Assembly (NCBI GenBank): GCA_963924565.1
Contig: OZ004612.1
Location: 5,084,001 to 5,148,000, forward strand
Reading direction: 5' to 3'
DNA length: 64,000 nucleotides
Origin: Ascidiella aspersa
Taxonomy: Eukaryota
In this document: one piece after another, positions 1-64,000 of the stretch
How positions within the stretch are numbered: the stretch's first letter is position 1
Layout: each line of letters begins with the position of its first letter
Notes under the pieces: model-generated
Database searches by the model: none
What the model saw: the letters and a program-made list of their open reading frames with translations, nothing else
Told to the model about the DNA's origin: nothing
Made by a program: the position numbers and the translations under genes

Positions 1-470
1 CAGACCTGGTTTTAAGGCACAAAAGTGTTTACCAATTCCTTTCGCCACTAAACTATAGAGACCTATACGTAAAAATTCTATTGCTGTTTTTATCGATATC
101 AGTAGGAATTCTAGGAACCCGCATTGCTAGGCTCTGTTGTGCAAAACCACCAAACCGTTTTGTATTAAAATTATTTTACAGGCAACAGTTGCCACTTTGA
201 ATAGACTTTTGAGTTCGATTTGTGGAAAAATTAAGACCACTTTTAACAATGCGCGAATTGCAACACCATAAGGATGCATTTTAACGCTTTAAGTCTATCA
301 AAGTACATTTCCTATAAGTATGTTTCAGTCAGCAAGCAGCTGCTAAATTAAGCATTGCGCACTTTGCCCATTTATCTGGAAAACTTCTTGGTTTTGCAAG
401 TTTAGGTTCGTGAAAGGCCTGCAGGTTTTAGTTTTGTGTTGCTGTGGATTTGTACACTTTATTTTTACAA

Positions 471-3400
471 ATGTCTGTCAAGCAAAACCAGCAAAATGAG
501 ACCAAAGCAAAGCAGCGACCCAAATGGAGGAGATCAGTCGATTTCTTGTTCACCGTAGCTGGCATGTCGGTGGGCTTGGGAAATGTTTGGCGTTTTCCCT
601 ACCTTTGTTTCAAGAATGGGGGAGGTAACTGTAGACCACTGCTATATAAACATGTTCGTACTGTTGGTATTTTATATAACCATAAGGGCCATGGCCTTAC
701 AGGTATATATTTGTAGGCGTTTTTATGTGACCCGAAAAACAAGTTTTCTCTTTTTTGTTATTAAACCGCCCGAAAGTGATTAAGTTCTCTGGGACTGCAA
801 AGTACTATTCAGTGATATCAAGTTTCTTGTTCTATTTTGATAAAAGGTGCATCCTACTGTAGGCTTCTGAGATTTTTGGGCACTTTGGAGTTTTTTCTAA
901 AGTCGTAAAGACATCTTTTTAAATCTTTCGTGTTGGATCTAAAAAAATGTGTTACGCTGCTTACACTGTAAAACAATTCAGTACAACTGTTTTTAAAGGT
1001 TAAGTATGAAAAATGAACCTAAACAAATCTTTAAAAATTAACTCGCAACACACAACTTTCATTCGGAACTATAAGAGTTATATATCTACACCTCTTACAC
1101 GGTCAAGCAAATTCGCTCAATCATTTTCCGCAGGTGCTTTTCTTGTGCCTTACTTCTTCTTCGCCGCAACTTTGGCGATTCCGAGCATGATTCTGGAAAC
1201 TTCGTTGGGACAAAAGTTCCGACAGGGACTCACAAAAAGCTGGGGTATCGTGCCCATATTTAAAGGTAGGTCCGAAAAAATAAAAAAAATTCAATAACAG
1301 ATATTCACTTTTATTGTTGTGCCTAACCAAGGGTTCTGTCAGTAGTTATCCCCTTGCTTATTGTCCTTCCTATTTAAATTTTAAATAATTTTTAATTCAC
1401 ATTAAGAATTATAAGGGAATTTTTAGTTTGTTTTATTCTTAACTGAATTACACGATATAATGAATTACTTTTTGAAAACGTTTTTTTAATTGATTAGGTC
1501 CATCTTACGCGTCACAGAACTAAACAGCTGTACCGTTCTTTCGGAACTGTACCGTAAGAATAAAAAACATACACATAAATATTTATGTAAACTTTTGCTA
1601 CCAGGCATAGTATGAATCGAAAAACTAATATCTAATATAGTCGTAATAACGTTACGCGTATACCTAATAGTCTATTACATAATTGTCGTAATAACGTCTA
1701 AATCGGAATAAGACCCAAACCTGTCGGAATAAGACCTAAATTGTTTATATCTTATTCAGAGGATTTAGACCTTTTCTTCCGTCGAGTTTACTGCACAGTT
1801 TGCTTTATTGTGTCGTTGGCCTTATAGTTTTATAGATTAGTCTGCTTTAGATACCGATTGGGAGTGGTGTAACTACTTAAGTCAATGACTTGTCTTAAGT
1901 GCATTTAAGTCACTGTTTTTAAATGGCATGACATTATTTAAGTCGTTTAGGTAAAATGACTGGACTTGACTTCAGTCTTTTAGACAAATGACTTGACTTG
2001 GACTTAAGTCAATTAATCAAATTACTTGGGTTGAATTAAGGGTTTTTATTTACCATTTTTTATGCTATTTTTTAGTTGAATTATTGTATTCGGACGAGTA
2101 TACCTATTTTAATTGTTTATTTTATTAGTAGTTTGACTTGGAGATGACTGTAATAATGACTTGACTGGAAATTGACTTGGGCAACTGATGACTTGGACTG
2201 GGACTTGTTTGTTTGTTTTTCAAAAAAACTTGACTTGGCCTTTTTTTAAATGACTTTACTGGCACTTACAATACTGTTTTTTTACCGATTGACAGGCATA
2301 GCGTTCGCGGAAACGATGATCATGTTCCACGGCGTTATCAGCTATCCCATTATCCTCGCTTGGAGCTTTAAGTATTTGGTGAAGAGCTGTCAGTCTGTGC
2401 TTCCCTGGTCCACCTGCGACAACCCCTGGAACACCGCACGTTGCGTCACTTCCAGGTCTCTTGGCAACGCCTCTGTCACCAATATGACGTCATCCAATGG
2501 AACTGTTTCGTCGGCCACGGAATACTGGAAGTAAGTGATTTTGAGGAAAGCTATTGAAAGTTTTAACTTATATGCAATAATTGTGGTAACCATGACCTGA
2601 AATCAGTCTTTAGAATTATTTTGCAAAGTAAACGAAAATAAATAAACTTGCTAAATAGTCACAAATATTTGAAATTAATTAGTTTTAAAAGTTCTATTTT
2701 TTTCACATTTTAAACATGTTGTTACACCATCTACGTTTTTTGTTTCATAGTTACACCATCCTCAAAATTGTGTACAAAACTCCTTGATACACCAATATGG
2801 CGTCTTAACTTAGGTAGCCCCGAATCCGACGTTAAAGATTACGAATTCAATGGATAAAATACTGGGTCGCTTCTGCCTATATAGTTGATCGCAAAATAAG
2901 ACCCCACAACTATCGCTTTTTCTCGTTTCTTAGTCACGAAGTACTCAGTGTGACGTCAGGCATTGACGAGCCGGGAAACTTGAAATGGGACCTTGCGCTT
3001 TATCTCGCCATCTTGTGGTTGGGATTTTACCTCAGCACTTTTAAGGGAATCGGGTGGACTGCTAAGGTAAGCACTAACACATTATTAAGGGTTATATCGC
3101 GTTATTGAGGGTTGTTTCCTTTCGACAATCCCATTCACCGCTAAGGTAAGCACTGGGGTTATTCAATAACATCGTACAGGAGTCGTTACCAAAAGCAACA
3201 GTCGTAATATCAATTAATACTTTTTGTCCGAGAAATCGATTTTATATTTTCATCATAAAATACGGTGTCATTGTAATAATAAATAAAACATTTACTTCCG
3301 TTTTCCGAAAAGAGTAGGATTATATGTCTTATTGTTTGTTTTTAAACCACCAATTATTTTAGATTGTTTACGTCACAGCAACGGCGCCATTTGTTCTGAT

Positions 3401-6400
3401 CGGCGTCATAATGGTTCGAGGTTTAACACTAGAGGGCGCCGCAGATGGCTTAAGATATTACCTCATTCCTGACGTCACTAAACTCATTAACCCTGATGTA
3501 AGTTGACGTCATAATGACGTAGGCTTATAAACTTTTTTTGAGGCAGAACTGTTGCTGCTTCCAAATCAGTGGCAAATCGACACGATTTCTTAGTAAGTAG
3601 TCAATCAAATAATTTTGTTTATTAGAAACGAAACAAGGTTTTTACTTAAAACTTTTATTTTTTCAGACAACATTTAAAACTCAGACTGTCAGTTATTCCA
3701 AAAACTTTTACGCAACTAAAATAAGGAGGTTATTAAGCAATACACTCAAAGGGGTGTCATATAATTCATCCATCCACAATACGTGATTGGCAACTATTGA
3801 ACCATTTGATGTTACCTTTTAACAATTTACAGTTTGCTGCCTAATCAGTTTCGAAAATTGGTAATGCGAACGTGTACGTCGGACTCGGGACTTGGGACTC
3901 GGGTAGATTTACATAGTCTTACTTGAGGCCCAAGTCCCAGGTCCGACTCCAGCAAAACAAACCGACTCCCGAGTCCGACCACAGTCCTGCTTTAAAGTAA
4001 AAAGAAAAGCTTTGGCAGTTCTAAAACAGTGACTTCCTGACAGGTTTGGGTAGCGGCCGCCACCCAAGTACTTTACTCATACGTTGCTGCCAACGGGATT
4101 TTTGCTACAATGGCGAGTTATAACCACTACCACCACGACATTTGGCGGTAAGTGAAGTCCAAGCGTTTAATTTAACCACTGGAAGGTAAAAGGAGAATTT
4201 TGTTTTGCAGAGATTCCGTGATCATTGCCCTGATTAACAGCTGTGCCAGCTTCCTTAGTGGATTTGCGGTCTTCTCAACTCTTGGGTACATGGCACACTA
4301 CCAGGTTTGTAGTGGGATACACAGACTTTTAAGTGGTGTTTTTTTAAATCTGTTAGTGGGGTATTAGTAGGCTACAAGGTATAAAAGTGTAAATGGCAAA
4401 AAGTGCTATCATCGTAACAGATTGATATAGATAAATATGTTTATTGTTTAGGAAAAGGATTCCAAGGGAGCAGCGAAAGACCGTTAGGTTATAGGTCTTT
4501 TTGCGACATATTTTTTTAAACAAAAGATTAGTTCCTAAGGTAAAATTTAATTTGCAGCGATTGGGTTTATAACATTATATTCTCAGAAAGATACTAGGCA
4601 ATATAAAAACAAACTTTTGTTCACTTATAATAAAATTATTATTTGGCTGTCGTTAAAGAGTAGGCCTACCCCATTGAAGTAATAAAAGTATGACAGCCGT
4701 AAGGTCACTGACCTGTTAATAACATAACAATAGGCCGAGGCTTCAAAAATAGTTCACTAAGACCAGGTTATAAATTACTAACCAGATACTAGCAAGCAGT
4801 GTTGTAAACAAGTCATTTGTAAAATAACTTTAAATTCAAAGTATTTTCGAATAAATAACAAGTCAAGCCCCATTTCAATCAATCAGTTGCGCAAGTCAAG
4901 TCCCAGTCAAGTCAACTTTAAGTCACGTCCTTGTCGTAAAAATAAAAATCATTGACTGAAGTCATTACAACAGTGCTATCAATGGCAAATAACCTGATAT
5001 TTTGGTCGTCTTCAGAACACCACAGTTGACATGGTGGCTTCATCAGGGCCAGGTCTAGCTTTCATCGCCTACCCAGAGACCCTCTCCTTACTCCCCCTTC
5101 CTCAACTTTGGAGCGCCATGTTCTTCGTCACTTTGCTTCTTCTCGGATTCGATTCGCAGGTGAATATTTGACCTTGAAAGTCGCGGTTTAACCTTGTCGT
5201 GTGTTTGCCGTTACGAGCGTATAATTGATGGAGAGTCAAGCCAATGTATTTTTATTAAACTTCTTTATACACATATTGTTTCTTTTTTTTACTATACTGT
5301 ACAGTTTTTGTACCATTTGCTAGTCCAGTTGCACTTTGCAACAGATATTCTTGCAGTTATTGTTAGTAATACTGTGGCTTTTAAAAACTTGTAGGCCTAT
5401 AAAGCATTTTCCGCAAGCTTCACTTCACTTTTGTTTGTCAAATGACTTGACTTGACAATAATATTTTGGTAAAATTTTGCCTCAAAATATTTTCTTGTAA
5501 AACAGTTTTCTCGCTGTATGATTTGGTTTGACAGTTACTGGACGATGTTTTTTGGCAAATGACTTGAATGGGGCCTAATCATTTGTCAAAATCATTTCAA
5601 AGGCTTGTTTACAACACTACCTTTTACTGTTTAAAATTATCAATTTGGTTGCGTAAACTTGTTTTTTGTTGCAGTTTGTGAACATTGAGAGTTTCACCGC
5701 TTTTATCTTTGACAACATTCCGCGGCTAAAACAACACAAGAAAGTTGTCCTAGCAATAACCTGCCTCTGTTTTATGGTGATATCTCTCTCTATGGTAACC
5801 GAGGTGAGAACATAGAATATAATTGTCGAACAAACCATACACCAACACTATTTTACATTAAAGGTGGCGTAAATGTGTGTTTCAAGAAATAAAAAAAACA
5901 CATAAAAAGACACCTTTGTGCGCCAGAAAGGCATGTCGAAAAACTTCAAGATTGCAAAGGCTAAAAAGCAACACCACCCTAGCCCTTGTGGGACATAAAA
6001 ACATTTAAAAATTCAATTTAACAGAAAGAAAAACAATTGAAAAATGCATAAGGGGTTATTTGAAACGTTCAAAATGATAGCTACCTCTGAATGGGCTTTG
6101 ATATTCTTATTACGACTTACTACAAACACCAACCATAATGCTTCAAAGAACAATTAGTTTTGATCAATTCTGTACAACTTTAACACTAATGTAGGCTACT
6201 TTTTTTACAGGGCGGCGTGTATGTGTTCGAGATCTACAACAACTACGGGGTTGCTGGTTGGTGCATGTTCTTCATCATTCTCTGCCAGCACGTCGCCATA
6301 TCCTGGTGCTACGGATTTGAAAGGTGGTGGGCAGACCTGAGCGATATGATCGGAGAAAAGTGGGGCAAAATGTGGCTCAAGATCTGCTCCGTGTACCTTG

Positions 6401-8207
6401 CGCCAATCTTGTGCTTGGTAGGTTAAAGTAATTTAAACCAAGTTTACCTATGATTGCTATATTTTCAAAATCAAACATCATAGGCCTACTTGCGGAACAT
6501 TCAAATTGCCAGGTATTTAGCATTTTGTGTCCGGTGTGTGCTAATATTAGCCGCGAAAACGTCTAAATAAGTCTTTAGGCTTAATAAATTAAGCCTCAAA
6601 GTACCGGTACTTAGCCTATGCTTCTAGTCTATTAAAATACTAAATGTCGTGTTTTGGTCTTGGTTGGCTAGTGTTCGTTGGCCAAGTCTAAAATTGATTT
6701 TTGTTAGTATTTTTACTTCTGACGGTGATTTTCAACATTAAGGATGATAATATTATGCACTGGTCGGTTTAAGACTAAAACGGGACTATAGGTCCTAGGT
6801 ATAGGCTAACAATAGAGTGCTAAACCAAGATACGATCTAGACCCGTCAGAATAAGTCCTAAGCGGAAATAACACGATCCAAATAATCATTAACCTTACCC
6901 CACATCCCATCCCAAGCTTTATCACCAACTCTACTAAAATTTTAACACTAACCCAAATTCCAACCCCACGCATTATTGACGCCTAACACTAAGCTGGGAC
7001 AAACAGTCCAACAGCGCAACAGCGGTAGCTTAACGGCTGATGCTAGACCGGTGTTCTTCAACCGTCCCTAACCCTCTTCCTACAGTTAAAAGTGTTTGGT
7101 GACATTTATGACTTATCCGTATAGGTTTTTAGCTCTTATTCCGACGAGTTTAGGTCTTATACTGTGTCGTACTTAATACTGCGTATTTGTTCTTCATACT
7201 ATGACATTATAGATAGGTCTTAATATTGTGGTAATATAGATAGCTCCGCAAAAAAATATATTGTTACCTGTTTAAATATTGTTACCTGTTCCCGTAAAAA
7301 CATTTTAATCAGTAACGCGACCATTTAACAAATAAATGTTAACTTTAAGGTGATCACAGTCTACTACCTTGTTATGCACAAACCGCTCACATATCAAGGT
7401 TACGTCTATCCCGGCTGGTCGCAAGTAATTGCCAACCTAATGTCGCTTAGTTCGGTTGCCATCATACCCGGCTATGCAATCTACAGGTTGGTAAAATGCT
7501 GGAAGAAAAATGGTGACTTTAAACAGGTATGCTATTTAAATTCGTTTAAGTAAAAAGTATTTTCATATGTGCCGAAAAATACATTTCGGGACCTATCTTG
7601 TTTTTGTCGATAAAATTTTTTGGAAATTTTCACAAATGGCGAATGGTCGTGTGTAGATGCAGTTTTATGGATCTGCCCATCTAGGGGCCTTTAACTGGGG
7701 GAATAAATCATATAAGTGTGACGTCACCATACAAATATGCGTGACGTCAGCGTATAAGTTCTTGTAGCTTTAAACCCCTATCTTGTTTAATTACTTTATT
7801 AAAATAATGAGGATTCAAAAACGGACGATCTTTAAAAAATTCCCTCCTTACTCGCCATTTGCTGTAAATAAGTTAAAAGGGAAAAACGTTTCTGAATAAA
7901 GATTGATATAAAGGTAAACAAAAAAACTACGCTATTTAAAGTTTATTAAGATGAGTTCGATTGCAATTCATATCATTTAGTGTTCGGTTGGAACCACAAC
8001 TTTTCATTCTTAGGCCCCATAAACTTTTTTTTATGGACCCTAACTAGTCCGAAAACCTAATTTAGGGAACCACTGGGTTTAACGTGTTTTTCTACTTTTA
8101 AACAGCTCTTTCGGAACTATCCTAAATCGAAACAGGAGGAAGAAGTTAGAATGAAATATTCTTTGGATGACATTTCTTTGGATAAATCCGTTGTCCTTAT
8201 TGAATGA
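471..8207 (+). CDS. SLC6 (neurotransmitter:sodium symporter) family Na+/Cl- dependent transporter, GABA/taurine/creatine or amino-acid type; complete 12-exon gene, 581 aa
   Basis: GT-AG exons with consistent phases: 471-624, 1134-1265, 2296-2530, 2934-3066, 3363-3497, 4044-4147, 4211-4304, 5016-5159, 5675-5803, 6211-6417, 7350-7526, 8106-8207 (1746 nt). SLC6 motifs: [81 protein letters not shown] rather than D in TM1 argues against a monoamine transporter. AATAAA at 8321-8326. Confidence 0.93.
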
Positions 8208-8655
8208 AAACAAACGGATTGCTAAATTATACTTTGTATTTTCTTTTGAAACGGTACCTGATATTTTCGACAATACCAAATGATGTAATTACTGTGGTAA
8301 ACTGGGCACAATGTATGGAAAATAAACTTTCAAAGTATAATTTTTCTTGGATGTAAGGTCAAAGGCTCTTTATCGTTAGACGGCATATCTTCTTTTGTTT
8401 TTAATTTACTGCTTTTACATTGTTTTAAAAGTTAGAAAACCATTTATGTGGTCAAAAGCCATGGCTGAAATATTTTTGTCAGTTTGGTGTTGGATCGGCA
8501 CCGATACCACCCGAATATCGGACGAGTACCAATACTACCACTTGGCATCGGGTATCGGCTCCGATCCGATATTACCAAACATCTTTATTGAAAAGTTTGA
8601 TAAGTGACTGGAAGCATCACAACCGATTGACTACTTGCGTCAAAAGTTAATAGAA

Positions 8656-8770
8656 ACGTACGTTATTACTATCAGGACACTTAGTTTTAAAAAGTAAATT
8701 TTACTTGAACAAACCGGTTATTCTAGTTAAATTTAAGTAATTTCTGCTTAAACTCTACCTAACTTAACCT
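8656..8770 (+). repeat. ~115-bp direct repeat, second copy at 10628-10740
   Basis: acgtacgttattactatcaggacacttagttttaaaaagtaaa...cttaaactctacctaacttaac occurs at both sites, and at ~44840-44950 / ~48663-48755. Confidence 0.8.
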
Positions 8771-9584
8771 CTACCTAACTAAAATACTTTATAACTTTCA
8801 AACTGTGATGACGAAATGGACAACAAAGACTGGCATGCTTTTGCGCACAAAACGAGCAAACATGTGTACGCGGATATGTGCGACACTTTAGATAAGTTGG
8901 GTATTACAAATGGTGGGTTGGGATCTTAATTTAATAAGTATTAAAAACTCGAAGTGTTCGCTCCAATGTATTTCTCAGCGATACCTTTACTTTGCGAACA
9001 AGACAAATGTTTCATAAAATGTACAATGGCTCTAAAAAGTATACAGTGGCTCTAAAAAACAGCATTTAAAGTTAAGTGCAGATTTAAAACATAAAAAACA
9101 AATTACAATTTATTACCTGTTTTGGGGATAGGATTGACTTACATTTTAGTCCAATGATGTTAAGAGGATATGAGAATATAAAATATGTTGCATATCACAT
9201 TTCAATCGAAATTCAAGAATAAATGTTGGGAATATTTAACAAATACATTTTCACGCTGTTTTTTTTGTTCCTGTGGCAGCAAACAGAACCAGTTTACTCA
9301 CACAAATAAAAGTCACATTAGGCTACTCAAGAAATGTTATTTGTTTTCCTAAAAAACATTTTCTTACTTGATGAATTAGCGTCAAACGCAATTGACACGC
9401 ATACCATGAAGAAACTATTTTAACCTTAAAAGATATCGTTATAAATCAATTTCACACTCAATCTGGTTCGTAACACAGAAGAAAGAAATCAAAATGTTGA
9501 AAAAGGGTGAAAAAGACAGAAGAAATATTGTAAATCGTTTCAAGAGCATTACTGGAAAACACGTAAATCAAAAGAAAATGATAT

Positions 9585-12500
9585 TTAATTTTTTTTTCCA
9601 ACGTTCGCATTCTCGTAGATCGCATCTGAAAAAAAAACAGAAACAAATCGTCAGCAATTTAGTTTATTTAATCCACTTTAATGAAGTCTTACCAGTTCCA
9701 GGCATGGAACCATCGTTCACATTTTCGTACGGGTTTTCCAAATCCTAAAATAATAAGATAAAGTTAAATGATTATTGTGTCCGTAGAACTAACATCGTTA
9801 TCAAAAGCTGAATTATGACCAGCTTTATATTCTATCCAGATATTACAAAAAAAACTTTGATTATACTGTAATGTTGACAGGCTGTCGCACAACCCTGCTT
9901 CATCAGGTCTAAGTAGAAATAAAAGCGTTCTTTTTGGAGGTACTTTAAAGCTGGTTACCTTTCCATGAGTTGGTCCACTGGAAGGGTTTACATCAACGTT
10001 TGCTGCTCCAGTACCTACAAAACAAATAATTTTTCGGCGAATACATTTGTAAGGTTTTAAGCCGTCTGCATGCAAAAGATTTAGTTTAAGTTACAACAAC
10101 CTAATTTAGCATGTACTTGTATAGGGCATGTCGCCATGTGGATATATCACACCTTTTAGACCGATTTTTTAAGTTAAAATAACTCATAATGTCAAGTATG
10201 TAAGCTGGGTTGAAGCATAATAGGAAGTATTGTAAATGACTTGACTAAAGTGCACAAATGACTTAGAGTTAAAATGAGCTGTTTTCATGAAGAATTTTTT
10301 TTATAAAATTGGGTTATGTCTTAATTATTGCATATAAAACAACTAGCTTGCTGTATGTTGCGCTTTTGTTGTATTTTAATTGAGTTATTTCTCATACTCT
10401 TTTAGCAAGTTTAGCGATTTAATAGATTAACGTTTTATGTTTATGACAAGGAGATGACTTGCTTCAAATATGACTTGACTCGGACTTGAGTTTGACTTGT
10501 CATTTACACAAACATAGTTTATTTAAACTTAATTTAGTTATTTTACAAATGACTTGACTGGGATTTAGGTCATTTTCAGTCATTTCACAATACTGCTATA
10601 GGTTATCTGTTTATCAACTAAATTGTAACGTACGTTATTACTATCAGGACACTTAGTTTTAAAAAGTAAAACTTACTTAAACAAAGCGGTTATTCGAATT
10701 AAATTTGAGTAATTTCGGCTTAAACTCTACCTAACTTAACATTTACTGCCACAACCATTAGAAGCTTTCGTCATTTAAATTTTAAAGTCCTTGTAAAATT
10801 GTGGCTTACTTTGTGAAGTGTAGGCAACAGTAGCAGGTTGTTTCGTTGTTATTTTCCTTCTGTAAGTAAAATAGAAAAATAATGACATTTCTTTGAATCT
10901 AGAGCCATTTGATGAGCCAACCCGCGCCCCCGTACCTGTCACGTGTTTTAGCGTTCCCTCTCAAATTCGCCCAGTTATAAGTAATTGTCAAAGTTTTTTT
11001 TTGTAAATATTAGACGTGCTATACAAGTAAAATAACATTTTAAGTGCCAATTTTGTGGAATAAAATTCTTTTTACAGTGAATCTAAAAAAATGAGCTATA
11101 CAAATAAAAAGTTGTGGGACTATTGTGTGGAATCGGCAAAGTGTCTGCAAATAAAATTTGATGAATGACGCTGTAACTTTAACTCTCTAGTCCATATGTG
11201 ATGCTTTACAGTCGGCAGCCGTATAAAATTTCTGTAATAATTTTCCCATTCATGTTAATAATTTCCCATTTATGTTAACTACCTTTTGAACACGACGGCG
11301 ACAACGATTAAAATGATCAGTAGAAGAAACAGCAGGCCGCCAACCACACCGCCAAATATAGCTGACGACACACCTGAAAGTAAAAACGTAAAACACGTGG
11401 AAATTGCAAGTAAAACTCTGTGTAAGTGACTAAACATAGCCTAAAACTTGGCTAGAAGGACGTAAGTAAAAAAAATGGTTTTAGCCAAAATTATTAGACA
11501 TCGGAATGCAATACGAAGTATAGGACATTCCACGCCGCAAGTATACCAAAAACAACAGAATTATCTAAAGATTACATACGGCAGCTGTCATAAATTTAGC
11601 GTCCCATGTCATAATATTTATTTGCCAACCGCTTGAAAATTTCAACGGAAAGCTTTCTTTAGATAACAGCCTACAGGTTGAATTTAAGCGAAAACAACGC
11701 ACGTGTTGACAAAAAAATAATTAATAGGAAATGCACTATAAGAGTTGCATACGTATGACAGCATTACAAACCAACAAAACAGCAGGTGTCATGCCTTACC
11801 GCCTGCGCCGGGTAATTCTGTTGTTGTCGTGGTCGATCGTGGAGTAATGCAGTGACCTTTAACAGGGGTTGGTTCACTTGCGCCTTCGCAAGTCTCCGCT
11901 TGGATCTAAACATTCAGTTGAACTTGTTGACAGAAGTACATAAATTCGTCCATTTTTATGTACTGCAATTATTAAATTCGAAGTGATCAGTATTGGAACA
12001 CATGGATCAAACGACGTTTTGTTAAGTAGTTCCCTACTATTTTCAACCAATATATTTGTGCTTGCTGTTCGTTAGATTATAACTTCGGGAACTCGTAAAC
12101 AAACCAAGTGGATTATATTTAACATAGCTGTGGATTTAATTACTACAGTAAATGTGTTTGGCAGACGTGGTCCGCATCCGGACCTTTGTAGTATAGAAAC
12201 GCATAAAGCATTTCCAATTTTTGAAATATGATAATAAAGTAAAAAAGCAAATTTTTAAGGTTTTTGGTACGATAACGAGAAACGTAAAGGGAAATCCCAT
12301 AAACCGACTTTAAGAAGAAAAAATTACTCGTATTTCAAGACATGTACGTTAACTAAAAGGTTGCAAGGCATGTAATTTGAATAGTCTAATGTGGTAAACC
12401 AAGGTTATCTGACAAAGTGTTTACCTTTGTTTCATGACGATTGCTAAAACTAGTTTAGAGTCCCTGGTTTAGACGTTTCACAGCAAATAAGAAAAATTAA

Positions 12501-15500
12501 AATTCAAAATTTGTATTATACCTTAGTACTTTTGTGTATCAGGTTGTTTTAGGTTGAAGTATAGCTACATTTTACAGAATTGAAAAAGGTCGTAGTTTGA
12601 TGGCCGTGGATGTTTTGCCAAGGACAAACAAATGGCGTTTACACTCACAAGCAACACTTACAGTCAGGTTTACATTCTGTACATTGCCATGCTTCTCTGG
12701 AGATAGTTGGACATTCAAGGTTTGGTTGTTTGCTTTGAATCTTTCTTGGGTTGTCGCATGTTGACTCGTTGCAGTAACCTACATTTAAACACAAAATACA
12801 GTTTAAGAGATCAAATGCGAATCATCTTCAAAGGTATTTAAAAAGAAAAATTGGCACAGTATATACTTTATACTGCAGTGAGGTTGAAACGTTTAACCCC
12901 GGCCATACCGGGACGGTCGTCTAGCAAATCAAAGCATGACTTGTGTAAGTTGATAATATTATCCACAGCACCGTTGTTTGCGTATGATGGTATGCACAGC
13001 ATGGTTAACAGCGAATTTTTTTACCAGTGCTGTAAACAAGTCATTTGCACTATAGCTTAACTTTAAGTCAAATCAATTTCAAAAATTATTCAGACACAGT
13101 ACGAATCCAACTAATTGCCACAGCAAGTCCGGTTCAAGTGAAGTATTAAAATTAGTAAATTTACCAAATCCCAAGCAATATTTTGCATAACAAACACCAA
13201 AAACGGAACAAAAGCGATCAATTTTTGTTACGGCTTAAACGAAAGGTAAATAACTCATTATAAATAAACGTTTCCAAAAATCGCTTCTATTTTTCACACA
13301 TGTGTATTGCTCTGATCAGGCCTACTTAAATTCGAACAACCACGTATAAACGTATATCGAAACATACACATGCTAGTGCAAATGTGATCTCGCCCTTCTG
13401 AAGTATTTTTTTGACCCACGATAATGGCCTATGTATTACCGAACACCGGAAGCCTTCGACAGATTAGCTGAACCAGTCGAACAAAGATGCAAGCAGACCA
13501 GGCTAGAAAAACAACTATAGCCTGCAGTGAGGTTTGAACTAGAAAACCGGGGCCATAACCTCATATAACATACAGGGGCTGTAACCTCAAATATATTCAA
13601 TAAAAGAAGCAACGACATATTGTCCTTTTTTCAATCTTCAGGTGTGGTATTATAACCTTTTATCGTAAGTTTATATAAATATTTAACGCGCGTGGCGTGT
13701 TGTTTTAAGGCCATTCAACTTTGCTTCGCCTCCACTGACCAGGTATGACTCGTTGTTACGTTGTGTGGGCGTGAAGATGACACAGGGAGTTGTTGAGTTC
13801 ACGAACGCTCCGATCACTCTTTCGGGTAATCCATATCCTGTTGTGACGTTGCTTGATGACTCGACTGTAAAGTTGCTGCAGCCAAGGAAAGAAGCCTTCA
13901 CCTAAAGTAACCAGTTGTTGTTTGCAAGTTAAGTGCACTATTGCCCAGTATTGTAACCAAGTTATTTTGAAATGACCCAAGTCCCAGTCAAGTCATTTAA
14001 AAACATAACAAGTCAAGTCTCCAATCTGGTCGTTTTACGTGCAACAATTGAGATAAATAACTCAATTTGACACAATGACTTAAGTCTAAGTCAAGTGAAG
14101 TCAATTGAAAAGAGTGAGGTACTTTTAAGTCAATTGAGTTATGTCGTTTTTAAAAGTCATTCATGTACGGATCTGTAAAGAAGCTTGATAATAAACCTTA
14201 AAATAAAAAAGATTGATCGTAGATAGACATAATCTTAATAAAGACTTCGATACGAAAACCTTTATAAGCGTTGTTTGGATATATTTCAGTCACTTTAACT
14301 GATGATATATGTTTAGATGCCGCTTTAAAAAAGAAGTTAAATTAGAGATGAATCACCTTGATGATATACTCAGATCTCCGTGTTAAACCAGGAATGACAG
14401 CCTTAAGCATTGCATACGAAGCTGCTTGTAATTTCGTTTTGTTGTCTTGCGTTGATTGCACCTCCACCTGCATAACGCATAACACAACACAATTGACCCG
14501 GATAGCATTTTATGTACAAACAATAAAAAAAAACAATAAAAAAAAGCTGATACTAAGAGTTTCAAAAACGAAAATAGTTCCAAAACGAAAAATATCCTTT
14601 AAATAAGGTTTAAAAATATATTTTTTGATAAAAACAAATTACGTCTTGGTTTTAATTTGTATACGGTACTAACAATATTACCACAAAAATCAGCAATAAC
14701 GTTTTCAAATTTATAGCGGTTTTTAAACAGTGTTTGGCAACGGGCACCAAAATATTAAAATAAGTTCGATGAACAATTAAAAGAGAAACAAATATTTAAA
14801 ATTAAGTCTTGTTTCAATTTGTGTACTACTAATATTAAAACACAAAACAGCAATAACGTTTTTAAACTTTCATAGCGGATTTTAAACAGTGTTCCGCACC
14901 GTGCCCCAAAATACTGCAATACCCATCGATGAACAACTAGAAAAGACGCAAATATTTAAAGGTTTTGTAAGACGAACAAAACGTGATTTAATTTACCTGC
15001 ATGTCAATTTTGTGTCCTGTTAACGAGAGCAGCTTGCTGAAATTATCCTGCCATTGTAGTTGGGCGAATGACGAATTGCTAGAGTCAACTGTAGCTGTCG
15101 TTTCCACTGTTAATGTAATAAAACCCATGTTAAATGATTTTAACGCCCGTTTTGTGCAATCTGGATAATTTACTACCTGTAGAGTGGGTCTTTTTAATGT
15201 TATAAAACGAAAACAAGTCAGAAATATCTCACTTTAATAAACGGGACAGTTTAATTCTTTGCTTGATTTTGACAGTAATTGTGTGCAAACTGGATAGCAT
15301 AATACCTTCATAAGGTAGAACTTTTTATGTTATAAAACAAAATCTAGTTACAGACTAACCCACTCCAATGAACCCAATCGGTTATTTAAACTTACCACAT
15401 TTGAGAGAAACAAGTTACAAAAATGAGCAACTCTATTGAAATGTTATTTATTGCAAAAACAAGCAGAACTTCCTTACGTTTATTTTGACACACATAATAT

Positions 15501-18500
15501 GCTTTTTCCCCGGTGCAATTTGCATTTGTAGCAATCCACCCATTCCCATAGTGTAAAACCTTTTGCTGGCAGGTTGAGGAATTTATGGGGTTAAAGTCTG
15601 CATTGGTCCCATCACCCCACAACCATTGCTGACTCGAAGGGTGCCATCTTGCCCCAATCGAAATCTTAACATCTGCGAACAACATCTTGGTGATAAGTTA
15701 ATTACGAAATAGGTATAGAATTACAACTGATTGTGTGAAAAACGACCATGCTCCATTCGTAGACATACCGCACTCGCGATTGTTTTTAACCTGCAGAATA
15801 TTTGCATTGAGTTTGCTTTTTTGTATGCGATGAAATTATTTATTAAGTAATAAATAAGCTAAAAATACTACATATTGCGGATAATTAGTTAGCTATTTTC
15901 CTTTTTTAGAGCACTGGAAAGCGAACTTTAAAATAACATTAAGAGCCACAACAAATTTTCGATTAAAGCAATTATAAAAATATCCTCTCGCAGAGATATT
16001 TTGTGAATTAGGAGTACAAAATATACCCTTTTAACGTTAACAGAAATTAAAAAAATCGAAATATGTGAACTGTATATATCCAGTGTTGTAATGACTTTTC
16101 TTTTTGCCTAAATGTCTGGACTTCTTAACTTGCTATTTGTTTCGTTTTTAATATTTGCAACGTAAAATATTGCTCAGAATAAAAAGTGTGTTGACAGATT
16201 TTTTAAGTTTAACTTTAAATTTTAATACCACTCAAGTGAATTGGATTTGACTTGTTATGGAAATGACTTAGACTGCGACTTGATTAGGGTAACTTATGAC
16301 TCACTGGGACTTAAGTCATTTCAAAAAAATATTTATTTACAGCACTGTATTTAATCATAAAGTAATGTAGTAATCGTGCTATAACGATATGTACCTGGGA
16401 CGAAAAATACTCCATGGTATTTAGTGTATTGACCATACGCCGCATTCGCATCTGTCAACCTTACAGAAGTGCCGCCCGAATTCTCATACGCATAGACAGG
16501 CTTGTATCCAGGTGTCGCGTCTTTGACAGCATACAGTTTGAAATTCTTAACCCATCCTGTAACAAAAGTTTAAAGTTAGACACAGCGTTTCTGTCTTCGT
16601 GAACCTACAAAATATCCAAACCTGTTGATACGCAACTTCCTTGTATTGCCACATACCAAAAGGTCCAACCGTATCTGCAGAAATGAATGGCTATTCTGTT
16701 TGGAGCCAACCTATAAAAGTCGTAGGACTGTTACTGAAGCCTTTAGCCATTTTATTGGCGATCCCACACAGACTTTTAGATAAATTTTAAATATTTAGTA
16801 GCCTACTTTTATTAAATATGATGTTGCTACCAGGCTTAGCATATACTGAAAAAAAGACTTGATATTTATTTGTTTACAGACGTTTCGGCTACCTATTATG
16901 CATGATTCTTTTTCATCGGGTACTGTAACAACACCACGCCAAAAAACAGGCAGAGTAAAACTACACAAATCCCTGATGAAAGCATACAGGATAGTTAGCC
17001 GAAGGTCGGGCTGGCATGCAGCTTTAAAGATAAAGTCATAAATTGACGTCTTTGTTTTTTTATAGAAACAAATGTAAAACTGAATTGGAGTCTAAATACA
17101 TTCAAAAAGGAGTCAGAGTGTGCCTTTGTTCAATCAAACTATTTTCTAAAATGAAATGCACTCCAGCTTTTTAATTATACACCAGATTTCAATAAGGCCT
17201 TCATAGACCCCCTAAAATCAGTCCACGGTTCCCAGTTTAAGAAACCCTGCAGTAAATAGACTGAATATTCAGCTTACGTGGTGAACAGATCAATGTATTG
17301 TAAATGACCAAGGCGACTTGTGCTTCTCCAAGATCCAACTTCTCCTTGCTGTTTCGAATATTTGTAGGAGTACGAGTTGTAGAAAATCCAGACCCTTGTC
17401 GTTTCTATACAAATGCCTTTATGTTTAGGAATTCAATGCAACACTACTTCGCGGCAGAATTATGCGCTTTGGTATGTTCTGGTGAATTACTCAATGGACG
17501 AGGTATTGCTCGCTAAACGGGTAATTGCAGCCCACAAAGCAGTAAAGTAGGTTTGTGTGAACCGGGTAATAAACCCATATAGGTTGCGGAATCTCTCACG
17601 TCGTATTATCCGAAATAGGTATATTTTGTTCTAAACAACCCGCTGCAGAGTTGGTTTGAAAATAACCGAAATGCGACTTCCGAGTCCAACTCCAGCCAAC
17701 TGCGTAATTTTGTCGAGTCCCGACTAAATGTGGTGTGTATTCAGCAATCAACTTATAGGCGTGTCATATAATACATTCACTCACCACACATGGATGAAAT
17801 ATATTCCACTATATGCAATTCCGCGTTTTATACAATTTACGGTTGGCGGCCATATCAGTTTCAAAATTTGGTACTGCGCATGGGTGTCGGACTTTTCAAA
17901 CACCTAAATTGGATCACCAGACATGTTTAACTCATATTATGGTCAACACTTTCTAAAAATATAACTTAAGCTGCACATAAAATAAAATAAAAAGTATTTT
18001 GCCTCATGTTTGTTTATCTGATTTTTTTTACACTTTTTTTATTTGACACTTTTCAAACCTTTTATATTTTAGGCCCACCCTACCGCGACTTACCACTTGC
18101 GTACTTCGCTTGAACTGCGTTGAGCAGCGAATCGTTTGTCCTTGCATCGCCAGCCGTAACCAGATTCCCTCCCAGCGACTTGCACTTGCTTTCAGCTGCA
18201 TTTGCGTCCAATAGATCGTCGGACAGTGTGAGAACGTTGCTTCCACTCACTGCTGTGCTTATTGGGCAACCTGGAAGCAGTAGACAACTGGTTAGGTTTG
18301 CTTAAAACAAGGATCGTTCAACTTTTTTGTAGCACAGACTCTTAAAAATATTTTGGATTGCGTGGAACAAGGTATGCATGAAATTTAGGGGATGACGTCA
18401 TGAATTGACGTCATCAAACAAATTCACCCAAGAAATCTGCTATAAGGGATTTAACTAATAAAATCAAGTAATAAAACTGAAAGAAATTCTAAATAAATTA

Positions 18501-21500
18501 GGAGTAGGCGCCAAAGCGTTTTTTTGTCTAATAAACTATGTTCTTTAAAACTTCAATCCATTTTTCAAATTACCAAGATCTCGATTAGACCTTAATAGAC
18601 CCTCTAAAACCAACCCACTTACCCCCAACGGGGTCAACATACCCCAGTTTAAGAACCCCTTGACTAAAGCAGGAGCACGTTTATTGCAGAGCTATTTAAT
18701 TGCAACAGATTAAAATTAATTTAGGGACGGAACTTAAAAACTGAAAAGACCATAACAACGTACTAGTGATGTTTGCTATCTAATAATAGTAATATATGAT
18801 TCACACTAATGACCCGTTCCGAAAGTAAAAACAAAACAAATTAACAGCTGGTATGAACATTTGTGCGATTTGATATTATCGTACGAAAGTAGGTTCAAGT
18901 AATTAAGTTATCAACCAGTAAAGTGCAGCGGACTTACCTTGAATTTGGCAATATCCAGTCACTATTCCGGTTCTACTGGTACAGGTACTTGTAAGGGCTT
19001 GGATCTACAAAAACGTTACAAATCGTTTGATTATAAACCGTTAATGTTTTCACTTGATGTTTTTTACCTTCAGGCTTATTTGATCGTTGTATCCGTGGTG
19101 TGATATAGGAACTTGCAAAGTTAGTTTGCTATTTGCTGATTCAGATTTCACGTCAAAATAATATGTGCTTGAATTTGAGTTGCTGGTGGAATCAACCTTT
19201 ATACAGAAAAAGTGACGGTTAAATGAAATTTCCCTTTGAAATACTGTATTCTAATCGTTGGACATGCAACTAACCTTGAACCACAATATTTTCTGGTTTG
19301 ACAGGTGGCTAGCGTCAGGATAGACTGCCACAATGCACTTTGCAGAATTCTCCACTCTAGCGTCGGGTGTTGGAGTTTTGAGTCCCGTTTTAGCAGCGAC
19401 TTGGGAACTTGTCACAAAAGTGCTGGAGCAGCCGGTAAAAGTGGCACGAACCTGAACGTTTGATAATAAACTGGTAAACACAATCAGATTTAATTTTATT
19501 CAAGTGTTAATCACTCTAGGGTGTAATATAACCTATCAGACTGGTTGGAAAATATTCAACTATATGCTATCATACCTTTGCGATTACAGTTTACAGCCTT
19601 ATAGCTTAAGCACATGCGCACGCCAAACTCGGGACTCAGGTAGTTTTGCGGATAGTCTTACTCGGGTCCCGAGCCCCACTCCAATAAAAAGAGTCAAGTA
19701 CCATGTCCCGAGTACGATTCCGACTCTTCAGCCCTGCCTTGCAGTGGTAGCTTGTGTAAGAAGCTCACTTTGTTAGTGAATACATCAGTGTTGTAATGAG
19801 TTAAGTCAATGACTCCACTTAAATGCACTAAGTCACTGTTTTTAAATGACTAGACTTGACTTAGGTATTTTGGGCAAAATGACTTGATTTAACTTGAGTC
19901 TTTTAGTTAAATGAGTTGACTTGACTTGGGTGAAAATGAAGTGTTCTTAAAAATCTGTTTGTTTTTTTATAAAATTGAGTTATTTATCCTAATTTTTGTA
20001 CACAAAAAAACGCTTGTTGTGTCCATGTTATGTATTGTGTCGAGTTATTGCTTATAATCGGACGAGTTCCTCATTAATAGTTTAACGTTTAATTCTTATG
20101 ACAATAAGGATTCGAAATTGACTGCTCTAATTATGATTTGACTGGGACTTTATTTGTTATTGATTCAAAAAGACTTGTTTACAACAAGTATGACAATATT
20201 GTTTGTGTTACACTGATGCTGTTCTAACAGCATTGTTTAGTGTGTATTAAATCATTCTATTAATTTGAATAGGAAATGAATCAGCATGGCTAAGCCAGTG
20301 AGCTGTTAGTAAGGTCCAGCACACTCATAAAGATTTCAGTTTCAAATTAAATCCACCAGTGTTTTCTCAAGTTCCAGTCAAGTAATTTGAAAAACAACTT
20401 AATTACAATTCTAAGTGGAGTCTTCAACCAACTTTAAACTATTATATTTGACCTATTTGAGCAATAACTTAACTAAAAATACCACCAAACGTAACATATT
20501 GCAAGCTAATTGTTTTATGCGCAAAATTTTATAAACCAATTTTATAAATAAATCTTAAATGAAAACACTTGAATTCAACCGAGGTCATTTGTCCAAAATA
20601 TTCAAGTCAAGTCAAGTCATTTGTCCAAAATATTCAAGTCAAGTCAAGTCATTTGTCCAATAGACCTAAGTCAAGTTAAATCATTTGTCCAGAATAACTA
20701 AGTCAATTTCACGTCAAATTATTTGAAATAGTGACAAGTGCACTTAAGTCGATTCATTAACTTAAGTCGGTACAACACTGAGTCTAGTAGCAAACTATCT
20801 TTCCGTAAGCCCCTCTAATGATTTACATTACTATTTTGCTCCCATACTGGAGCAGTTACTTTTCGCGATATATATTTTTACTTTGTACACATAAAGTGAC
20901 TTAAGTCAGGTACTAAATACCAAATATAAATGTAAGCCACTTACAGTGAAATTGAAGTCAGTGTTGGCTGCTAAGGCTGTTACTCTATAACTTCCAACTC
21001 CGTAGGCCAGAGTGCGGGAAATGGCGGTTGTTCCTTGCAAAACCTGAGACATAAAAGTACTTTTTGATATCTTAAGTGTCTATAAACCTTTGTTGCGCAA
21101 AATGGAAATTAATGCATGACATGCTGATTAAAATGCTAGAAGTCTTACCTGAGTTGTCAAAGAGCTGCCCTGTATGATGGCAATTTTTTGGAGGTTTTGA
21201 CTCCACAGAACATCGGCCACACTTGCATTGCATTGCTGTGTGGTTGTTGAGCTAGTCACTGGGAATATAACATTGAGAAGATAATTTTATATGCACACTT
21301 ACACGTAATTTACGTAATTTATATGCACACTTACACTTAATTTGGCAAGCGTAGTATATGTTTGTCCCTGTGCAGTCCACGTTGTCAGTCGTCCAGCCTC
21401 TGGAATACTTGTACGCCTTCTGCTGGCAACTTGTTCCTCCGGGGTTAAAGGAAGCTACTGAACCGTCGCTCCACAACCAAGTACTAGTTGTTGGGTTGTA

Positions 21501-24500
21501 ACGAGCTCCAATAAACACCCGAGATGTATCAATAACTGGACAAAATACCATAGTGTTCTAATAACTTAATGACTAAGCTTACTTTATTCTTTTTGGCATT
21601 TAAGTTAGGTAGTTGCAAAAAAATGGTTCGACTTGGGAACTATTAGGGCAAATGACATGACTTGTACTTATAAATCCACTTACTATTAAACAGAAAAATT
21701 TGTTGGGGTACACCCGAGCAAAACCAACTCATTATTTACATCATATTGTCCAGTTATTATCAGATGCATGGAAAAATTAAAATGTGACTTTTTAACATAA
21801 ATATTGGGAGATGCAACCCCAAAATATTCTTGGTTTATCCAATTAAATCGCAATTTTCTAACACTTAGTTCTGGTGAAAAATGCCTAAATAACAACCATC
21901 ATTGAAAGCAGACTTAATTTTCACAGTAATTTCGTCGTAAAATTACTTTGTATAGGCCAAGGTACAAAGTACCTACGGTCCATCAATATAAAGACTTGTT
22001 GTTTGATTTCGGAACTATAAATTATGGTGAATATGCTTTAGCGGTGAATGGCAAAAATTAAATCCGCCCTGTTTTAGTTTTGAAATGTATTGTATGTATT
22101 CAAAACTGCTAAATATCAAGGTAAAGCTGCTATCCTATTTCTTTTTTAACATTTTCGTTTTCTACAACGATTATATACCGGTCAGTGTGAGTGAAGAAAT
22201 TAGGGCGCCATCTTTAAAAATCTCATGCGATTCGGTTTGACATTTTCTCATCGTTTCGGAAAGAAAATTATTCTCATGTCAACCCTGATTTAGCCTGCTT
22301 TATTCGCTTCGCAATTACAGGAAGAAACACTTTTCGGGGCCTAGCTTTATTTGATACACACCTGCATAGATTATATATTCCTCTGCACTAAAACCGTTGT
22401 GGTAATCGTATCGGGTGGTTGTTAATCTGTTTCCCCAAGCTACGTCTTGAAGTCTTCTGTACTGATAGATGGTTTGATGTCCAGCTGCAGAACTTGAACC
22501 ATACAGGTCAAAATCGTAACCCCAGTCAATGTCTGTAAAGTTAAAAAACAGATTAACATTCACTTAATACTGAATAACACTTGAACGTAAAAAACGTGAA
22601 CGGTATACATATAAAATGAAAGATGGAGAAACATATTTGTGTTAACAACTGTGATCTAGCTCTTCTGAAGTTGTTAACACACATATGAGCAGCGAAAAGC
22701 CATTGCAGAATCATCAAATATGTCGATGAATAATGCAAGCAGGGCAGGCTAGAAAAACATGTAGCCTGTTGGAAGGTTCAAACTCACGACCTCCGGTCAA
22801 GCCGGGACCGTCGCTCTACCAACTGAGCCACACAGGCTCAGATAGGTGCGAGTAACATCTTGTTTGTACAGCAATAAGTTGTAGAACGGGATCCCCAGTT
22901 AAATCAACTTGAACCGTATCACATATGTATATTTGTAACTGGACCAATCACATCTCGCTATCCAATGGTAAAATGACTAGGCAACAACAGCGGTGACTTG
23001 TGTGGTTACAGCAGGCGATACAACTAAAAACCCGCGTATATCATAGTAGGTAGGACGACGACGCCAATATGGCCACGGCCGTGAGTTCGAATCTCACAAA
23101 TTCCTTTCTTGCAATCAAATCCTTATCGACCAACTTATTTCAGCTGGCCCAACGAGGCAACAAAACGTATCAAGTAACAACCGATTTCATTAATGGTTTC
23201 GTACCATTAACGTTCTGTTTTTGTTATTTGTTTGAATGTTGCTCAGTATTATTTGCGCTTGCATTTGAATCTGCGACTAAAACAATCACAGTAATTCAGG
23301 TAAAAAATATCGAAGAATATGTCGAAATTACCGACATGGAGAAGAAAAAATGCGAAGTATACGACTAGTGTAAATTTCATCACATATTAAAAGTATATCT
23401 AAGTTACATTTTTATCTCACTTTTTTTTTAAAATAAAACTTTTAATGGTGCTTCGCATTTACGCTTACACAAAGACCTGTCAAAATGTTAAAAAATGTTT
23501 TTTTTTTAAAAAAAAGGTAAAAAGATCATTTAACACAGACAGCAGATATGCAAAAACTGATCAAAATTGAATAAATTAAATCTTACATGTGTAATCGCAA
23601 GTTTTCTTTCTGATTTGCCATCTGTACTCATGATGTCGACAGAAGTATAGACGAGTTCTTCCAGTTGCCCACCTGAATGCATTAACACGTTGATTAACTT
23701 AACACAGTGAAAAAGAGTTTTACGCCCATTTCACAACGCACAGTTAGGCTAAGGTGTTTCGTAGCCTCCGGCTCATTTGGATTTAGCTTAATTTTGCATC
23801 CGTATACTTTAAGGAGATTAATACATACTGTATAGTATTGCAGGCCTTATTTTCTGATTTTGGACAGAAATAAAATTGCATCCTTTCAGAATTCCATCTT
23901 ATTAAGGTTATAAGAACTGAATAAGAATTAAAAAGATAGAACAACGTAATTTTGTACCTTCCGATTCATTTGAATTTTGCTTTTTTGTGTCAGCAAAGGC
24001 GCCTCATGCAATACAGCTTGTTTCGCGAGGCATTTCGTCCTAAAATTCGGTAAATTCTGACAATATCATGCCTGACAGTTTCTGACTGGAACGTTAGTTT
24101 AAGCTATGTTCAACGTGCATCCTATCAAACACACAACGTAATTTTTTGGCAGTGTTAGACTAGATTGCAGTGTTAGACTACTGCACCTAACATTAACTTA
24201 TCGTCGACCCGCGTTTAGCCTTGCACACAACTTTATAACGCTATGCGTTTCCCCAGTAGGCTCTATTAGGATTTCCTGTTTTAAATTTCGCCGTCGTCTT
24301 GGGTTTCAATGCACGCGTGGAGCGATAAACGACTGATAACATTAGTTCAAAGTCGCATGCTTGTTCTGTAAAACAGGATAAAAAAAATAAACTATGACGG
24401 CATACTCAATCGTATAATGATAAGACGAATTTGCGATAAAAAGCAGATAAAATGGAGAGGTCTCTATTTGCTATCTGTTGGTTTCATCTATTAAGGAGGT

Positions 24501-27500
24501 ATGGGATGGACGTTTCATCGCAAGATACATCGCCACAACTATAGAAATGCCCGATATTTACATTGATCGAGAAAATGTCTGATACTCTGAACAAAAATTA
24601 CCGCGATTCGCTCCGATACCAAATGACGTCATTACTATTCTCCACCGACGAACATTTTTTCTTTGGTGCATTTATTCGCAAAAATGCAGTTTACTAGCCA
24701 ACTCAATACTATGGGTATTAAGTTGGCTATTGGACTACATTTTTAAAACCAGTGCTTCTTCACCTTTTTTTGCGACCCACTTTTATTGCAAGTTTTATTG
24801 CGCGACCCACAATTATGACCAAACGAATGAAAAGCATATTAGTGAGAAAAGACGCAATATAATACGGATGCCAATTAGTATTAATGCGAAACTTGATTTT
24901 GCTTATGGGATATTATCAGATCAAGACGTATTTGTTACATTGCTACAAAAATGTTAGTTAATAATAATGCAATAATTTTCCGATCTAATAGAAAACTGTA
25001 ACATTTAGGAATGCTTCGCGAGCATCTGGTTGGGAAGCACTGTTTTAAACAATGGGCAACTAGATTTGGGAGTGATAATTAATTAATAAGGTTAAATTCC
25101 TAACATGTTGTATTAGTATTTTTTACGTGCTGACGAAACGTATGAAGGGTCAAATCCGTTCACCTCTGAATATACAGCTGCTTAACAGATTACACTCGTT
25201 CAATGTTCCTCTTGTAAAAAAACTTTGTTTGACGCCGATTATCGCTGATTATTTTCACACCTATTTCCGCCTTTACAGTAGAGCCTATATAATATGGTTT
25301 TCAATCACGTTTCTTGACACATGAGCTTACGTGCAGAAAGAACCCAAGTTGACGCGGTGAATGAAGAATCGTGAAGCGCGTCATCACCAGCTGACGTTTA
25401 CCAGATGACGTCATGAAGTGATGACGTAGGTCGCGAGAGAACTTCCCGCAACCCAAGTAATCATAAACTAACCAAGCGTGGACCGAGTTTCGCCAAAAAA
25501 TGAGGCCAAAGTCGGATTTAACTTTCACCGAAGTCGCCCTAACTTCTTTAACCTGGACAATCGATAAGACTATCTTTTTGCTTATGACGTGTACAAAGCA
25601 ACGATGTCAGGTCACAATGTCATCGATCGTTTTCCGGACATTTCAGTTTTTAGCAGGGAACACCTTGTAAATTTTCCGCGTTTCATTTACGGTTTGACCC
25701 GTCATTCGGATTTCAAATAAGTATACTTTCCCCTGGTTTGCAAACTATGTACTTATTTACATGCGACTAACGTCGACAGGAAAAACTAATTTCCCGGAGA
25801 ACAATTTCAAAAAGTATAGCAGGGAGAAAGGCAATTCGTCTCGTGTGACACAGATGACAAAATTTGCTGAGCACGTGAAACTCATTGTTTGGCCTTGGTT
25901 CTGCGTCTGCATATTTCCAAATCCGTTGAGTTTGTTTGAACGCAAAGACAGTGACTGGGTAGTATTCTACCATTTAAATACTTTTGCAAATATGTAACAT
26001 GACGTGCTCCTTTCTATAAAAGCTGAATTCTTCACAGCAGTGTTTTTCAAATTATATTAATTTCCGGGAGAACCATTTCGTAGAATGACAAATATTAGCT
26101 TTAATTACGCTGAAGATTTTGTATTTAAAGAAACCGTTTTTACCATATTTAAAAGCATTTTTTTGAATTTTTTTGAACAACGACTTTTTCAAATGTTTTG
26201 TATTGCACTGTACGATTTAGGCTTGATTCAATCACTCAAATACTTAAAGTTACTTGCTGCAAATTTAAACTAGCAAGGCATTTTTTTGTCATACTCACGT
26301 TGTATAGAGATCAATGTACCACACACTTTCCCCAGTAACGCCCTTCGTTGATTTCCAAGGCCCAGTTTCGTTGGGGCTTTTCGAAAACTTGTAAACTTTA
26401 TCGTTGGTCGGTTGGTAAAAGACATACACCCTTTGGATGCCTGTGGATAAATAACAGCAAAAAAGTGAACGAAGCAATACTCCAACCACTTGTCCGTTAT
26501 ATTGCAATACATGCGAAGTTAGGTGCCAGCTATACAGGTAACTCTATGGGGATTATACAACGATTCTGGATACACTTTTATTTTGGAGTCAATAAACCCC
26601 TTCAAAGTCTGTAAACAGGTTTGAGGTATCCTCTGGTTTATTGAAAACTAAAAGAATTTGCTTATACTTAAGGCAACTGTTTAAGAGTTAACGCATTTTT
26701 AATTTAATTCGACTACAGTGTTTTAGTTCAATTTGACTTGTTTTTAGTAAATTTAAGCTCATTCTTTAAAAAATGAAGTGTGCGTAAGCTTAATGAATCT
26801 TTCGGGTCTCTGATTAAAAATACAATAGGCGGGGCGAATAAATACTAGAAATTGTTAAAATGGGCTGCGTACAACTACTAGACAGGATGTGGGTTGCCAA
26901 ATCCTGATTAAAATCAATCTCTGTTATTTTTCTATGCTCACTTCACCGGTCGACAATGTGGTGTTGCAAATATACGCCCCACGCCCCATGTAGGTGCTGT
27001 GCTTAGCAAGTCAACACACCTGCTCTGTATTTGCTGTCAAGAGCTGTTGTAAGGCTAGTTTTTATCTGGGTATCTTTAGCTGAGGCGAGATGTCCTCCCA
27101 GCTTGACACATTCCCCCTCAGCTGTGTCCGCATCGACTTGGTCATTTGATAAAGTCAGAACACTGTCCTTGACGCCAAAAGTCGTCAGCTCACAAGCTAA
27201 GAAAACAAACGCCGTAGGACTAGTCAAAAATGCAAAAAAACAGCTGATGTTGTTCCATAAAAATAACAGTTTACAATTATGCAACCTTTTAACAATGAAA
27301 AGTTTTTCGACCAGTAAGGTGAACCAAACCCATTGACTAATTTTACTGAAAATAATAAATGCAAAATAACACCGTATATAATCAAATCTTCGTTACTACA
27401 AGAATAAACAATCAGTTATTTGACTGAGTTTAAGGAATTTTCTGTTTTTTTTAGATCAAATAAATTTGTTAATATACCCGAATCTTGGATCAATACATTA

Positions 27501-27620
27501 TAAATAATAAAAATTAACAAACAACATATTTTATTCCCGTACGGATGAAGACCTTACCTGCTTTGACCCTGTTTTGGTGTCCCAATAAAAACAAAAGAAA
27601 ACACAAATCCAACTTTTCAT
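9585..27620 (-). CDS. Type-I membrane receptor with 2x[split C-type-lectin-like domain + inserted domain + 2 FN3-like domains], TM and Tyr-motif tail (copy 1, ~1020 aa, 26 exons)
   Basis: Exons in transcript order: 27558-27620 (signal; 1 nt short). Unit 1: 27020-27196, 26299-26440, 23587-23672, 22362-22532, 21335-21535, 21149-21258, 20945-21043, 19275-19451, 19068-19196, 18938-19004. Unit 2: 18094-18270, 17278-17404, 16622-16710, 16395-16556, 15478-15672, 14997-15106, 14357-14467, 13740-13901, 12662-12778, 11800-11905. TM 11283-11373. Tail 10810-10859, 9959-10014, 9693-9744, 9585-9625. All GT-AG, and phases join into one ORF from exon 2 to the stop. CTLD motifs AEGECVKLGGHLAS / FIGARY..WLWSDG..C..GW..C..YACQ; FN3-like IPGLTRRSEYIIKV. 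AATAAA on - at 9109-9114. Confidence 0.85.
11283..11373 (-). CDS. Transmembrane exon of the lectin/FN3 receptor (copy 1 only)
   Basis: Encodes GVSSAIFGGVVGGLLFLLLIILIVVAVVFKR, followed by basic stop-transfer RK in the next exon; ttcag acceptor and gtagtt donor; phase 1 to phase 2. Confidence 0.9.
14635..14960. repeat. ~165-bp intronic tandem duplication (2 units in copy 1, 1 unit in copy 2 at ~52095-52255)
   Basis: gtcttg..aatttgt...cagcaataacgttt...atagcgg.ttttaaacagtgtt...ccaaaata...tcgatgaacaa...aaatatttaaa is repeated. Confidence 0.7.
20357..20780. mobile_element. MITE of the 'GACTTGAC/AAGTCA' family with internal ~30-bp tandem repeats
   Basis: CAGTGTT...TACAACACTG ends; gtcatttgtccaaaatattcaagtcaagtcaa repeated at 20584-20700. 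Confidence 0.7.
22735..22840 (-). mobile_element. tRNA-derived SINE
   Basis: On the - strand: A box TGGCTCAGTTGG, B-box-like GAGTTTGAACC, then a non-tRNA 3' tail TTTTTCTAGCCTGCCCTGCTTGC shared by other copies (34400-34508, ~60530-60635; partial at ~13490-13560, ~12860-12925, ~50860-50930). Confidence 0.75.
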
Positions 27621-28774
27621 ATTGTTTAATTTGCACCTTTAACTTGACACTGGAAAAAACAAATTTGTTAACTCTGATATATCCCTCAAGAAAAACTAGT
27701 CGCTATATAGTTTGGTTTAATTTCCCTGATCATCGACACACCATAAAAAAAACTGAGTAAAACCAGTCGCCGTACTTCATAAGGAAACTGTAGTTTATTG
27801 CCACTGATTCACTGTTTGAAAGTTGCGACCCTCGATATCGATTCCTTATTTATTACGTCATTAAAGCGCATGCAGTATGGTGGAGGCAGTTGCGCTTTTT
27901 TTGAAAACACTACCTACTCAGCTGGGTCCTACTGGGTTGCTTTTGTTGGCTATATGAGCTAAAGAGCAGTACCAGGCCCATGGAATAATGCGGACCATTT
28001 TAAACTTAATATACACACTACCTAAAGCTTTTTTGTTCCATGAGCTTCCAATATAATTACTTTAAACTTAAAATCAAGTAGAAGATCTGCTGTGAAAAAA
28101 GAAAATATTTAAAAAAGAGATATGCAGCACGAAAATTGTGTATAATTACAAAAATACCTATAATTGTGACTTGTCGTAAATATTGCCGTATTAGCGAACA
28201 GGCCGAAAACGATGAGCTTTTAGAACAGGTAAGAATTACCTATAATTGTGACTTATCTTAAATATAGGCCTACTGACGAACAGAACTAAAGTGATGGGGT
28301 TTCTAATAAAAAAAAGATCAGATAAAAATCGACCTGTATTTGTGGGTTTACATATGAAAAAAAAGTGAAACAATATTTTGTTGTCGTATAACACAACACC
28401 GTTAATAGCCTAAAACGCTTGGAACGTCAGTGGCTGAACCAATCTAAAGTCTCGCGTTTCTATATTTAACGTCCAAACGCAGATGTGTAGCCAGGGTATT
28501 TCGCGTCCAGGGAAAACTATAAAATTGGCGCCTCCTCCTCCATGTTTAATCACGTTTTCTATTACATTAGCATAATATAGCTTACCTTATGCTGAAAAAC
28601 AATTCAAATTTTAATAAAACAATGCATTTAAAAAAGAAGCAGCCACATTTAGGCATTTGTAACATTCATTTTGGCGCCCCTGTACTTTGGCGCCTGGGGC
28701 ATACGTACCCCACCGTCCCATTTAGATAAGCCTCTGTTCAAACGTCAGGGAGAGTTTCCAAAGAAAAGCTGTCA

Positions 28775-29520
28775 TTTAGAAATATAGCAGGAGAATGGCA
28801 ATTCATCTCATGTGGCACAGATAACGTTGTATGGTCCTGACAAGATCTGTGTATGCATATTCCATTTCCGTTTTGTTGCGAGCACGCCATATAGTTTGCT
28901 AAGGCAAAGGCAGTGACTTGCAACAAAAGGGGAAAAAAGAAAAAAAAATGTAAAAAGGAAAAAGTGGCCATTTAAAAGCATAGCAGGAGAATGGCAATTT
29001 ATCTCATGTGGCACAGATAACAAAATTTGCTGAGCATATGAAACTAATTGTATTTGTATGACTTGACAAAGATTTGTATCTGCATATTTCTATATCCGTT
29101 TTGTTGAGAGCAGGGCTGCGGAGACGGGAATCGGGAATCGACGGAGTCGGTTTGTTTGCTGGAGCGGACTCGGGACTGTGGACTCGAGTAAGACCACTCA
29201 AAACTACCCAAACCGACGTGCGCATGCGCAATACCAAGCTTTTAATCTAAAATGGCCGCCAACTGTATATTGTAAATGCAAAATAGCATATGGTGGATAT
29301 TTTTCAACAAGGTATTGTGAGTAAATAAATTATATGACACCCCTACAAAGTGGATTGCTGACAATCCACAGTATTTTTAGTTACGTTAATTAGGGGAATA
29401 CAGGCTATAGAGTCGGAGCCGGGCTCGGTACTCGGAAGTCGGAAGCGGGTTAATTTTAACCGAATTCGCAGCCCTAATTGCGAGCACGCCAATAGTTTGC
29501 CAAAGCAAAGGCAGTGAATC
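28775..29520. repeat. ~190-bp tandem repeat (2 units, the second interrupted by a MITE) upstream of the lectin receptor; a third related unit at ~25810-25960
   Basis: Unit atagcaggagaatggcaattc/tatctcatgtggcacagataac...tgcatatttc...tccgttttgttgcgagcacgcc...aggcagtga recurs. Confidence 0.75.
29111..29476. mobile_element. MITE of the 'GACTCG/CGAGTC' family, hAT-like
   Basis: Ends CAGGGCTGCG ... CGCAGCCCTA; degenerate 8-bp TSD gttgagag/attgcgag; empty site gttgcgagcacgcc at ~28875. Related copies at ~3690-3990, ~17650-17895, ~19500-19740, ~39710-40015, ~55477-55880, ~57330-57565. Confidence 0.8.
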
Positions 29521-29574
29521 GGAAGTTACAAAGACCCCTACAAACAAACTATAAATTTTACTATTTCAATCACA

Positions 29575-29858
29575 NNNNNNNNNNNNNNNNNNNNNNNNNN
29601 NNNNNNNNNNNNNNNNNNNNNNNNNNNNNNNNNNNNNNNNNNNNNNNNNNNNNNNNNNNNNNNNNNNNNNNNNNNNNNNNNNNNNNNNNNNNNNNNNNNN
29701 NNNNNNNNNNNNNNNNNNNNNNNNNNNNNNNNNNNNNNNNNNNNNNNNNNNNNNNNNNNNNNNNNNNNNNNNNNNNNNNNNNNNNNNNNNNNNNNNNNNN
29801 NNNNNNNNNNNNNNNNNNNNNNNNNNNNNNNNNNNNNNNNNNNNNNNNNNNNNNNNNN
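29575..29858. other. Assembly gap (284 N)
   Basis: Run of N. Confidence 1.
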
Positions 29859-29911
29859 CGAGTACAAGAAGATGCCCAACGATCAGCTCATAAACAACCA
29901 CATCGCCGACC

Positions 29912-30208
29912 GCAGTGTTTCTCAAGTTATGGGTTTACGACTCAACATTGGGTGGCAGTTTGGTTTGGTTGGTTCGCCGACTGAAGTGGTTTAATGTGGA
30001 TAATATTGGTTCGGAGATCAATTTCTCCGCAATTTGAGAATACAGCGGAAGCAATTCGAAGACTTGGCGCATATTAGTAAATTTTGCATCGATTAATGCT
30101 TCTTACGTTTTCTTCGCTTATAAAAAAGTTTGGTTAAGGGAATCTAGCTTCGCTGTTGTTCTTACGCAGCAGTCTCGGGTCGCCGCGAATAAAGGTTGAA
30201 AAACACTG
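29912..30208. mobile_element. Small MITE-like element
   Basis: Near-perfect TIRs CAGTGTTTCTCAA ... TTGAAAAACACTG; no clear TSD. Confidence 0.55.
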
Positions 30209-32343
30209 TCCTACGTAGATTGAAAATCAAATTTTAGACGATAACTATCACGATCCGACACCAATGACTGTTGTAAGCACATTTTGACCAAGTCGCTTTA
30301 CACTTCCGGTGAAACAGCGCACTCTAGCGGAATTAAACGGAGACGTTGTAGAGGGCATGATGTATACGACTAAGAGGTTTTGTATTTCCGTATGTTTTAT
30401 GATGTTTCTGCTGATGTGACAGTATTATTGCCTATGCGAAGCAACGCTAACTCACACCGAAGTGTTAAATGCTAAATAGCTTGTTTCTCCATTATCACTG
30501 CGGTCAGCATTTGAATTTTCTGTAGCTACTTAATACCGCTATCCGCTTGAAAACAAACTTCTTAGCTATCAACTGGTGCTGTTTACAGCGTTGATTGCTT
30601 TGCTGATATAGTTAAAACTGGTTGTTCGTTCATCAACTAATACAATTCTAATCACCAGAACGTCTTGTGGTGGCTCGCGAGTTAGATACGCACCTTAAAG
30701 TTGGAGTCAGAACAAAAGCGTCAATTATAACGCTATTTGTTGAATAAACTATTATAAGCTTTTTTTTTTTTTTTTTTTTTTTTGGCTAACTAAAAGAAAG
30801 CAAAGAAAGTAAGTGTAAAATAAAAGGTAAAGGGGTAGTGGTTTTGTCTTTCCATTGGCCAAAAAGTAGGCCAGGAATGCCTAACATGTCAGTAGTGGTT
30901 CACGCCCAGTCCTCAGGCCAACCATTCCCAAAGGGAGATGGTGCCGCCACATGGAAGTAGGGCCCGAGTTATAACTGCGCATCGGCAGAAGGTAAATATT
31001 TTCGCCTTTTTGTTTGGGTGTAGGTAATAAGGTAATAAATGTAGTGTCAGTAGCAGTAATAATTTTAGTGTTTTTACTGGTCTAAAAAAAAAACGTTTTA
31101 CCCGGGGAAAAAAATGCCAGGACACAAATCCCACAGGGATCCGGTTAAAGACCACCGTCAGGTAAGTATCAACATTCCAAAATCTTGCCTCACAACGTAT
31201 TTAGTCTCACGCGGTCTGTTTGGGGCCGCGGCCAAATTGGTATCTATTCATTACAACGACTTGTTTCGGTTTTGGCTCAAATTACTAGACATCGGAAGAA
31301 AATACGAAGTATTGGACATCAAGTGTTGTAAACAAGTCAGTTTCCCAGTCAACTAATTTTCAATAAATAGTTAGTAAGTCCCAGTCCAAGTTTTTATTAG
31401 ATCAAGTCAACTCCAAGTCAAAGTTATTGACAAATGAAAAGTTAAACTATTTAATTGGTAAACACGTCTGATTGTGAGCAATAACTTAAAGGAAAAACAA
31501 CAAAAATCCAACATATAAACAAGTAAAGTGTTCTACTTGCAAATTTTCAATAAATTATCCTTTTTTACGCAAAATTTCTTTTTATGAAAACACTCCCCAA
31601 GTCATTTAACTCAATGACTTCAATTCGAGTCAAGTCATTTGTCAAAAAATACTTAAGTCAGGTCAAGTCAATTTGGTAATTTTGTCCGACGCTCTTGTAT
31701 ATTTCAACAGGCAACGTTGACCACCGTGCTATCTAGCTCAGGGGCGGGCATTTGAGTGGCCCGCAGACAGTTTCTGGTGTTACATGGCCCACGTCCACAG
31801 TCTGCTGCAGAGATTGGCACGCAGTTCACAGTTCATCACCCTACTCTAACAAACAGCATTTAAGGTATGACATGCTAAAATTGTGTTGATTTTTCTTTTG
31901 ACCGCGTTAAAAATGTAAAGATACGCGACAGGCTGCTACAAAGCGGCAAAACTGTTTTTTCTTAATGTTTTTAGACTTGTTAATAGACATTTAGGAAGAA
32001 GTCATTTTGACAAAACTCTGTCTTTCAATTATACCAACAATGATAAATTGAAGGTTCTATCAATTTAAGTTTGTAGACCACTGTCTCTTTCCAGAGGGAA
32101 CCAGCAGACCTATTTTTTGGCGTATGACTACGCTTGTAAATCAGTTGTGCCGTCTGTATTCTGTATAGGCCTATAAGCTGAAACCTGCACCCAATGATTG
32201 TATATATAAAAAGTGCTCCAAGCATGAATCAAAAAAATAAAATTATATTGCTCTAATTTAAGAAACGCATAATTTCAGAACCTGAGCCTAAAAATAAAAC
32301 TAGTGAATATTTTTTAACGAGGGCACTGACTTGTAATTTTTAG

Positions 32344-32609
32344 GAGCTCATCAATATGAACTACCACCTTCTGCAAGTAATTGGCGTTGGTCATCGAAAG
32401 CTAAGCGAAATCCACAATATCGCGTCAGCACACGGGTTTGCGTGTAAGTTAACTGGCGCTGGCGGCGGTGGCTGTGCGATCGTACTTCTCCACTCGGATG
32501 AACATTTCGCAAAGCTGAAGAAAGAGTTGGACGCCAATCACTTTAAAACTGGGAGGTGAAATTAGGCTGCCCTGGTGTTAAGGTTTTTCAAGTCAAAACC
32601 GTCACGTAA
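32344..32609 (+). pseudogene. MVK: Mevalonate kinase C-terminal exon, orphan, with a 1-nt frameshift
   Basis: After a ttttag acceptor it reads ELINMNYHLLQVIGVGHRKLSEI...CKLTGAGGGGCAIVLL, the GHMP kinase motif 3 in an MVK-like context (ELIDMNQHHL..LGVGH.SL...SKLTGAGGGGC). The frame stops at 32559, but the shifted frame from 32550 gives WEVKLGCPGVKVFQVKTVT*, resembling the MVK C-terminal ETSIGAPGV. No upstream MVK exons recognised in the window. Confidence 0.85.
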
Positions 32610-32903
32610 CGTCTAAAGAGTTGACAGCATTATATTTGGCGAACTGGTATGCAATGTTTGGAGCATAATGGTTGGAGATTGTTGAAAGACGCAGTAAGAA
32701 TATCACAGCCCATACAGAAGTGGTTGACATTTCAAATATTGAAAAATTAATTAATATATGTTGAAAATAGGCTTTGGTATTCTTACTACGTGTTATGAAA
32801 TGTTGATTTAGAAAAAGGCAAATTGTATAGTTTTTACAACCGCGAAATACCACTGAAATTAAATTGTTGTTAATATTTTTGCCACATATATGTTACTTGC
32901 CAC

Positions 32904-33952
32904 TAGGGATGTTCAAAGTAGAATCCCAAGGTATTCTAGAATAATAGGTTTCGAATCTAGAATAACGAATCCAGAATAGCGAATCCTAGTATATTTTTAT
33001 TAAATTATCTAACCTTGGTTTTGTTTGGGGAAGGGATTAATCTTAATCTACCCCAACAGGGCCTACAATCACAGCAATAAATCGCCCAAACAATTTGCTA
33101 ACATGTGTACATTATAATAAAAAAATCTCCCATATGTTTAACATTCTTAACAACTGTCATTTGAAGCAGTTCTGTAAACTGTATTATGTCAACTGTCCAG
33201 GTTGTTGCCAAAACTTATATTTTTGCCAATAGTGAGTACAATGAAACACTGCACACAGAAGTCTTAATAATATATATTGCCAGAGGAACCTGTTTTAAAT
33301 ATACTATGCCTGGTAGCAACAGCATATTTACAGAAGTCTTAAGCAATTCGGTCCTGTTTTTTAAAGCATTGTTGGGTTTTAGTGCTTCTTTTTTGACTAA
33401 CATGATCTGTTATGCAGTCAAATAATGTACTGCAAAGAATACAAAGTTACTATTGACATAACCAATTCTTGACAATTACGCTGTGCATATCTTCATAACC
33501 TCGCTGAATAATGGCCTAAAGTTGACCTTAAGTAACCCTATAGCACATTTTGTAGACGGTCAGCACGTTTTACAACGTAATATCACTTTTGCAACTTAAC
33601 GCATTTAGGGCTATTGCGAACTCCACACCAGACATTACACGTTAGTCGCTCGCCCAATAATGCTTGATTGACACTTAATTATTAGACGAAAGTTATCGCG
33701 AGACGCGGTAATTGTTCGCCCGAAAAAACGCTGACACTGCACTACCAGGCTACGTTTAAAGCAAGTACTATAAATAGGTCACCGTAGCGACATGCCAACT
33801 TACCACACGCGTTTGTACAATTAGGCGCAACAATCGGCGGTAAAACATTAAATTATATCGGTTCCAATTACCCGATATAAACGGCAGAATTGGATTCTAA
33901 TCCCATCTGGATTCGAATCCAAGGATTCGATATTCTACTTTGAACATCCCTA
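32904..33952. mobile_element. Non-autonomous hAT-type DNA transposon (1049 bp)
   Basis: Perfect 21-bp TIRs TAGGGATGTTCAAAGTAGAAT (32904-32924 / 33932-33952), perfect 8-bp TSD CTTGCCAC (32896-32903 / 33953-33960), subterminal GAATC/GATTC repeats, no transposase ORF. Confidence 0.92.
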
Positions 33953-34399
33953 CTTGCCACCGAACTGTGAGTTAAAGCAAATCAAAATTATTTTTTTTTG
34001 TACGTAACCGCATTGTATTTGTACTAACTTTATTATCTTTCGACAAAATTTAAGTTTTTTTATTTATTAAATCTCGTTTTCTTTTTTGTGCTATTTGTTT
34101 TCGCTTCTTGGTTCAAAATATTGTGCTGTTGCAATTAAAATGACACCCTACCGTTTTTTTCATGATATTTGCTCCAAGCTTAAGTGTTTAGTCACTTTCA
34201 ACAGTAGCATAAAACGTTCAATATATTCTTTTTTAAATAATATTTTTTTTATTCAGCCCCGTAAGTTGGATACTTATGTTTAACCAGGTTAAGAAAATAT
34301 AAAGTTTGCCGCCTTTGCTCATAACTTAAGATAAAAATTGTGTGTTACATCGGGAGCCTTCAAAGGGGCTTACATAAATCAGTTGATCAATCAAGGATT

Positions 34400-34508
34400 T
34401 CGTGCGAGCAAGGCCAGGCTAGACAAATTAACTAGCTTGCGACGAGGTTCGAACTCACGACCTGGTGCTACTGGGACCGTCACTCTGCCTAACTGCTCTA
34501 CACACAAC
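34400..34508 (-). mobile_element. tRNA-derived SINE (same family as 22735-22840)
   Basis: A box TAGAGCAGTTAGG, shared GACGGTCCC core, B box GAGTTCGAACC, tail TGTCTAGCCTGGCCTTGCTCGC. Confidence 0.72.
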
Positions 34509-37500
34509 AGGGGACTCGGCGCTGCTTTGCACAACGTGCACGCAAAAATGTGCGAAAAATGTGCGGGGCGCACTTTTTAAAAAGCCTTAAAAAATGTGCG
34601 CGCGTTTTTCCAGAATGTGTGCTCATTTTAATTATATGGGCCGAAAATTTATTTTCGGGACATATCTTGTTTTTGCCGTTATTATATGGGCCGAAAATTT
34701 ATTTTCGGGACATATCTTGTTTTTGCCCGAAAATGTTTCAGACCGATTTTTGTCCGGAGCTTTATAGAAAAACTAGACATGATAGAACTTTCAAATTTTC
34801 AGACATGGCGTAGAGTGGTATGAAGGTGCGATGTCGAGGTTTATGAGGCTGTAACCCTAGGGGCCTCTGACTGGGGGGCCAAAAACTTAAAATATTGTGA
34901 CATCATCGTTTTAGCTCTTTGTAGCTATCTACTCGTACCTAGCGGCAGAAAAACTCGATACAGAATTCGTTTATATCGCTTCCTTGGCCTAACTCGCAAA
35001 GGGACTAAGTGGCTGCTGACATCACGCTGCGCTTCATTGTCCCGCCCGTGCAACGTTTATTGTTGGCTGCGTTAGGAAAACTTGGCGTGTGCGACTTGCA
35101 TTTAAGAAAGAGGCTTCACTTAGTAAAGTAACCTACTACTCTTACAAAACACCATATTTTACTGCCGCAAATATAAATGCGAAATCTGGGGGCAGTGTAC
35201 GCCTCTCTATTTGCACCTGTTGCGCATTTTACTTCAATCAAACATATCAACACCAGGCCTAAGCAAATTAAAATTGTAAATACGTAAATTCTATTTATCA
35301 AATATATTTCTCGATCATTTCCCAAATACCTTGCCGTATTTTAATTTATTATCGCGGTATTACATGAAGAGGCAAGGCCAGTATATAATAAAGTTTCACC
35401 CATCGTAATGCAGGGAGGCATTGCTAGAAACTTCATTTATATGACGTTCGTGAACTATGTCGCCAGATTGAATCATAAGTTAAAAAGGACTGAAAATTTT
35501 CTTGAAGGTAAAGCTTTCAGGCGTCAAGTGCTAGTTTGTCACTGTCTCTGAAAATAGAATTTTTGTTTTGAAGCGGCAAAAAAATAAAAATAAATCAATG
35601 AATAAAATATTTTGATTGCAAAACGATTCTAAAATTAATTTTGCTTTTTACCAAACTAACGTATAAGAAAATTAAACCCTTGGCAACTACCCTTTTCGTA
35701 TCTAAGACATATAAGTTAAGGCGGGTGATTTTCGGCCCATATCTGTTTTTGCTTGCAGAAACAAGTTAAGCAAATAAAAGAACAGGCAACGTTTATACTA
35801 AACCACAAACCAAAGTCAAATTAATAATATTTGAAAGCAACCCTGATAGGTAACGCTATTTATTTATATCCTTAAGCCTAAAAAGGTTGAGAACCACTGG
35901 TTTAAACGGTTATTCGTTTGTTGACACACATAGACTTTGAGTAGCGTTTTGAAAACCACCGAAAACTATATCAATGGCAAACTGTAGGTGTAAAAATAAA
36001 GATATATAGTCTGTCATTTATAAGTTGCAGTCATTAAAAGAGGAATATATTTCGCCACAAACTAAGGCATCATCATTCTCTTATTGGAAAACAAGCTATA
36101 AATATTCTATTTGATTAAGAGACTGATGATGCCTTATTTTGTGGCTGAACATATTTCGTGAAGGACTGGCTCTTATAAATGACTTACTATTATCAAGACA
36201 GGAATGTCTAAACAAAACTGTTTTAACTGCGAAAACACACACTAATTGTCCCTATTATAGCCTACCATATTTAGTAATATTTTATCTCGATTCAAAAGGT
36301 GATAGATCTCAAGCAACTTTTTAAGACTCGAACCATATATCGTTCAACAAACCAGCATATGATCCGAACAAAACATAAATAAGTAACACTTGGCTATTAT
36401 CCATTACTTAACGTTCAGCAAACACGCGTATACCCGGTGCGCACTCAGAGATTATAATCTACTTTAATTTTAAAAAACAAATTACTTCTTAACTCATACG
36501 ATCAAACGCAAACCAGTATAGGATTAATGTTGGGGCGTTAACTTATGTATACTTGCATACACCTATAGCAAACGCGCCTATGCATACGCAACATGGCATA
36601 AGAACATTTCTGCAGAAATTAATTTGTCAGCAGTATATGACGCAGTTCTGTTGGAACGCGGAAGTTAAATGTTTGCCAAGTGATCCACAAACGACTTTCT
36701 CGAAACAATTATCAAAACTTTGGCGCAGCATTTTGTTTTTATTTGCACAAAAACAATACAATAAGGATCATTCGCTTTCGCGAATTATACGTGCGCTACT
36801 ATAGATGGTTGTTAGATGTTTTATTGTTCGACTGTTGACGTATTTAAACAATCAGTCATGGGTAGAACTTAATTTAAGGACGACAAACGTGTCAAAACGA
36901 TAAATGTTAGGGAATAGGAGTGTCTCGAAACATTGGGAATGTGGATGACATGTAAAATTGCCTTCTATAAGTATTTTATGACCAGGTTACTAGGGTATTG
37001 TCTACCTAGTTGTGAAAAGATATTACGGCGGTTTAATTATATGGGCCGAAAATTTATTTTTATCTGATACAGGCGCACTCTTAAGTTAAATCATAAAACA
37101 ATAAAAGGTCGATATATATAACGGCCAGAGATTAAAATAGGGCGTAAACGTTAACGATCTAACACGGGTAGTAATTCCAGCCTTGCCATAACTACACGTC
37201 ATGCGAAAAAGGTGTGATGGCTACGGTAACAAAAGATAAAAAGGTGCAAATGTAATTAGATAAGGTATAAACAGGTGAAGGTGTGATAACGCAATAGTAA
37301 AAATAATCGAAAAACAACACACGACATGCGATAAAACATTTTGTGCTACACTTGCACTAACAGAATGTGACGTTGGCGTAAAGCGCGAAAAAGGGCGTTT
37401 GTTTGGTTTAAAATTCGAGCCCAAACGTCGTCATTCATCCTCCCAATTAAAAGTATAATAAAACTACTTTAAAGAAGCGCGATAACTTTAATAGTTAACC

Positions 37501-38322
37501 TTGTTTAGTGTTTGTTAACCTTTTTAAGTCAGGGCGCACGTGGCGAGCGAAGCGGGCGCGATTTTTACGTATACCGGCATTTCTTTTAAATTGGTTGTTA
37601 GTTTGCAGGTGTCTGTCATGTATCAATAACGAAGCTTTAAACACCTTTTTTCGGGCCACTATCATGCGGGCTGCGCATTTTTTACTGTCGGGTTAAACTG
37701 TTGTATATTTTATTGTTTCCCCGCCACGCTACAAAAGGTAAAGGCCGTTTCATGGTTTTGACCTAAATTGTTTATGTCTTATTCAGAGGATTTAGACCTT
37801 TTCTTTCGTCGAGTTTACTGCACAGTTTGCTTTATTGTGTCGTTGGCCTTATAGTTTTATAGATTAGTCTGCTTTAGATACCGATTGGCAGTGTTGTAAC
37901 TACTTAAGTCAATGACTTGTCTTAAGTGTATTTAAGTCACTGTTTTTAAATGACATTATTTAAGTCGTTTAGGTGAAATGACTGGACTTGACTTCAGTGT
38001 TTTAGACAAATGACTTGACTTGGACTTAAGTCAATTAATCAAATTACTTGGGTTGAATTAAGGGTTTTTATTTACCATTTTTTATGCTATTTTTTAGTTG
38101 AATTATTGCTTGTATTCGGGCGAGTATACCTATTTTAATTGTTTATTATATTAGTAGTTTGACTTGGAGATGACTGTAATAATGACTTGACTGGAAATTG
38201 ACTTGGGCAACTGATGACTTGGACTGGGACTTGTTTGTTTGTTTTTTCAAAAAAACTTGACTTGGCCTTTTTTTAAATGACTTTACTGGCACTTACAATA
38301 CTGTTTTTTTACCGATTGACAG

Positions 38323-41300
38323 GCATAGCGTTCGCGGAAACGATGATCATGTTCCACGGCGTTATCAGCTATCCCATTATCCTCGCTTGGAGCTTTAAGT
38401 ATTTGGTGAAGAGCTGTCAGTCTGTGCTTCCCTGGTCCACCTGCGGCAACCCCTGGAACACCGCACGTTGCGTCACTTCCAGGTCTCTTGGCAACGCCTC
38501 TGTCACCAATATGACGTCATCGAATGGAACCGTTTCGTCGGCCACGGAATACTGGAAGTAAGTGATTTTGAGGAAAGCTATTGAAAGTTTTAACTTATAT
38601 GCAATAATTGTGGTAACCATGACCTGAAATCAGTCTTTAGAATTATTTTGCAAAGTGAACGAGAATAAATAAACTTGCTAAATAGTCACAAATATTTGAA
38701 ATTTATTAGTTTTAAAAGTTCTATTTTTTTCACATTTTAAACATGTTGTTACACCATCTACGTTTTCTTATTTCATAGTTACACCATCCCAAAAATTGTG
38801 TACAAGACTCCTTGATACACCAATATGGCGTCTTAACTTAGGTAGCCCCGAATCTGACGCTAAAGAATACGAAATTCATGGATAAAACAACTAGCTTCTG
38901 CCTATATAGTTGATCGCATAAATAAGACCCCGCAACTATCGCTTTTTCTCGTTGCATAGTCACGAAGTACTCAGTGTGACGTCAGGCATTGACGAGCCGG
39001 GAAACTTGAAATGGGATCTTGTGCTTTATCTCGCCATCTTGTGGTTGGGTTTTTACCTTCGCACTTTTAAGGGAATTGGGTGGACTGCTAAGGTAAGCAC
39101 TAACACATTATTAAGGATTGTATCACATTGTTGAGGGTTGTTTCCTTTCGACAATCCCATTTACCGCTAAGGTAAGCACTAGGGGTGTTCAATAACATCG
39201 TACAGGAGTCGTTACCAAAAGCAACAGTCGTAATATGAATTAATACTTTTTGTCCGAGAAATCGATTTTATATTTTCATCATAAAATACGGTGTCATTGT
39301 AATAATAAATAAAACATTTACTTCCGTTTTCCGAAAAGAGTAGGATTATATGTCTTATTGTTTGTTTTTAAACCACCAATTATTTTAGATTGTTTACGTC
39401 ACAGCAACGGCGCCATTTGTTCTGATCGACGTCATAATGGTTCGAGGTTTTACACTAGAGGGCGCCGCAGATGGCTTAAGATATTACCTCATTCCTGACG
39501 TCACTAAACTCATTAACCCTGATGTAAGTTGACGTCATAATGACGTAGGCTTATAAACTTTTTTTGAGGCAGAACTGTTGCTGCTTCCAAATCAGTGGCA
39601 AATCGACATGATTTCTTAGTAAGTAGTCAATCAAATAATTTTGTTTATTAGAAACGAAACAAGGTTTTTACTTAAAACTTTTATTTTCTCACACAACGGT
39701 TAAAACTTAGACTGTCAGGTATTCGAAAACTTTTACGTAACTAAAATAAGGAGGTTATTAAGCAATGCACTCAAGGGGGTGTCATATAATTCGTCCATCC
39801 ACAATACGTGATTGACAACTATTGAACGTTTTGATGTTACCTTTTTACAATTTACAGTTTGCTGCCTAATCAGTTTCGAAAATTGGTAATGCGAACGTGT
39901 ACGTCGGACTCGGGACTTGGGACTCGGGTAGATTTACATAGTCTTACTTGAGTCCCAAGTCCCAGGTCCGACTCCAGCAAAACAAACCGACTCCCGAGTC
40001 CGACCAAGTCCTGCTTTAAGGTAAAACGTAAAGCTTTGGCAGTTCTAAAACAGTGACTTCCTGACAGGTTTGGATAGCGGCCGCCACCCAAGTACTTTAC
40101 TCATACGTTGCTGCCAACGGGATTTTTGCTACAATGGCGAGTTATAACCACTACCACCACGACATATGGCGGTAAGTGAAGTCCAAGCGTTTAATTTAAC
40201 CACTGGAAAGTAAAAGGAGAATTTGGTTTTGCAGAGATTCCGTGATCATTGCCCTGATTAACAGCTGTGCCAGCTTCCTTAGTGGATTTGCGGTCTTCTC
40301 AACTCTTGGGTACATGGCACACTACCAGGTTTGTAGTGGGATACACAGACTTTTAAGTGGTGTTTTTTTAAATCTGTTAGTGGGGTATTAGTAGGCTACA
40401 AGGTATAAAAGTGTAAATGGCAAAAAGTGCTATCATCGTAACAGATTGATATAGATAAATATGTTTATTGTTTAGGAAAAAGATTCCAAGGGAGCAGCAA
40501 AAGACCGTTAGGTTATAGGTCTTTTTGCGACATATTTTTTAACCAAAAGATTAGTTCCTAAGGTAAAATTTAATTTGCAGCGATTGGGTTTATAACATTA
40601 TATTCTCAGAAAGATACTAGGCAATATAAAAACAAACTTTTGTTCAATTATAATGAAATTATTATTTGGCTGTCGTTAAAGAGTAGGCCTACCCCATTGA
40701 AGTAATAAAAGAATGACAGCCGTAAGGTCACTGACCTGTTAATAAGATAACAATAGGCCAAGGCTTCAAAAATAGTTCACTAAGATGAGGTTATAAATTA
40801 CTAACCAGATACTAGCAAGCAGTGTTGTAAACAAGTCATTTGTAAAATAACTTTAAATTCAAAGTCTTTTCGAATAAATAACAAGTCAAGTCCCAGTCCA
40901 ATACATCCGTTGCGCAAGTCAAGTCCCAGTCAAGTCAACTTTAAGTCACGTCCTTGTCGTAAAAATAAAAATCATTGACTGAAGTCATTACAACAGTGCT
41001 GCTATCAAGGGCAAATAACCTGATATTTTGGTCGTCTTTAGAACACCACAGTTGACATGGTGGCTTCATCAGGGCCAGGTCTAGCTTTCATCGCCTACCC
41101 AGAGACCCTCTCCTTACTCCCCCTTCCTCAACTTTGGAGCGCCATCTTCTTCGTCACTTTGCTTCTCGGATTCGATTCGCAGGTAAATATTTGACCTTGA
41201 AAGTCGCGGTTTAACCTTGTCGTGTGTTTGCCGTTACGAGTGTAATTGATGGAGAGTCGAGCCAATGTATTTTTATTAAACTTCTTTATACACATATTTT

Positions 41301-44300
41301 TCCTTTTTTGTACTTCATGCTGTACAGTTTTTGTACCATTTGCTAGTCCAGTTGCACTTTGCAACAGATATTCTTGCAGTTATTTTTAGTAATAGTGTGG
41401 CTTTTAAAAACTTGTAGGCCTATAAAGCATTTTCCGCAAGCTTCACTTCACTTTTGTTTGTCAAATGACTTGACTTGACCATAATAATTTGGTAAAATTT
41501 TGCCTCAAAATATTTTCTTGTAAAACAGTTTTCTCGCTGTATGATTTGGTTTGACAGTTACTGGACGATGTTTTTTGGCAAATGACTTGACTGGGGCCTA
41601 ATCATTTGTCAAAATCATTTCAAAGGCTTGTTTACAACACTACCTTTTACTGTTTAAAATTATCAATTCGGTTGCGTAAACTTGTTTTTTGTTGCAGTTT
41701 GTGAACATTGAGAGTTTCACCGCTTTTATCTTTGACAACATTCCGCGGCTAAAACAACACAAGAAAGTTGTCCTAGCAATAACCTGCCTCTGTTTTATGG
41801 TGATATCTCTCTCTATGGTAACCGAGGTGAGAACATAGACTGTCGAACAAACTATACACCAACGCTATTTTACATTAAAGGTGGCGTAAATGTATGTTTC
41901 AAGAAATAAAAAAAACACATAAAAACGACACCTTTGTGCGCCGGAAAGGCATGTCGAAAAACTTCAAGATTATAAAGGCTAAAAAGCAACACCACCCTAG
42001 CCCTTGTGGGACATAAAAACGTTTACAAATTCAATTTAACAGAAAGAAAAACAATTGAAAAATGCATAAAGGGTTATTTGAAACGTTCAAAATGATAGCT
42101 ACCTCTGAATGGGCTTTGATATTCTTATTGCGACTTACTACAAACACCAACCATAATGCTTCAAAGAACAATTAGTTTTGATCAGTTCTGTACAACTTTA
42201 ACACTAACGTACTTTCTTTACAGGGCGGCGTGTATGTGTTCGAGATCTACAACAACTACGGGGTTGCTGGTTGGTACATGTTCTTCATCATTCTCTGCCA
42301 GCACGTCGCCATATCCTGGTGCTACGGATTTGAAAGGTGGTGGGCAGACCTGAGCGATATGATCGGAGAAAAGTGGGGGAAAATGTGGCTCAAGATCTGT
42401 TCAAAGTACCTTGCGCCAACCTTGTGCTCGGTAGGTTCAAAGCAGTGTTGTAAACAAGTCATTTTCAAATGACTTAAATTCATGTCAAGTTACTTCCAAC
42501 TTAACTAAAGACCCAGTCAAGTCATTTCCAACTTAACTTGAGTAACAGTCAAAACGAAGCACATCAAATGCTCAATAGGTTTAAGTATTCTCAAACCAAG
42601 CCTAACTATGATTGCTATTTTTACACACAGTAGGTTTGAATCGGACAAAATGAAACATGATAGGCTACTTGCGGAATAATGAAATTCCTAGGTATTTAGC
42701 ATTTTGTGCTCGGTGTGTGCCAATATAAGACGCGAAAACGTCTAAGACTTCAGGTTTAATAAACTAAGCCGCAAAGTACCGGTACTTACCCTATACTTCT
42801 AGTCTATTAAAATACTAAATGTCGTGTTTTCGACTTTGTATTGGCTAGTGTTCGTTGGCCAAGTCTAAAACAGATTTTTATTAGTATTTTTACTTCTGAC
42901 GATGATTTTCAACATTAAGGATGATAATATTAAGCACTTGTGGGTTTAAGACTAAAAAGGGAAGTCATTATACCTATATAGGTCCTAGGGATAGGCTAAC
43001 AGTAGAGTGCTAAATCAAGATACGACCTAGACCCGTCAGAATAAGTCCTAAGCGTCAATAATGCCATCGAAATAATCATTAACCTAACCCTACATCCCAT
43101 CCCAAGCTTTATCACCAACTCCGCTAAAAATTTCAACACTAACACAAATTCTAACCTCACGCATTATTTACGCCTAACACTAAGCTGGGACAAACAGTCC
43201 AACAGCGCAACAGCGCTACCGAAACGGCTGATGCTAGGCCTGTGTTCTTCAACCGCCCCTAACCCTCTTCCTACAGTTAAAAGTGTTTGGTGACATTTAT
43301 GACTTATCCGTATAGGTTTTTAGCTCTTATTCCGACGAGTTTAGGTCTTATACTGTGTCGTACTTAATACTGCTTATTTGTTCTTCATACTATGACATTA
43401 TAGATAGGTCTTAATATTGTGGTAATATAGATAGCTCCGCAAAAAAATATATTGTTACCTGTTTAAATATTGTTACCCGTTCCCGTAAAAACATTTTAAT
43501 CATTAACGCGCCAATTAACAAATAAATGTTAACTTTAAGGTGATCACAGTCTACTACCTTGTGATGCACAAACCGCTCACCTATCAAGGTTACGTCTATC
43601 CTGGCTGGTCGCAAGTAATTGCCAACCTAATGTCGCTTAGTTCGGTTGCCATCATACCCGGCTATGCAATCTACAGGTTGGTAAAATGCTGGAAGAAAAA
43701 TGGTGACTTTAAACAGGTATGCTATTTAAATTCGTTTAAGTAAAAAGTATTTTTATATGTGCCGAAAAATACATTTCGGGACCTATCTTGTTTTTGTCGA
43801 TAACATTTTTTGGAAATTTTCACAAATGGCGAATGGTCGTGTGTAGATGCAGTTTTATGGATCTGCCCATCTAGGGGCTTTAACTGGGGGAATAAATCAT
43901 ATAAGTGTGACGTCACCATACAAATATGCGTGACGTCAGCGTATAAGTTCTTGTAGCTTTATACCCTTATCTTGTTTAATTACTTTATTAAAATAATGAG
44001 GATTCAAAAACGGACGATCTTTAAAAATTCCCCCCTTACTCGCCATTTGCTGTAAATAAGTTAAAAGGGAAAAACGTTTCTGAATAAAGATTGATGTAAA
44101 GGTAAACAAAAAAACTACGTTATTTAAAGTTTATTAAGATGAGTTCGATTGCAATTCACATCATTTAGGGTTTGGTTGGAACCACAACTTTTCATTCTTA
44201 GGCCCCATAAACTTTTTTTATGGACCCTAACTAGTCCGAAAACCCCACTTTGGGAACCACTGGGTTTAATGTGTTTTCTACTTTTAAACAGCTTTTTCGG

Positions 44301-44393
44301 AACTATCCCAAATCAAAACAGGAGGACGAAGTTAGAATGAAATATTCTTTTGATGACATTTCTTTGGATAAATCCGTTGTCCTTATTGAATGA
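38323..44393 (+). pseudogene. 5'-truncated duplicate of the SLC6 transporter (exons 3-12 only)
   Basis: Exons 38323-38557, 38960-39092, 39389-39523, 40068-40171, 40235-40328, 41042-41182, 41698-41826, 42224-42430, 43540-43716, 44292-44393 match copy 1. Homology begins at 37760 (=1733, intron 2); exons 1-2 (TM1-2) are absent. No stops seen, but radical TM changes: S>R, G>D, loss of one Leu, V>K, L>S. Confidence 0.8.
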
Positions 44394-44949
44394 AAACAAA
44401 CCAATTGCTAAATTATACTTTGTATTTTCTTTTGAAACGGTACCCAATATTTTCGACAATACTAAATGATGTAATTACTGTGGTAAACTGGGCACAATGT
44501 ATGGAAAATAAACTTCCAAAGTATATTTTTTCTTGGTTGTAAGGTCAAAGGCTCTTTATCGTTAGACGGCATAGCTTCTTTTGTTTTTAATTTACTGCTT
44601 TTACATTGTTTTAAAAGTTAGGAAACCATTTATGTGGTCAAAAGCCATGGCTGAAATATTGATGTCAGTTTGGTATCTGATCGGCACCGATACCATTCTA
44701 GTATCGGGCAAATTAAAGTACCACTTGGCATCGGGTATCGGCTCCGATCCGATATTATCGAACATCTTTATTGAAAAGAAACTGGGTGAACTCAACCGAT
44801 TGACTATAGTTACGTAGTATGTGGAATGAAAGGGAACATACGTACGTTATTACTATCAGGACACTTAGTTTTAAAAAGTAAATTTTGCTTGAACAAACCG
44901 GTTATTTTAGTTAAATTTAAGTAATTTCTGCTTAAACTCTAACTAACTT

Positions 44950-47135
44950 TTACGATCTCGGGTACACCAATTTTACGACCTCATATATCGTAAATAAAAA
45001 TTTAGCGTGAGTTCTGATTATTTATATCTTAGCGCTAATGTTCTGCCGCCGTAAGACTATCTGCCTGATTCTCAAAAATACCAAGAAACGTAAATACCAT
45101 TATTAATTATTGACAACAAAAACGAGCTTAAGCATTACAGTAAATTACATACATTATGGACTAACAATCAACAACTATAATCAAAGACTTTTACATAACA
45201 TTTTCCTTTATCATAGAATATATCTTCAAAACGGCAGCAATACATAGCGACAAATACGCTATACCAATTCCTATATCTGATTACTATCCTAATTACTATC
45301 CTAAATGATCCAACATTATCTACAAAATAAAAAGTGATATCACATGCTATAGTCATACACAGAGTGGCGAGGTAAATAGCGTGGTAACCGGCGCCTATGA
45401 AATGCACGAATGTTTAAAACCCACTGGGTTACTGAGTGTGTTAATTTAGTATTCCTTAAGTAATTACTAACGGCTAAAGATGTTGCAAGACCGCAACATG
45501 CCATCGCCCTTTTCAGAGAGTTGAAAACGCGATTCCTTGTCGGTATTTGCCATTGTCTTTACTGCGACGAAAACGATTCCATGCGTAGCATCCGCCGATG
45601 ATAAGTGAAAATGCTCCTAGCGCCAAACTTCCGATGATTGCAACCATTAAAAGGGTTGGCTCAAAATTCAAGTGGTGTCATCTACTGTGTTGTCCACGAC
45701 GTCCCTTACGTCGTTAGATCCCGTGTCAAGGACGCTTTCGATTGAGTTGGGTCCTGCACCAGCATAAAGAAAGCGCCATGCGAGAAGTTGAATAGGTGGC
45801 TATCCTCCGTGAAAACCAAAGGCCAAAAGGTGAACGTTAGATTTATGCTTGTGTTGTCGAAACTAGCGATGTCTTCTTCAAGTTTCTTAGAGATGTTTGT
45901 GTTTTGCCGGTGGAGGATCGCGCTGATTCCGGTGAAGTTCGTATCGGAAGTGTTGGAGGCTTCCATAGACTCAATTCTTGCAAGGCGAGAAAGTCTTAGA
46001 ATGCCTTTTGATAAGGTGAAGGAATAAACCGAAGTGTTATACCGGGTGAGGTTTCCAAGGGTGTGTAGTGAACGAAGGCAGGCACGGAGCAAATCACGTT
46101 CAGCGGTGGAAGTGGCGAGAGAAATTTGAGACGTCTCAAGTTGCTCACGTTGGTTCTGTAGCCCAAGAATACGATTTGTTGTGTTAGACGGAATAGCTGA
46201 CGGTCTTCGGAACGTTGCATTTGTTCAAAGTTTCGCAAGTCGCGGGCGAGTGCTTCTGTCCCAGTATGTAAATCTTCAACTGTAAAATTTGTTTGTTGCA
46301 AGGAAAAAGCGATGCTTTGATCCTGCAGTTCAGTAGCCGTGAATTTGGTCTATTTGTTTTTGGAGGGTATTTAGCCTAGAATTTAGTTCAGTTTTGAATT
46401 TGTGCATTTCATAGTGAATCGTTGCCTCGGAAAACAAACAAGCAATCAAAGACATAAAAGAAAACGCTTTATACGAAAGTTAGTCGGTTTAAAACATGCG
46501 AGAGCTACTGAAATATTAATTACATTGCCAAATAGGGCAAGGGTTATTTTATGTGCTATGGCGACCCTAGGAGAACCAGTTGCTAAACGACATGAAAGGG
46601 CCCGACTTTTTTTTATACATGCCTGGTCCGTAGCTAACGAACAGGAAAGGAAGCTTTGCGGTTCGTTATTATGGTGTTATTGGGAAACCATTCTTGTGGA
46701 TAAGCTAACAAAAATAAATCAAGGAGACGAGCGTTAAAATCACCCCGTTGTTGTATAGTAACAATTAATTAATTAGACAAAAAGTGAGAAAAGCGAGGTT
46801 CAAATAGCGATATGTTTGCAAAAATTTAAGGGCAGTTATTGGTTTCCTGTATACGTATCCAGTCATTTGGCCGGTTGACCAACAACTGCAAAGAACGACT
46901 TTGCATTTTTATGCCAGGAGCTGAAAACTTGATCCAATTTCCCCAAGATGTCCAGGTAGGAAAGCAATGACGCCAGGCTTGAAGTTTTCCTTCTTGAAAT
47001 TGAAAGTTTTAATGAAGCAGGGGCTCCCGCCCGAGTCTTGCAAGGAGGACACGCGGTGTCACATGGACGCGTGCTGCATGCGCGTGACTGACCATCTGAT
47101 GAACGTTGAATGGCATGTGATGAACGTTGAATGGC
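44950..47135 (-). mobile_element. Copy-2-specific ~2.2-kb insertion with degenerate coding-like segment (probable transposon remnant)
   Basis: Replaces ~330 bp (8770-9100) of copy 1. Overlapping frameshifted ORFs 45996-46301 and 45706-46092 on -, higher GC. Family not identified. Confidence 0.5.
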
Positions 47136-47625
47136 AAAAATTACAATTTATTACCTGTTTTGGGGATAGGATTGACTTACATTTTATTTCAATGATGTTA
47201 GGAGGATATGAGGATATAAAATATGTTGCATATCACATTTCAATCGAAATTCAAGAATAAATGTTGGGAATATTTTAAAAATATATTTTCACGCTATTTT
47301 TTTTCGTTTCTGTGGCAGTAAACAGAACCAGTTTACTCACACAAATAAAAGTCACAGTAAGCTACTCAAGGTATGTTATTTGGTTTCCCTAAAAAAACAT
47401 TTTCTTACTTGGCGAATTAGCGTCAAACGCAATTGACACGCATACCATGAAGAGACTATTTTAACCTTAAAAGATATCGTTATAAATCAATTTCACACTC
47501 AATCTGGTTCGTAACACAGAAGAAAGAAATCAAATTGTTGTAAAAGGGTGAAAAAGACAGAAGAAATATTGTAAATCGTTTCAAGAGCATTACTGAAAAA
47601 CACGTAAATCAAAAGAAAATGATAT

Positions 47626-50600
47626 TTAATTTTTTTTTCCAACGTTCGCATTCTCGTAGATCGCATCTGAAAAAAAAAAACAGAAACAAATCGTCAGCAA
47701 TTTAGTTTATTTAATCCACTTTAATGAAGTCTTACCAGTTCCAGGCATGGAACCATCGTTCACATTTTCGTACGGGTTTTCCAAATCCTAAAATAATAAG
47801 ATAAAGTTAAATGATTATTGTGTCCGTAGAACTAACATCGTTATCAAAAGCTGAATTATGACCAGCTTTATATTCTATCCAGATATTACAAAAAAAACTT
47901 TGATTATATTGTAATGTTGACAGGCTGTCGCACAACCCTGCTTCATCAGGTCTAAGTAGAAATAAAAGCGTTCTTTTTGGAGGTACTTTAAAGCTGGTTA
48001 CCTTTCCATGAGTTGGTCCACTGGAAGGGTTTACAGCAACGTTTGCTGCTCCAGTACCTACAAAACAAAACATTTTTCGGCGAATACATTTGGAAGGTTT
48101 TAAGCCGTCAGATTTAGTTTAAGTTACATCAACCTAATTTAGCATGTACTTGTATAGGGCATGTCGCCATGTGGATATATCACACCTTTTAGACCGATTT
48201 TTTAAGTTAAAATAACTCATAATGTCAAGTATTTAAGCTGGGTTGAAGCATAATAGGCAGTATTGTAAATGACTTGACTAAAGTGCACAAATGACTTGAG
48301 TTAAAATGAAGTGTGTTCATGAAGAATTTTTTTTTATAAAATTGGGTTATATCTTAATTCTTGCATATAAAACAACTAGCTTGCTCCATGTTGCGCTTTT
48401 GTTGTATTTTAATTGAGTTATTTCTCATACTCTTTTAGCAAGTTTAGCAATTTAATAGATTAACGTTTTATGTTTATGACAATGAGATGACTTGCTTCAA
48501 ATATGACTTGACTTGGACTTATGCAACTGATGAGTTAGACTCGGACTTGAGCTTGACTTGTCATTTACACAAACATAGTTTATTTGTACTTACTTTAGTT
48601 ATTTTACAAATGACTTGACTGGGATTTAGGTCATTTTTATAGGTTATCTGTTTATCAATCAAACACTTAGTTTTAAAAAGTAAATCTTACTTAAACAAAG
48701 CGGTTATTCGAATTAAAGTTGAGTAATTTCGGCTTAAACTCTACCTAACTTAACATTTACTTTAACAACCATTAGAAGCTTTCGTCATTTACATTTTAAA
48801 GTCCTTGTAAAATTGTGACTTACTTTGTGAAGTGTAGGCAACTGTAGCAGGTTGTTTCGTTGTTATTTTCCTTCTGTAAGTAAAATAGAAAAATAATGAC
48901 ATTTCTTCGAATCCAGAGCATTTTGATTGAGGAAACCGAGTACCCAAACCTGTCACTTGTTTCAACAAGTCAAGCACATGGAAACTTTTAAAGTGGAAAC
49001 TATTCGTAGAATGGAACTCTCTAAAATGAAAATTTCTCCAACCTAGTCTGTATAATCTTTTCTCTAAGGCGTCCCTTTAGTGATAAACATATAAAAACAA
49101 GAGTATAAAATTAGGTGCATAATTTATTTTGTGTGTGCGCAATGCGTCACGTCTTCTTGTAAGTTAAAAGGCTTTCCAATTTAAATCCAAACTTTGCTAG
49201 TTTTTTAGTTTAAATTAGACTTATTTTAGATGTTTAAACTTTGGGTCCGATCCCGATTACGAGTGGTAAAAATCCACGCGTTTCAAAACAACGCAAGTGT
49301 TGCTAAAGAAATAATTAATAGGACATGCCCTATAAGAGTTGCAGACGTATGACAGCATTATAAACCAACAAAACAGCAGGTGTTATGCCTTACCACTTGC
49401 GTCGGGTAATACTGTTGTTGTTGTGATGGACATTGGAGTGATGCAGTGACCTTTAACAGGGGTTGGTTCACTTGCGCCTTCGCAAGTCTCCGCTTGGATC
49501 TAAACATTTAGCATAACTTGTTGACAGAAGTACATAAAGTTGTCCATTTTTATGTACTGCAATTATTAAATTCGAAGTGATCAGTATTGAAACACATGGA
49601 TCAAACGACGTTTTGTTAAGTAGTTCCATACTATTTTCAAGCAATATATTTGTGCTTGCTGTTCGTTAGAATATAACTTCAAGAACTCGTAAACAAACCA
49701 AGTGGATTATATTTAACATAGCTGTGGATTTAATTACTACAGTAAATGTGTTTGGCAGACGTGGTCCGCATCCGGACCTTTGTAGTATAGAAACGCATAA
49801 AGCATTTCCAATTTTTGAAATATGATAATACAGTAAAAAAGCAAATTTTTAAGGTTTTTGGTACGATAACGAGAAACGTAAAGGGGGAAAAAAAACTAGT
49901 TTAGAGTCCCTGGTTTAGACGTTTCATAGCAAATAAGAAAAATTAAAATTAAAAATTTGTATTATACCTTAGTACTTTTGTGTATCAGGTTGTTTTAGGT
50001 TGAAGTATAGCTACATTTTACCGAATTGAAAAAGGTCGTAGTTTGATGGCCGTGGATGTTTTGCAAAGGACAAACAAATGGCGTTTACACAAGCAACACT
50101 TACAGTCAAGTTTACATTCTGTACATTGCCATGCTTCTCTGGAGATAGTTGGACATTCAAGGTTTGGTTGCTTGCACTGAATCTTTCTTGGGTTGTCGCA
50201 TGTTGAATCGTTGCAGTAACCTAAATGCAAGCACAAAATACAGTTTAAGAGATCAAATACGAACCACCTTTAAAGATATTAAAAAAGAAAAGCAGGCCCA
50301 GCATATACACTATACTGCAGTGATATTGAAACGTTTAACCCCAGCAATACCGGGACGGTCATCCAACAAGATAGCGGACGCGCACATATGTCTTACACTT
50401 AAGCCCTAATTAAGCCTGAATAAGATTCTTCGGCCTTTCCAAATGACGAATTTAACTTGCAAGAAACTTTAAGTTTATACAGTAGGTTATGACTTGCTTC
50501 GAAAAGTATTCTTTCTGAGAGATATTACATCGTTTATAACCAAGTCGTTATCCGTCTACAGACAGTCTGTAAAAACTAATTTCTGCATCACTTTTTAATC

Positions 50601-53600
50601 TTTCACAAGGTTAAAAATTATTTAAAAAATGCACGTGTAAGTTGATAATAATATCCACAGCACCGTTGTTTGCGTATGATGGTGTGCACAGCATGGTTAA
50701 CAGCGAATTTTTTTACCAGTGCTGTAAACAAGTCATTTGCACTATAGCTTAACTTCAAGTCAAATCAATTTCAAAAATTATTCAGACAATGCGAATTCCT
50801 ATGTATTACCGAACACCGGAAGCTTTCGACAGATTAACTGAACCAGTCGAACAAAGATGCAAGCAGAGCAGGCTAGAAAAACAACTATAGCCTGCAGTGA
50901 GGTTTGAACTAGAAAACCGGGGCCATAACCTTATATAACATACAGGGGCCGTAACCTCAAATATATTCAATAAAAGAAGCAAAGACATATTGTCCTTTTT
51001 TCAATCTTCAGGTGTGGTATTATAACCTTTTATCGTAAGTTTATATAAATATTTAACGCGCGTGGCGTGTTGTTTTAAGGCCATTCAACTTTGTTTCCCG
51101 ACCACTGACCAGGTATGACTCGTTGTTACGTTGTGTGGGCGCGAAGATAACACAGGGAGTTGTTGAGTTCACGAACGCTCCGATCACTCTTTCGGGTAAT
51201 CCATATCCTGTTGTGACGTTGCTTGATGACTCGACTGTAAAGTTGCTGCAGCCAAGGAAAGAAGCCTTCACCTAAAGTAACCAAGTGTTTGGAAGTTAAG
51301 TACACTATTGCCCAGTGTTGTAAACAAGTTATTTTGAAATGACCTAAGTCCCAGTCAAGTCATTTGTAAACTAACTTACGTCCAAGTCAAGTCGTTTGTA
51401 AACTAACTTAAGTCCAAGTCAAGTCGTTTAAAAACATAAAGTCAAGTCTCCAATCTGGTCGTTTTACTTGCAACAATTGAGATAAATAACTCAATTTTAT
51501 GAGAAAAAATTGACTAAAAACACTTTATTTCAACCCAATTGCTTTGACACAATGACTTAAGTCTAAGTCACGTCCTTTTACCAAAACGACTTGAGTGAAG
51601 TCAATTGAAAAGAGTGAGGTACTTTTAAGTCAATTGAGTTATGTCGTTTTTAAAAGTCATTCATGCACGGATCTGTAAAGAAGCTTGATAATAAACCTTA
51701 AAAAAAAAAAGATTGATCGTAGATTGAAATAATCTTAATAAAGACTTCGATACGAAAACCTTTATAAGCGTTGTTTGGATATATTTCAGTCACTTTAACT
51801 GATGATATTGATTAGATGCCGCTGTAAAAAAGGAGTTAAATTAGAAATGAATCACCTTGATGATATACTCCGATCTCGGTGTTAAACCGGGAATGTCAGC
51901 CTTAAGCATTGCGTACGAAGCTGTTTGTAATATCGTTTTGTTGTCTTGTGTTGATTGCACCTCCACCTGCATAACGCAGAACACAAACACAATTGACCCG
52001 GATTGTATTTTATGTAAAAAAACAATAAAAGTGGTGGCACTAAGAGCCTCCAAAGCGAATGAAAATACCACATTATTCCACGGGCTCTAAAAGTATAATT
52101 ACGTCTTGTTACAATTTGTGTGCTAACATAATTTGTATACAAAACAGCAAAAGCGTTTTACATTTATAGCGATTTTCAAACAATGTTCGCCCCCGTGCGC
52201 CAAAATACTGAAATAACCGTCGACAAACAATTTAAAAAAATGAATATATTTAAAGGTTTTGTAATGATATAAAGACGAAAAAAGTAATGCATATTACCTG
52301 CATGTCAATTTTGTGTCCTGTTAACGAGAGGTGCTTGCTGAAATTATCCTGCCATTGTAGTTGGGCGAATGACGAATCACAAGAGTCCACGGAAGCTGTC
52401 GTTTCCACTGTTAATGTAATACGCAAAGCTATATGTTGTCAAATACATGTTAAATAATTTTGACACTGGTTTTGTGCAATCTGGATAATTTACTAACTGT
52501 ACAGTAGGGCTTTTTATTGTTATAAAACCGAAAAAGGTTACAGAAATATCTCACTCTAATAGACGGAACAGTTTATTTATACATTCTTGATTTTGACAGT
52601 AATTTTGTGCAAATTCGATAATTTAATACCTGCATATGGTATAATGTTTTAAAACGGAAACAATTCGCAGTAATAGCCCACTCTAATGAACGGGAACCGG
52701 CTCATTAAACTTACCTAATTTTGACGGTATGAAGTTACAAAAATGATAAAACTCTTTTTTAAACTTGTTTTATTGCAAAAACAAGCAGAACTTCCTTACG
52801 TTTATTTTGACACACATAATATGCTTTTTCGCCGATGCAATATGCGTTTGTAGTAATCCACCCATTCCCATAGTGTAAAATCTTTTGCTGGCAGGTTGAG
52901 GAATTTATGGGGTTAAAGTCTGCAACAGTTCCATCTCCCCACAACCATTGCTGACTCGAAGGATGCCATCTTGCCCCAATCGAAACCTTAAAGTCTGCGA
53001 ACAACATCTTGGTGTTAAGTTAATTACGAAATAGGAATAGAATTACAGTTAATTCTGAGGAAAATAAGCAAGCTCCATTCGTAGACATACCGCACTCGCC
53101 TGTTTCATTTTGCCGATTATTTACATTGAGTGTGTTTTTGTGTGCAACAAAAATATTTATTAACTAATATAGAAGCTAAAAATAACACATTATGCAGTCA
53201 ATAATTTTTCTTTTTCAAGAACAATGAAAAACAACTTATAAATAACAGTAAGAGACAATTTAGAATTTTTTCAAAAAATCAACTATAAAAATATCGTTTT
53301 CTTTTTCCAGAAATACTTTGTGAATTAAGAGTAGGCTACAACATATACCTAGTTAAAACGTTAGCAAAATCTAAAAATTCAAGTATGTGAACCGTATATA
53401 ACCAGTGTTGTATTGACTTTATTTTTGCCTAAAAAACTGGGCGTGACTTAAAAAACTTAACTCCCTATTAGTTTCGTTTTTAATGTTTGCAACGTAAAAT
53501 ATTCCTCAGCATTGAAAGTGTGTTGACAGATTTTTTTAAGTTTAACTTTTAATTTTAATACCATTCAAGTGAATTGGATTTGAATTGTTATGCAAATGAC

Positions 53601-56600
53601 TTAGACTGCGACTCGACTTAAGTAACTTATGACTTACTGGACTCAAGTAATTTCAAAAGACTTGTTTACAACACTGCATTTATTCACAAAGTAATGACTT
53701 GATTGTCTTATAACGAAATGTACCTGGGACGAAAAATACTCCAAGGTATTTGGTGTATTGACCATACGCCGCATTCGCATCTGTCAACCTTACAGAAGTG
53801 CCGCCTGAATTCCCATACGCATAGACAGGCTTATATCCAGGTGTCGCGACTTTCGCAGCATACAGTTTGAAATCCTCAACCAATCCTGGAACAATAGTTT
53901 AAAAGTTAGATACAGCGTCTGTTGCTTCGTAACCTACGAAATATCCAAACCTGTTGATGCGCAACTTCCTTGTATTACCACATACCACGCGATCGAGCCG
54001 TATCTGCAGAAATGAATTGCTATCCTGTTTGGAGCCAACCTATAAAAGTCGTCCTATTGTTACTGAAGCTTTTAACAATTTTAATGGCGACCCCAAACAC
54101 ACTTTTAAATAAATTTCAAATATTTGTTACTTTTAATAGATATGTTGATGCTATCAGGCATAGTACAAACTGAAAATAAGACTTCGGATATTTATTTTCT
54201 TATCGAGGTTTCGGCCAAACAAATAATACCAGAAGAACTTATTTTTAGTATAGTAGTTTTATTTTTTAAATGTTCAGCCCGTTAACCTAAATTGAAACAC
54301 AAGCATGTTTTTTCCCTTTAAATTGTGAGAATTATTATGATTCGTACTATAGCGCTAAACTCTTCATTGCGCTAGCAATAAACAGGTTTGTTAACAATGT
54401 AGGATGTGGACTCGCTAACAATCATTATTTATACTTTACAAATTTATTATTTTTCTGGTTCGTTTCGACCAGGCAGCCAGCTTTAAAGATAACGTCACAA
54501 TTGACGTCATAAAACAAGTGGAACCCGTTTTTATAGAAACAAATGTGAAACAGAAATGAAGTCTAAACACATTCGAAAATCGCACCAAAACGTGTTTTTT
54601 TTTTCAATTAAACCCTTTTCTTTTAAAATAACGGATTCCATGTTTTAAATTATAAACCAAGATTTCAGTAAGGCCTCCATATAAAACTATATAGTCTACG
54701 GAATCCGCTTGAACGCTGTAGTCACTGTAGTGGACTGAATATGCAGCTTACGTGGTGAACAGATCAATGTGTTGTAAATGACCAAGGCGACTTGTGCTTT
54801 TCCAGGAGTCAACTTCTCCTTGCTGTTTCGAATATTTGTAGTAGTTCGAGTTGTAGAAAATCCAGACCCTTGTCGTTTCTGAACAAATGCCTTTTTGTTT
54901 AGGAATTAAATGCAACACTACTTTGTGATGGAATTATGCGCGTTCGTATGTAGGCCTATACTGGTACATTGCCTAATGTATGAGCTATTGTTAGCTTAAC
55001 GGAGACGGGGATGCGAACATTTTCTGCACAATGTGCGCAAAAATGTGCAAAAATGTGCAAAAATTGTGCGCACATATTAAAAGGGCTTCAAAAATGTGCG
55101 CACTTTTTTTCACAATGTGCGCACATTTTAAACAGCCTTCAAAAAAGTGCGCTCTAACTCTAACTCTAACTCTAACTTTTTTTTTTGAAGCGCACATTTT
55201 TGAAGGCAGTTTGAAATGTGCGAACATTTTTTGCACATTTTGGCGTGCACATTTTTGCGCAAAATAACGCCACGTCCCTGTTGGCTTAACGGGTAATTGA
55301 AGCCCACAAAATTGATAAAGTAGGCTTGAGTGAACCAGGTAATAAACGTATATGGGGTTGTGGAATCCCGTCGTTTGTATTATCTGAAATGGGATTATAT
55401 TATTTTGTTCTTCACAACGTCTGTTCCAATAAGGCTAAGAAACAAAGAGGATTCAACAGCCGTGGTAATATGTTGCAGGGCTCCGGAATTGGTTAAAATA
55501 ACCCAAGTTCCACTTTCCAAAGTCCCGAGTCCGAGTAAGGCCAAATGTGTAATTTCGTCCAGTCCTCAATCAGGCTCAGAGTGTACAGCCTGTATTCCAC
55601 CAATTTACGAAACTAAATACAGTGGATATTCAGCAATCCAGTTATAGGGGTGTCATATAACTCCTACACAATACATGGATGGAAAATATCCACCACATGC
55701 TATTCTATCTTTGCATTTTACAGTTGGCGGCCATATTAGTTTAAATATTTGGAACTGCGGATGCGCAGGTCGGACTCGGGACTCGGGTAGTTTTACGTGG
55801 TCTTACTCAAGTCCCGAGTCCGACTCCAACAAAACAAACCGACTCCTCGAGGCCCGAGTGCCATCCGACTCCGCAGTCCTGCTTTCAACAAACACAAAAT
55901 TTTTTCAACAAATACCACCCTACCACGACTTACCACTTGCGTACTTCGCTTGAACTGCGTTGAGCAGCGAATCGTTTGTCCTTGCATCGCCAGCCGTAAC
56001 CAGATTCCCTCCCAGAGACTTGCACTTGATTTTAGCTGCATTTGCGTCCAATAGATCGTCGGACAGAGTGAGAACGTTGCTTCCACTCACTGCTGTGCTT
56101 ATCGGGCAACCTGGAAGCAGTAGACAACTGGTTAGGTCTTTCAACTTTTTTGTAGCACAGACTCTTAAAAATATTTTGGATTGCGTGGAACAAGGTATGC
56201 ATGAAATTTAGGGGATGACGTCATGAATTGACGTCATCAAACAAATTCACCCAAGAAATCTGCTATAAGGGATTTAACTAATAAAATCAAGTAATAAAAC
56301 GGAAAGAAATTCTAAATAAATTTGGAGTAGGCGCCAAAGCGTTTTTTTGTCTAATAAACTATGTTCTTTAAAACTTCAATCCATTTTTCAAATTACCAAG
56401 ATCTCTTAGACCTTAATAGACCCTCTAAAACCAATCCACTTACCCCCAACGGGGTCAACAGATCCCAGTTTAAGAACCCCTTGACTAAAGCAGGAGCACG
56501 TTTATTGCAGAGCTATTTAATTGCAACAGATTAAAATTAATTTAGGGACGGAACTTAAAAACTGAAAAGAACATAACAAAGTCTAGTGATGTTTGCTATC

Positions 56601-59600
56601 TAATAATAGTAATATATGATTCAAACCAATGACTGGCCCCGTTCCGAAAGTAAACAACAAAACAAATTAACAGCTGGTATGAACATTGGTGCGATTTGAT
56701 ATTATCGTACGAAAGTAGGTTCAAGCAATTAAGCTATCAACCAGTAAAGTGCAGCGGACTTACCTTGAATTTGGCAATATCCAGTCACTATTCCGGTTCT
56801 ACTGGTACAGGTACTTGTAAGCGCTTGAATCTACAAAAACGTTACAAATCGTTTGATTTCAAACCGTTACTGTTTTCACTTGATGTTTTTTACCTTCAGG
56901 CTTATTTGATCGTTGTATCCGTGGTGTGATATAGGAACTTGCAAAGTTAGTTTGCTATTTGCTGGTTCAGATTTTACATCAAAATAATATGTGCTTGAAT
57001 TTGAGTTGCTGGTGGAATCAACCTTTATACAGAAAAAGTGACGGTTAAATGAAATTTCCCTTTGAAATATTATATTCTAATCGTTGGACATGCAACTAAC
57101 CTTGAACCGCAATATTTTCTGGTTTGACAGGTGGCTAGCGTCAGGATAGACTGCCACAATGCACTTTGCAGAATTCTCCACCCTAGCGTCGGGTGTTGGA
57201 GTTTTGAGTCCCGTTTTAGCAGCGACTTGGGAACTTGTCACAAAAGTGCTGGAGCAGCCGGTAAAAGTGGCACGAACCTGAACATTTGATAATAAACTGG
57301 TAAACACAATCAGATTTAATTTTATTCAAGTGTTAATCACTCTAGGGTGTAATATAACCTATCAGACTGGTTGGAAAATATTCAACTATATGCTATCATA
57401 CCTTTGCGATTACAGTTTACAGCCTTATAGCTTAAGCACATGCGCACGCCAAACTCGGGACTCAGGTAGTTTTGCGTATAGTCTTACTCGGGTCCCGAGA
57501 CCCACTCCAATAAAAAGAGTCAAGTACCATGTCCCGAGTACGATTCCGACTCTTCAGCCCTGCCTTGCAGTGGTAGCTTGTGTAAGAAGCTCACTTTGTT
57601 AGTGAATACATCAGTGTTGTAATGAGTTAAGTCAATGACTCCACTTAAATGCACTAAGTCACTGTTTTAAAATGACTAGACTTGACTTAGGTATTTTGGG
57701 CAAAATGACTTGATTTAACTTGAGTCTTTTAGTTAAATGAGTTGACTTGACTTGGGTGAAAATGAAGTGTTCTTAAAAATCTGTTTGTTTTTTTATAAAA
57801 TTGAGTTATTTATCCTAATTTTTGTACACAAAAAAACGCTTGTTGTATTCATGTTATGCATTGTGTCGAGTTATTGCTTATAGTCGGACGAGTTCCTCAT
57901 TAATAGTTTAACGTTTAATTCTTATGACAATAAGGACTGGGACTTTATTTGTTATTGATTCAAAAAGACTTGTTTACAACAAGTATGACAATATTGTTTG
58001 TGTTACACTGATGCTGTTCTAACAGCATTGTTTAGTGTGTATTAAATCATTCTATTAATTTGAATAGGAAATGAATCAGCTTGGCTAAGCCAGTGAGCTG
58101 TTAGTAAGGTCCAGCACACTCATAAAGATTTCAGTTTCAAATTAAATCCACCAGTGTTTTCTCAAGTTCCAGTCAAGTCATTTGGAAAACAACTTAATTA
58201 CAATTCTAAGTGGAGTCTTCAACCAACTTTAAACTATTATATTTGACCTATTTGAGCAATAACTTAACTAAAAATACCACCAAACGTAACATATTGCAAG
58301 CTAATTGTTTTATGCGCAAAATTTTATAAACCAATTTTATAAATAAATCTTAAATGAAAACACTTGAATTCAACCGAGGTCATTTGTCCAAAATATTCAA
58401 GTCAAGTCAAGTCATTTGTCCAAAATATTCAAGTCAAGTCAAGTCATTTGTCCAATAGACCTAAGTCAAGTTAAGTCATTTGTCCAGAATAACTAAGTCA
58501 ATTTCACGTCAAATTATTTGAAATAGTGACAAGTGCACTTAAGTCGATTCATTAACTTAAGTCGTTACAACACTGTGTCTAGTAGCAAACTATCTTTCCG
58601 TAAGCCCCTCTATTGATTTACATTACTATTTTGCTCCCATACTGGAGCAGTTACTTTTCGCGATATATATTTTTACTTTGTACACATAAAGTGACTTAAG
58701 TCAGGTACTAAATACCAAATATAAATGTAAGCCACTTACAGTGAAATTGAAGTCAGTGTTGGCTGCTAAGGCTGTTACTCTATAACTTCCAACTCCGTAG
58801 GCCAGAGTGCGGGAAATGGCGGTTGTTCCTTGCAAAACCTGAGACATAAAAGTACTTTTTGATATCTTAAGTGTCTATAAACCTTTGTTGCGCAAAATGG
58901 AAATTAATGCATGACATGCTGATTAAAATGCTAGAAGTCTTACCTGAGTTGTCAAAGAGCTGCCCTGTATGATGGCAATTTTTTGGAGGTTTTGACTCCA
59001 CAGAACATCGGCCACACTTGCATTGCATTGCTGTGTGGTTGTTGAGCTAGTCACTGGGAATATAACATTGAGAAGATAATTTTATATGCACACTTACACG
59101 TAATTTACGTAATTTATATGCACACTTACACTTAATTTGGCAAGCGTAGTATATGTTTGTCCCTGTGCAATCCACGTTGTCAGTCGTCCAGCCTCTGGAA
59201 TACTTGTACGCCTTCTGCTGGCAACTTGTTCCTCCGGGGTTAAAGGAAGCTACTGAACCGTCGCTCCACAACCAAGTACTAGTTGTTGGGTTGTAACGAG
59301 CTCCAATAAACACCCGAGATGCATCAATAACTGGACAAAATACCATAGTGTTCTAATAACTTAATGACTAAGCTTACTTTATTCTTTTTGGCATTTAAGT
59401 TAGGTAGTTGCAAAAAAATGGTTCGACTTGGGAACTATTAGGGCAAATGACATGACTTGTACTTATAAATCCACTTACTATTAAACAGAAAAATTTGTTG
59501 GGGTACACCCGAGCAAAACTAACTCATTATTTACATCATATTGTCCAGTTATTATCAGATGCATGGAAAAATTAAAATGTGACTTTTTAACATAAATATT

Positions 59601-62600
59601 GGGAGATGCAACCCCAAAACATAATTAGTTTATCCAATTAAATCGCAATTTTCTAACACTTAGTTCTGGTGAAAAATGCGTAAACAACAACCATCATTGA
59701 AAGTAGACTTAATTTTCACAGTAATTTCGTCGTAAAATTACTTTGTATAGGCCAAGGTACAAAGTACCTACGGTCCATCAATATAAAGACTTGTTGTTTG
59801 ATTTCGGAACTATAAATTATGGTGAATATGCTTTAGCGGTGAATGGCAAAAATTAAATCCGCCCTGTTTTAGTTTTAAAATGTATTGTATGTATTCAAAA
59901 CTGCTAAATATCAAGGTAAAGCTGCTATCCTATTTCTTTTTTAACATTTTCGTTTTCTACAACGATTATATACCGGTCAGTGTGAGTGAAGAAATTAGGG
60001 CGCCATCTTTAAAAATCTCATGCGATTCGGTTTGACATTTTCTCATCGTTTCGGAAAGAAAATTATTCTCATGTCAACCCTGATTTAGCCTGCTTTATTC
60101 GCTTCGCAATTACAGGAAGAAACACTTTTCGGGGCCTAGCTTTATTTGATACACACCAGCATAGATTATATATTCCTCTGCACTAAAACCGTTGTGGTAA
60201 TCGTATCGGGTGGTTGTTAATCTGTTTCCCCAAGCTACGTCTTGAAGTCTTCTGTACTGATAGATGGTTTGATGTCCAGCTGCAGAACTTGAACCATACA
60301 GGTCAAAATCGTAACCCCAGTCAATGTCTGTAAAGTTAAAAAACAGATTAACATTCACTTAATACTGAATAACACTTGAACGTAAAAAACGTGAACGGTA
60401 TACATATAAAATGAAAGATGGAGAAACATATTTGTGTTAACAACTGTGATCTAGCTCTTCTGAAGTTGTTAACACACATATGAGCAGCGAAAAGCCATTG
60501 CAGAATCATCAAATCTGTCGATGAATAATGCAAGCAGGGCAGGCTAGAAAAACATGTAGCCTGTTGTAAGGTTCAAACTCACGACCTCCGGTCAAGCCGG
60601 GACCGTCGCTCTACCAACTGAGCCACACAGGCTCAGATAGGTGCGAGTAACATCTTGTTTGTACAGAAATAAGTTGTAGAACAGGATCCCCAGTTCAGAT
60701 TGAATCAACTCGAACCGCATCACATTTGTATATTTGTAACTGGACCAATCACATCTCGCTATCCAATGGTAAAATGACTAGGCAACAACAGCGGTGACTT
60801 GTGTGGTTACAGCAGGCGATACAACTAAAAACCCGCGTATATCATAGTAGGTAGGACGACGACGCCAATATGGCCACGGCCGTGAGTTCGAATCTCACAA
60901 ATTCCTTTCTTGCAATCAAATCCTTATCGACCAACTTATTTCAGCTGGCCCAACGAGGCAACAAAACGTATCAAGTAACAACCGATTTCATTAATGGTTT
61001 CGTACCATTAACGTTCTGTTTTTGTTATTTGTTTGAATGTTGCTCAGTATTATTTGCGCTTACATTTGAATCTGCGACAAAAACAATCACAGTAATTCAG
61101 GTAAAAAATATCGAAGCAATATGTCGAAATTATCAACATGGAGAAGAAAACATACGTAGTATACGACTAGTGTAATTTTCATCACATATTAAAAGTATAT
61201 CTAAGTCACATTTTTATCTCACTTTTTTTTTTTAAATAAAACTTTTAATGGTGCTTCGCATTTACGCTTACAAAACGACCTGTCAAAATGTTAAAAAATG
61301 TTTTTTTTTAAAAAAAAGATAAAAAGATCATTTAACACAGACAGCAGATATGCAAAAACTGATCAAAATTGAATAAATTAAATCTTACATGCGGCGTCGC
61401 AAGCTTTATTTCTGATTTGCCATTTGTAGTCAAAATGTCGACAGAAGTATAGACGTGTTCTTCCAGTTTCCCACCTGAATACATTTACACGTTGATCAAC
61501 TTAATACAGTGAAATTAGTTTACCACCAATTTCGCAACGCACAGTTACAACTAAGGCGTTTCGTAGCCTCCGACTCATTTGGATTTAGCTTTATTTTGTG
61601 TGTATCAGTACAAGCGCCCTATTTTTCCTTTGAAAATAACCACAGTGGGCATTGGGGCATTTTTTAACAAACTTTAAGCAGATTAATACATACTGTATAG
61701 TATATTGCAAACCTTAACTTCTGATTTCCTGATTTTGGACAGAAATAAAATTGCGTCCTTTTAGAATTCCATCTTATTTAGGTTATAAGAACTGAATAAG
61801 AATTAAAAAAATAGAACAACGTAATTTTGTAGCTTCCGGTTCATTTGAATTTTGCTTTTTTGTGTCAGTAAAGGCGCCTCATTCGTTCAAGATCCTAGCA
61901 AACGGGTAGTTTTTCTAGCTTGCCATACAAGGTTAGTTGAAACCCAGCAAATTACGTACTACAAACCCGCAAGGTAAGAAGAGTTTGCTCATCTACAAAA
62001 GGTTTTACAACCACTGAAGCTGATAAAATGGAGAGGTCTCTGTTTGCTATCTGTTGGTTTCATCTATCATAAGGAGGTAAGGGATGGACGTTTCATCGCA
62101 AGATACATCGCCACAACTATAGAAATGCCCGATATTTACATTGATCGAGAAAATGTCTGATACTCTGGACAAAAATCACCGTGATTCGCTCCTATACCAA
62201 ATGACGTCATTGCTATTCTCCACCGACGAAATTTTTTCTTTTGGTGCATTTATTCGCAAAAATGCAGTTCACTAGCCAACTCAATACTATGGGTATTAAG
62301 TTGGCTATTGGACTACATTTTTAAAACCAGTGCTTCTTCACCTTTGTTTACGACCCACTTTCATTGCAAGTTTTATTGTGCGACCCACAATTATGACCAA
62401 ACGAATGAAAAGCATATTATTGAGAAAAGGCCCAATACAGTACGAATGCAATTTAGTATTAATGCGAAACTTGATTTTGCATATTGGATATTATCAGATC
62501 AAGACGAATTTGATACATTGTTGCAAAAATGTTAGTTAATGATAATGCAATAATTTTCCGATCTAATAGAAAACTATAACATTTAGGAATGCTTCGCGAC

Positions 62601-63740
62601 CCACCAATGGGCAACTAGATGTAGGAGTGATAATTAATTAATAAGGTTAAATTCCTAAATTGTTGTATTGGTATTTTTTACGTGCTGACGAAACGTATGA
62701 AGGGTGAAATACGTTCACCTCTGAATGTACAGCTACTCAACAGATTACACTCGTTTAATGCTACTCTATAAAATGACTTTATTTTGCTGCTACATCTATT
62801 TCCGCTTGTACAGACCTTGGTTTTCAGTCACGTATTTGACACATGAGCTTCCGTGCAGACAGAACGCGAGTGAACGCGGAAAAAGAAGAATCAATCGTGA
62901 AGCGCGTCATCACCAGCTGACGTTTACCGGATGACGTCATGATGTGATGACGTAGGTCACGAGAGAACTTCACGCAACCCAAGTACCGGTAATCATAAAA
63001 TAACCAAGCGTGGACCGAGTTTCGCCGAAAATGAGGCCTAAGTCTAATTTAAGTATTACCGAAGTCGCCCTACCTTCTTCAACCTGGACAATCGATAAGA
63101 CAATCTATTCAGTTTTGTTTTTTTATGACGTCTACAAAGCGGCAATGTCACGTCACAATGTCATCGATCGTATCCTGACATTTCAGATTTAAGCAAGAAA
63201 CACCTTACAAACTTTTAATGTTTTATTTACAATGTAACCCGTGCTACGGATTTCAAATAAGTATACTGTCACCTGGTTTGCAAATAATTAGAATTTATTA
63301 ATTTACTTGCGACTGGCGTAGACAGAAAAAACAATTTTTTGCAAAAAAAACGTAACATGATATATATTGGGCTGACTTTAATTTAGACTGGGGATTTGTA
63401 TACTAAAAGAAACCGTTTTTACCATATTTAAAAGCATTTTTTTAATTGTTTCCTTTTAAACACCTTCAAATTGTTTCGCAAACACACGACTTTTTAAATG
63501 TTTTATATTGCACTGTACGATTTAGGCTTGATTCAACCATTCAAATGCGTAAAGTTACTTGCTGCAAATTCAAACTAGAAAGGCAATTTTTTTCTCACGT
63601 TGTATAGAGATCAATGTACCACACACTTTCCCCAGTAACGCCCTTCGTTGATTTCCAAAGCCCAGTTTCGGCGGGTCTTTTCGAAAACTTGTAAACTTTA
63701 GTGTTGGTCGGTTTGTAAAATACATACACCCTTTGAATGT
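47626..63740 (-). CDS. Paralog (or allele) of the split-lectin/FN3 receptor lacking the TM exon; predicted secreted form; 5' exons lie beyond the window end
   Basis: Exons 63599-63740, 61389-61474, 60157-60327, 59130-59330, 58944-59053, 58740-58838, 57101-57277, 56894-57022, 56764-56830, 55934-56110, 54752-54878, 53951-54039, 53724-53885, 52800-52994, 52298-52407, 51856-51966, 51110-51271, 50104-50220, 49394-49499 are all open with intact splice sites. No TM exon between 48873 and 49394. Splicing to 48873 gives ...PDAS-EGK* (TAA 48863-48865). Tail exons remain down to 47626 but fall out of frame. Confidence 0.78.
53403..53676. mobile_element. MITE of the abundant 'GACTTGAC/AAGTCA' family (representative copy)
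   Basis: TIRs CAGTGTTGTA ... TACAACACTG with internal gacttgac repeats. Many intronic copies: ~1865-2270, 4797-4975, ~5440-5617, ~10205-10594, ~13945-14160, 16081-16347, 19786-~20187, 20357-20780, ~31322-31680 and counterparts in copy 2. Confidence 0.8.
55003..55283. mobile_element. Copy-2-specific foldback/MITE-like insertion built from AAAATGTGCG / CGCACATTTT repeats
   Basis: Absent at the matching copy-1 site (~17512). Flanked by a 9-bp direct repeat GCTTAACGG (54994-55002, 55284-55292). Internally inverted, with a central (CTAACT) microsatellite. A related partial copy at ~34506-34630 shares the CAACAGGGAC end. Confidence 0.75.
60530..60635 (-). mobile_element. tRNA-derived SINE (duplicate of 22735-22840)
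   Basis: Near-identical to the copy-1 element. Confidence 0.72.
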
Positions 63741-64000
63741 CTGTAGATAAATACCGGTAAAAAAGTGAAAGAAGCAATACTCCAACCACTTGTCTGTTAT
63801 ATTACAATACAGGCAAAGTTAGGTGCCAGCTATACAGGTAACTCTATGGGGATTATACAACGATTCTGGATACACTTTTATTTTGGAGTCAACAAACCCC
63901 TTCAAAGTCTGTAAACATGTTTAAGGTATCCTCTGGTTTATTGAAAACTAAAAGAATTTGCTTATACTTAAGGCAACTGTTTAAGAGTAACGCATTTTTA

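What the first reader, a model, noticed from the sequence alone, without database searches (positions are those of the whole stretch)
9585..27620. Hidden 26-exon signalling receptor: two ancient tandem units + stalk + TM + tyrosine-motif tail
Seen: two 10-exon units (1359 and 1356 nt) share the same exon order and phases but have diverged strongly, showing an old internal duplication. They are followed by a Thr-rich stalk (PRSTTTTTELP), a TM helix and a ~65-aa tail: RRKITTKQPATVAYTSQ...DLENPYENVNDG...DAIYENANVGKKN*. Known: YxN is the Grb2 SH2 consensus and YxxQ the STAT3 docking consensus. No catalytic domain is present. Inference: an adaptor-coupled recognition receptor, possibly for immunity, allorecognition or gamete recognition.
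Basis: partly seen in the sequence, partly recalled or inferred. Interest (0 to 1): 0.85.

Follow-up and report, generated by a model that had tools for sequence, protein, structure and literature searches.

The report
Phosphatase-less copy of lectin receptor phosphatase
The 26-exon membrane-receptor gene is really there, but it is a cut-down copy of a sea-squirt receptor tyrosine phosphatase that lost its enzyme part in a 12.9-kb deletion, and this copy also has a one-base frameshift in its first exon, so the proposed signalling tail is a leftover rather than a purpose-built docking site.

Summary
The anatomy holds. On the minus strand, 27620 to 9585, I rebuilt 26 exons with GT-AG introns. 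They form two 10-exon units with identical phases (1359 nt each by my donors), then a TM exon and a 66-aa tail.

The interpretation changes in three ways.

1. **Frameshift in exon 1.** Exon 1 lacks one T that four paralogues have. The ORF from the ATG therefore stops three codons into exon 2.
2. **The tail is a remnant of a phosphatase gene.** It matches the juxtamembrane segment of a receptor tyrosine phosphatase (RPTP). Neighbour gene B has the same exons followed by two phosphatase domains. Genes g1-g4 share a ~12.9-kb deletion that removed both domains, and the stop codon lies on the scar.
3. **Only one Tyr motif is conserved.** The last YEN is kept in both RPTP paralogues. YENV is YEIA in gene B, and YTSQ is absent from gene A.

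Each unit is a C-type-lectin-like domain split by an orphan ~130-aa insert, followed by an FN3-like domain. The family has over 100 units on this chromosome, mostly next to phosphatase exons.

Substitutions show purifying selection (omega about 0.3-0.4), yet all four phosphatase-less copies carry lesions.

No RNA evidence could be obtained. The scan has already noted this family in other windows of the same genome.

The parts
27558..27620 (-). Exon 1 (signal-peptide exon). It is 63 nt and one T short of the 64 nt seen in four paralogues, so it leaves in phase 0 instead of phase 1.
27020..27196 (-). U1E1: N-terminal half of the C-type-lectin-like domain of unit 1 (phase 1 in, 1 out). A GAG acceptor at 27188 is the only in-frame rescue.
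   Evidence: Profile A2 finds only CTLD chains.
26299..26440 (-). U1E2: first exon of the inserted domain.
23587..23672 (-). U1E3: second exon of the inserted domain.
22362..22532 (-). U1E4: third exon of the inserted domain.
   Evidence: 48 matches in the same genome.
21335..21535 (-). U1E5: C-terminal half of the lectin-like domain of unit 1.
   Evidence: Profile A1 finds only CTLD chains. 127 matches in the same genome.
20945..21258 (-). U1E6 (21258-21149) and U1E7 (21043-20945): FN3-like domain.
   Evidence: The gene A counterpart of E7 hits Pfam fn3 at E 0.0033.
18938..19451 (-). U1E8 (19451-19275), U1E9 (19196-19068) and U1E10 (19004-18938): a second beta-rich module and a Cys linker.
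18094..18270 (-). U2E1: N-terminal half of the lectin-like domain of unit 2.
16395..17416 (-). U2E2 (17416-17278), U2E3 (16972-16878, or donor at 16893) and U2E4 (16556-16395): inserted domain of unit 2.
15478..15672 (-). U2E5: C-terminal half of the lectin-like domain of unit 2.
12662..15106 (-). U2E6 (15106-14997), U2E7 (14467-14357), U2E8 (13901-13740) and U2E9 (12778-12662).
11800..11905 (-). U2E10: Cys linker plus Thr-rich stalk. It is homologous to U1E10.
11283..11373 (-). Transmembrane exon, followed by basic residues.
   Evidence: Kyte-Doolittle 3.44 over 19 aa. Only four copies in the genome.
9693..10859 (-). cyt1 (10859-10810, YTSQ), cyt2 (10014-9959) and cyt3 (9744-9693, NPYENV). 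These match the juxtamembrane exons of RPTP gene B.
9585..9625 (-). cyt4: truncated first part of the RPTP wedge exon (YENA), ending in a stop codon at the deletion scar (about 9600-9588).
8835..9588 (-). 3' flank, homologous (83-84%) to the DNA just 3' of the last PTP-D2 exon of gene B. This is the right side of the ~12.9-kb deletion.

Best explanation
The locus is a phosphatase-less derivative of a two-unit lectin/FN3 receptor-type protein tyrosine phosphatase.

Shown:
- The ancestral gene looked like neighbour gene B: signal peptide, two ectodomain units, TM helix, juxtamembrane segment, and PTP domains D1 and D2.
- Each unit is a C-type-lectin-like domain split by a ~130-aa insert, then an FN3-like domain, a second beta module and a Cys/Thr linker.
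- A ~12.9-kb deletion removed both PTP domains. It fused the first codons of the wedge exon to the gene's 3' end and created the stop codon.
- The deleted gene was then amplified into four tandem copies, g1 to g4.
- The copy in the finding, g1, has a 1-nt deletion in exon 1. As assembled it cannot make the full protein.

Inferred:
- The phosphatase-less form was kept by selection for some time. An intact allele would give a type I membrane protein that binds the same ligands as its RPTP relatives but cannot dephosphorylate.
- It would therefore act as a non-catalytic counterpart: a competitor or modulator.
- The conserved juxtamembrane YEN tyrosine is a possible phospho-docking site.
- This copy is most likely a recently disabled member of a birth-and-death family.

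The confidence given is for the whole statement. The origin by deletion from an RPTP I hold at about 0.9, and the non-catalytic-counterpart function at about 0.3.
For: - Exon model and phases.
- Frameshift in exon 1 against four paralogues.
- Gene B has collinear PTP D1 and D2 exons on the same strand after cyt3. PF00102 matches lie at C6:5047168 and C6:5049742.
- Gene A has the same 10-exon unit, a TM exon and two PTP domains. Its Pfam PF00102 hits are collinear, with E down to 3.7e-17.
- cyt4 aligns to the start of gene B's wedge exon and then loses the frame.
- g1 9588-8835 aligns at 83-84% to gene B -25975..-25031, which lies 3' of D2.
- cyt4 is identical in g2-g4.
- No PTP exon was found in the window or anywhere 3' of it in the fetched region.
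- Selection: dN/dS of g1 against B is 0.39 over 931 codons, 0.24 in the lectin halves and 0.67 in the insert.
- Copy-specific changes are 11 synonymous and 11 nonsynonymous in g1, and 37 and 38 over the four copies. That gives omega about 0.3.
- Both lectin halves find only CTLD chains in the PDB, in register.
- Family size and co-location with PTP exons.
Against: - No transcript evidence was available.
- All four phosphatase-less copies are damaged. g1 has a frameshift. g2 has no TM exon and no U2E3. g3 has a frameshift, a stop codon and no U2E3. g4 is a one-unit chimera with a 2-nt deletion. This fits plain decay as well.
- The omega values rest on few changes, and gene conversion could bias them. 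Identity between copies is mosaic, 97% in some tracts and 80% in others.
- CTLD and FN3 assignments rest on weak E-values (0.003 to 0.7), because exons had to be searched one by one.
- No orthologue from another species could be examined.
Confidence: 0.5

Rival explanations
1. Dead-on-arrival pseudogenes. The 12.9-kb deletion killed the gene, and the four copies are non-functional remnants that have only been copied and homogenised since.
For: - Every phosphatase-less copy has at least one disabling lesion.
- The C-terminus is an accident of a deletion junction.
- Identity between copies is mosaic, which points to gene conversion that could import selected variation.
- An earlier follow-up on the neighbouring copy reports that no expression was seen. 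I did not check this.
Against: - Copy-specific substitutions show omega about 0.3 in all four copies, 37 synonymous against 38 nonsynonymous, where about 2.4-3.4 to 1 nonsynonymous is expected under neutrality.
- All splice sites and exon lengths are kept in g1.
- The lesions are all different, so each arose after the copies separated.
Confidence: 0.27
2. This is a purpose-built, adaptor-coupled signalling receptor whose phosphorylated YxN and YxxQ motifs recruit Grb2-type and STAT-type SH2 proteins.
For: - Two YxN motifs and one YxxQ motif are present.
- YEN next to the wedge region is kept in RPTP paralogues A and B.
- YxN phosphorylation sites are reported in the C-termini of R3 RPTPs, including Ciona proteins (PMC5336234).
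- The Grb2 and STAT3 consensus motifs are from my own knowledge (Songyang 1994; Stahl 1995).
Against: - The motifs are inherited from an RPTP juxtamembrane segment and were not assembled for this gene.
- YENV is YEIA in gene B, and YTSQ is absent from gene A.
- Short motifs of this kind are common by chance.
- There is no ITAM or ITIM.
- This copy's ORF is broken.
- There is no evidence of expression or phosphorylation.
Confidence: 0.13
3. Assembly artefact. The exon-1 frameshift is a homopolymer error, and g1 is an intact, functional gene.
For: - The lesion is a single base in a run of T's, four here against five in the paralogues.
- Every other exon and splice site of g1 is intact.
Against: - The run is short.
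- The 28 bases just upstream (-40 to -12) also differ from the other copies, so the region has really diverged.
- The lesions in sister copies are not in homopolymers.
- The assembly has only 75 contigs, which suggests accurate long reads. That is my inference.
Confidence: 0.15

Closest known systems
Classical receptor-type protein tyrosine phosphatases with tandem D1-D2 domains (LAR/R2A, CD45/R1, RPTP alpha/R4)
   Same: - Paralogues A and B are type I proteins with an FN3-containing ectodomain, one TM helix, a wedge-type juxtamembrane segment and two PTP domains.
- They carry the NRY, DYINA, FWxMxW, WPD and HCSAGxGRTG motifs.
   Different: - The ectodomain carries C-type-lectin-like domains split by an orphan insert. 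As far as I know, no vertebrate RPTP subtype has this.
- The gene in the finding has lost both PTP domains.
NK-cell-type and Dectin-1-type C-type-lectin-like receptors (CD94/KLRD1, Dectin-1)
   Same: - These are the best PDB sequence matches of the C-terminal lectin half.
- No EPN or QPD sugar and calcium motif is present (read).
- They belong to tandem, fast-evolving gene families.
   Different: - Those are type II proteins with one uninterrupted CTLD and ITIM or hemITAM tails, or adaptor pairing.
- This one is type I, has two split CTLDs plus FN3, and derives from an RPTP.
YxN phosphotyrosine sites of RPTPs (C-terminal YxN of R3 RPTPs; Tyr789 of RPTP alpha binding Grb2)
   Same: A YxN tyrosine sits in the cytoplasmic part of an RPTP lineage (PMC5336234). 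The RPTP alpha case is from my own knowledge.
   Different: - Here the motif lies before the PTP domain, next to the wedge, not at the C-terminus.
- Phosphorylation is untested.
Non-catalytic or truncated receptor variants (for example the phosphacan and short forms of PTPRZ; decoy receptors; paired receptors such as KIR and Ly49)
   Same: The ectodomain is the same as that of a catalytic or inhibitory relative, the signalling part is different or missing, and the genes sit in a tandem array with many pseudogenes.
   Different: - It was made by a genomic deletion and then gene amplification, not by alternative splicing.
- No charged TM residue for adaptor pairing is present.
- No function has been shown.

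Membership tests
Receptor-type protein tyrosine phosphatase | At least one cytoplasmic PTP domain with the HC(X5)R signature | tested here: not met
   No PTP exon lies in the window or 3' of g1-g4 (tblastn with gene A PTP exons). The feature is met in paralogues A and B. g1 descends from an RPTP but is not one.
Receptor-type protein tyrosine phosphatase | Type I topology: signal peptide, ectodomain, single TM helix, juxtamembrane wedge | tested here: inconclusive
   The TM exon and basic stop-transfer residues are present. The signal-peptide exon is frameshifted in this copy. The wedge exon is cut after about 12 codons.
C-type lectin-like domain superfamily | CTLD sequence signature: alpha-1 helix A..C..GG.LAS, WIGL-type strand, WxWxDG, and four Cys C1-C4 | tested here: met
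   Both halves, searched apart as profiles, hit only CTLD chains and in register. For E1 these were PLA2R, type II antifreeze protein and FcRY, at E 0.07-0.7. For E5 they were CD94, Dectin-1 and CLEC4b1, at E 0.14-5. Pfam Lectin_C scored E 0.11 on U2E1. Each E-value alone is weak.
C-type lectin-like domain superfamily | Calcium and sugar site (EPN or QPD plus WND) | tested here: not met
   No EPN or QPD is present in any E5 sequence (alignment A1).
Fibronectin type III domain | Match to the fn3 profile | tested here: inconclusive
   Only the gene A counterpart of E7 hits PF00041, at E 0.0033 and below the cut-off. The window's own E6 and E7 exons gave nothing.
ITAM / ITIM immunoreceptors | ITAM: YxxL/I, 6-12 residues, YxxL/I. 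ITIM: (S/I/V/L)xYxx(I/V/L). | tested here: not met
   The tail read has YTSQ, YENV and YENA. The +3 residues are Q, V and A, and the -2 residues are V, N and A. The spacing from Y2 to Y3 is 14 residues. No motif fits either pattern.
Grb2-SH2 (pYxN) and STAT3-SH2 (pYxxQ) docking sites | Motif present and conserved in relatives | tested here: inconclusive
   The motifs are present. YEN at the third site is kept in genes A and B. The second site is YEIA in B. YTSQ is kept in B but has no counterpart in A. No orthologues were available.
Grb2-SH2 (pYxN) and STAT3-SH2 (pYxxQ) docking sites | Tyrosine is phosphorylated and binds the SH2 domain | not testable with these tools
   This needs biochemistry.
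Ricin-B / beta-trefoil (lead for the insert) | Sequence similarity of the insert exons to QxW repeats | tested here: not met
   The only library hit (P0001) vanished when the intron-encoded residues were removed from the query, with scores below 0 bits.

The most novel reading that the evidence does not exclude
The array is an RPTP-based paired-receptor system in a non-vertebrate chordate. Catalytic lectin/FN3 phosphatases and phosphatase-less counterparts with near-identical ectodomains are kept side by side by selection, and copies are gained and lost quickly. This would be analogous to the inhibitory/activating receptor pairs of vertebrate NK cells, and it could serve self/non-self or microbe recognition. 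The split lectin domain with its orphan insert would be the variable recognition module.
Probability: 0.15. Interest if true: 0.8.

Novelty: new variant of a known kind. Interest (0 to 1): 0.5.

Why it matters
- The case shows how a receptor with a short "signalling-looking" tail can arise in one step from a receptor phosphatase by deletion. It is a warning against reading short tyrosine motifs as designed docking sites.
- It places the gene in a very large, chromosome-restricted family of lectin-headed receptor phosphatases in a sea squirt. I found no description of this family in the paper library.
- If the phosphatase-less copies are expressed, the locus would be a testable example of catalytic and non-catalytic receptor pairing outside vertebrates.
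- The lectin-like domain interrupted by a phase 1-1 exon cassette of unknown fold is an unusual architecture in its own right.

Tried and rejected
- **RNA evidence.** No run ids were available.
- **Library search with the insert ORF.** It gave one hit, a metagenomic subtilase with six ricin-type repeats. The hit depended on translated intron residues and on summing six repeats. With the exon alone all scores were negative. I rejected it.
- **ESM Atlas on U1E4.** RHS/YD-repeat clusters scored 0.88 with low recognition. This is a weak lead only.
- **Pfam on single exons.** Nothing beyond weak Lectin_C and fn3 hits.
- **PDB profiles of the insert exons.** Only chance hits.
- **TM exon search.** It found only the four local copies.
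- **Literature.** Searches for lectin-type RPTPs in ascidians found nothing relevant.
- I replaced it with ORF references.
- **Joined model.** So there is no whole-domain Pfam scan, no structure prediction and no full-length homology search.
- **Other ideas rejected.** I considered an ITAM/ITIM reading (membership test) and an upstream in-frame ATG that could rescue exon 1. The needed frame has no ATG.
Full report
**Observation**

The window has low G+C (33-39%) and holds no long bacterial-type ORFs.

Reading the minus strand directly, I placed 26 exons between the ATG at 27620 and the stop at 9587-9585. A script then checked each exon separately for flanking dinucleotides, phase and translation.
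- All 25 introns are GT-AG.
- After exon 1 come two sets of ten exons with the same phases: in 1,1,2,1,1,1,0,0,0,0 and out 1.
- Each set totals 1359 nt by my donors.
- For U2E3 a second donor at 16878 (95 nt instead of 80) is the one preserved in the paralogue gene B. I prefer it, and unit 2 is then 1374 nt.
- The Thr-rich "stalk" is the end of the tenth exon of unit 2, which is homologous to the tenth exon of unit 1.
- A TM exon follows, with Kyte-Doolittle 3.44 over 19 residues and then basic residues.
- Four small exons then give a 66-residue tail with YTSQ, NPYENV and IYENA.
- The two units are 35% identical in protein. Seven of the ten exon pairs are individually better than nearly all of 300 shuffles.

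**The open reading frame is broken**

With exon 1 as assembled, the frame entering exon 2 is wrong and a stop follows after three codons. The exon total, 3071 nt, is not a multiple of three.

I aligned exon 1 with its four paralogous copies in the surrounding 234 kb.
- All four have 64 nt and leave in phase 1, which fits exon 2.
- The copy in the finding has lost one T from a run of five.
- The frame it would need has no ATG.
- The only in-frame rescue is a GAG acceptor 8 nt inside exon 2.

A homopolymer error therefore cannot be excluded, and I give it about 15%.

**The neighbourhood**

The window contains a ~26-kb tandem duplication. The chromosome around it (C6:5.00-5.24 Mb, fetched) holds a small array.
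- **Gene A:** one unit, opposite edge of the array.
- **Gene B:** two units, plus strand.
- **g1:** the finding.
- **g2:** no TM exon, and U2E3 replaced by unrelated DNA.
- **g3:** a 1-nt deletion in U1E1, a stop in U1E4, and U2E3 lost.
- **g4:** a single chimeric unit made of U1E1-7 and U2E8-10, with a 2-nt deletion in U1E6.
- **A fragment** with two insert exons.

Exon lengths and splice sites are otherwise conserved throughout.

**What the tail is**

Downstream of gene A's TM exon, on the same strand, lie exons with the classical protein-tyrosine-phosphatase motifs. Pfam PF00102 matches them collinearly for two tandem domains, with E down to 3.7e-17.

Gene B, after its cyt1-cyt3 exons, continues with an exon that begins with the same Tyr-Glu-Asn motif. 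That exon runs on into the helix that precedes PTP domains, then into D1 (WPD and CSAGVGRTG present) and D2.

The last exon of g1 aligns to the start of that gene B exon. It then loses two bases and ends in a stop. From the stop onward, g1 (9588-8835) is 83-84% identical to gene B DNA that lies just 3' of its last D2 exon.

So g1 differs from a gene B-type RPTP by a deletion of about 12.9 kb that removed both phosphatase domains. g2-g4 have an identical last exon, so the deletion came before their amplification. No PTP exon exists in the window or further 3' in the fetched region.

The "tyrosine-motif tail" is therefore the juxtamembrane remnant of a receptor phosphatase, and its C-terminus is a deletion scar.

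**Conservation of the motifs**

No orthologues could be reached, so I used the paralogues.

| Site | g2-g4 | Gene B | Gene A |
|---|---|---|---|
| Y1 (YTSQ) | identical | kept | no counterpart |
| Y2 (NPYENV) | identical | NPYEIAV: Tyr kept, Asn lost | no counterpart |
| Y3 (YEN) | identical | kept (TYENV) | kept (NYENT), just before the wedge |

Identity in g2-g4 says little, because those copies are young. No ITAM or ITIM pattern is present.

YxN is the Grb2-SH2 consensus and YxxQ the STAT3 consensus (my own knowledge). YxN phosphorylation sites are reported in the C-termini of R3 RPTPs, including Ciona proteins (PMC5336234). So one conserved candidate site exists. The three-motif docking platform is not supported.

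**Domains**

I searched exon by exon only and made no joined model.
- **Lectin halves.** A profile of the five E5 peptides finds four PDB sequences, all C-type-lectin-like and all in register with the C-terminal half: CD94, Dectin-1 twice, and CLEC4b1.
- A profile of E1 finds five PDB sequences, all CTLDs, at the alpha-1 helix: PLA2R, two type II antifreeze proteins, FcRY, and a CTLD protein.
- The E-values are weak (0.07-5), but the specificity and register are convincing.
- There is no EPN or QPD motif.
- **The insert.** Between the two halves lie three exons, E2-E4, of 399 nt in unit 1 and 396 or 381 nt in unit 2. They form a phase 1-1 cassette, so skipping them would give an uninterrupted lectin domain.
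- These exons have no recognisable relatives. The single library hit was an artefact of translated intron. The Atlas lead to YD repeats is weak.
- **FN3.** E6-E7 look FN3-like; gene A's E7 hits fn3 at E 0.0033.

**Family size**

The E5 peptide has 127 matches in this genome, nearly all on the same chromosome. They fall in clusters at 5.0-5.2, 7.2-8.1, 27.85-28.04, 29.0-29.55, 30.04-30.24 and 31.3-32.6 Mb.
- The insert exon lies beside many of them.
- PF00102 matches fall in the same clusters, typically 3-9 kb downstream on the same strand.
- Pairs of E5 exons 4-7 kb apart upstream of one PTP show that the two-unit form is widespread. The internal duplication is therefore old.
- The TM and tail type of the finding exists only in the four local copies.

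**Selection**
- g1 against gene B: 90 synonymous and 128 nonsynonymous differences over 931 codons, dN/dS 0.39.
- By region, dN/dS is 0.24 in the lectin halves and 0.67 in the insert.
- Changes unique to one copy number 11 synonymous and 11 nonsynonymous in g1.
- Summed over the four phosphatase-less copies they are 37 and 38. The site ratio is 3.4 to 1, so omega is about 0.3.

The exons are real coding sequence, and the phosphatase-less form seems to have been constrained after the deletion. All four copies are nevertheless damaged in different ways. This pattern fits birth-and-death evolution. Gene conversion (mosaic identity) and the small counts weaken the argument.

**Verdict**

Three things were missed: it derives from a receptor phosphatase, its C-terminus is a deletion scar, and the first exon of this copy is frameshifted.

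The most likely reading is a recently disabled member of a phosphatase-less offshoot of a large lectin/FN3 RPTP family. An intact allele would act as a non-catalytic counterpart of the neighbouring phosphatases.

Other windows of this scan have reported the same family on this chromosome. I reached the phosphatase link independently, before reading those notes.

Noticed in passing
L013/L014 (window coordinates about -68.4k to -77.3k, minus strand; C6:5.0067-5.0156 Mb): Gene A is a compact single-unit receptor tyrosine phosphatase. It has a split lectin-like domain, an FN3-like domain, a long Ser/Thr stalk, a TM helix and two PTP domains. It sits at the edge of the array.
   Followed up: yes
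L015-L017 (window coordinates -58609 to about -26.5k, plus strand): Gene B is a two-unit receptor tyrosine phosphatase that looks intact. It is the nearest full-length relative of the finding. Its second tail tyrosine reads YEIA.
   Followed up: yes
Window 47626-64000, continuing to about 64876 in L021: Second copy, g2. The TM exon is missing, and exon U2E3 has been replaced by unrelated sequence, which would shift the frame in unit 2.
   Followed up: partly
L024-L025 (window coordinates 92047-104537): Copy g4 is a one-unit chimera of U1E1-7 joined to U2E8-10. It looks like the product of unequal crossing-over between the two units, and it has a 2-nt deletion in U1E6.
   Followed up: partly
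Window 19786-20177 and 20430-20780 (intron between U1E7 and U1E8): A dispersed repeat in inverted orientation, with dozens of 70-80% identical copies on many chromosomes. It is probably a transposable element.
   Followed up: no
Window 13428-17639 against 18075-23796: Identity between g1 and g2 is mosaic, about 80% in one tract and 97% in the next. In the diverged tract g1 resembles gene B more than g2 does, for example in U2E3. This suggests gene conversion.
   Followed up: partly
C6:27.85-28.04 Mb (not fetched): A cluster with many lectin and insert exon matches but only one PTP match at its edge. It may be another phosphatase-less subfamily.
   Followed up: no
Window 14636-14960: Two tandem copies of a ~165-bp unit inside the intron between U2E6 and U2E7.
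   Followed up: no
Window 27632-27660: The 28 bases from -40 to -12 before the ATG of g1 differ from the four other copies, which agree with each other. Further upstream the homology resumes.
   Followed up: partly

What the first reader, a model, noticed from the sequence alone, without database searches (positions are those of the whole stretch)
15478..27196. C-type lectin-like domains split in two by an inserted three-repeat domain (occurs twice)
Seen: each CTLD is encoded by an N-half exon (27020-27196 / 18094-18270: C..VLTLS.D..DA..AE..C..LGG.L) and a C-half exon (21335-21535 / 15478-15672: IGAR[YW]..WLW.DG..C..GW..C..Y.CQ). Between them sit three in-frame exons (phases 1-2, 2-1, 1-1) encoding ~125-135 aa. 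Known: in a canonical CTLD, helix alpha2 is followed almost directly by the WIG strand, so this is an insertion at that junction. EPN/QPD and WND Ca2+ motifs are absent. The insert looks like three ~45-aa aromatic-rich repeats: RVWIFYN..YKYSK..W..IDLFT / PNRIAIHFCRY..W..C..W..FKLY / PGYKPVYAYEN..RLT..Y.GVFFVP. To my eye this resembles DUF5648-type or other three-fold beta domains. Inference: the CTLD acts as a scaffold displaying a separate ligand-binding module, brought in as a phase-1 flanked cassette. I do not recognise this architecture from described lectin families.
Basis: partly seen in the sequence, partly recalled or inferred. Interest (0 to 1): 0.92.

Follow-up and report, generated by a model that had tools for sequence, protein, structure and literature searches.

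The report
Lectin fold split by nested domain
A sea-squirt membrane-receptor gene encodes two C-type-lectin-like domains, each interrupted by a three-exon cassette for an extra ~130-residue beta-rich module; this odd build recurs in at least 150 copies on one chromosome, but no transcript or full-length fold has been checked yet.

Summary
On the minus strand all ten listed exons have AG/GT borders and phases 1-1, 1-2, 2-1, 1-1, 1-1. The joined frame is open for 508 codons. The same order (N-half, E1, E2, E3, C-half) is found in every unit sampled from clusters on the same chromosome, where at least 150 intact E1 exons lie. It is also found in a eukaryotic contig of another species.

The two halves look like one compact C-type lectin-like domain (CTLD) without Ca2+/sugar motifs. 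Per-exon Pfam and PDB profile hits are weak, but nearly all are to CTLDs and the two halves match complementary parts. A two-chain co-fold test gave weak support.

The insert has no significant Pfam, PDB or profile match. AlphaFold2 on single exons gives confident three-stranded blades: beta1-beta2-alpha-beta3 for E1 and beta1-beta2-loop-beta3 for E3. That is the blade type described for bacterial DUF5648, a three-bladed glycan-binding domain. A language-model search of E3 returned only DUF5648 clusters. HMM evidence is weak for E1 and absent for E2 and E3, so DUF5648 is a resemblance, not membership.

New here: some paralogues carry two or three cassettes in one CTLD, and skipping the cassette also keeps frame.

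No RNA data could be reached, and the spliced protein was never folded. The scan's first-stage reader also noted this build about 24 Mb away (s1-801672).

The parts
27020..27196 (-). Unit 1, N-half exon of the CTLD (strand beta1, helices alpha1-alpha2; phase 1-1)
   Evidence: In-frame translation. AG/GT borders. Paralogue alignment A2. Its profile hits CTLD chains in the PDB.
26299..26440 (-). Unit 1, insert exon E1a = blade 1 (phase 1-2)
   Evidence: AG/GT borders. Member of E1 alignment A4.
23587..23672 (-). Unit 1, insert exon E2a = first two strands of blade 2, with two conserved cysteines (phase 2-1)
   Evidence: AG/GT borders. The signature hxhx[FY]C...W...C is shared by 22 distinct E2 exons.
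22362..22532 (-). Unit 1, insert exon E3a = last strand of blade 2 plus blade 3 (phase 1-1)
   Evidence: AG/GT borders. Member of alignments A1 and A6.
21335..21535 (-). Unit 1, C-half exon of the CTLD (beta2 'FIGAR' through beta5 'YYACQ'; phase 1-1)
   Evidence: Pfam Lectin_C positions 40-105, E=0.021. Profile A3 hits CTLD chains such as CD94, KLRG1 and CLEC9A. Co-fold with N1.
18094..18270 (-). Unit 2, N-half exon of the CTLD (phase 1-1)
   Evidence: Pfam Lectin_C positions 6-36, E=0.076. AG/GT borders.
17278..17404 (-). Unit 2, insert exon E1b = blade 1 (phase 1-2)
   Evidence: AG/GT borders. AlphaFold2 on this exon with 27 paralogues: pLDDT 88.3, strands 4-11 and 16-19, helix 31-34, strand 39-43.
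16622..16710 (-). Unit 2, insert exon E2b (phase 2-1)
   Evidence: AG/GT borders. Conserved E2 signature.
16395..16556 (-). Unit 2, insert exon E3b (phase 1-1)
   Evidence: AG/GT borders. AlphaFold2: pLDDT 90.3, strands 18-25, 32-35 and 46-54. 108 six-frame matches in the own genome. ESM Atlas returned DUF5648 clusters.
15478..15672 (-). Unit 2, C-half exon of the CTLD (phase 1-1)
   Evidence: In-frame translation. AG/GT borders. Member of alignment A3.
11288..11350 (-). Candidate transmembrane segment of the same gene, downstream of unit 2 (21 hydrophobic residues followed by KR)
   Evidence: Kyte-Doolittle mean of 3.22 over 21 residues, the highest on this strand between 9 and 28.5 kb. It lies in a stretch that has no counterpart in the second gene copy.
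52801..56108 (-). Second gene copy, unit 2. Match ranges: C 52801-52992, E3 53683-53898, E2 53940-54050, E1 54751-54906, N 55935-56108.
   Evidence: tblastn map. The exons are 83-97% identical in protein to copy A.
59131..63732 (-). Second gene copy, unit 1. Match ranges: C 59131-59328, E3 60113-60358, E2 61396-61473, E1 63598-63732. Its N-half lies beyond the window's end, at about base 290-463 of L021.
   Evidence: tblastn map.

Best explanation
The region is part of a type I membrane-receptor gene on the minus strand. Its ectodomain holds two composite units. Each unit is a compact C-type lectin-like domain (CTLD) that keeps both canonical disulfides but lacks the Ca2+/sugar motifs. Its chain leaves the fold at the alpha2/beta2 junction, forms a separate module of about 130 residues, and returns. 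The module is built of three small blades, each a three-stranded antiparallel sheet. It is encoded by a three-exon cassette with phase-1 borders that sits in the intron between the two CTLD half-exons.

Shown:
- the exon structure and phases;
- conservation of the nested order in at least 150 copies on one chromosome and in another species;
- the CTLD character of the halves;
- the blade topology of two of the three insert exons.

Inferred:
- the cassette is included in the mature mRNA, because it could not stay intact in so many copies otherwise;
- the module folds independently with its two ends close together;
- it is the variable ligand-binding (probably glycan-binding) part, while the CTLD is a conserved scaffold;
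- binding is passed on through the membrane anchor and the cytoplasmic tail.

In size, three-fold build and blade topology the module resembles bacterial DUF5648 glycan-binding domains. Homology to them is not established.
For: Gene structure:
- All ten exons have AG/GT borders with consistent phases, and the joined frame is open for 508 codons.
- Splice sites are conserved across about 25 paralogous units.
- The order N-E1-E2-E3-C holds in nearly every unit of 23 fetched loci; two divergent unit types lacked a detectable E3 or N.
- The same order is present in eukaryotic metagenome contigs L024-L027. Their C-half is at most 54% identical to anything in this genome, so they come from another species.
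- At least 150 E1 exons without stops are found, all on contig C6.

CTLD identity:
- The Pfam Lectin_C matches of the N-half and C-half cover complementary parts of the model, 6-36 and 40-105.
- PDB profile hits are almost all CTLDs.
- The cysteines and the WIGL and WxWxDG motifs are conserved.
- Co-fold of N1 with C1: ipSAE 0.53 against a best control of 0.01, verdict 'weak support'. The mark was reached by 51 of 78 solved complexes and 2 of 108 mismatched pairs. At 0.60 or under, only 5 of those 78 solved complexes reached it, as did all 4 mismatches that passed. The runs agree in at least 96% of contacts and the partner's pLDDT is at least 73. Each half reaches pLDDT of about 74-75 only when the other half is present, against 35-44 with an unrelated partner.

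Insert:
- AlphaFold2 on E1 gives pLDDT 88 with topology beta1-beta2-alpha-beta3.
- AlphaFold2 on E3 gives pLDDT 90 with topology beta1-beta2-loop-beta3.
- E2 carries a conserved beta1-loop-beta2 signature with two cysteines.
- DUF5648 is described as a (beta1-beta2-alpha-beta3)x3 three-bladed glycan-binding domain of about 130 residues (PMC11299179; bioRxiv 10.1101/2025.01.06.631476).
- ESM Atlas with E3: all 30 named hits are DUF5648 clusters, score 0.90, 188 of 256 features shared.
- The E1 family beats column-shuffled controls against a DUF5648 single-repeat HMM; only 2-6 of 300 shuffles reach the observed scores.
- hhalign places E1 at the start of DUF5648 repeat 1 and E3 at the repeat 2/3 junction, which is colinear.

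Variable part:
- Among the four tandem gene copies, dN/dS is 0.56-0.88 for the insert and 0.14-0.52 for the CTLD halves.

Membrane anchor:
- A candidate transmembrane segment lies at 11288-11350.
Against: - No transcript evidence.
- Skipping the cassette also keeps the frame and would give a plain CTLD.
- That the CTLD closes around the insert, and that the three blades pack into one domain, are therefore inferences from fragments.
- The co-fold verdict is only 'weak support'.
- The per-exon Pfam scores for Lectin_C (16.0 and 14.2 bits) are under the 22.6-bit cut-off.
- The insert has no Pfam match and no PDB sequence match.
- E1 against E3 is not significant.
- hhalign against DUF5648 gave P = 0.05 and 0.12.
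- E2 and E3 do not beat shuffled controls.
- ESM Atlas gave no usable hit for E1.
- The dN/dS values rest on few substitutions.
- Ligand binding is untested.
Confidence: 0.62

Rival explanations
1. The cassette is an optional or alternative module. The main product would be an ordinary contiguous compact CTLD (N-half spliced to C-half). The three-exon cassettes would be included only in some isoforms. In genes with two or three cassettes they would be used one at a time to diversify the receptor.
For: The N-half donor and C-half acceptor are both phase 1, and skipping both cassettes leaves 249 open codons. Every cassette is symmetric 1-1. Some paralogues hold 2 cassettes (L013, L019, L010) or 3 (L012) between one N-half and one C-half, each with its own E2. 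N1 and C1 co-fold without the insert.
Against: The cassette is intact in at least 150 copies and in another species, so it must be translated often enough to be kept by selection. No unit without a cassette was seen among the sampled family members. No RNA data exist either way.
Confidence: 0.2
2. The insert is a true homologue of bacterial DUF5648, a glycan-binding three-bladed domain. It would have entered a CTLD intron in an ascidian ancestor, possibly by gene transfer from bacteria, and then diverged beyond the reach of HMMs. This reading refines the best explanation rather than replacing it.
For: ESM Atlas with E3 returned only DUF5648 clusters. Length is similar: 126-133 aa against a 134-position model. 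The same beta1-beta2-alpha-beta3 blade is seen in the E1 model, as described in PMC11299179. E1 beats shuffled controls against a DUF5648 repeat HMM. The hhalign placements are colinear. The strand motifs are alike: 'RVWIFYN' and 'KPVYAYEN' against 'PVYRFYN'.
Against: The Pfam DUF5648 model finds nothing in the exons or in the six-frame genome. The invariant RFYN...HFYT...E residues of DUF5648 are not kept. E2 and E3 give no HMM signal. The Atlas gave no hit for E1 and its own notes say a score of 0.90 is only a lead. Small three-stranded blades could arise by convergence.
Confidence: 0.3
3. The N and C pieces are not halves of one domain. The unit would be a new composite fold in which CTLD-like motifs are only remnants, or the exons would belong to different products.
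For: Each half alone scores below Pfam's cut-off. The PDB profile E-values are weak, 0.00066 to 1. The co-fold verdict is only weak support.
Against: The two halves match complementary, adjoining parts of the CTLD model. All four canonical cysteines and the WIGL and WxWxDG motifs are in place. The co-fold score is 0.53 against at most 0.01 for the controls, with a mutual gain in pLDDT. Order, phases and spacing are fixed across the family.
Confidence: 0.06
4. The array consists of decaying or non-expressed gene copies, so the architecture has no present function.
For: An earlier follow-up on the neighbouring copy saw no expression (s1-790885). Some paralogous exons carry stops.
Against: All 150 scored E1 exons are free of stops. 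Splice sites are conserved. dN/dS is below 1 for the CTLD halves. The build is conserved in another species.
Confidence: 0.04

Closest known systems
Compact C-type lectin-like domains of animal receptors without Ca2+ sites (for example the NK-receptor type CD94/KLRD1, KLRG1, CLEC9A)
   Same: The halves match these chains in the PDB profile searches. They share the alpha1 'AE..C..LGG.L' motif, a WIGL-like strand, WxWxDG and the C1-C4 and C2-C3 cysteines. They lack EPN/QPD and WND. The protein is a membrane receptor with a tail.
   Different: Here the chain is interrupted between alpha2 and beta2 by 126-133 residues encoded on three extra exons. The receptor is type I with two such units. An invariant 'CQQK' replaces the usual loop motifs. 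I know of no described CTLD with a whole domain nested at this junction, and found none in the paper searches.
DUF5648 (Pfam PF18885), the bacterial (beta3-alpha)x3 three-bladed domain of GH70 enzymes, BSAP toxins and an endolysin
   Same: About 130 residues, three blades of beta1-beta2-alpha-beta3, rich in aromatic residues, and thought to bind glycans. The E1 and E3 models have the same blade topology. The language-model neighbours of E3 are all DUF5648.
   Different: There is no Pfam match. The invariant RFYN/HFYT/E residues are missing. The helices are short or replaced by loops, blade 2 carries a conserved cysteine pair, the host is an animal, and the domain is nested inside another domain and split over three exons.
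Nested-domain lectins noted elsewhere in this genome by the scan (an intelectin with a 238-aa nested domain, s1-787248)
   Same: The same genome, a lectin fold interrupted by a cassette flanked by phase-1 introns, and an insert said to resemble bacterial surface-protein domains.
   Different: The host fold is different (intelectin against CTLD) and so is the insert. I did not test that note.

Membership tests
C-type lectin-like domain (CTLD fold, Pfam PF00059 Lectin_C) | Match to the Lectin_C model above the curated cut-off of 22.6 bits | tested here: not met
Exon by exon only: C1 scored 16.0 bits (positions 40-105) and N2 scored 14.2 bits (positions 6-36). The two matches are complementary.
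C-type lectin-like domain (CTLD fold, Pfam PF00059 Lectin_C) | Four conserved cysteines (C1 in alpha1, C2, C3, C4 in beta5) and the WIGL and WxWxDG core motifs | tested here: met
   Invariant C29 in the N-half. Nearly invariant C36 and invariant C54 and C63 in the C-half. Also G9, A10, W19, W21, D23 and G24.
C-type lectin-like domain (CTLD fold, Pfam PF00059 Lectin_C) | The two halves pack into one domain | tested here: inconclusive
   Two-chain prediction: score 0.53 against a best control of 0.01, verdict 'weak support'. The runs agree in at least 96% of contacts and the partner's pLDDT is at least 73. No coordinates were returned for a fold search.
Ca2+-dependent carbohydrate-recognition domain (true C-type lectin) | EPN or QPD motif plus WND in the long-loop region | tested here: not met
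   Absent from all 24 aligned C-halves. An invariant 'QK' after C2 and 'GW.T.N' stand in their place.
DUF5648 (PF18885) | Match to the Pfam model (cut-off 25 bits) | tested here: not met
   No hit for any insert exon at E up to 10 and none in the six-frame genome. Bacterial controls scored 121-131 bits.
DUF5648 (PF18885) | Invariant repeat residues R-F-Y-N ... H-F-Y-T ... E in each of the three repeats | tested here: not met
   These are invariant in 12 bacterial domains. The insert keeps only partial forms: 'V.I[FY]YN' in E1 and 'P.Y..[YF]' in E3. hhalign gave P = 0.05 and 0.12.
DUF5648 (PF18885) | Three blades, each beta1-beta2-alpha-beta3, in about 130 residues | tested here: inconclusive
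   The E1 model is beta1-beta2-alpha-beta3. The E3 model is beta1-beta2-loop-beta3, preceded by an unpaired segment that would be blade 2's last strand. E2 has a two-strand signature. How the three blades pack was not modelled.

The most novel reading that the evidence does not exclude
A chordate recognition-receptor family uses the CTLD as a fixed frame into which one to three copies of a bacterial-type (DUF5648-like) glycan-binding module are spliced. Cassette number, choice and fast evolution of the module would provide receptor diversity across more than 150 gene units. This would be a previously undescribed way to build variable lectin receptors.
Probability: 0.2. Interest if true: 0.85.

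Novelty: new variant of a known kind. Interest (0 to 1): 0.62.

Why it matters
CTLDs are among the best-studied animal recognition domains. As far as I know, and as far as the paper searches reached, a whole domain nested at the alpha2/beta2 junction has not been described.

If transcripts confirm inclusion, this family shows three things:
- the CTLD tolerates a large insertion at a conserved intron position;
- a big, fast-evolving receptor repertoire in a close invertebrate relative of vertebrates is built this way;
- a three-bladed module like bacterial glycan binders may have been recruited by an animal.

It also gives a ready test case for domain insertion by exon shuffling, and possibly for cassette-based receptor diversification.

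Tried and rejected
There is no RNA evidence.
One such frame, 135 aa around an E1 exon, lies at C6:27.93 Mb.
- The spliced (joined) protein was never sent to any search or fold tool. Only single exons by reference were used. In scripts the exons were joined only to count stops and substitutions.
- Representative search with an E3 profile found only four exon-sized fragments from metagenomes. The seven long hits were repeat proteins (five carry FG-GAP repeats) and are spurious summed matches.
- The listing of cluster members gave no names.
- The search for homologous proteins with the C-half region found no candidates.
- PDB sequence searches with the E1 and E3 profiles found nothing meaningful.
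- Foldseek with the single-exon models against PDB and BFVD found nothing below E = 0.4, as expected for fragments of 45-55 residues.
- E1 against E3 by hhalign gave no support for repeat homology.
- The DUF5648 repeat HMM against E3 and E2 scored no better than shuffles.
- ESM Atlas with E1 gave no usable hit.
- The complex-prediction result is 'weak support', not a pass.
- I looked for paralogues whose introns read through in frame, to fold a contiguous piece. Only L012 5859-6257 (E2 + intron + E3) qualified, and I did not use it.

Full report
**What is there**

The window is G000:C6:5084001-5148000 of a 308-Mb genome. An earlier follow-up calls the organism a sea squirt.

The N-halves read 'C...VLTLS.D..DA..AE..C..LGG.L...KY' and the C-halves read '..IGAR...WLW.DG....C.QK....GW......C.....YY.CQ'.

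I placed every border on the sequence and checked them by script:
- Unit 1: N1 27020-27196, E1a 26299-26440, E2a 23587-23672, E3a 22362-22532, C1 21335-21535.
- Unit 2: N2 18094-18270, E1b 17278-17404, E2b 16622-16710, E3b 16395-16556, C2 15478-15672.

All ten exons have an AG acceptor and a GT donor. The phases are 1-1, 1-2, 2-1, 1-1, 1-1. The inserts are 399 and 378 nt. The ten exons joined read open for 508 codons. Leaving both cassettes out also reads open, for 249 codons. The exons were joined in a script only to count stops.

The spliced protein itself was not sent to any search or fold tool. All searches below are exon by exon, by reference.

**It is a family, not a curiosity**

The window holds a tandem duplication of about 37 kb: 1733-26701 matches 37760-64000 at 81-97% identity. 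The gene is therefore present twice, with more copies on both sides.

Exon E3b has 108 six-frame matches in the genome. An E1 profile has 150 scored matches out of 195 candidates, none with a stop. All lie on contig C6, in clusters near 5.0-5.2, 7.2-7.3, 8.0-8.1, 27.9-28.0, 29.0-29.6, 30.0-30.2 and 31.3-32.6 Mb.

I fetched 23 stretches from these clusters. Nearly every unit has the order N-half, E1, E2, E3, C-half on one strand; the exceptions are a divergent unit type in L010, L013 and L016 where tblastn found no E3, and two irregular units in L014. Acceptors, donors and phases sit at the same codon positions across about 25 units.

Some units hold two complete cassettes (L013, L019, L010) or three (L012) between a single N-half and a single C-half. 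Each cassette has its own E2 and borders of phase 1-1.

Outside this genome, an E3 profile searched against 1.8 billion representative proteins found only four exon-sized fragments from metagenome assemblies. One of them led to four near-identical eukaryotic contigs, L024-L027. These show N, E1, E3 and C in the same order over 6.5 kb. Their C-half is at most 54% identical to anything in the window's genome. The build therefore exists in at least one other species.

**Are the halves one CTLD?**

Each half alone is weak:
- C1 matches Pfam Lectin_C positions 40-105 (E=0.021).
- N2 matches positions 6-36 (E=0.076). Both are under the cut-off.

The two matches are complementary and meet at the alpha2/beta2 junction. 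Profiles of 21 N-halves and 24 C-halves hit almost only CTLD chains in the PDB. The N profile's best E is 0.00066. The C profile's E-values are about 0.2, to ovocleidin-17, CD94, KLRG1 and CLEC9A, over the expected parts of those chains.

The C1 cysteine of helix alpha1, the C2, C3 and C4 cysteines, a WIGL-like 'FIGAR' and 'WxWxDG' are conserved. EPN/QPD and WND are absent. 'CQQK' is nearly invariant.

I gave N1 and C1 as two chains to the complex predictor:
- The score was 0.53 against a best control of 0.01, with the verdict 'weak support'.
- The tool states that the mark was reached by 51 of 78 solved complexes and 2 of 108 mismatches.
- At 0.60 or under it was reached by only 5 of those 78 solved complexes, and by all 4 mismatches that passed.
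- The runs agree in at least 96% of contacts, and the partner's pLDDT is at least 73.
- Each half has pLDDT of about 74-75 with the other half and 35-44 with an unrelated partner.

Because CTLDs are well known to the model, this shows likeness to a CTLD, and that likeness was the point in question. I take the CTLD reading as likely (about 0.8) but not proven.

**What is the insert?**

No insert exon matches Pfam or a PDB sequence. E1 against E3 is not significant by profile comparison.

AlphaFold2 on single exons with paralogue alignments gave confident models:
- E3: pLDDT 90.3, strands 18-25, 32-35 and 46-54.
- E1: pLDDT 88.3, strands 4-11 and 16-19, helix 31-34, strand 39-43.

Each of these two exons therefore holds one three-stranded blade. 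E2 has a conserved 'hxhx[FY]C ... [KR]W.V ... C' signature in 22 distinct copies. This fits the first two strands of a middle blade. The third strand of that blade ('GW..F.LY') would open E3.

For it:
- The ESM Atlas feature search with E3 returned DUF5648 clusters for all 30 named hits (score 0.90, 188 of 256 features). This is a lead by the tool's own standards.
- Two papers describe DUF5648 as a three-bladed, glycan-binding (beta1-beta2-alpha-beta3)x3 domain of about 130 residues. It occurs in GH70 enzymes and in Bacteroidales toxins that target O-antigen.
- I fetched real bacterial DUF5648 domains by a DNA motif and confirmed them with Pfam at E=4e-38. Against their alignment, hhalign puts E1 at the start of repeat 1 and E3 at the repeat 2/3 junction. 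This is colinear but weak, with P = 0.12 and 0.05.
- A single-repeat HMM scores the E1 family above column-shuffled controls; 2-6 of 300 shuffles reach the observed scores.

Against it:
- The Pfam model finds nothing in the exons or the genome.
- The invariant RFYN/HFYT/E residues of DUF5648 are not kept.
- E3 and E2 do not beat shuffles.
- The Atlas gave nothing for E1.

My reading is that the insert works like a small three-bladed beta module of the DUF5648 type. Membership is not shown, and I put it at about 0.3.

**How it most likely works**

A strong transmembrane candidate lies downstream at 11288-11350. The gene would then encode a type I receptor with two composite units outside the cell.

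Among the four local gene copies, dN/dS is 0.56-0.88 for the insert and 0.14-0.52 for the CTLD halves, on small counts. This fits a conserved frame carrying a faster-changing binding module.

That the module binds ligand, probably glycan, is inference from the DUF5648 analogy and from its variability.

Inclusion of the cassette in mRNA is also inferred. It follows from its intactness in at least 150 copies and in another species. The cassette-skipped form is equally in frame, and multi-cassette genes exist, so alternative use is a live rival.

**Limits**

- The whole unit was not folded or searched.
- No paper on a CTLD with a nested domain was found in the held library. That library is not exhaustive.
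- The first-stage reader noted the same build at about 29.1 Mb of this contig (s1-801672). A follow-up reported a nested domain in an intelectin of this genome (s1-787248).

**Verdict**

This is a new variant of a known kind: a discontinuous CTLD with a nested three-bladed module, greatly amplified. Interest is moderate to high, pending transcripts and a full-length fold.

Noticed in passing
window 1733-26701 vs 37760-64000: Tandem segmental duplication of about 37 kb with mosaic identity. It is 97% over 18075-23796 but about 82% over 14797-16889 and 17057-17477. This suggests gene conversion between the two receptor copies.
   Followed up: partly
L012:1786-8258 (C6:29,206,786-29,213,258); also L013:3385-5786, L019:3410-8198, L010:1895-5935: Paralogues with three (L012) or two complete E1-E2-E3 cassettes between a single N-half and a single C-half. 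All cassettes are open and have phase 1-1 borders. Whether they are included in tandem or used one at a time is unknown.
   Followed up: partly
G000 contig C6, clusters near 5.0-5.2, 7.2-7.3, 8.0-8.1, 27.9-28.0, 29.0-29.6, 30.0-30.2 and 31.3-32.6 Mb: All 150 scored E1 exons of the family lie on one contig of 33 Mb, and none was found on the other 74 contigs.
   Followed up: no
   Followed up: partly
L013:7614-8891, L016:4158-5512, L010:7495-7997: A divergent unit type with an N-half, E1 and a short C-half match, but no E3 detectable by tblastn. It may be a shortened or strongly diverged insert.
   Followed up: no
window about 29580-29865: A run of 284 N (gap or masked) lies upstream of the gene.
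   Followed up: no
C6:27,928,049-27,928,192 (-): An E1 exon sits inside a 135-aa open frame. This could be a paralogue that has lost introns, or an in-frame intron.
   Followed up: no

Follow-up and report, generated by a model that had tools for sequence, protein, structure and literature searches.

Probable patchy exchange between paralogs and fast-changing insert loops in a tandem array of split lectin-like genes of a sea squirt

The window analysed here, a stretch of 64,000 nucleotides of Ascidiella aspersa DNA, holds the receptor-like genes B and C, which belong to a tandem array with five or more such members, and we would explain their divergence by patchy exchange between paralogs together with diversifying selection on the loops of an inserted domain, a joint reading to which we give about an even chance of being right. 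According to this proposal, gene conversion or unequal crossing-over would have homogenised some stretches, such as a tract of 5.2 kb, and the stretches spared by exchange would have stayed old, giving rise to exon trees that disagree with each other and to a mosaic sharing of variants. Outside the homogenised stretches, the insert loop codons would evolve as fast as neutral sequence or faster, with the insert strands and the lectin halves being held by purifying selection. Most likely, the driver of loop change would be diversifying selection for differing binding specificities among paralogs of a putative recognition receptor, with the variable surface carried by the inserted domain and not by the lectin fold, which is devoid of a sugar site. 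The fast evolution of the insert loops is real, and the codon data suggest, rather than demonstrate, that diversifying selection acts on them.

Each gene of the array encodes two C-type-lectin-like domains (CTLDs; units 1 and 2), and in each unit the lectin domain is split by a beta-rich domain of three exons and about 130 residues, which sits between the N-half and the "IGAR" strand. Exons with AG/GT borders and consistent phase were found in both units and in five paralogs, and in A, B, and C each of the ten exons has an open frame and canonical splice sites. The focal exon of this work (insert exon 2 of unit 1 in copy 1, 23587-23672) is also bordered by AG/GT and compatible in phase with the adjacent exons, and it encodes, in this order, an FCR strand, the hypervariable loop HHEYR, a W, and a second variable stretch. 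Both lectin units are followed, on the 3' side in coding orientation, by a putative transmembrane segment (Table 1). Every family member examined has the same split exons, with no relative found having an unsplit, single-exon unit. The copy 2 counterpart of the unit-1 N-half falls just beyond the window.

Table 1. Features of the duplicated genes in the window (copy 1, paralog B; copy 2, paralog C).
Feature	Position	Strand	Copy 2 counterpart	Basis or remark
Duplicated block, copy 1	1733..26701			self-blastn, 82-97% identity in blocks; 5' homology reaches ~28170
Duplicated block, copy 2	37760-64000			self-blastn; runs past window end
Near-identical B/C tract, ~1% divergence, 5.2 kb	18145..23330		55985-61130	sliding-window divergence
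Copy 1 unit 1 N-half, lectin-like domain	27025..27170	-		3' part of the exon, 5' border not fixed
Copy 1 unit 1 insert exon 1	26299..26440	-	63599-63740	phase-consistent splice sites
Copy 1 unit 1 insert exon 2 (focal exon)	23587..23672	-		translation, AG/GT borders, six paralogs aligned
Copy 2 unit 1 insert exon 2	61389..61474	-		translation, paralog alignment
Copy 1 unit 1 insert exon 3	22362..22532	-	60157-60327	within homogenised tract
Copy 1 unit 1 C-half, C-type-lectin-like domain	21335..21535	-	59130-59330	within homogenised tract
Copy 1 unit 2 N-half, lectin-like domain	18094..18270	-	55934-56110	
Copy 1 unit 2 insert exon 1	17278..17404	-	54752-54878	
Copy 1 unit 2 insert exon 2	16622..16710	-	53951-54039	FCRYG-WTF-W loop changed to SIA
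Copy 1 unit 2 insert exon 3	16395..16556	-	53724-53885	
Copy 1 unit 2 C-half, lectin-like domain	15478..15672	-	52800-52994	
Copy 1 hydrophobic transmembrane-like segment AIFGGVVGGLLFLLLIILIVVAVVF then KR	11288..11362, approximate	-		open-frame listing

The lectin-like nature of the two halves was approached exon by exon. The Pfam family PF00059 (Lectin_C, cutoff 22.6) matched the unit-1 C-half with 16.0 bits (E=0.021, positions 40-105) and the unit-2 N-half with 14.2 bits (E=0.076, positions 6-36), that is, complementary parts of the family, each separately below threshold. A profile of 17 C-half exons searched against solved structures retrieved CTLD chains only, with KLRG1 (8e-4), the snaclec agglucetin (3e-3), and CD94 (0.026) followed by CD69, DEC-205, and lithostathine, and all of these alignments fell on the C-terminal halves of the matched CTLDs. 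The framework motifs of the fold are present, namely AEGECVKLGG in the N-half and FIGAR/SIGAR, WLWSDG, and three Cys in the C-half, and the residues I8, G9, A10, R11, W19, W21, D23, C36, C54, and C63 are invariant in 17 family members. The C-half exons contain neither EPN nor QPD, and the WND position of the calcium/carbohydrate site reads WTTDN or WIATN, so the fold is best called lectin-like and not a demonstrable sugar binder. The CTLD is not contiguous, given that the three in-phase insert exons lie between Lectin_C positions 36 and 40 in both units and in all paralogs. For the insert itself, no match was obtained with Pfam for the insert exons, with a PDB profile search or HMMER run in full against 1.84 billion representative proteins for insert exon 3, or with Foldseek using two single-exon models. 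Two candidates were discarded: a weak, repeat-driven PDB profile match of insert exon 1 to designed propeller proteins, and RHS/YD-like look-alikes in the Protein Atlas (score 0.88, 74/256 features, low recognition), which we treated as chance. Our literature search for an ascidian lectin domain carrying an inserted domain found no relevant report.

An earlier note on this DNA had inferred diversifying selection on a ligand-contact surface from the differences between the two copies, and its counts were reproduced. The focal exon (minus strand) translates as (T)WATGRTRLYFCRHHEYRWQIRKKTCDYT and the copy 2 exon as WETGRTRLYFCRHFDYKWQIRNKACDAA, differing in 12/86 bases and 8 residues (Nei-Gojobori Nd=10, Sd=2). 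The translations also bear out the unit-2 change FCRYGWTFW>FCRYGSIAW and the other insert changes that had been listed (WVKNF>LVEDF, NSYSYK>NSNYYK, QPTNDK>KPTNTK, and SPNETGP>RPAETGL), the retention of the Cys, FCR, and Trp framework positions, and the single residue change in the unit-1 C-half (2/201 bases). In unit 1, insert exon 1 has 5 residue changes between the copies and insert exon 3 differs in 1/171 bases. However, this pair does not support the selective reading, since 8 replacement against 2 silent changes is the neutral expectation (dN/dS 1.25), and replacement divergence between B and C is not above local intron divergence, an outcome that the note itself had named as refuting: the focal exon (14.3%) equals its 5' intron (11.6%, p=0.56) and exceeds only the 3' intron, which is part of the homogenised tract, and every one of the remaining insert exons lies below its introns. 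The contrast of a variable insert with a conserved unit-1 C-half is likewise confounded, because this C-half and insert exon 3 lie within the tract of about 1% divergence, the end of which is 60-250 bases away from this exon. In a patchily homogenised array, a two-copy comparison cannot show selection, as the difference between conserved and variable exons may only reflect the position of the last conversion tract. One DNA run, with a coverage of only about 1x at that place, had zero variants inside the focal exon.

The mosaic among paralogs goes beyond this pair. Copy D also carries the homogenised tract, as seen from the divergences of the B-D and C-D flanks, and the best tree topology among the paralogs differs from exon to exon. 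In the insert exon 2 of copy C, the variants K17/A24 are common to A, F14/D15 to F, and E2 to D. In the youngest pair, C-D, exon divergence is 3.95% vs. 2.06% elsewhere in the pair, that of insert-exon silent sites is 8.3% vs. 2.9% in introns, and the pooled pN is 4.0% vs. the same 2.9% of introns (p=0.11). This C-D exon excess is present in one lectin-half exon too.

Codon rates were estimated among five paralogs, with three further members of the cluster on this chromosome added to B and C. The insert exons have a pairwise dN of about 0.09 vs. about 0.025 for the lectin halves, with an equal dS of about 0.1, and M0 omega is 0.79 and 0.30, respectively. Using our own implementation of M1a and M2a with a separate tree per exon, M2a was preferred in the insert exons with an LRT of 12.2 under full optimisation and 11.4 with fixed branch lengths (p about 0.003), placing about 11% of insert codons in a selected class of omega 4-5, and 0/29 simulations under the M1a null reached the observed value, their maximum being 6.3. 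Leaving out one exon at a time gave LRTs of 7.1-12.3; by unit, the values were 5.7 for unit 1 (7.0 without the pseudogene) and 6.7 for unit 2. The lectin halves showed no such signal in the same comparison. In loops set a priori from distant relatives, omega was 1.21 vs. 0.38 for the framework (LRT 26.8, p=2e-7), and the lectin halves and insert strands are under purifying selection, with omega of 0.29-0.38. The M2a LRT of the insert exons fell to 0 after masking the 28 codons with at least two base differences, and p rose to 0.065 after masking just the 6 triple-difference codons. Among 16 distant family members, M2a was not significant (p=0.17), and omega was equal for insert exon 3 (0.36) and the C-half (0.375).

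The variable sites fall mainly in predicted loops. In exon-wise AlphaFold models made for insert exons 1 and 3 of unit 1, 24/25 variable positions fall outside the predicted strands (Fisher p=7e-5), including all 12 of insert exon 1 (pLDDT 90.1; insert exon 3, 79.8), in agreement with the clustering of changes in loops that had been proposed. The companion claim that the same loops vary in both units found no statistical support, as variable columns overlapped between the two units no more than expected by chance (OR 1.38, p=0.33; insert exon 2 alone, p=0.25). In distant clusters, these insert loops are likewise hypervariable or rich in indels, and the YRR-loop of insert exon 3 is hypervariable across the wider family. 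The inserted domain may carry a putative ligand-contact surface.

The strongest competitor, to which we assign a lower though considerable probability, is neutral drift, where unconstrained loops, multi-base mutations, and small conversion patches would produce the replacements at the neutral rate, and the clustering would mark the stretches escaping homogenisation. The loop omega of 1.21 is indistinguishable from 1 (LRT 0.78, p=0.38), the divergence of the focal exon is that of its 5' intron and the other insert exons stay below their introns, and the distant cluster lacks a significant M2a signal. Moreover, without the multi-hit codons no site signal is left, so multi-base mutation or small conversion patches could mimic selection, and single-branch triple changes, such as TTT>GCG, do exist. 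Against drift, an omega of about 1.2 over half of a domain is unusual, given that similarly weakly conserved control positions in the lectin halves of these genes have 0.34, significantly below 1; M1a was rejected, in the LRT and in the simulations, even though it includes a neutral class; and some single codons hold four or five different residues across the paralogs, with several hot codons having changed independently on different branches and not by one multi-base event. The inference of diversifying selection is backed by the five-paralog rates, M2a, and the loop location of the variable sites, and not by the B-C pair or by a loop omega significantly above 1; selection is plausible, and with the present data inseparable from neutral drift plus patchy copy-correction.

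We consider it improbable that the replacements come from the decay of a cluster losing its function, with relaxed constraint on dying genes. Copy D does have a frameshift in the N-half of unit 1, with a TAA interrupting its insert exon 3, F is only a fragment, no unit 2 was found for paralog E, and the unit-1 exons of B, C, and D had no RNA reads in the one RNA run sampled; yet purifying selection is clear in the lectin halves and insert strands of these genes, A, B, and C have open frames and canonical splice sites throughout their ten exons, and the site signal remains after dropping D. The RNA reads of that run mapped to intronic repeats only. Very improbable, and rejected by us on its homology limits and differing upstream sequence, is an assembly artefact in which B and C, separated by the N gap at 29575-29858, are one locus whose two haplotypes were joined in tandem: DNA run X6 did not show the threefold depth expected for the tract shared by B, C, and D, but its depth is patchy and the library may be non-shotgun, X1 contig depths in the shared tract exceed those of B-specific stretches about 2-3 times, the same structure recurs in C, D, and E within gap-free sequence, B-C homology ends at 1733/37760 and ~28170, and the 28.2-37.7 kb upstream of B is unlike the sequence upstream of C.

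Returning to patchy exchange with diversifying selection, vertebrates have no closer invertebrate relatives than sea squirts, which are not known to have antibodies or an MHC. If real, this large and fast-changing family with its variable surface on an inserted domain would be a candidate for pathogen or self/non-self recognition in sea squirts, and its lectin fold would serve as the scaffold for another binding module. A more far-reaching version, which we regard as unlikely, is that of a family restricted to sea squirts, having at least 90 lectin units on a single chromosome, where a domain of unknown fold would have been grafted, as a diversified recognition module, into a CTLD scaffold devoid of a sugar site and the loop differences would be kept by selection against the conversion that homogenises the surrounding introns and lectin exons; if true, the inserted-domain family would be the counterpart, in an invertebrate chordate, of variable receptors for immunity or allorecognition.

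The vertebrate NK lectin-like receptors (Ly49/KLR, CD94, KLRG1, CD69) likewise have a compact CTLD without calcium/sugar motifs, and KLRG1, CD94, and CD69 rank among the solved structures that the C-half profile matched best. Their clusters are tandem arrays in which genes are duplicated, lost, and converted and ligand-contact residues change fast. In contrast, NK receptors are type II proteins, KLR/Ly49 having a single C-terminal CTLD, and vary in the lectin fold itself, whereas the ascidian genes have a type I layout, with the membrane segment after two lectin units, and vary in a domain of about 130 residues inserted in that fold. The snake-venom C-type lectin-like proteins, like other accelerated toxin families, are also multigene families, built on a lectin-like scaffold, in which coding regions outpace introns and replacement rates are near or above silent ones; these are, however, secreted heterodimers varying in the lectin fold, while the ascidian product is membrane-receptor-like and varies in the inserted domain. 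The integrin alpha I ("inserted") domain (PMC10659397) serves as a working analogy of how a domain inserted in a loop of its host fold could take over ligand binding, although its fold and host domain are unrelated and it is not known to be hypervariable. Lastly, in the catarrhine L/M opsins, conversion homogenises the introns and leaves particular exons more diverged, which was read as selection against homogenisation (PMC3213168), and the ascidian C-D pair, with exons more diverged than introns, has a similar pattern; the opsins differ in that purifying selection preserves a few tuning sites, whereas the ascidian paralogs, at least five in number, diverge from each other at many loop sites.

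Compared with itself, the AT-rich eukaryotic window (5084001-5148000 of the contig) contains a duplicated block (1733-26701 against 37760-64000) of piecewise identity, between 82 and 97%. Ten exons were placed across two units by means of open frames, AG/GT borders and matching phases, each unit running from a C-type-lectin-like N-half through three "insert" exons (~130 residues in all) to a C-half that starts with an IGAR strand and WLWSDG, and downstream of the two units there is a hydrophobic segment, with KR after it. The focal exon, insert exon 2 of unit 1, translates as (T)WATGRTRLYFCRHHEYRWQIRKKTCDYT in copy 1, and its counterpart in copy 2 as WETGRTRLYFCRHFDYKWQIRNKACDAA. Database searches and structure models were made with individual exons, one by one. 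The lectin halves, each exon searched alone, matched complementary positions (6-36 and 40-105) of the Pfam Lectin_C profile below threshold, while the matches of a 17-exon C-half profile to solved structures were all lectin-like domains (KLRG1 at 8e-4, a snaclec, CD94, CD69 and DEC-205). The sugar motifs EPN/QPD or WND are absent from the lectin-like domain sequence, and the insert exons had no match among Pfam families, solved structures or 1.84 billion representative proteins.

Coordinates of the focal exon, the close paralogs and the distant matches (window positions unless stated)
Feature	Position	Strand	Remark
Receptor-like genes of copies 1 and 2	within duplicated block	minus	
Focal exon (copy 1)	23587-23672	minus	AG acceptor, GTAAG donor
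Counterpart in copy 2	61389-61474	minus	
N gap	29575-29858		
Paralog A		plus	
Paralog B			copy 1
Paralog C			copy 2
Paralog D	5158874-5171025 of contig		broken by a 1-base deletion (frameshift) in unit-1 N-half exon
Paralog E	5181455-5188093 of contig		all five unit-1 exons present
Fragment F	5216547-5217923 of contig		insert exons 2 and 3 only
Distant insert exon 3 matches	27.86-28.03, 29.0-29.55, 30.04-30.24, 31.6-32.55 Mb of contig		loci L007-L030, L048-L051

Searching the genome with single exons as queries, we found six close copies (A-F) inside 190 kb, together with more than 90 weaker insert exon 3 matches on the same chromosome at 27.8-32.5 Mb. Because of these further matches, and because the distant members examined keep the same order of N-half, insert and C-half, the split lectin unit is a large lineage-specific family.

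The differences between paralogs B and C had been read in the earlier note as diversifying selection acting on the same loops of a ligand-contact surface. All its quoted strings and counts are right on translation, the focal exon pair differing at 12 of 86 bases with 8 residue changes (Nd=10, Sd=2, dN/dS=1.25). The B-C divergence is nevertheless a mosaic along the block, with ~1% over 18145-23330, 5% by 23330-23530, 11% at 23531-23730, and 10-25% in the unit-2 region, higher where the windows are gap-rich. Since the near-identical tract holds the unit-1 C-half (2/201 differences) as well as unit-1 insert exon 3 (1/171), the tract alone suffices for the one-residue C-half difference, which was correctly reported but cannot serve as a contrast to the insert. 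The focal exon sits 60-250 bases beyond this tract, and its divergence of 14.3% equals the 11.6% of its 5' intron (p=0.56), exceeding only the 3.8% of the 3' intron, which runs into the tract. In the remaining insert exons, the divergence is lower than in the flanking introns each time (6.5/14.5%, 5.7/34%, 11.5/22.5% and 6.9/14.5%), and therefore the insert exons of this pair do not stand above local intron divergence; diversifying selection deduced from these two copies alone is not valid. Both ends of the 5.2-kb tract, which is still common to paralog D, lie at or adjoin exons (unit-2 N-half, 18094-18270; unit-1 insert exon 2, at the border stretch 23330-23587), and given that the intron past the unit-2 N-half is ~40% diverged or unalignable, the extent of homology may be what fixes these ends.

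The picture is different for the local cluster as a whole, where dN over all paralog pairs is ~0.09 in the insert exons vs. ~0.025 in the lectin halves, with a similar dS of ~0.1. With framework and loop columns defined a priori by conservation in distant family members only, the insert framework showed an omega of 0.38 (130 codons) vs. 1.21 in the insert loops (123 codons; LRT 26.8, p=2e-7), the latter not significantly above 1 (LRT 0.78). The same partition of the lectin halves gave 0.29 for framework and 0.34 for loop columns, this last value significantly below 1 (p=0.003), and therefore fast replacement is a property of the insert loops, not of weakly conserved positions in general. Amino-acid change is truly concentrated in the insert loops, on a scaffold that is conserved.

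Codon likelihoods were obtained with a purpose-written Goldman-Yang program that compared all topologies of each exon (3 or 15) and kept the best; the best topology varied from exon to exon, a sign of sequence exchange between paralogs. The family exchanges sequence in patches. For the insert exons (omega 0.79), M2a (lnL -1680.36) was preferred over M1a (-1686.46) with an LRT of 12.2 (p=0.002), placing 11% of codons at omega 4.9; the lectin halves had an omega of 0.30 and an LRT of 0. The insert LRT was 11.4 with relative branch lengths fixed, 7.1-12.3 on leaving out one exon at a time, 5.7 for unit 1 alone, 6.7 for unit 2 alone and 7.0 for unit 1 without D, and the maximum among 29 data sets simulated under M1a was 6.3. 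The multi-hit codons are the weak point of this signal: 28 of 253 codons carry at least two base differences in some pair, and masking them lowers omega to 0.41 and the LRT to 0, and with the mask restricted to the six triple-difference codons p=0.065. At some hot codons different branches changed independently, as at unit-1 insert-2 codon 15 (GAG, TAC, GAC, GAA or AAC) and unit-2 insert-2 codon 21 (GCA, CTA, GTA or AAA); other hot codons are clusters on a single branch, such as TGG ACC TTT changed to TCG ATC GCG. Taking both sides together, we consider diversifying selection on a putative binding surface to have an even chance of being correct, and neutral change of loops free of constraint, together with multi-base changes and conversion, to be a tentative reading of somewhat lower probability.

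AlphaFold was run on single insert exons with family alignments, fragments that cannot place loops on one common face. In the models of insert exon 1 (17 relatives, 46 residues, window 26301-26438; pLDDT 90.1; strands 2-8, 16-19, 29-30 and 41-44) and insert exon 3 (pLDDT 79.8; strands 20-26, 33-37 and 50-55), 24 of 25 variable positions fall outside predicted strands (p=7e-5). The highest-ranking site in the selection test falls on the turn between strands 20-26 and 33-37, which form a hairpin in the insert exon 3 model; in the distant clusters this loop is hypervariable and rich in indels. The loop after FCR does vary in both units, as the earlier note stated, and also family-wide (FCKYSQLKW, FCTYQAKKW, FCQTGNNKW and others), but over all insert columns the variable positions of the two units overlap no more than by chance (OR 1.38, p=0.33). 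The insert exon 1 profile also made weak contact with designed propeller-blade proteins, which, with its modelled strands, may be a hint on the inserted-domain fold.

Decay of the local cluster, as a source of the fast replacement, is improbable next to the constraint on the lectin halves. Paralog D is a young pseudogene: codon 5 of its unit-1 insert exon 3 is TAA, and its unit-2 insert exon 3 contains a 9-base duplication (KYL) that keeps the frame. Fragment F has lost the acceptor of insert exon 2 and carries a stop there, and unit 2 was not found in the sequence downstream of the unit-1 exons of paralog E. In the one RNA-seq run labelled with this species, of which 6% was read, no reads fell on unit-1 exons, and those in the stretch lay in intronic repeats only. 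An assembly artefact, in which B and C would be haplotype duplicates, is very improbable; the homology of the two breaks off at definite positions, and B and C differ in their upstream sequence.

The repeats carrying these only RNA reads are high-copy intron sequences at window 22679-22875 and 24452-25042, with a DNA depth of several hundred-fold, and because loose-end consensus sequences there have a tRNA-like GGTTCGAACTC box, they are suggestive of a tRNA-derived SINE. Coverage of the focal exon in DNA run X6 is ~1x; the whole of 22876-24057 has ~0-2x vs. 6-10x nearby, and contigs of runs X1 and X2 do match it. The low depth may be due to library bias, to a difference in copy number or to alleles that diverge strongly.

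In 16 distant units (27.9 and 30.1 Mb), the omega of insert exon 3 (0.36) is the same as that of the C-half (0.375), M2a is not significant (p=0.17), and the insert-exon tree is 2.7x longer (4.88 vs. 1.80 substitutions per codon), so that the difference there is one of divergence depth, affecting silent and replacement sites alike. The youngest local pair, C-D (5136500-5171290 of the contig, C lying partly in the window at 52500-64000), shows a similar trend. Its ten lectin and insert exons differ at 59/1495 bases (3.95%) vs. 219/10636 (2.06%) for the rest, and unit-2 insert exon 2 at 6/87 vs. 5/583 in its flanks (p=0.001). Silent sites share in this excess, with 8.3% in insert exons vs. 2.9% in introns (p=0.0013) and 4.8% in lectin-half exons vs. 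1.0% in flanking introns, more than positive selection on replacements could produce by itself. The pattern could come from intron homogenisation, or from small exon patches imported from other paralogs. In having exons more diverged than introns, the C-D pair resembles the primate L/M opsins, in which introns are homogenised by conversion while certain exons are kept apart by selection (PMC3213168).

What the first reader, a model, noticed from the sequence alone, without database searches (positions are those of the whole stretch)
48863..49499. Second receptor copy has lost only the TM exon: predicted secreted/decoy partner
Seen: copy-1 sequence ~10950-11690, including TM exon 11283-11373, is replaced in copy 2 by ~320 bp of unrelated DNA (~48960-49284). 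Joining the stalk exon (phase 1) to the next exon (phase-2 acceptor, 48873) shifts the frame and ends the protein three codons later (…VLPDAS-EGK*). All 19 visible ectodomain exons stay open with intact splice sites. Inference: a membrane receptor plus a soluble paralog with altered specificity, as in paired receptor/decoy systems. Caveat: the stop lies upstream of three introns, so NMD is possible.
Basis: partly seen in the sequence, partly recalled or inferred. Interest (0 to 1): 0.85.

Follow-up and report, generated by a model that had tools for sequence, protein, structure and literature searches.

The report
Lectin-receptor gene copy lacking its membrane anchor
One copy in a sea-squirt tandem array of at least four lectin-type receptor genes has had its membrane-anchor exon replaced by an old repeat element, so it could only make a secreted protein, but no expression was seen and a receptor/decoy pair is not supported.

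Summary
In copy 2, 742 bp of copy 1 (10949-11690), including the 91-nt TM exon, are replaced by 322 bp (48963-49284). Splicing the stalk exon (donor 49394) to the next exon (acceptor 48873) shifts the frame and ends at ...VLPDASEGK*.

All 22 upstream exons of copy 2 are open with AG/GT sites, including the signal and first lectin exons just past the window. The predicted product is a 929-aa secreted protein with no TM or GPI-like segment.

- This is a tandem array of four copies plus an older inverted copy, not a pair.
- As assembled, every other tandem copy is damaged. Copy 1, the proposed membrane partner, has a 1-nt deletion in its signal exon. Copy 3 has a frameshift and a nonsense codon. 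Copy 4 lacks ten exons and has a frameshift. Only the inverted copy looks intact.
- The replacing DNA is one full copy of an old dispersed repeat.
- Divergence peaks at 11-14% beside the replacement and falls to 0-3% further out, which suggests an old deletion block inside gene-converted flanks.
- RNA reads showed nothing from any of the four copies.

Other notes on this genome propose similar lectin "paired receptor" clusters elsewhere.

The parts
49394..49499 (-). Copy-2 stalk exon, the last coding exon before the missing TM exon; phase-1 donor at 49394. It carries 10 copy-2-private substitutions in 106 nt.
48963..49284 (.). 322 bp that replace the 742-bp TM-exon segment. This is one full copy (family match 48974-49291) of a ~318-bp dispersed repeat, 17% diverged from the family consensus.
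   Evidence: no Rfam match
48824..48873 (-). Copy-2 exon T1, the first cytoplasmic exon. Reached in the wrong frame after the stalk exon; the stop codon TAA lies at 48865-48863.
47626..48057 (-). Copy-2 tail exons T2 (48057-48002), T3 (47787-47736) and T4 (47666-47626). They are intact, carry the two Y-E-N motifs, and lie downstream of the premature stop behind three introns.
49500..63740 (-). The other 18 in-window ectodomain exons of copy 2 (A_R1 63740-63599 through B_X4 50220-50104). All are open with AG/GT sites.
48880..49480 (.). High-divergence island around the replacement: 11-14% against the majority of copies 1, 3 and 4, falling to 0-3% outside.
49123..49128 (-). AATAAA motif inside the repeat, in the sense orientation of the gene. 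It is a candidate intronic poly(A) signal and is untested.
10949..11690 (-). Copy-1 segment that is absent from copy 2. It contains the TM exon 11373-11283.
9585..27620 (-). Copy-1 gene, a 26-exon model: signal, two 10-exon units, TM exon and four tail exons.
27558..27620 (-). Copy-1 signal exon with a 1-nt deletion in a T run (about 27598-27601). It is 63 nt against 64 nt in copies 0, 2, 3 and 4, and gives a stop at codon 25 if the canonical acceptor 27196 is used.

Best explanation
Copy 2 is a real member of a tandem array of lectin-type type I receptor genes in an ascidian genome. There are four head-to-tail copies plus an older inverted copy. In copy 2 the TM exon and its flanking intron (742 bp) are replaced by one copy of an old ~318-bp interspersed repeat. 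The gene is therefore hard-wired to the product that TM-exon skipping would give in its siblings: signal peptide, two lectin/three-repeat units, stalk, then EGK and a stop. The array evolves by birth-and-death with frequent gene conversion. Each tandem copy carries a different lesion. Copy 2's flanks are homogenised with its neighbours, while about 600 bp around the replacement keep an old, diverged sequence. My reading is that copy 2 is a non-signalling, dispensable copy: either a null (mRNA removed by NMD or not made) or an incidental secreted ectodomain. I do not read it as the dedicated decoy half of a receptor pair. Shown here: the structure, the open frame, the repeat identity, the array, the sibling lesions and the divergence island. 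Inferred: the replacement mechanism, gene conversion, and non-function.
For: Structure and frame. Array of four copies plus the inverted copy; the TM region is present in every copy except copy 2. The replacing DNA belongs to a dispersed family (208 candidates, 70-81% identity) and spans the family's full length. Sibling lesions. Mosaic relationships: copy 2 is close to copy 3 in unit B, copy 1 is close to copies 3 and 4 at the 3' end, and some stretches are identical in all four. Private N:S counts are alike in copies 1, 2 and 3 (21:14, 16:11, 17:12), so nothing sets copy 2 apart from the plainly broken copy 3. No RNA read lay on copy-2 exons or on tail exons that are at least 98% identical in all four copies. 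In DNA run X8, 0 of about 24 reads at ten diagnostic positions carry the copy-2 base. The stop lies 39 nt before the T1/T2 junction with two more junctions downstream.
Against: Copy 2 is the only tandem copy with a fully open frame from ATG through 22 exons, although with about 1.5 lesions per sibling the chance of zero is roughly 0.2. The deletion block looks old (11-16% local divergence; repeat 17% from its consensus), so the TM-less state may have persisted a long time, which would fit selection for a soluble form. The RNA test was weak: about 6% of one run of unknown tissue, roughly 420 nt of exon laid. In run X1 the junction contig depth (35.6) is one quarter of the depth of stretches shared by all four copies (141-151), meaning normal dosage there. 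Sibling lesions were not checked against reads.
Confidence: 0.58

Rival explanations
1. Copy 2 is a functional secreted lectin or decoy, kept by selection for a long time. Gene conversion with the membrane-bound copies keeps its binding domains matched to theirs, while the heterologous repeat protects the TM-less state from being converted back.
For: Complete 929-aa open frame with a good signal peptide and all splice sites intact. There is an old divergence island around the replacement and an old repeat copy. The C-terminus is short and clean, and an AATAAA in the repeat could allow an NMD-proof intronic poly(A) transcript ending ...DASGKA*. Dosage in run X1 is normal.
Against: No RNA evidence. 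The stop is followed by three introns. Not seen in run X8. The N:S ratio of private changes is no lower than in the broken copy 3. The open frame can be explained by recent gene conversion or a recent origin of those exons. Three of four tandem copies are decaying, so the prior for a pseudogene is high.
Confidence: 0.27
2. Assembly artefact: copy 1 and copy 2 are two haplotypes of one locus placed in tandem across the N run at 29575-29858, or the TM exon of copy 2 was lost by a local misassembly.
For: The N run lies between copies 1 and 2. Their downstream flanks are partly collinear: -1921..-523 against 32111-34521 at 86-92%. Ascidians are very heterozygous (own knowledge). Run X8 shows no copy-2 bases.
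Against: Copies 2, 3 and 4 are contiguous without gaps, and the upstream flanks of copies 1 and 2 are unrelated. Blocks of 81% identity between copies 1 and 2 are too diverged for ordinary alleles. The X1 contig reproduces the lower breakpoint exactly, at one quarter of the four-copy depth. No second copy of the junction exists in the assembly. The N run may be masking rather than a gap.
Confidence: 0.1
3. Copy 2 still makes a membrane or tail-bearing protein through a cryptic exon in the repeat or intron that restores the frame.
For: 25 open AG..GT segments of length 3n+1 exist in the 520-bp intron, several of them inside the repeat.
Against: None encodes a hydrophobic stretch long enough for a TM helix; the longest is 14 residues. 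No RNA supports any of them.
Confidence: 0.03

Closest known systems
LILRA3, the soluble member of the human leukocyte Ig-like receptor cluster
   Same: It is one member of a tandem, fast-evolving immune-type receptor cluster that lacks the TM and cytoplasmic parts, and it varies by presence or absence among individuals. PMC4752247 describes a soluble LILRA3 and a 6.7-kb deletion polymorphism.
   Different: LILRA3 protein is demonstrably expressed and secreted. Here expression is unknown, the domains are lectin-like rather than Ig, and the tail exons are still present behind a frameshift.
Transposon-derived truncated receptor isoforms: IFNAR2-S (PMC10515820) and IL18R1-Short (PMC13232192)
   Same: A transposable element sits at the point where a type I receptor is truncated, and the truncated form could act as a non-signalling decoy. 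In IL18R1-Short the element supplies an intronic poly(A) signal; here the repeat carries an AATAAA in sense orientation.
   Different: Those are alternative isoforms of one gene whose full-length form is still made, and they keep the TM segment or lose only the signalling tail. Here the TM exon is physically deleted in one paralog, and use of the element's signals is untested.
Birth-and-death receptor clusters with many pseudogenes, such as the C-type lectin receptors of the mammalian NK complex (PMC5350243), and decoy paralogs in the CEACAM family (PMC13278318)
   Same: Tandem duplication, mosaic sequence exchange, members with different or missing anchoring and signalling parts, and frequent disabled copies.
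   Different: A different phylum (tunicate) and a different architecture: two lectin-like domains, each interrupted by a three-repeat insert. There is no functional data.

Membership tests
Paired receptor / soluble decoy system | An intact membrane-bound signalling partner with a closely related ectodomain | tested here: inconclusive
   The proposed partner, copy 1, has a frameshift in its signal exon, and copies 3 and 4 are broken. The inverted copy 0 is open through all mapped exons, including the TM exon, but is only 75-84% identical.
Paired receptor / soluble decoy system | The soluble member is transcribed and secreted | tested here: inconclusive
   There was zero RNA depth on copy-2 exons and no 49394>48873 joint, but only about 6% of one run was read and the whole array was silent. 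The secretion signal and the absence of a TM segment are predicted only.
Paired receptor / soluble decoy system | The TM-less state is fixed or maintained in the species | tested here: inconclusive
   It is present in X1 at single-copy dosage. It was not seen in X8 (0 of about 24 diagnostic reads, low depth). The old divergence island argues for long persistence.
Young pseudogene in a birth-and-death array | A disabling lesion relative to intact relatives | tested here: met
   Loss of the 91-nt TM exon causes a frameshift and a stop after three codons, with three introns downstream.
Young pseudogene in a birth-and-death array | Relaxed constraint or lack of expression | tested here: inconclusive
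   The private N:S count of 16:11 is the same as in siblings. There are no further lesions in 2.8 kb of coding sequence. RNA was absent but the test was weak.
Transposon-associated exon loss or truncated isoform | The element lies exactly at the truncation point | tested here: met
   The family match 48974-49291 fills the 48963-49284 replacement. The family has 208 candidates genome-wide.
Transposon-associated exon loss or truncated isoform | Element-borne splice or poly(A) signals are used in transcripts | not testable with these tools
   Only an AATAAA motif at 49128 and open cryptic exons were found.
C-type lectin-like domain receptor | Significant match to the CTLD profile | tested here: inconclusive
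The exon-by-exon Pfam scan gave no Lectin_C hit, because each exon holds only half a domain. The WIGL-like and WxWSDG-like motifs were seen by eye only.
Haplotig / false duplication | The two copies are collinear alleles with matching flanks on both sides of a gap | tested here: not met
   Downstream flanks are partly collinear at 86-92%, upstream flanks are unrelated, and copy 2 runs directly into copies 3 and 4. Read dosage could not be tested on copy 1.

The most novel reading that the evidence does not exclude
The TM-less copy is an old secreted lectin or decoy maintained by selection. Gene conversion keeps its ectodomain co-evolving with the neighbouring membrane receptors, while the inserted repeat acts as a heterology that shields the soluble state from being converted back. 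That would be a built-in way to keep a decoy matched to its receptors in an invertebrate chordate.
Probability: 0.2. Interest if true: 0.65.

Novelty: new member of a known kind. Interest (0 to 1): 0.38.

Why it matters
If the copy is expressed, it would be a tunicate example of a soluble receptor paralog made by transposon-associated loss of the TM exon. That would parallel LILRA3 and the transposon-derived decoy isoforms of mammals, but in a lectin-type family with no relatives in public protein sets. The divergence island beside the replacement is a clean natural example of gene conversion stopping at a structural heterology. If the copy is not expressed, the locus is an ordinary birth-and-death array. 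The practical lesson is then that none of the four tandem copies should be annotated as an intact receptor without checking reads.

Tried and rejected
- **RNA laying.** No reads lay on copy-2 exons, and none lay on the tail exons shared by all four copies. This gives no verdict on copy 2 specifically.
- **X8 depth argument.** I first took zero depth over the junction as proof of absence, assuming 6x coverage. The stretch that is identical in all four copies has only 2-3x in total, so zero reads on 400 bp is expected with a chance of about 0.15. Only the diagnostic-base count (0 of about 24) remains as evidence.
- **X1 depth.** I first read 35.6 against 105-150 as heterozygosity. One search showed that the deeper contigs come from copies 1, 3 and 4 cross-mapping. 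35.6 is one quarter of the four-copy depth.
- **N:S counts of private changes.** They do not separate copy 2 from the broken copy 3.
- **Tail-exon conservation.** It is uninformative because the surrounding introns are equally homogenised.
- **Cryptic frame-restoring exons.** None is TM-like.
- **Rfam scan of the repeat.** No match; no tRNA-like head was found.
- **HMMER search of one inserted-domain exon against 1.84 billion proteins.** It gave a single marginal hit, to a protein with ricin-B repeats.
- **Exon-wise Pfam scans.** Nothing of use.
- **Findings word search.** Empty.
- **Joined spliced model.** It was translated only inside my own scripts and was not sent to any search tool. A search for the spliced junction in public collections was therefore left out.

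Full report
**1. Observation**

Reading both places on the minus strand confirms the finding.
- In copy 1 the stalk exon is 11905-11800, ending in phase 1.
- The 91-nt TM exon is 11373-11283. It encodes a run of hydrophobic residues followed by KRRK.
- The next exon, T1, is 10859-10810.
- In copy 2 the stalk exon is 49499-49394 and T1 is 48873-48824.
- Homology between the copies stops at 49285 and resumes at 48962. So 322 bp stand where copy 1 has 742 bp (10949-11690).
- Joining 49394 to 48873 gives ...VLPDAS-EGK*, with the stop at 48865-48863.

**2. Gene model**

I built the model from open frames, splice sites, the internal repeat of the gene, and translated matches to distant paralogs elsewhere on the same chromosome.
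- It has 26 exons (27620-9585): a signal exon, two 10-exon units, a TM exon and four tail exons.
- Each unit holds a lectin-like N-half, three insert exons, a lectin-like C-half, four further exons and a stalk-like exon.
- The tail carries two Y-E-N motifs.
- I translated the joined model only inside my own scripts.

**3. Integrity of copy 2**

- All 19 in-window ectodomain exons keep their length, AG/GT sites and frame.
- I fetched the sequence past the window end. The signal exon (64876-64813) and the first lectin half (64465-64289) are also intact.
- The spliced frame is open for 929 codons.
- It has one hydrophobic segment only, the signal peptide. It has no TM-like or GPI-like C-terminus.
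- Retention of the intron after the stalk exon would end the protein at ...DASGKA*.
- The same EGK* ending would arise in copies 1, 3 and 4 if their TM exon were skipped. Copy 2 is in effect a hard-wired TM-skipped form.

**4. What replaced the exon**

- The 322 bp belong to a dispersed repeat. There are 208 candidate copies in the 308.6-Mb genome, and the 40 scored are 70-81% identical.
- Family matches run from 48974 to 49291, so one whole element fills the gap.
- Against a consensus of 29 copies the element is 17% diverged. Other copies are 9-27% diverged, mostly 11-15%. No near-identical source copy was found.
- Rfam finds nothing in it.
- It carries an AATAAA in the gene's sense orientation at 49128.

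**5. The locus is an array, not a pair**

Extending the sequence and aligning it gives the following, in extended window coordinates.

| Copy | Position | State as assembled |
|---|---|---|
| 0 (inverted, 75-84% identical) | -59250 to -38860 | Every mapped exon open, including the TM exon; longer tail |
| 1 | about 1733-28004 | 1-nt deletion in a T run of the signal exon (63 nt against 64 nt in all others); stop at codon 25 with the canonical acceptor 27196 |
| 2 | 37760-65263 | TM exon replaced; otherwise fully open |
| 3 | 65258-87824 | 1-nt deletion in the first lectin half, and TAC>TAA in the third insert exon |
| 4 | 87819-105091 | Lacks ten exons; 2-nt deletion in another |

- A fragment also lies at about 127.8-134 kb.
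- The TM-exon region is complete in copies 1, 3, 4 and 0. Only copy 2 lacks it.
- The sibling lesions were not checked against reads.
- By another agent's note the genome is a sea squirt. I did not test that.

**6. Mosaic history**

- Private differences show copy 2 close to copy 3 across unit B, where copy 1 is 20-30% diverged.
- Copies 1, 3 and 4 are close to each other at the 3' end, where copy 2 is the outlier.
- Some stretches, such as 47640-47939, are identical in all four copies.
- Divergence of copy 2 from the majority of the others is 14% at 48840-48939, and 11-12% at 49280-49479.
- Divergence is 0-3% in most windows further out, with secondary rises to 5-9% around 48340-48639.
- That is 37 differences in 299 sites beside the replacement, against 90 in 2455 elsewhere.
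- A second peak lies beside a 275-bp insertion that copy 2 shares only with copy 4.
- In the two flanking zones the distance from copy 2 to copy 1 is 12-16%. This is of the same order as the distance from copy 1 to copy 0, 10-22%.
- I read this as an old TM-less block whose surroundings have been homogenised by gene conversion that stops at the heterology.
- The alternative is that a patch was imported from a diverged donor that is not in the assembly.

**7. Reads (one call allowed)**

RNA run X9:
- Only about 6% of the run was read.
- There was zero depth on the copy-2 stalk exon and T1, and no 49394>48873 joint.
- There was also zero depth on T1-T4, which are at least 98% identical in all four copies.
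- The whole array is undetected in that sample, so this says little about copy 2.

DNA run X1:
- A 275-bp contig identical to 48878-49152 bridges the lower breakpoint at depth 35.6.
- Contigs on stretches shared by all four copies have depth 141-151.
- Contigs carrying the bases of copies 1, 3 and 4 have depth 119-130.
- This fits copy 2 being one of four equal-dosage copies.

DNA run X8:
- No read covers the replacement, and 0 of about 24 reads at ten diagnostic positions show the copy-2 base.
- Summed depth on the four-copy-identical stretch is only 2-3x.
- The result is therefore suggestive of polymorphism, not proof.

**8. Selection tests**

- Private nonsynonymous:synonymous counts are 21:14 for copy 1, 16:11 for copy 2 and 17:12 for copy 3. 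Copy 2 does not differ from the plainly broken copy 3.
- The tail exons of copy 2 are conserved, but so are the introns around them.
- Neither test discriminates between function and decay.

**9. Verdict**

- The structure is real.
- The predicted product is a secreted ectodomain.
- The "receptor plus decoy pair" reading does not hold as stated.
- I favour a dispensable, non-signalling copy in a birth-and-death, gene-converting array (0.58).
- A selected soluble lectin or decoy remains possible (0.27), mainly because of the unbroken frame and the old block.
- An assembly or haplotype artefact is unlikely (0.10).
- The closest known parallels are LILRA3 (PMC4752247), the transposon-derived truncated receptors IFNAR2-S (PMC10515820) and IL18R1-Short (PMC13232192), and lectin-receptor clusters such as the NK complex (PMC5350243).

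Noticed in passing
window 27558-27620 (T run about 27598-27601): The copy-1 signal exon is 63 nt, against 64 nt in copies 0, 2, 3 and 4. With the canonical acceptor at 27196 the frame stops at codon 25. Only a weak cryptic acceptor at 27188 would rescue it, and that would lose a conserved Cys.
   Followed up: partly
G000:C6:5149258-5171824 (extended window 65258-87824): Copy 3 has a 1-nt deletion in the first lectin-half exon (86876-87051) and a TAC>TAA nonsense codon in the third insert exon (82440-82442). Its TM exon is intact.
   Followed up: partly
G000:C6:5171819-5189091 (extended window 87819-105091): Copy 4 lacks ten exons (A_X3 to B_X2), which fuses the two units into one. It also has a 2-nt deletion in exon A_X1.
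   Followed up: partly
G000:C6:5025391-5045140 (extended window -58609 to -38860, plus strand): The inverted older copy (75-84% identical) is open through every mapped exon, including the signal and TM exons. Its cytoplasmic tail is longer, with further Tyr motifs. It is the only apparently intact membrane receptor at the locus.
   Followed up: partly
window 44949-47138: A 2.2-kb insertion specific to copy 2 lies about 0.5 kb downstream of its last exon. It holds open frames of 172 and 54 aa, the latter with a TM-like stretch followed by basic residues. There were no Pfam hits. DNA depth was above that of its neighbours with fixed differences, and some RNA reads lay on it, so it is probably a repeated, transcribed element.
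   Followed up: partly
window 50360-50635: A 275-bp insertion is shared by copies 2 and 4 only. Divergence of copy 2 from the others peaks at 10-15% just beside it, as it does beside the TM-exon replacement.
   Followed up: partly
window 22362-22532 and the other insert exons: The third insert exon has no relative among 1.84 billion representative proteins, apart from one marginal hit (E 1e-9) to a protein with ricin-B beta-trefoil repeats. The three-exon insert may therefore be a beta-trefoil. The family appears to be absent from public protein sets.
   Followed up: partly
window 48503-48626: DNA reads and contigs show many different joints, loose ends and an inverted link to 50738. This is a hypervariable or repeat-rich spot in the intron between T1 and T2.
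   Followed up: no
window 14797-17477: In unit B, copy 1 is only 81% identical to copies 2 and 3, which are nearly identical to each other there. This is a block of different origin inside an otherwise 93-97% identical gene.
   Followed up: partly
window 29575-29858: A 284-N run lies between copies 1 and 2. Whether it is an assembly gap or deliberate masking is unknown. I did not try to fill it.
   Followed up: no
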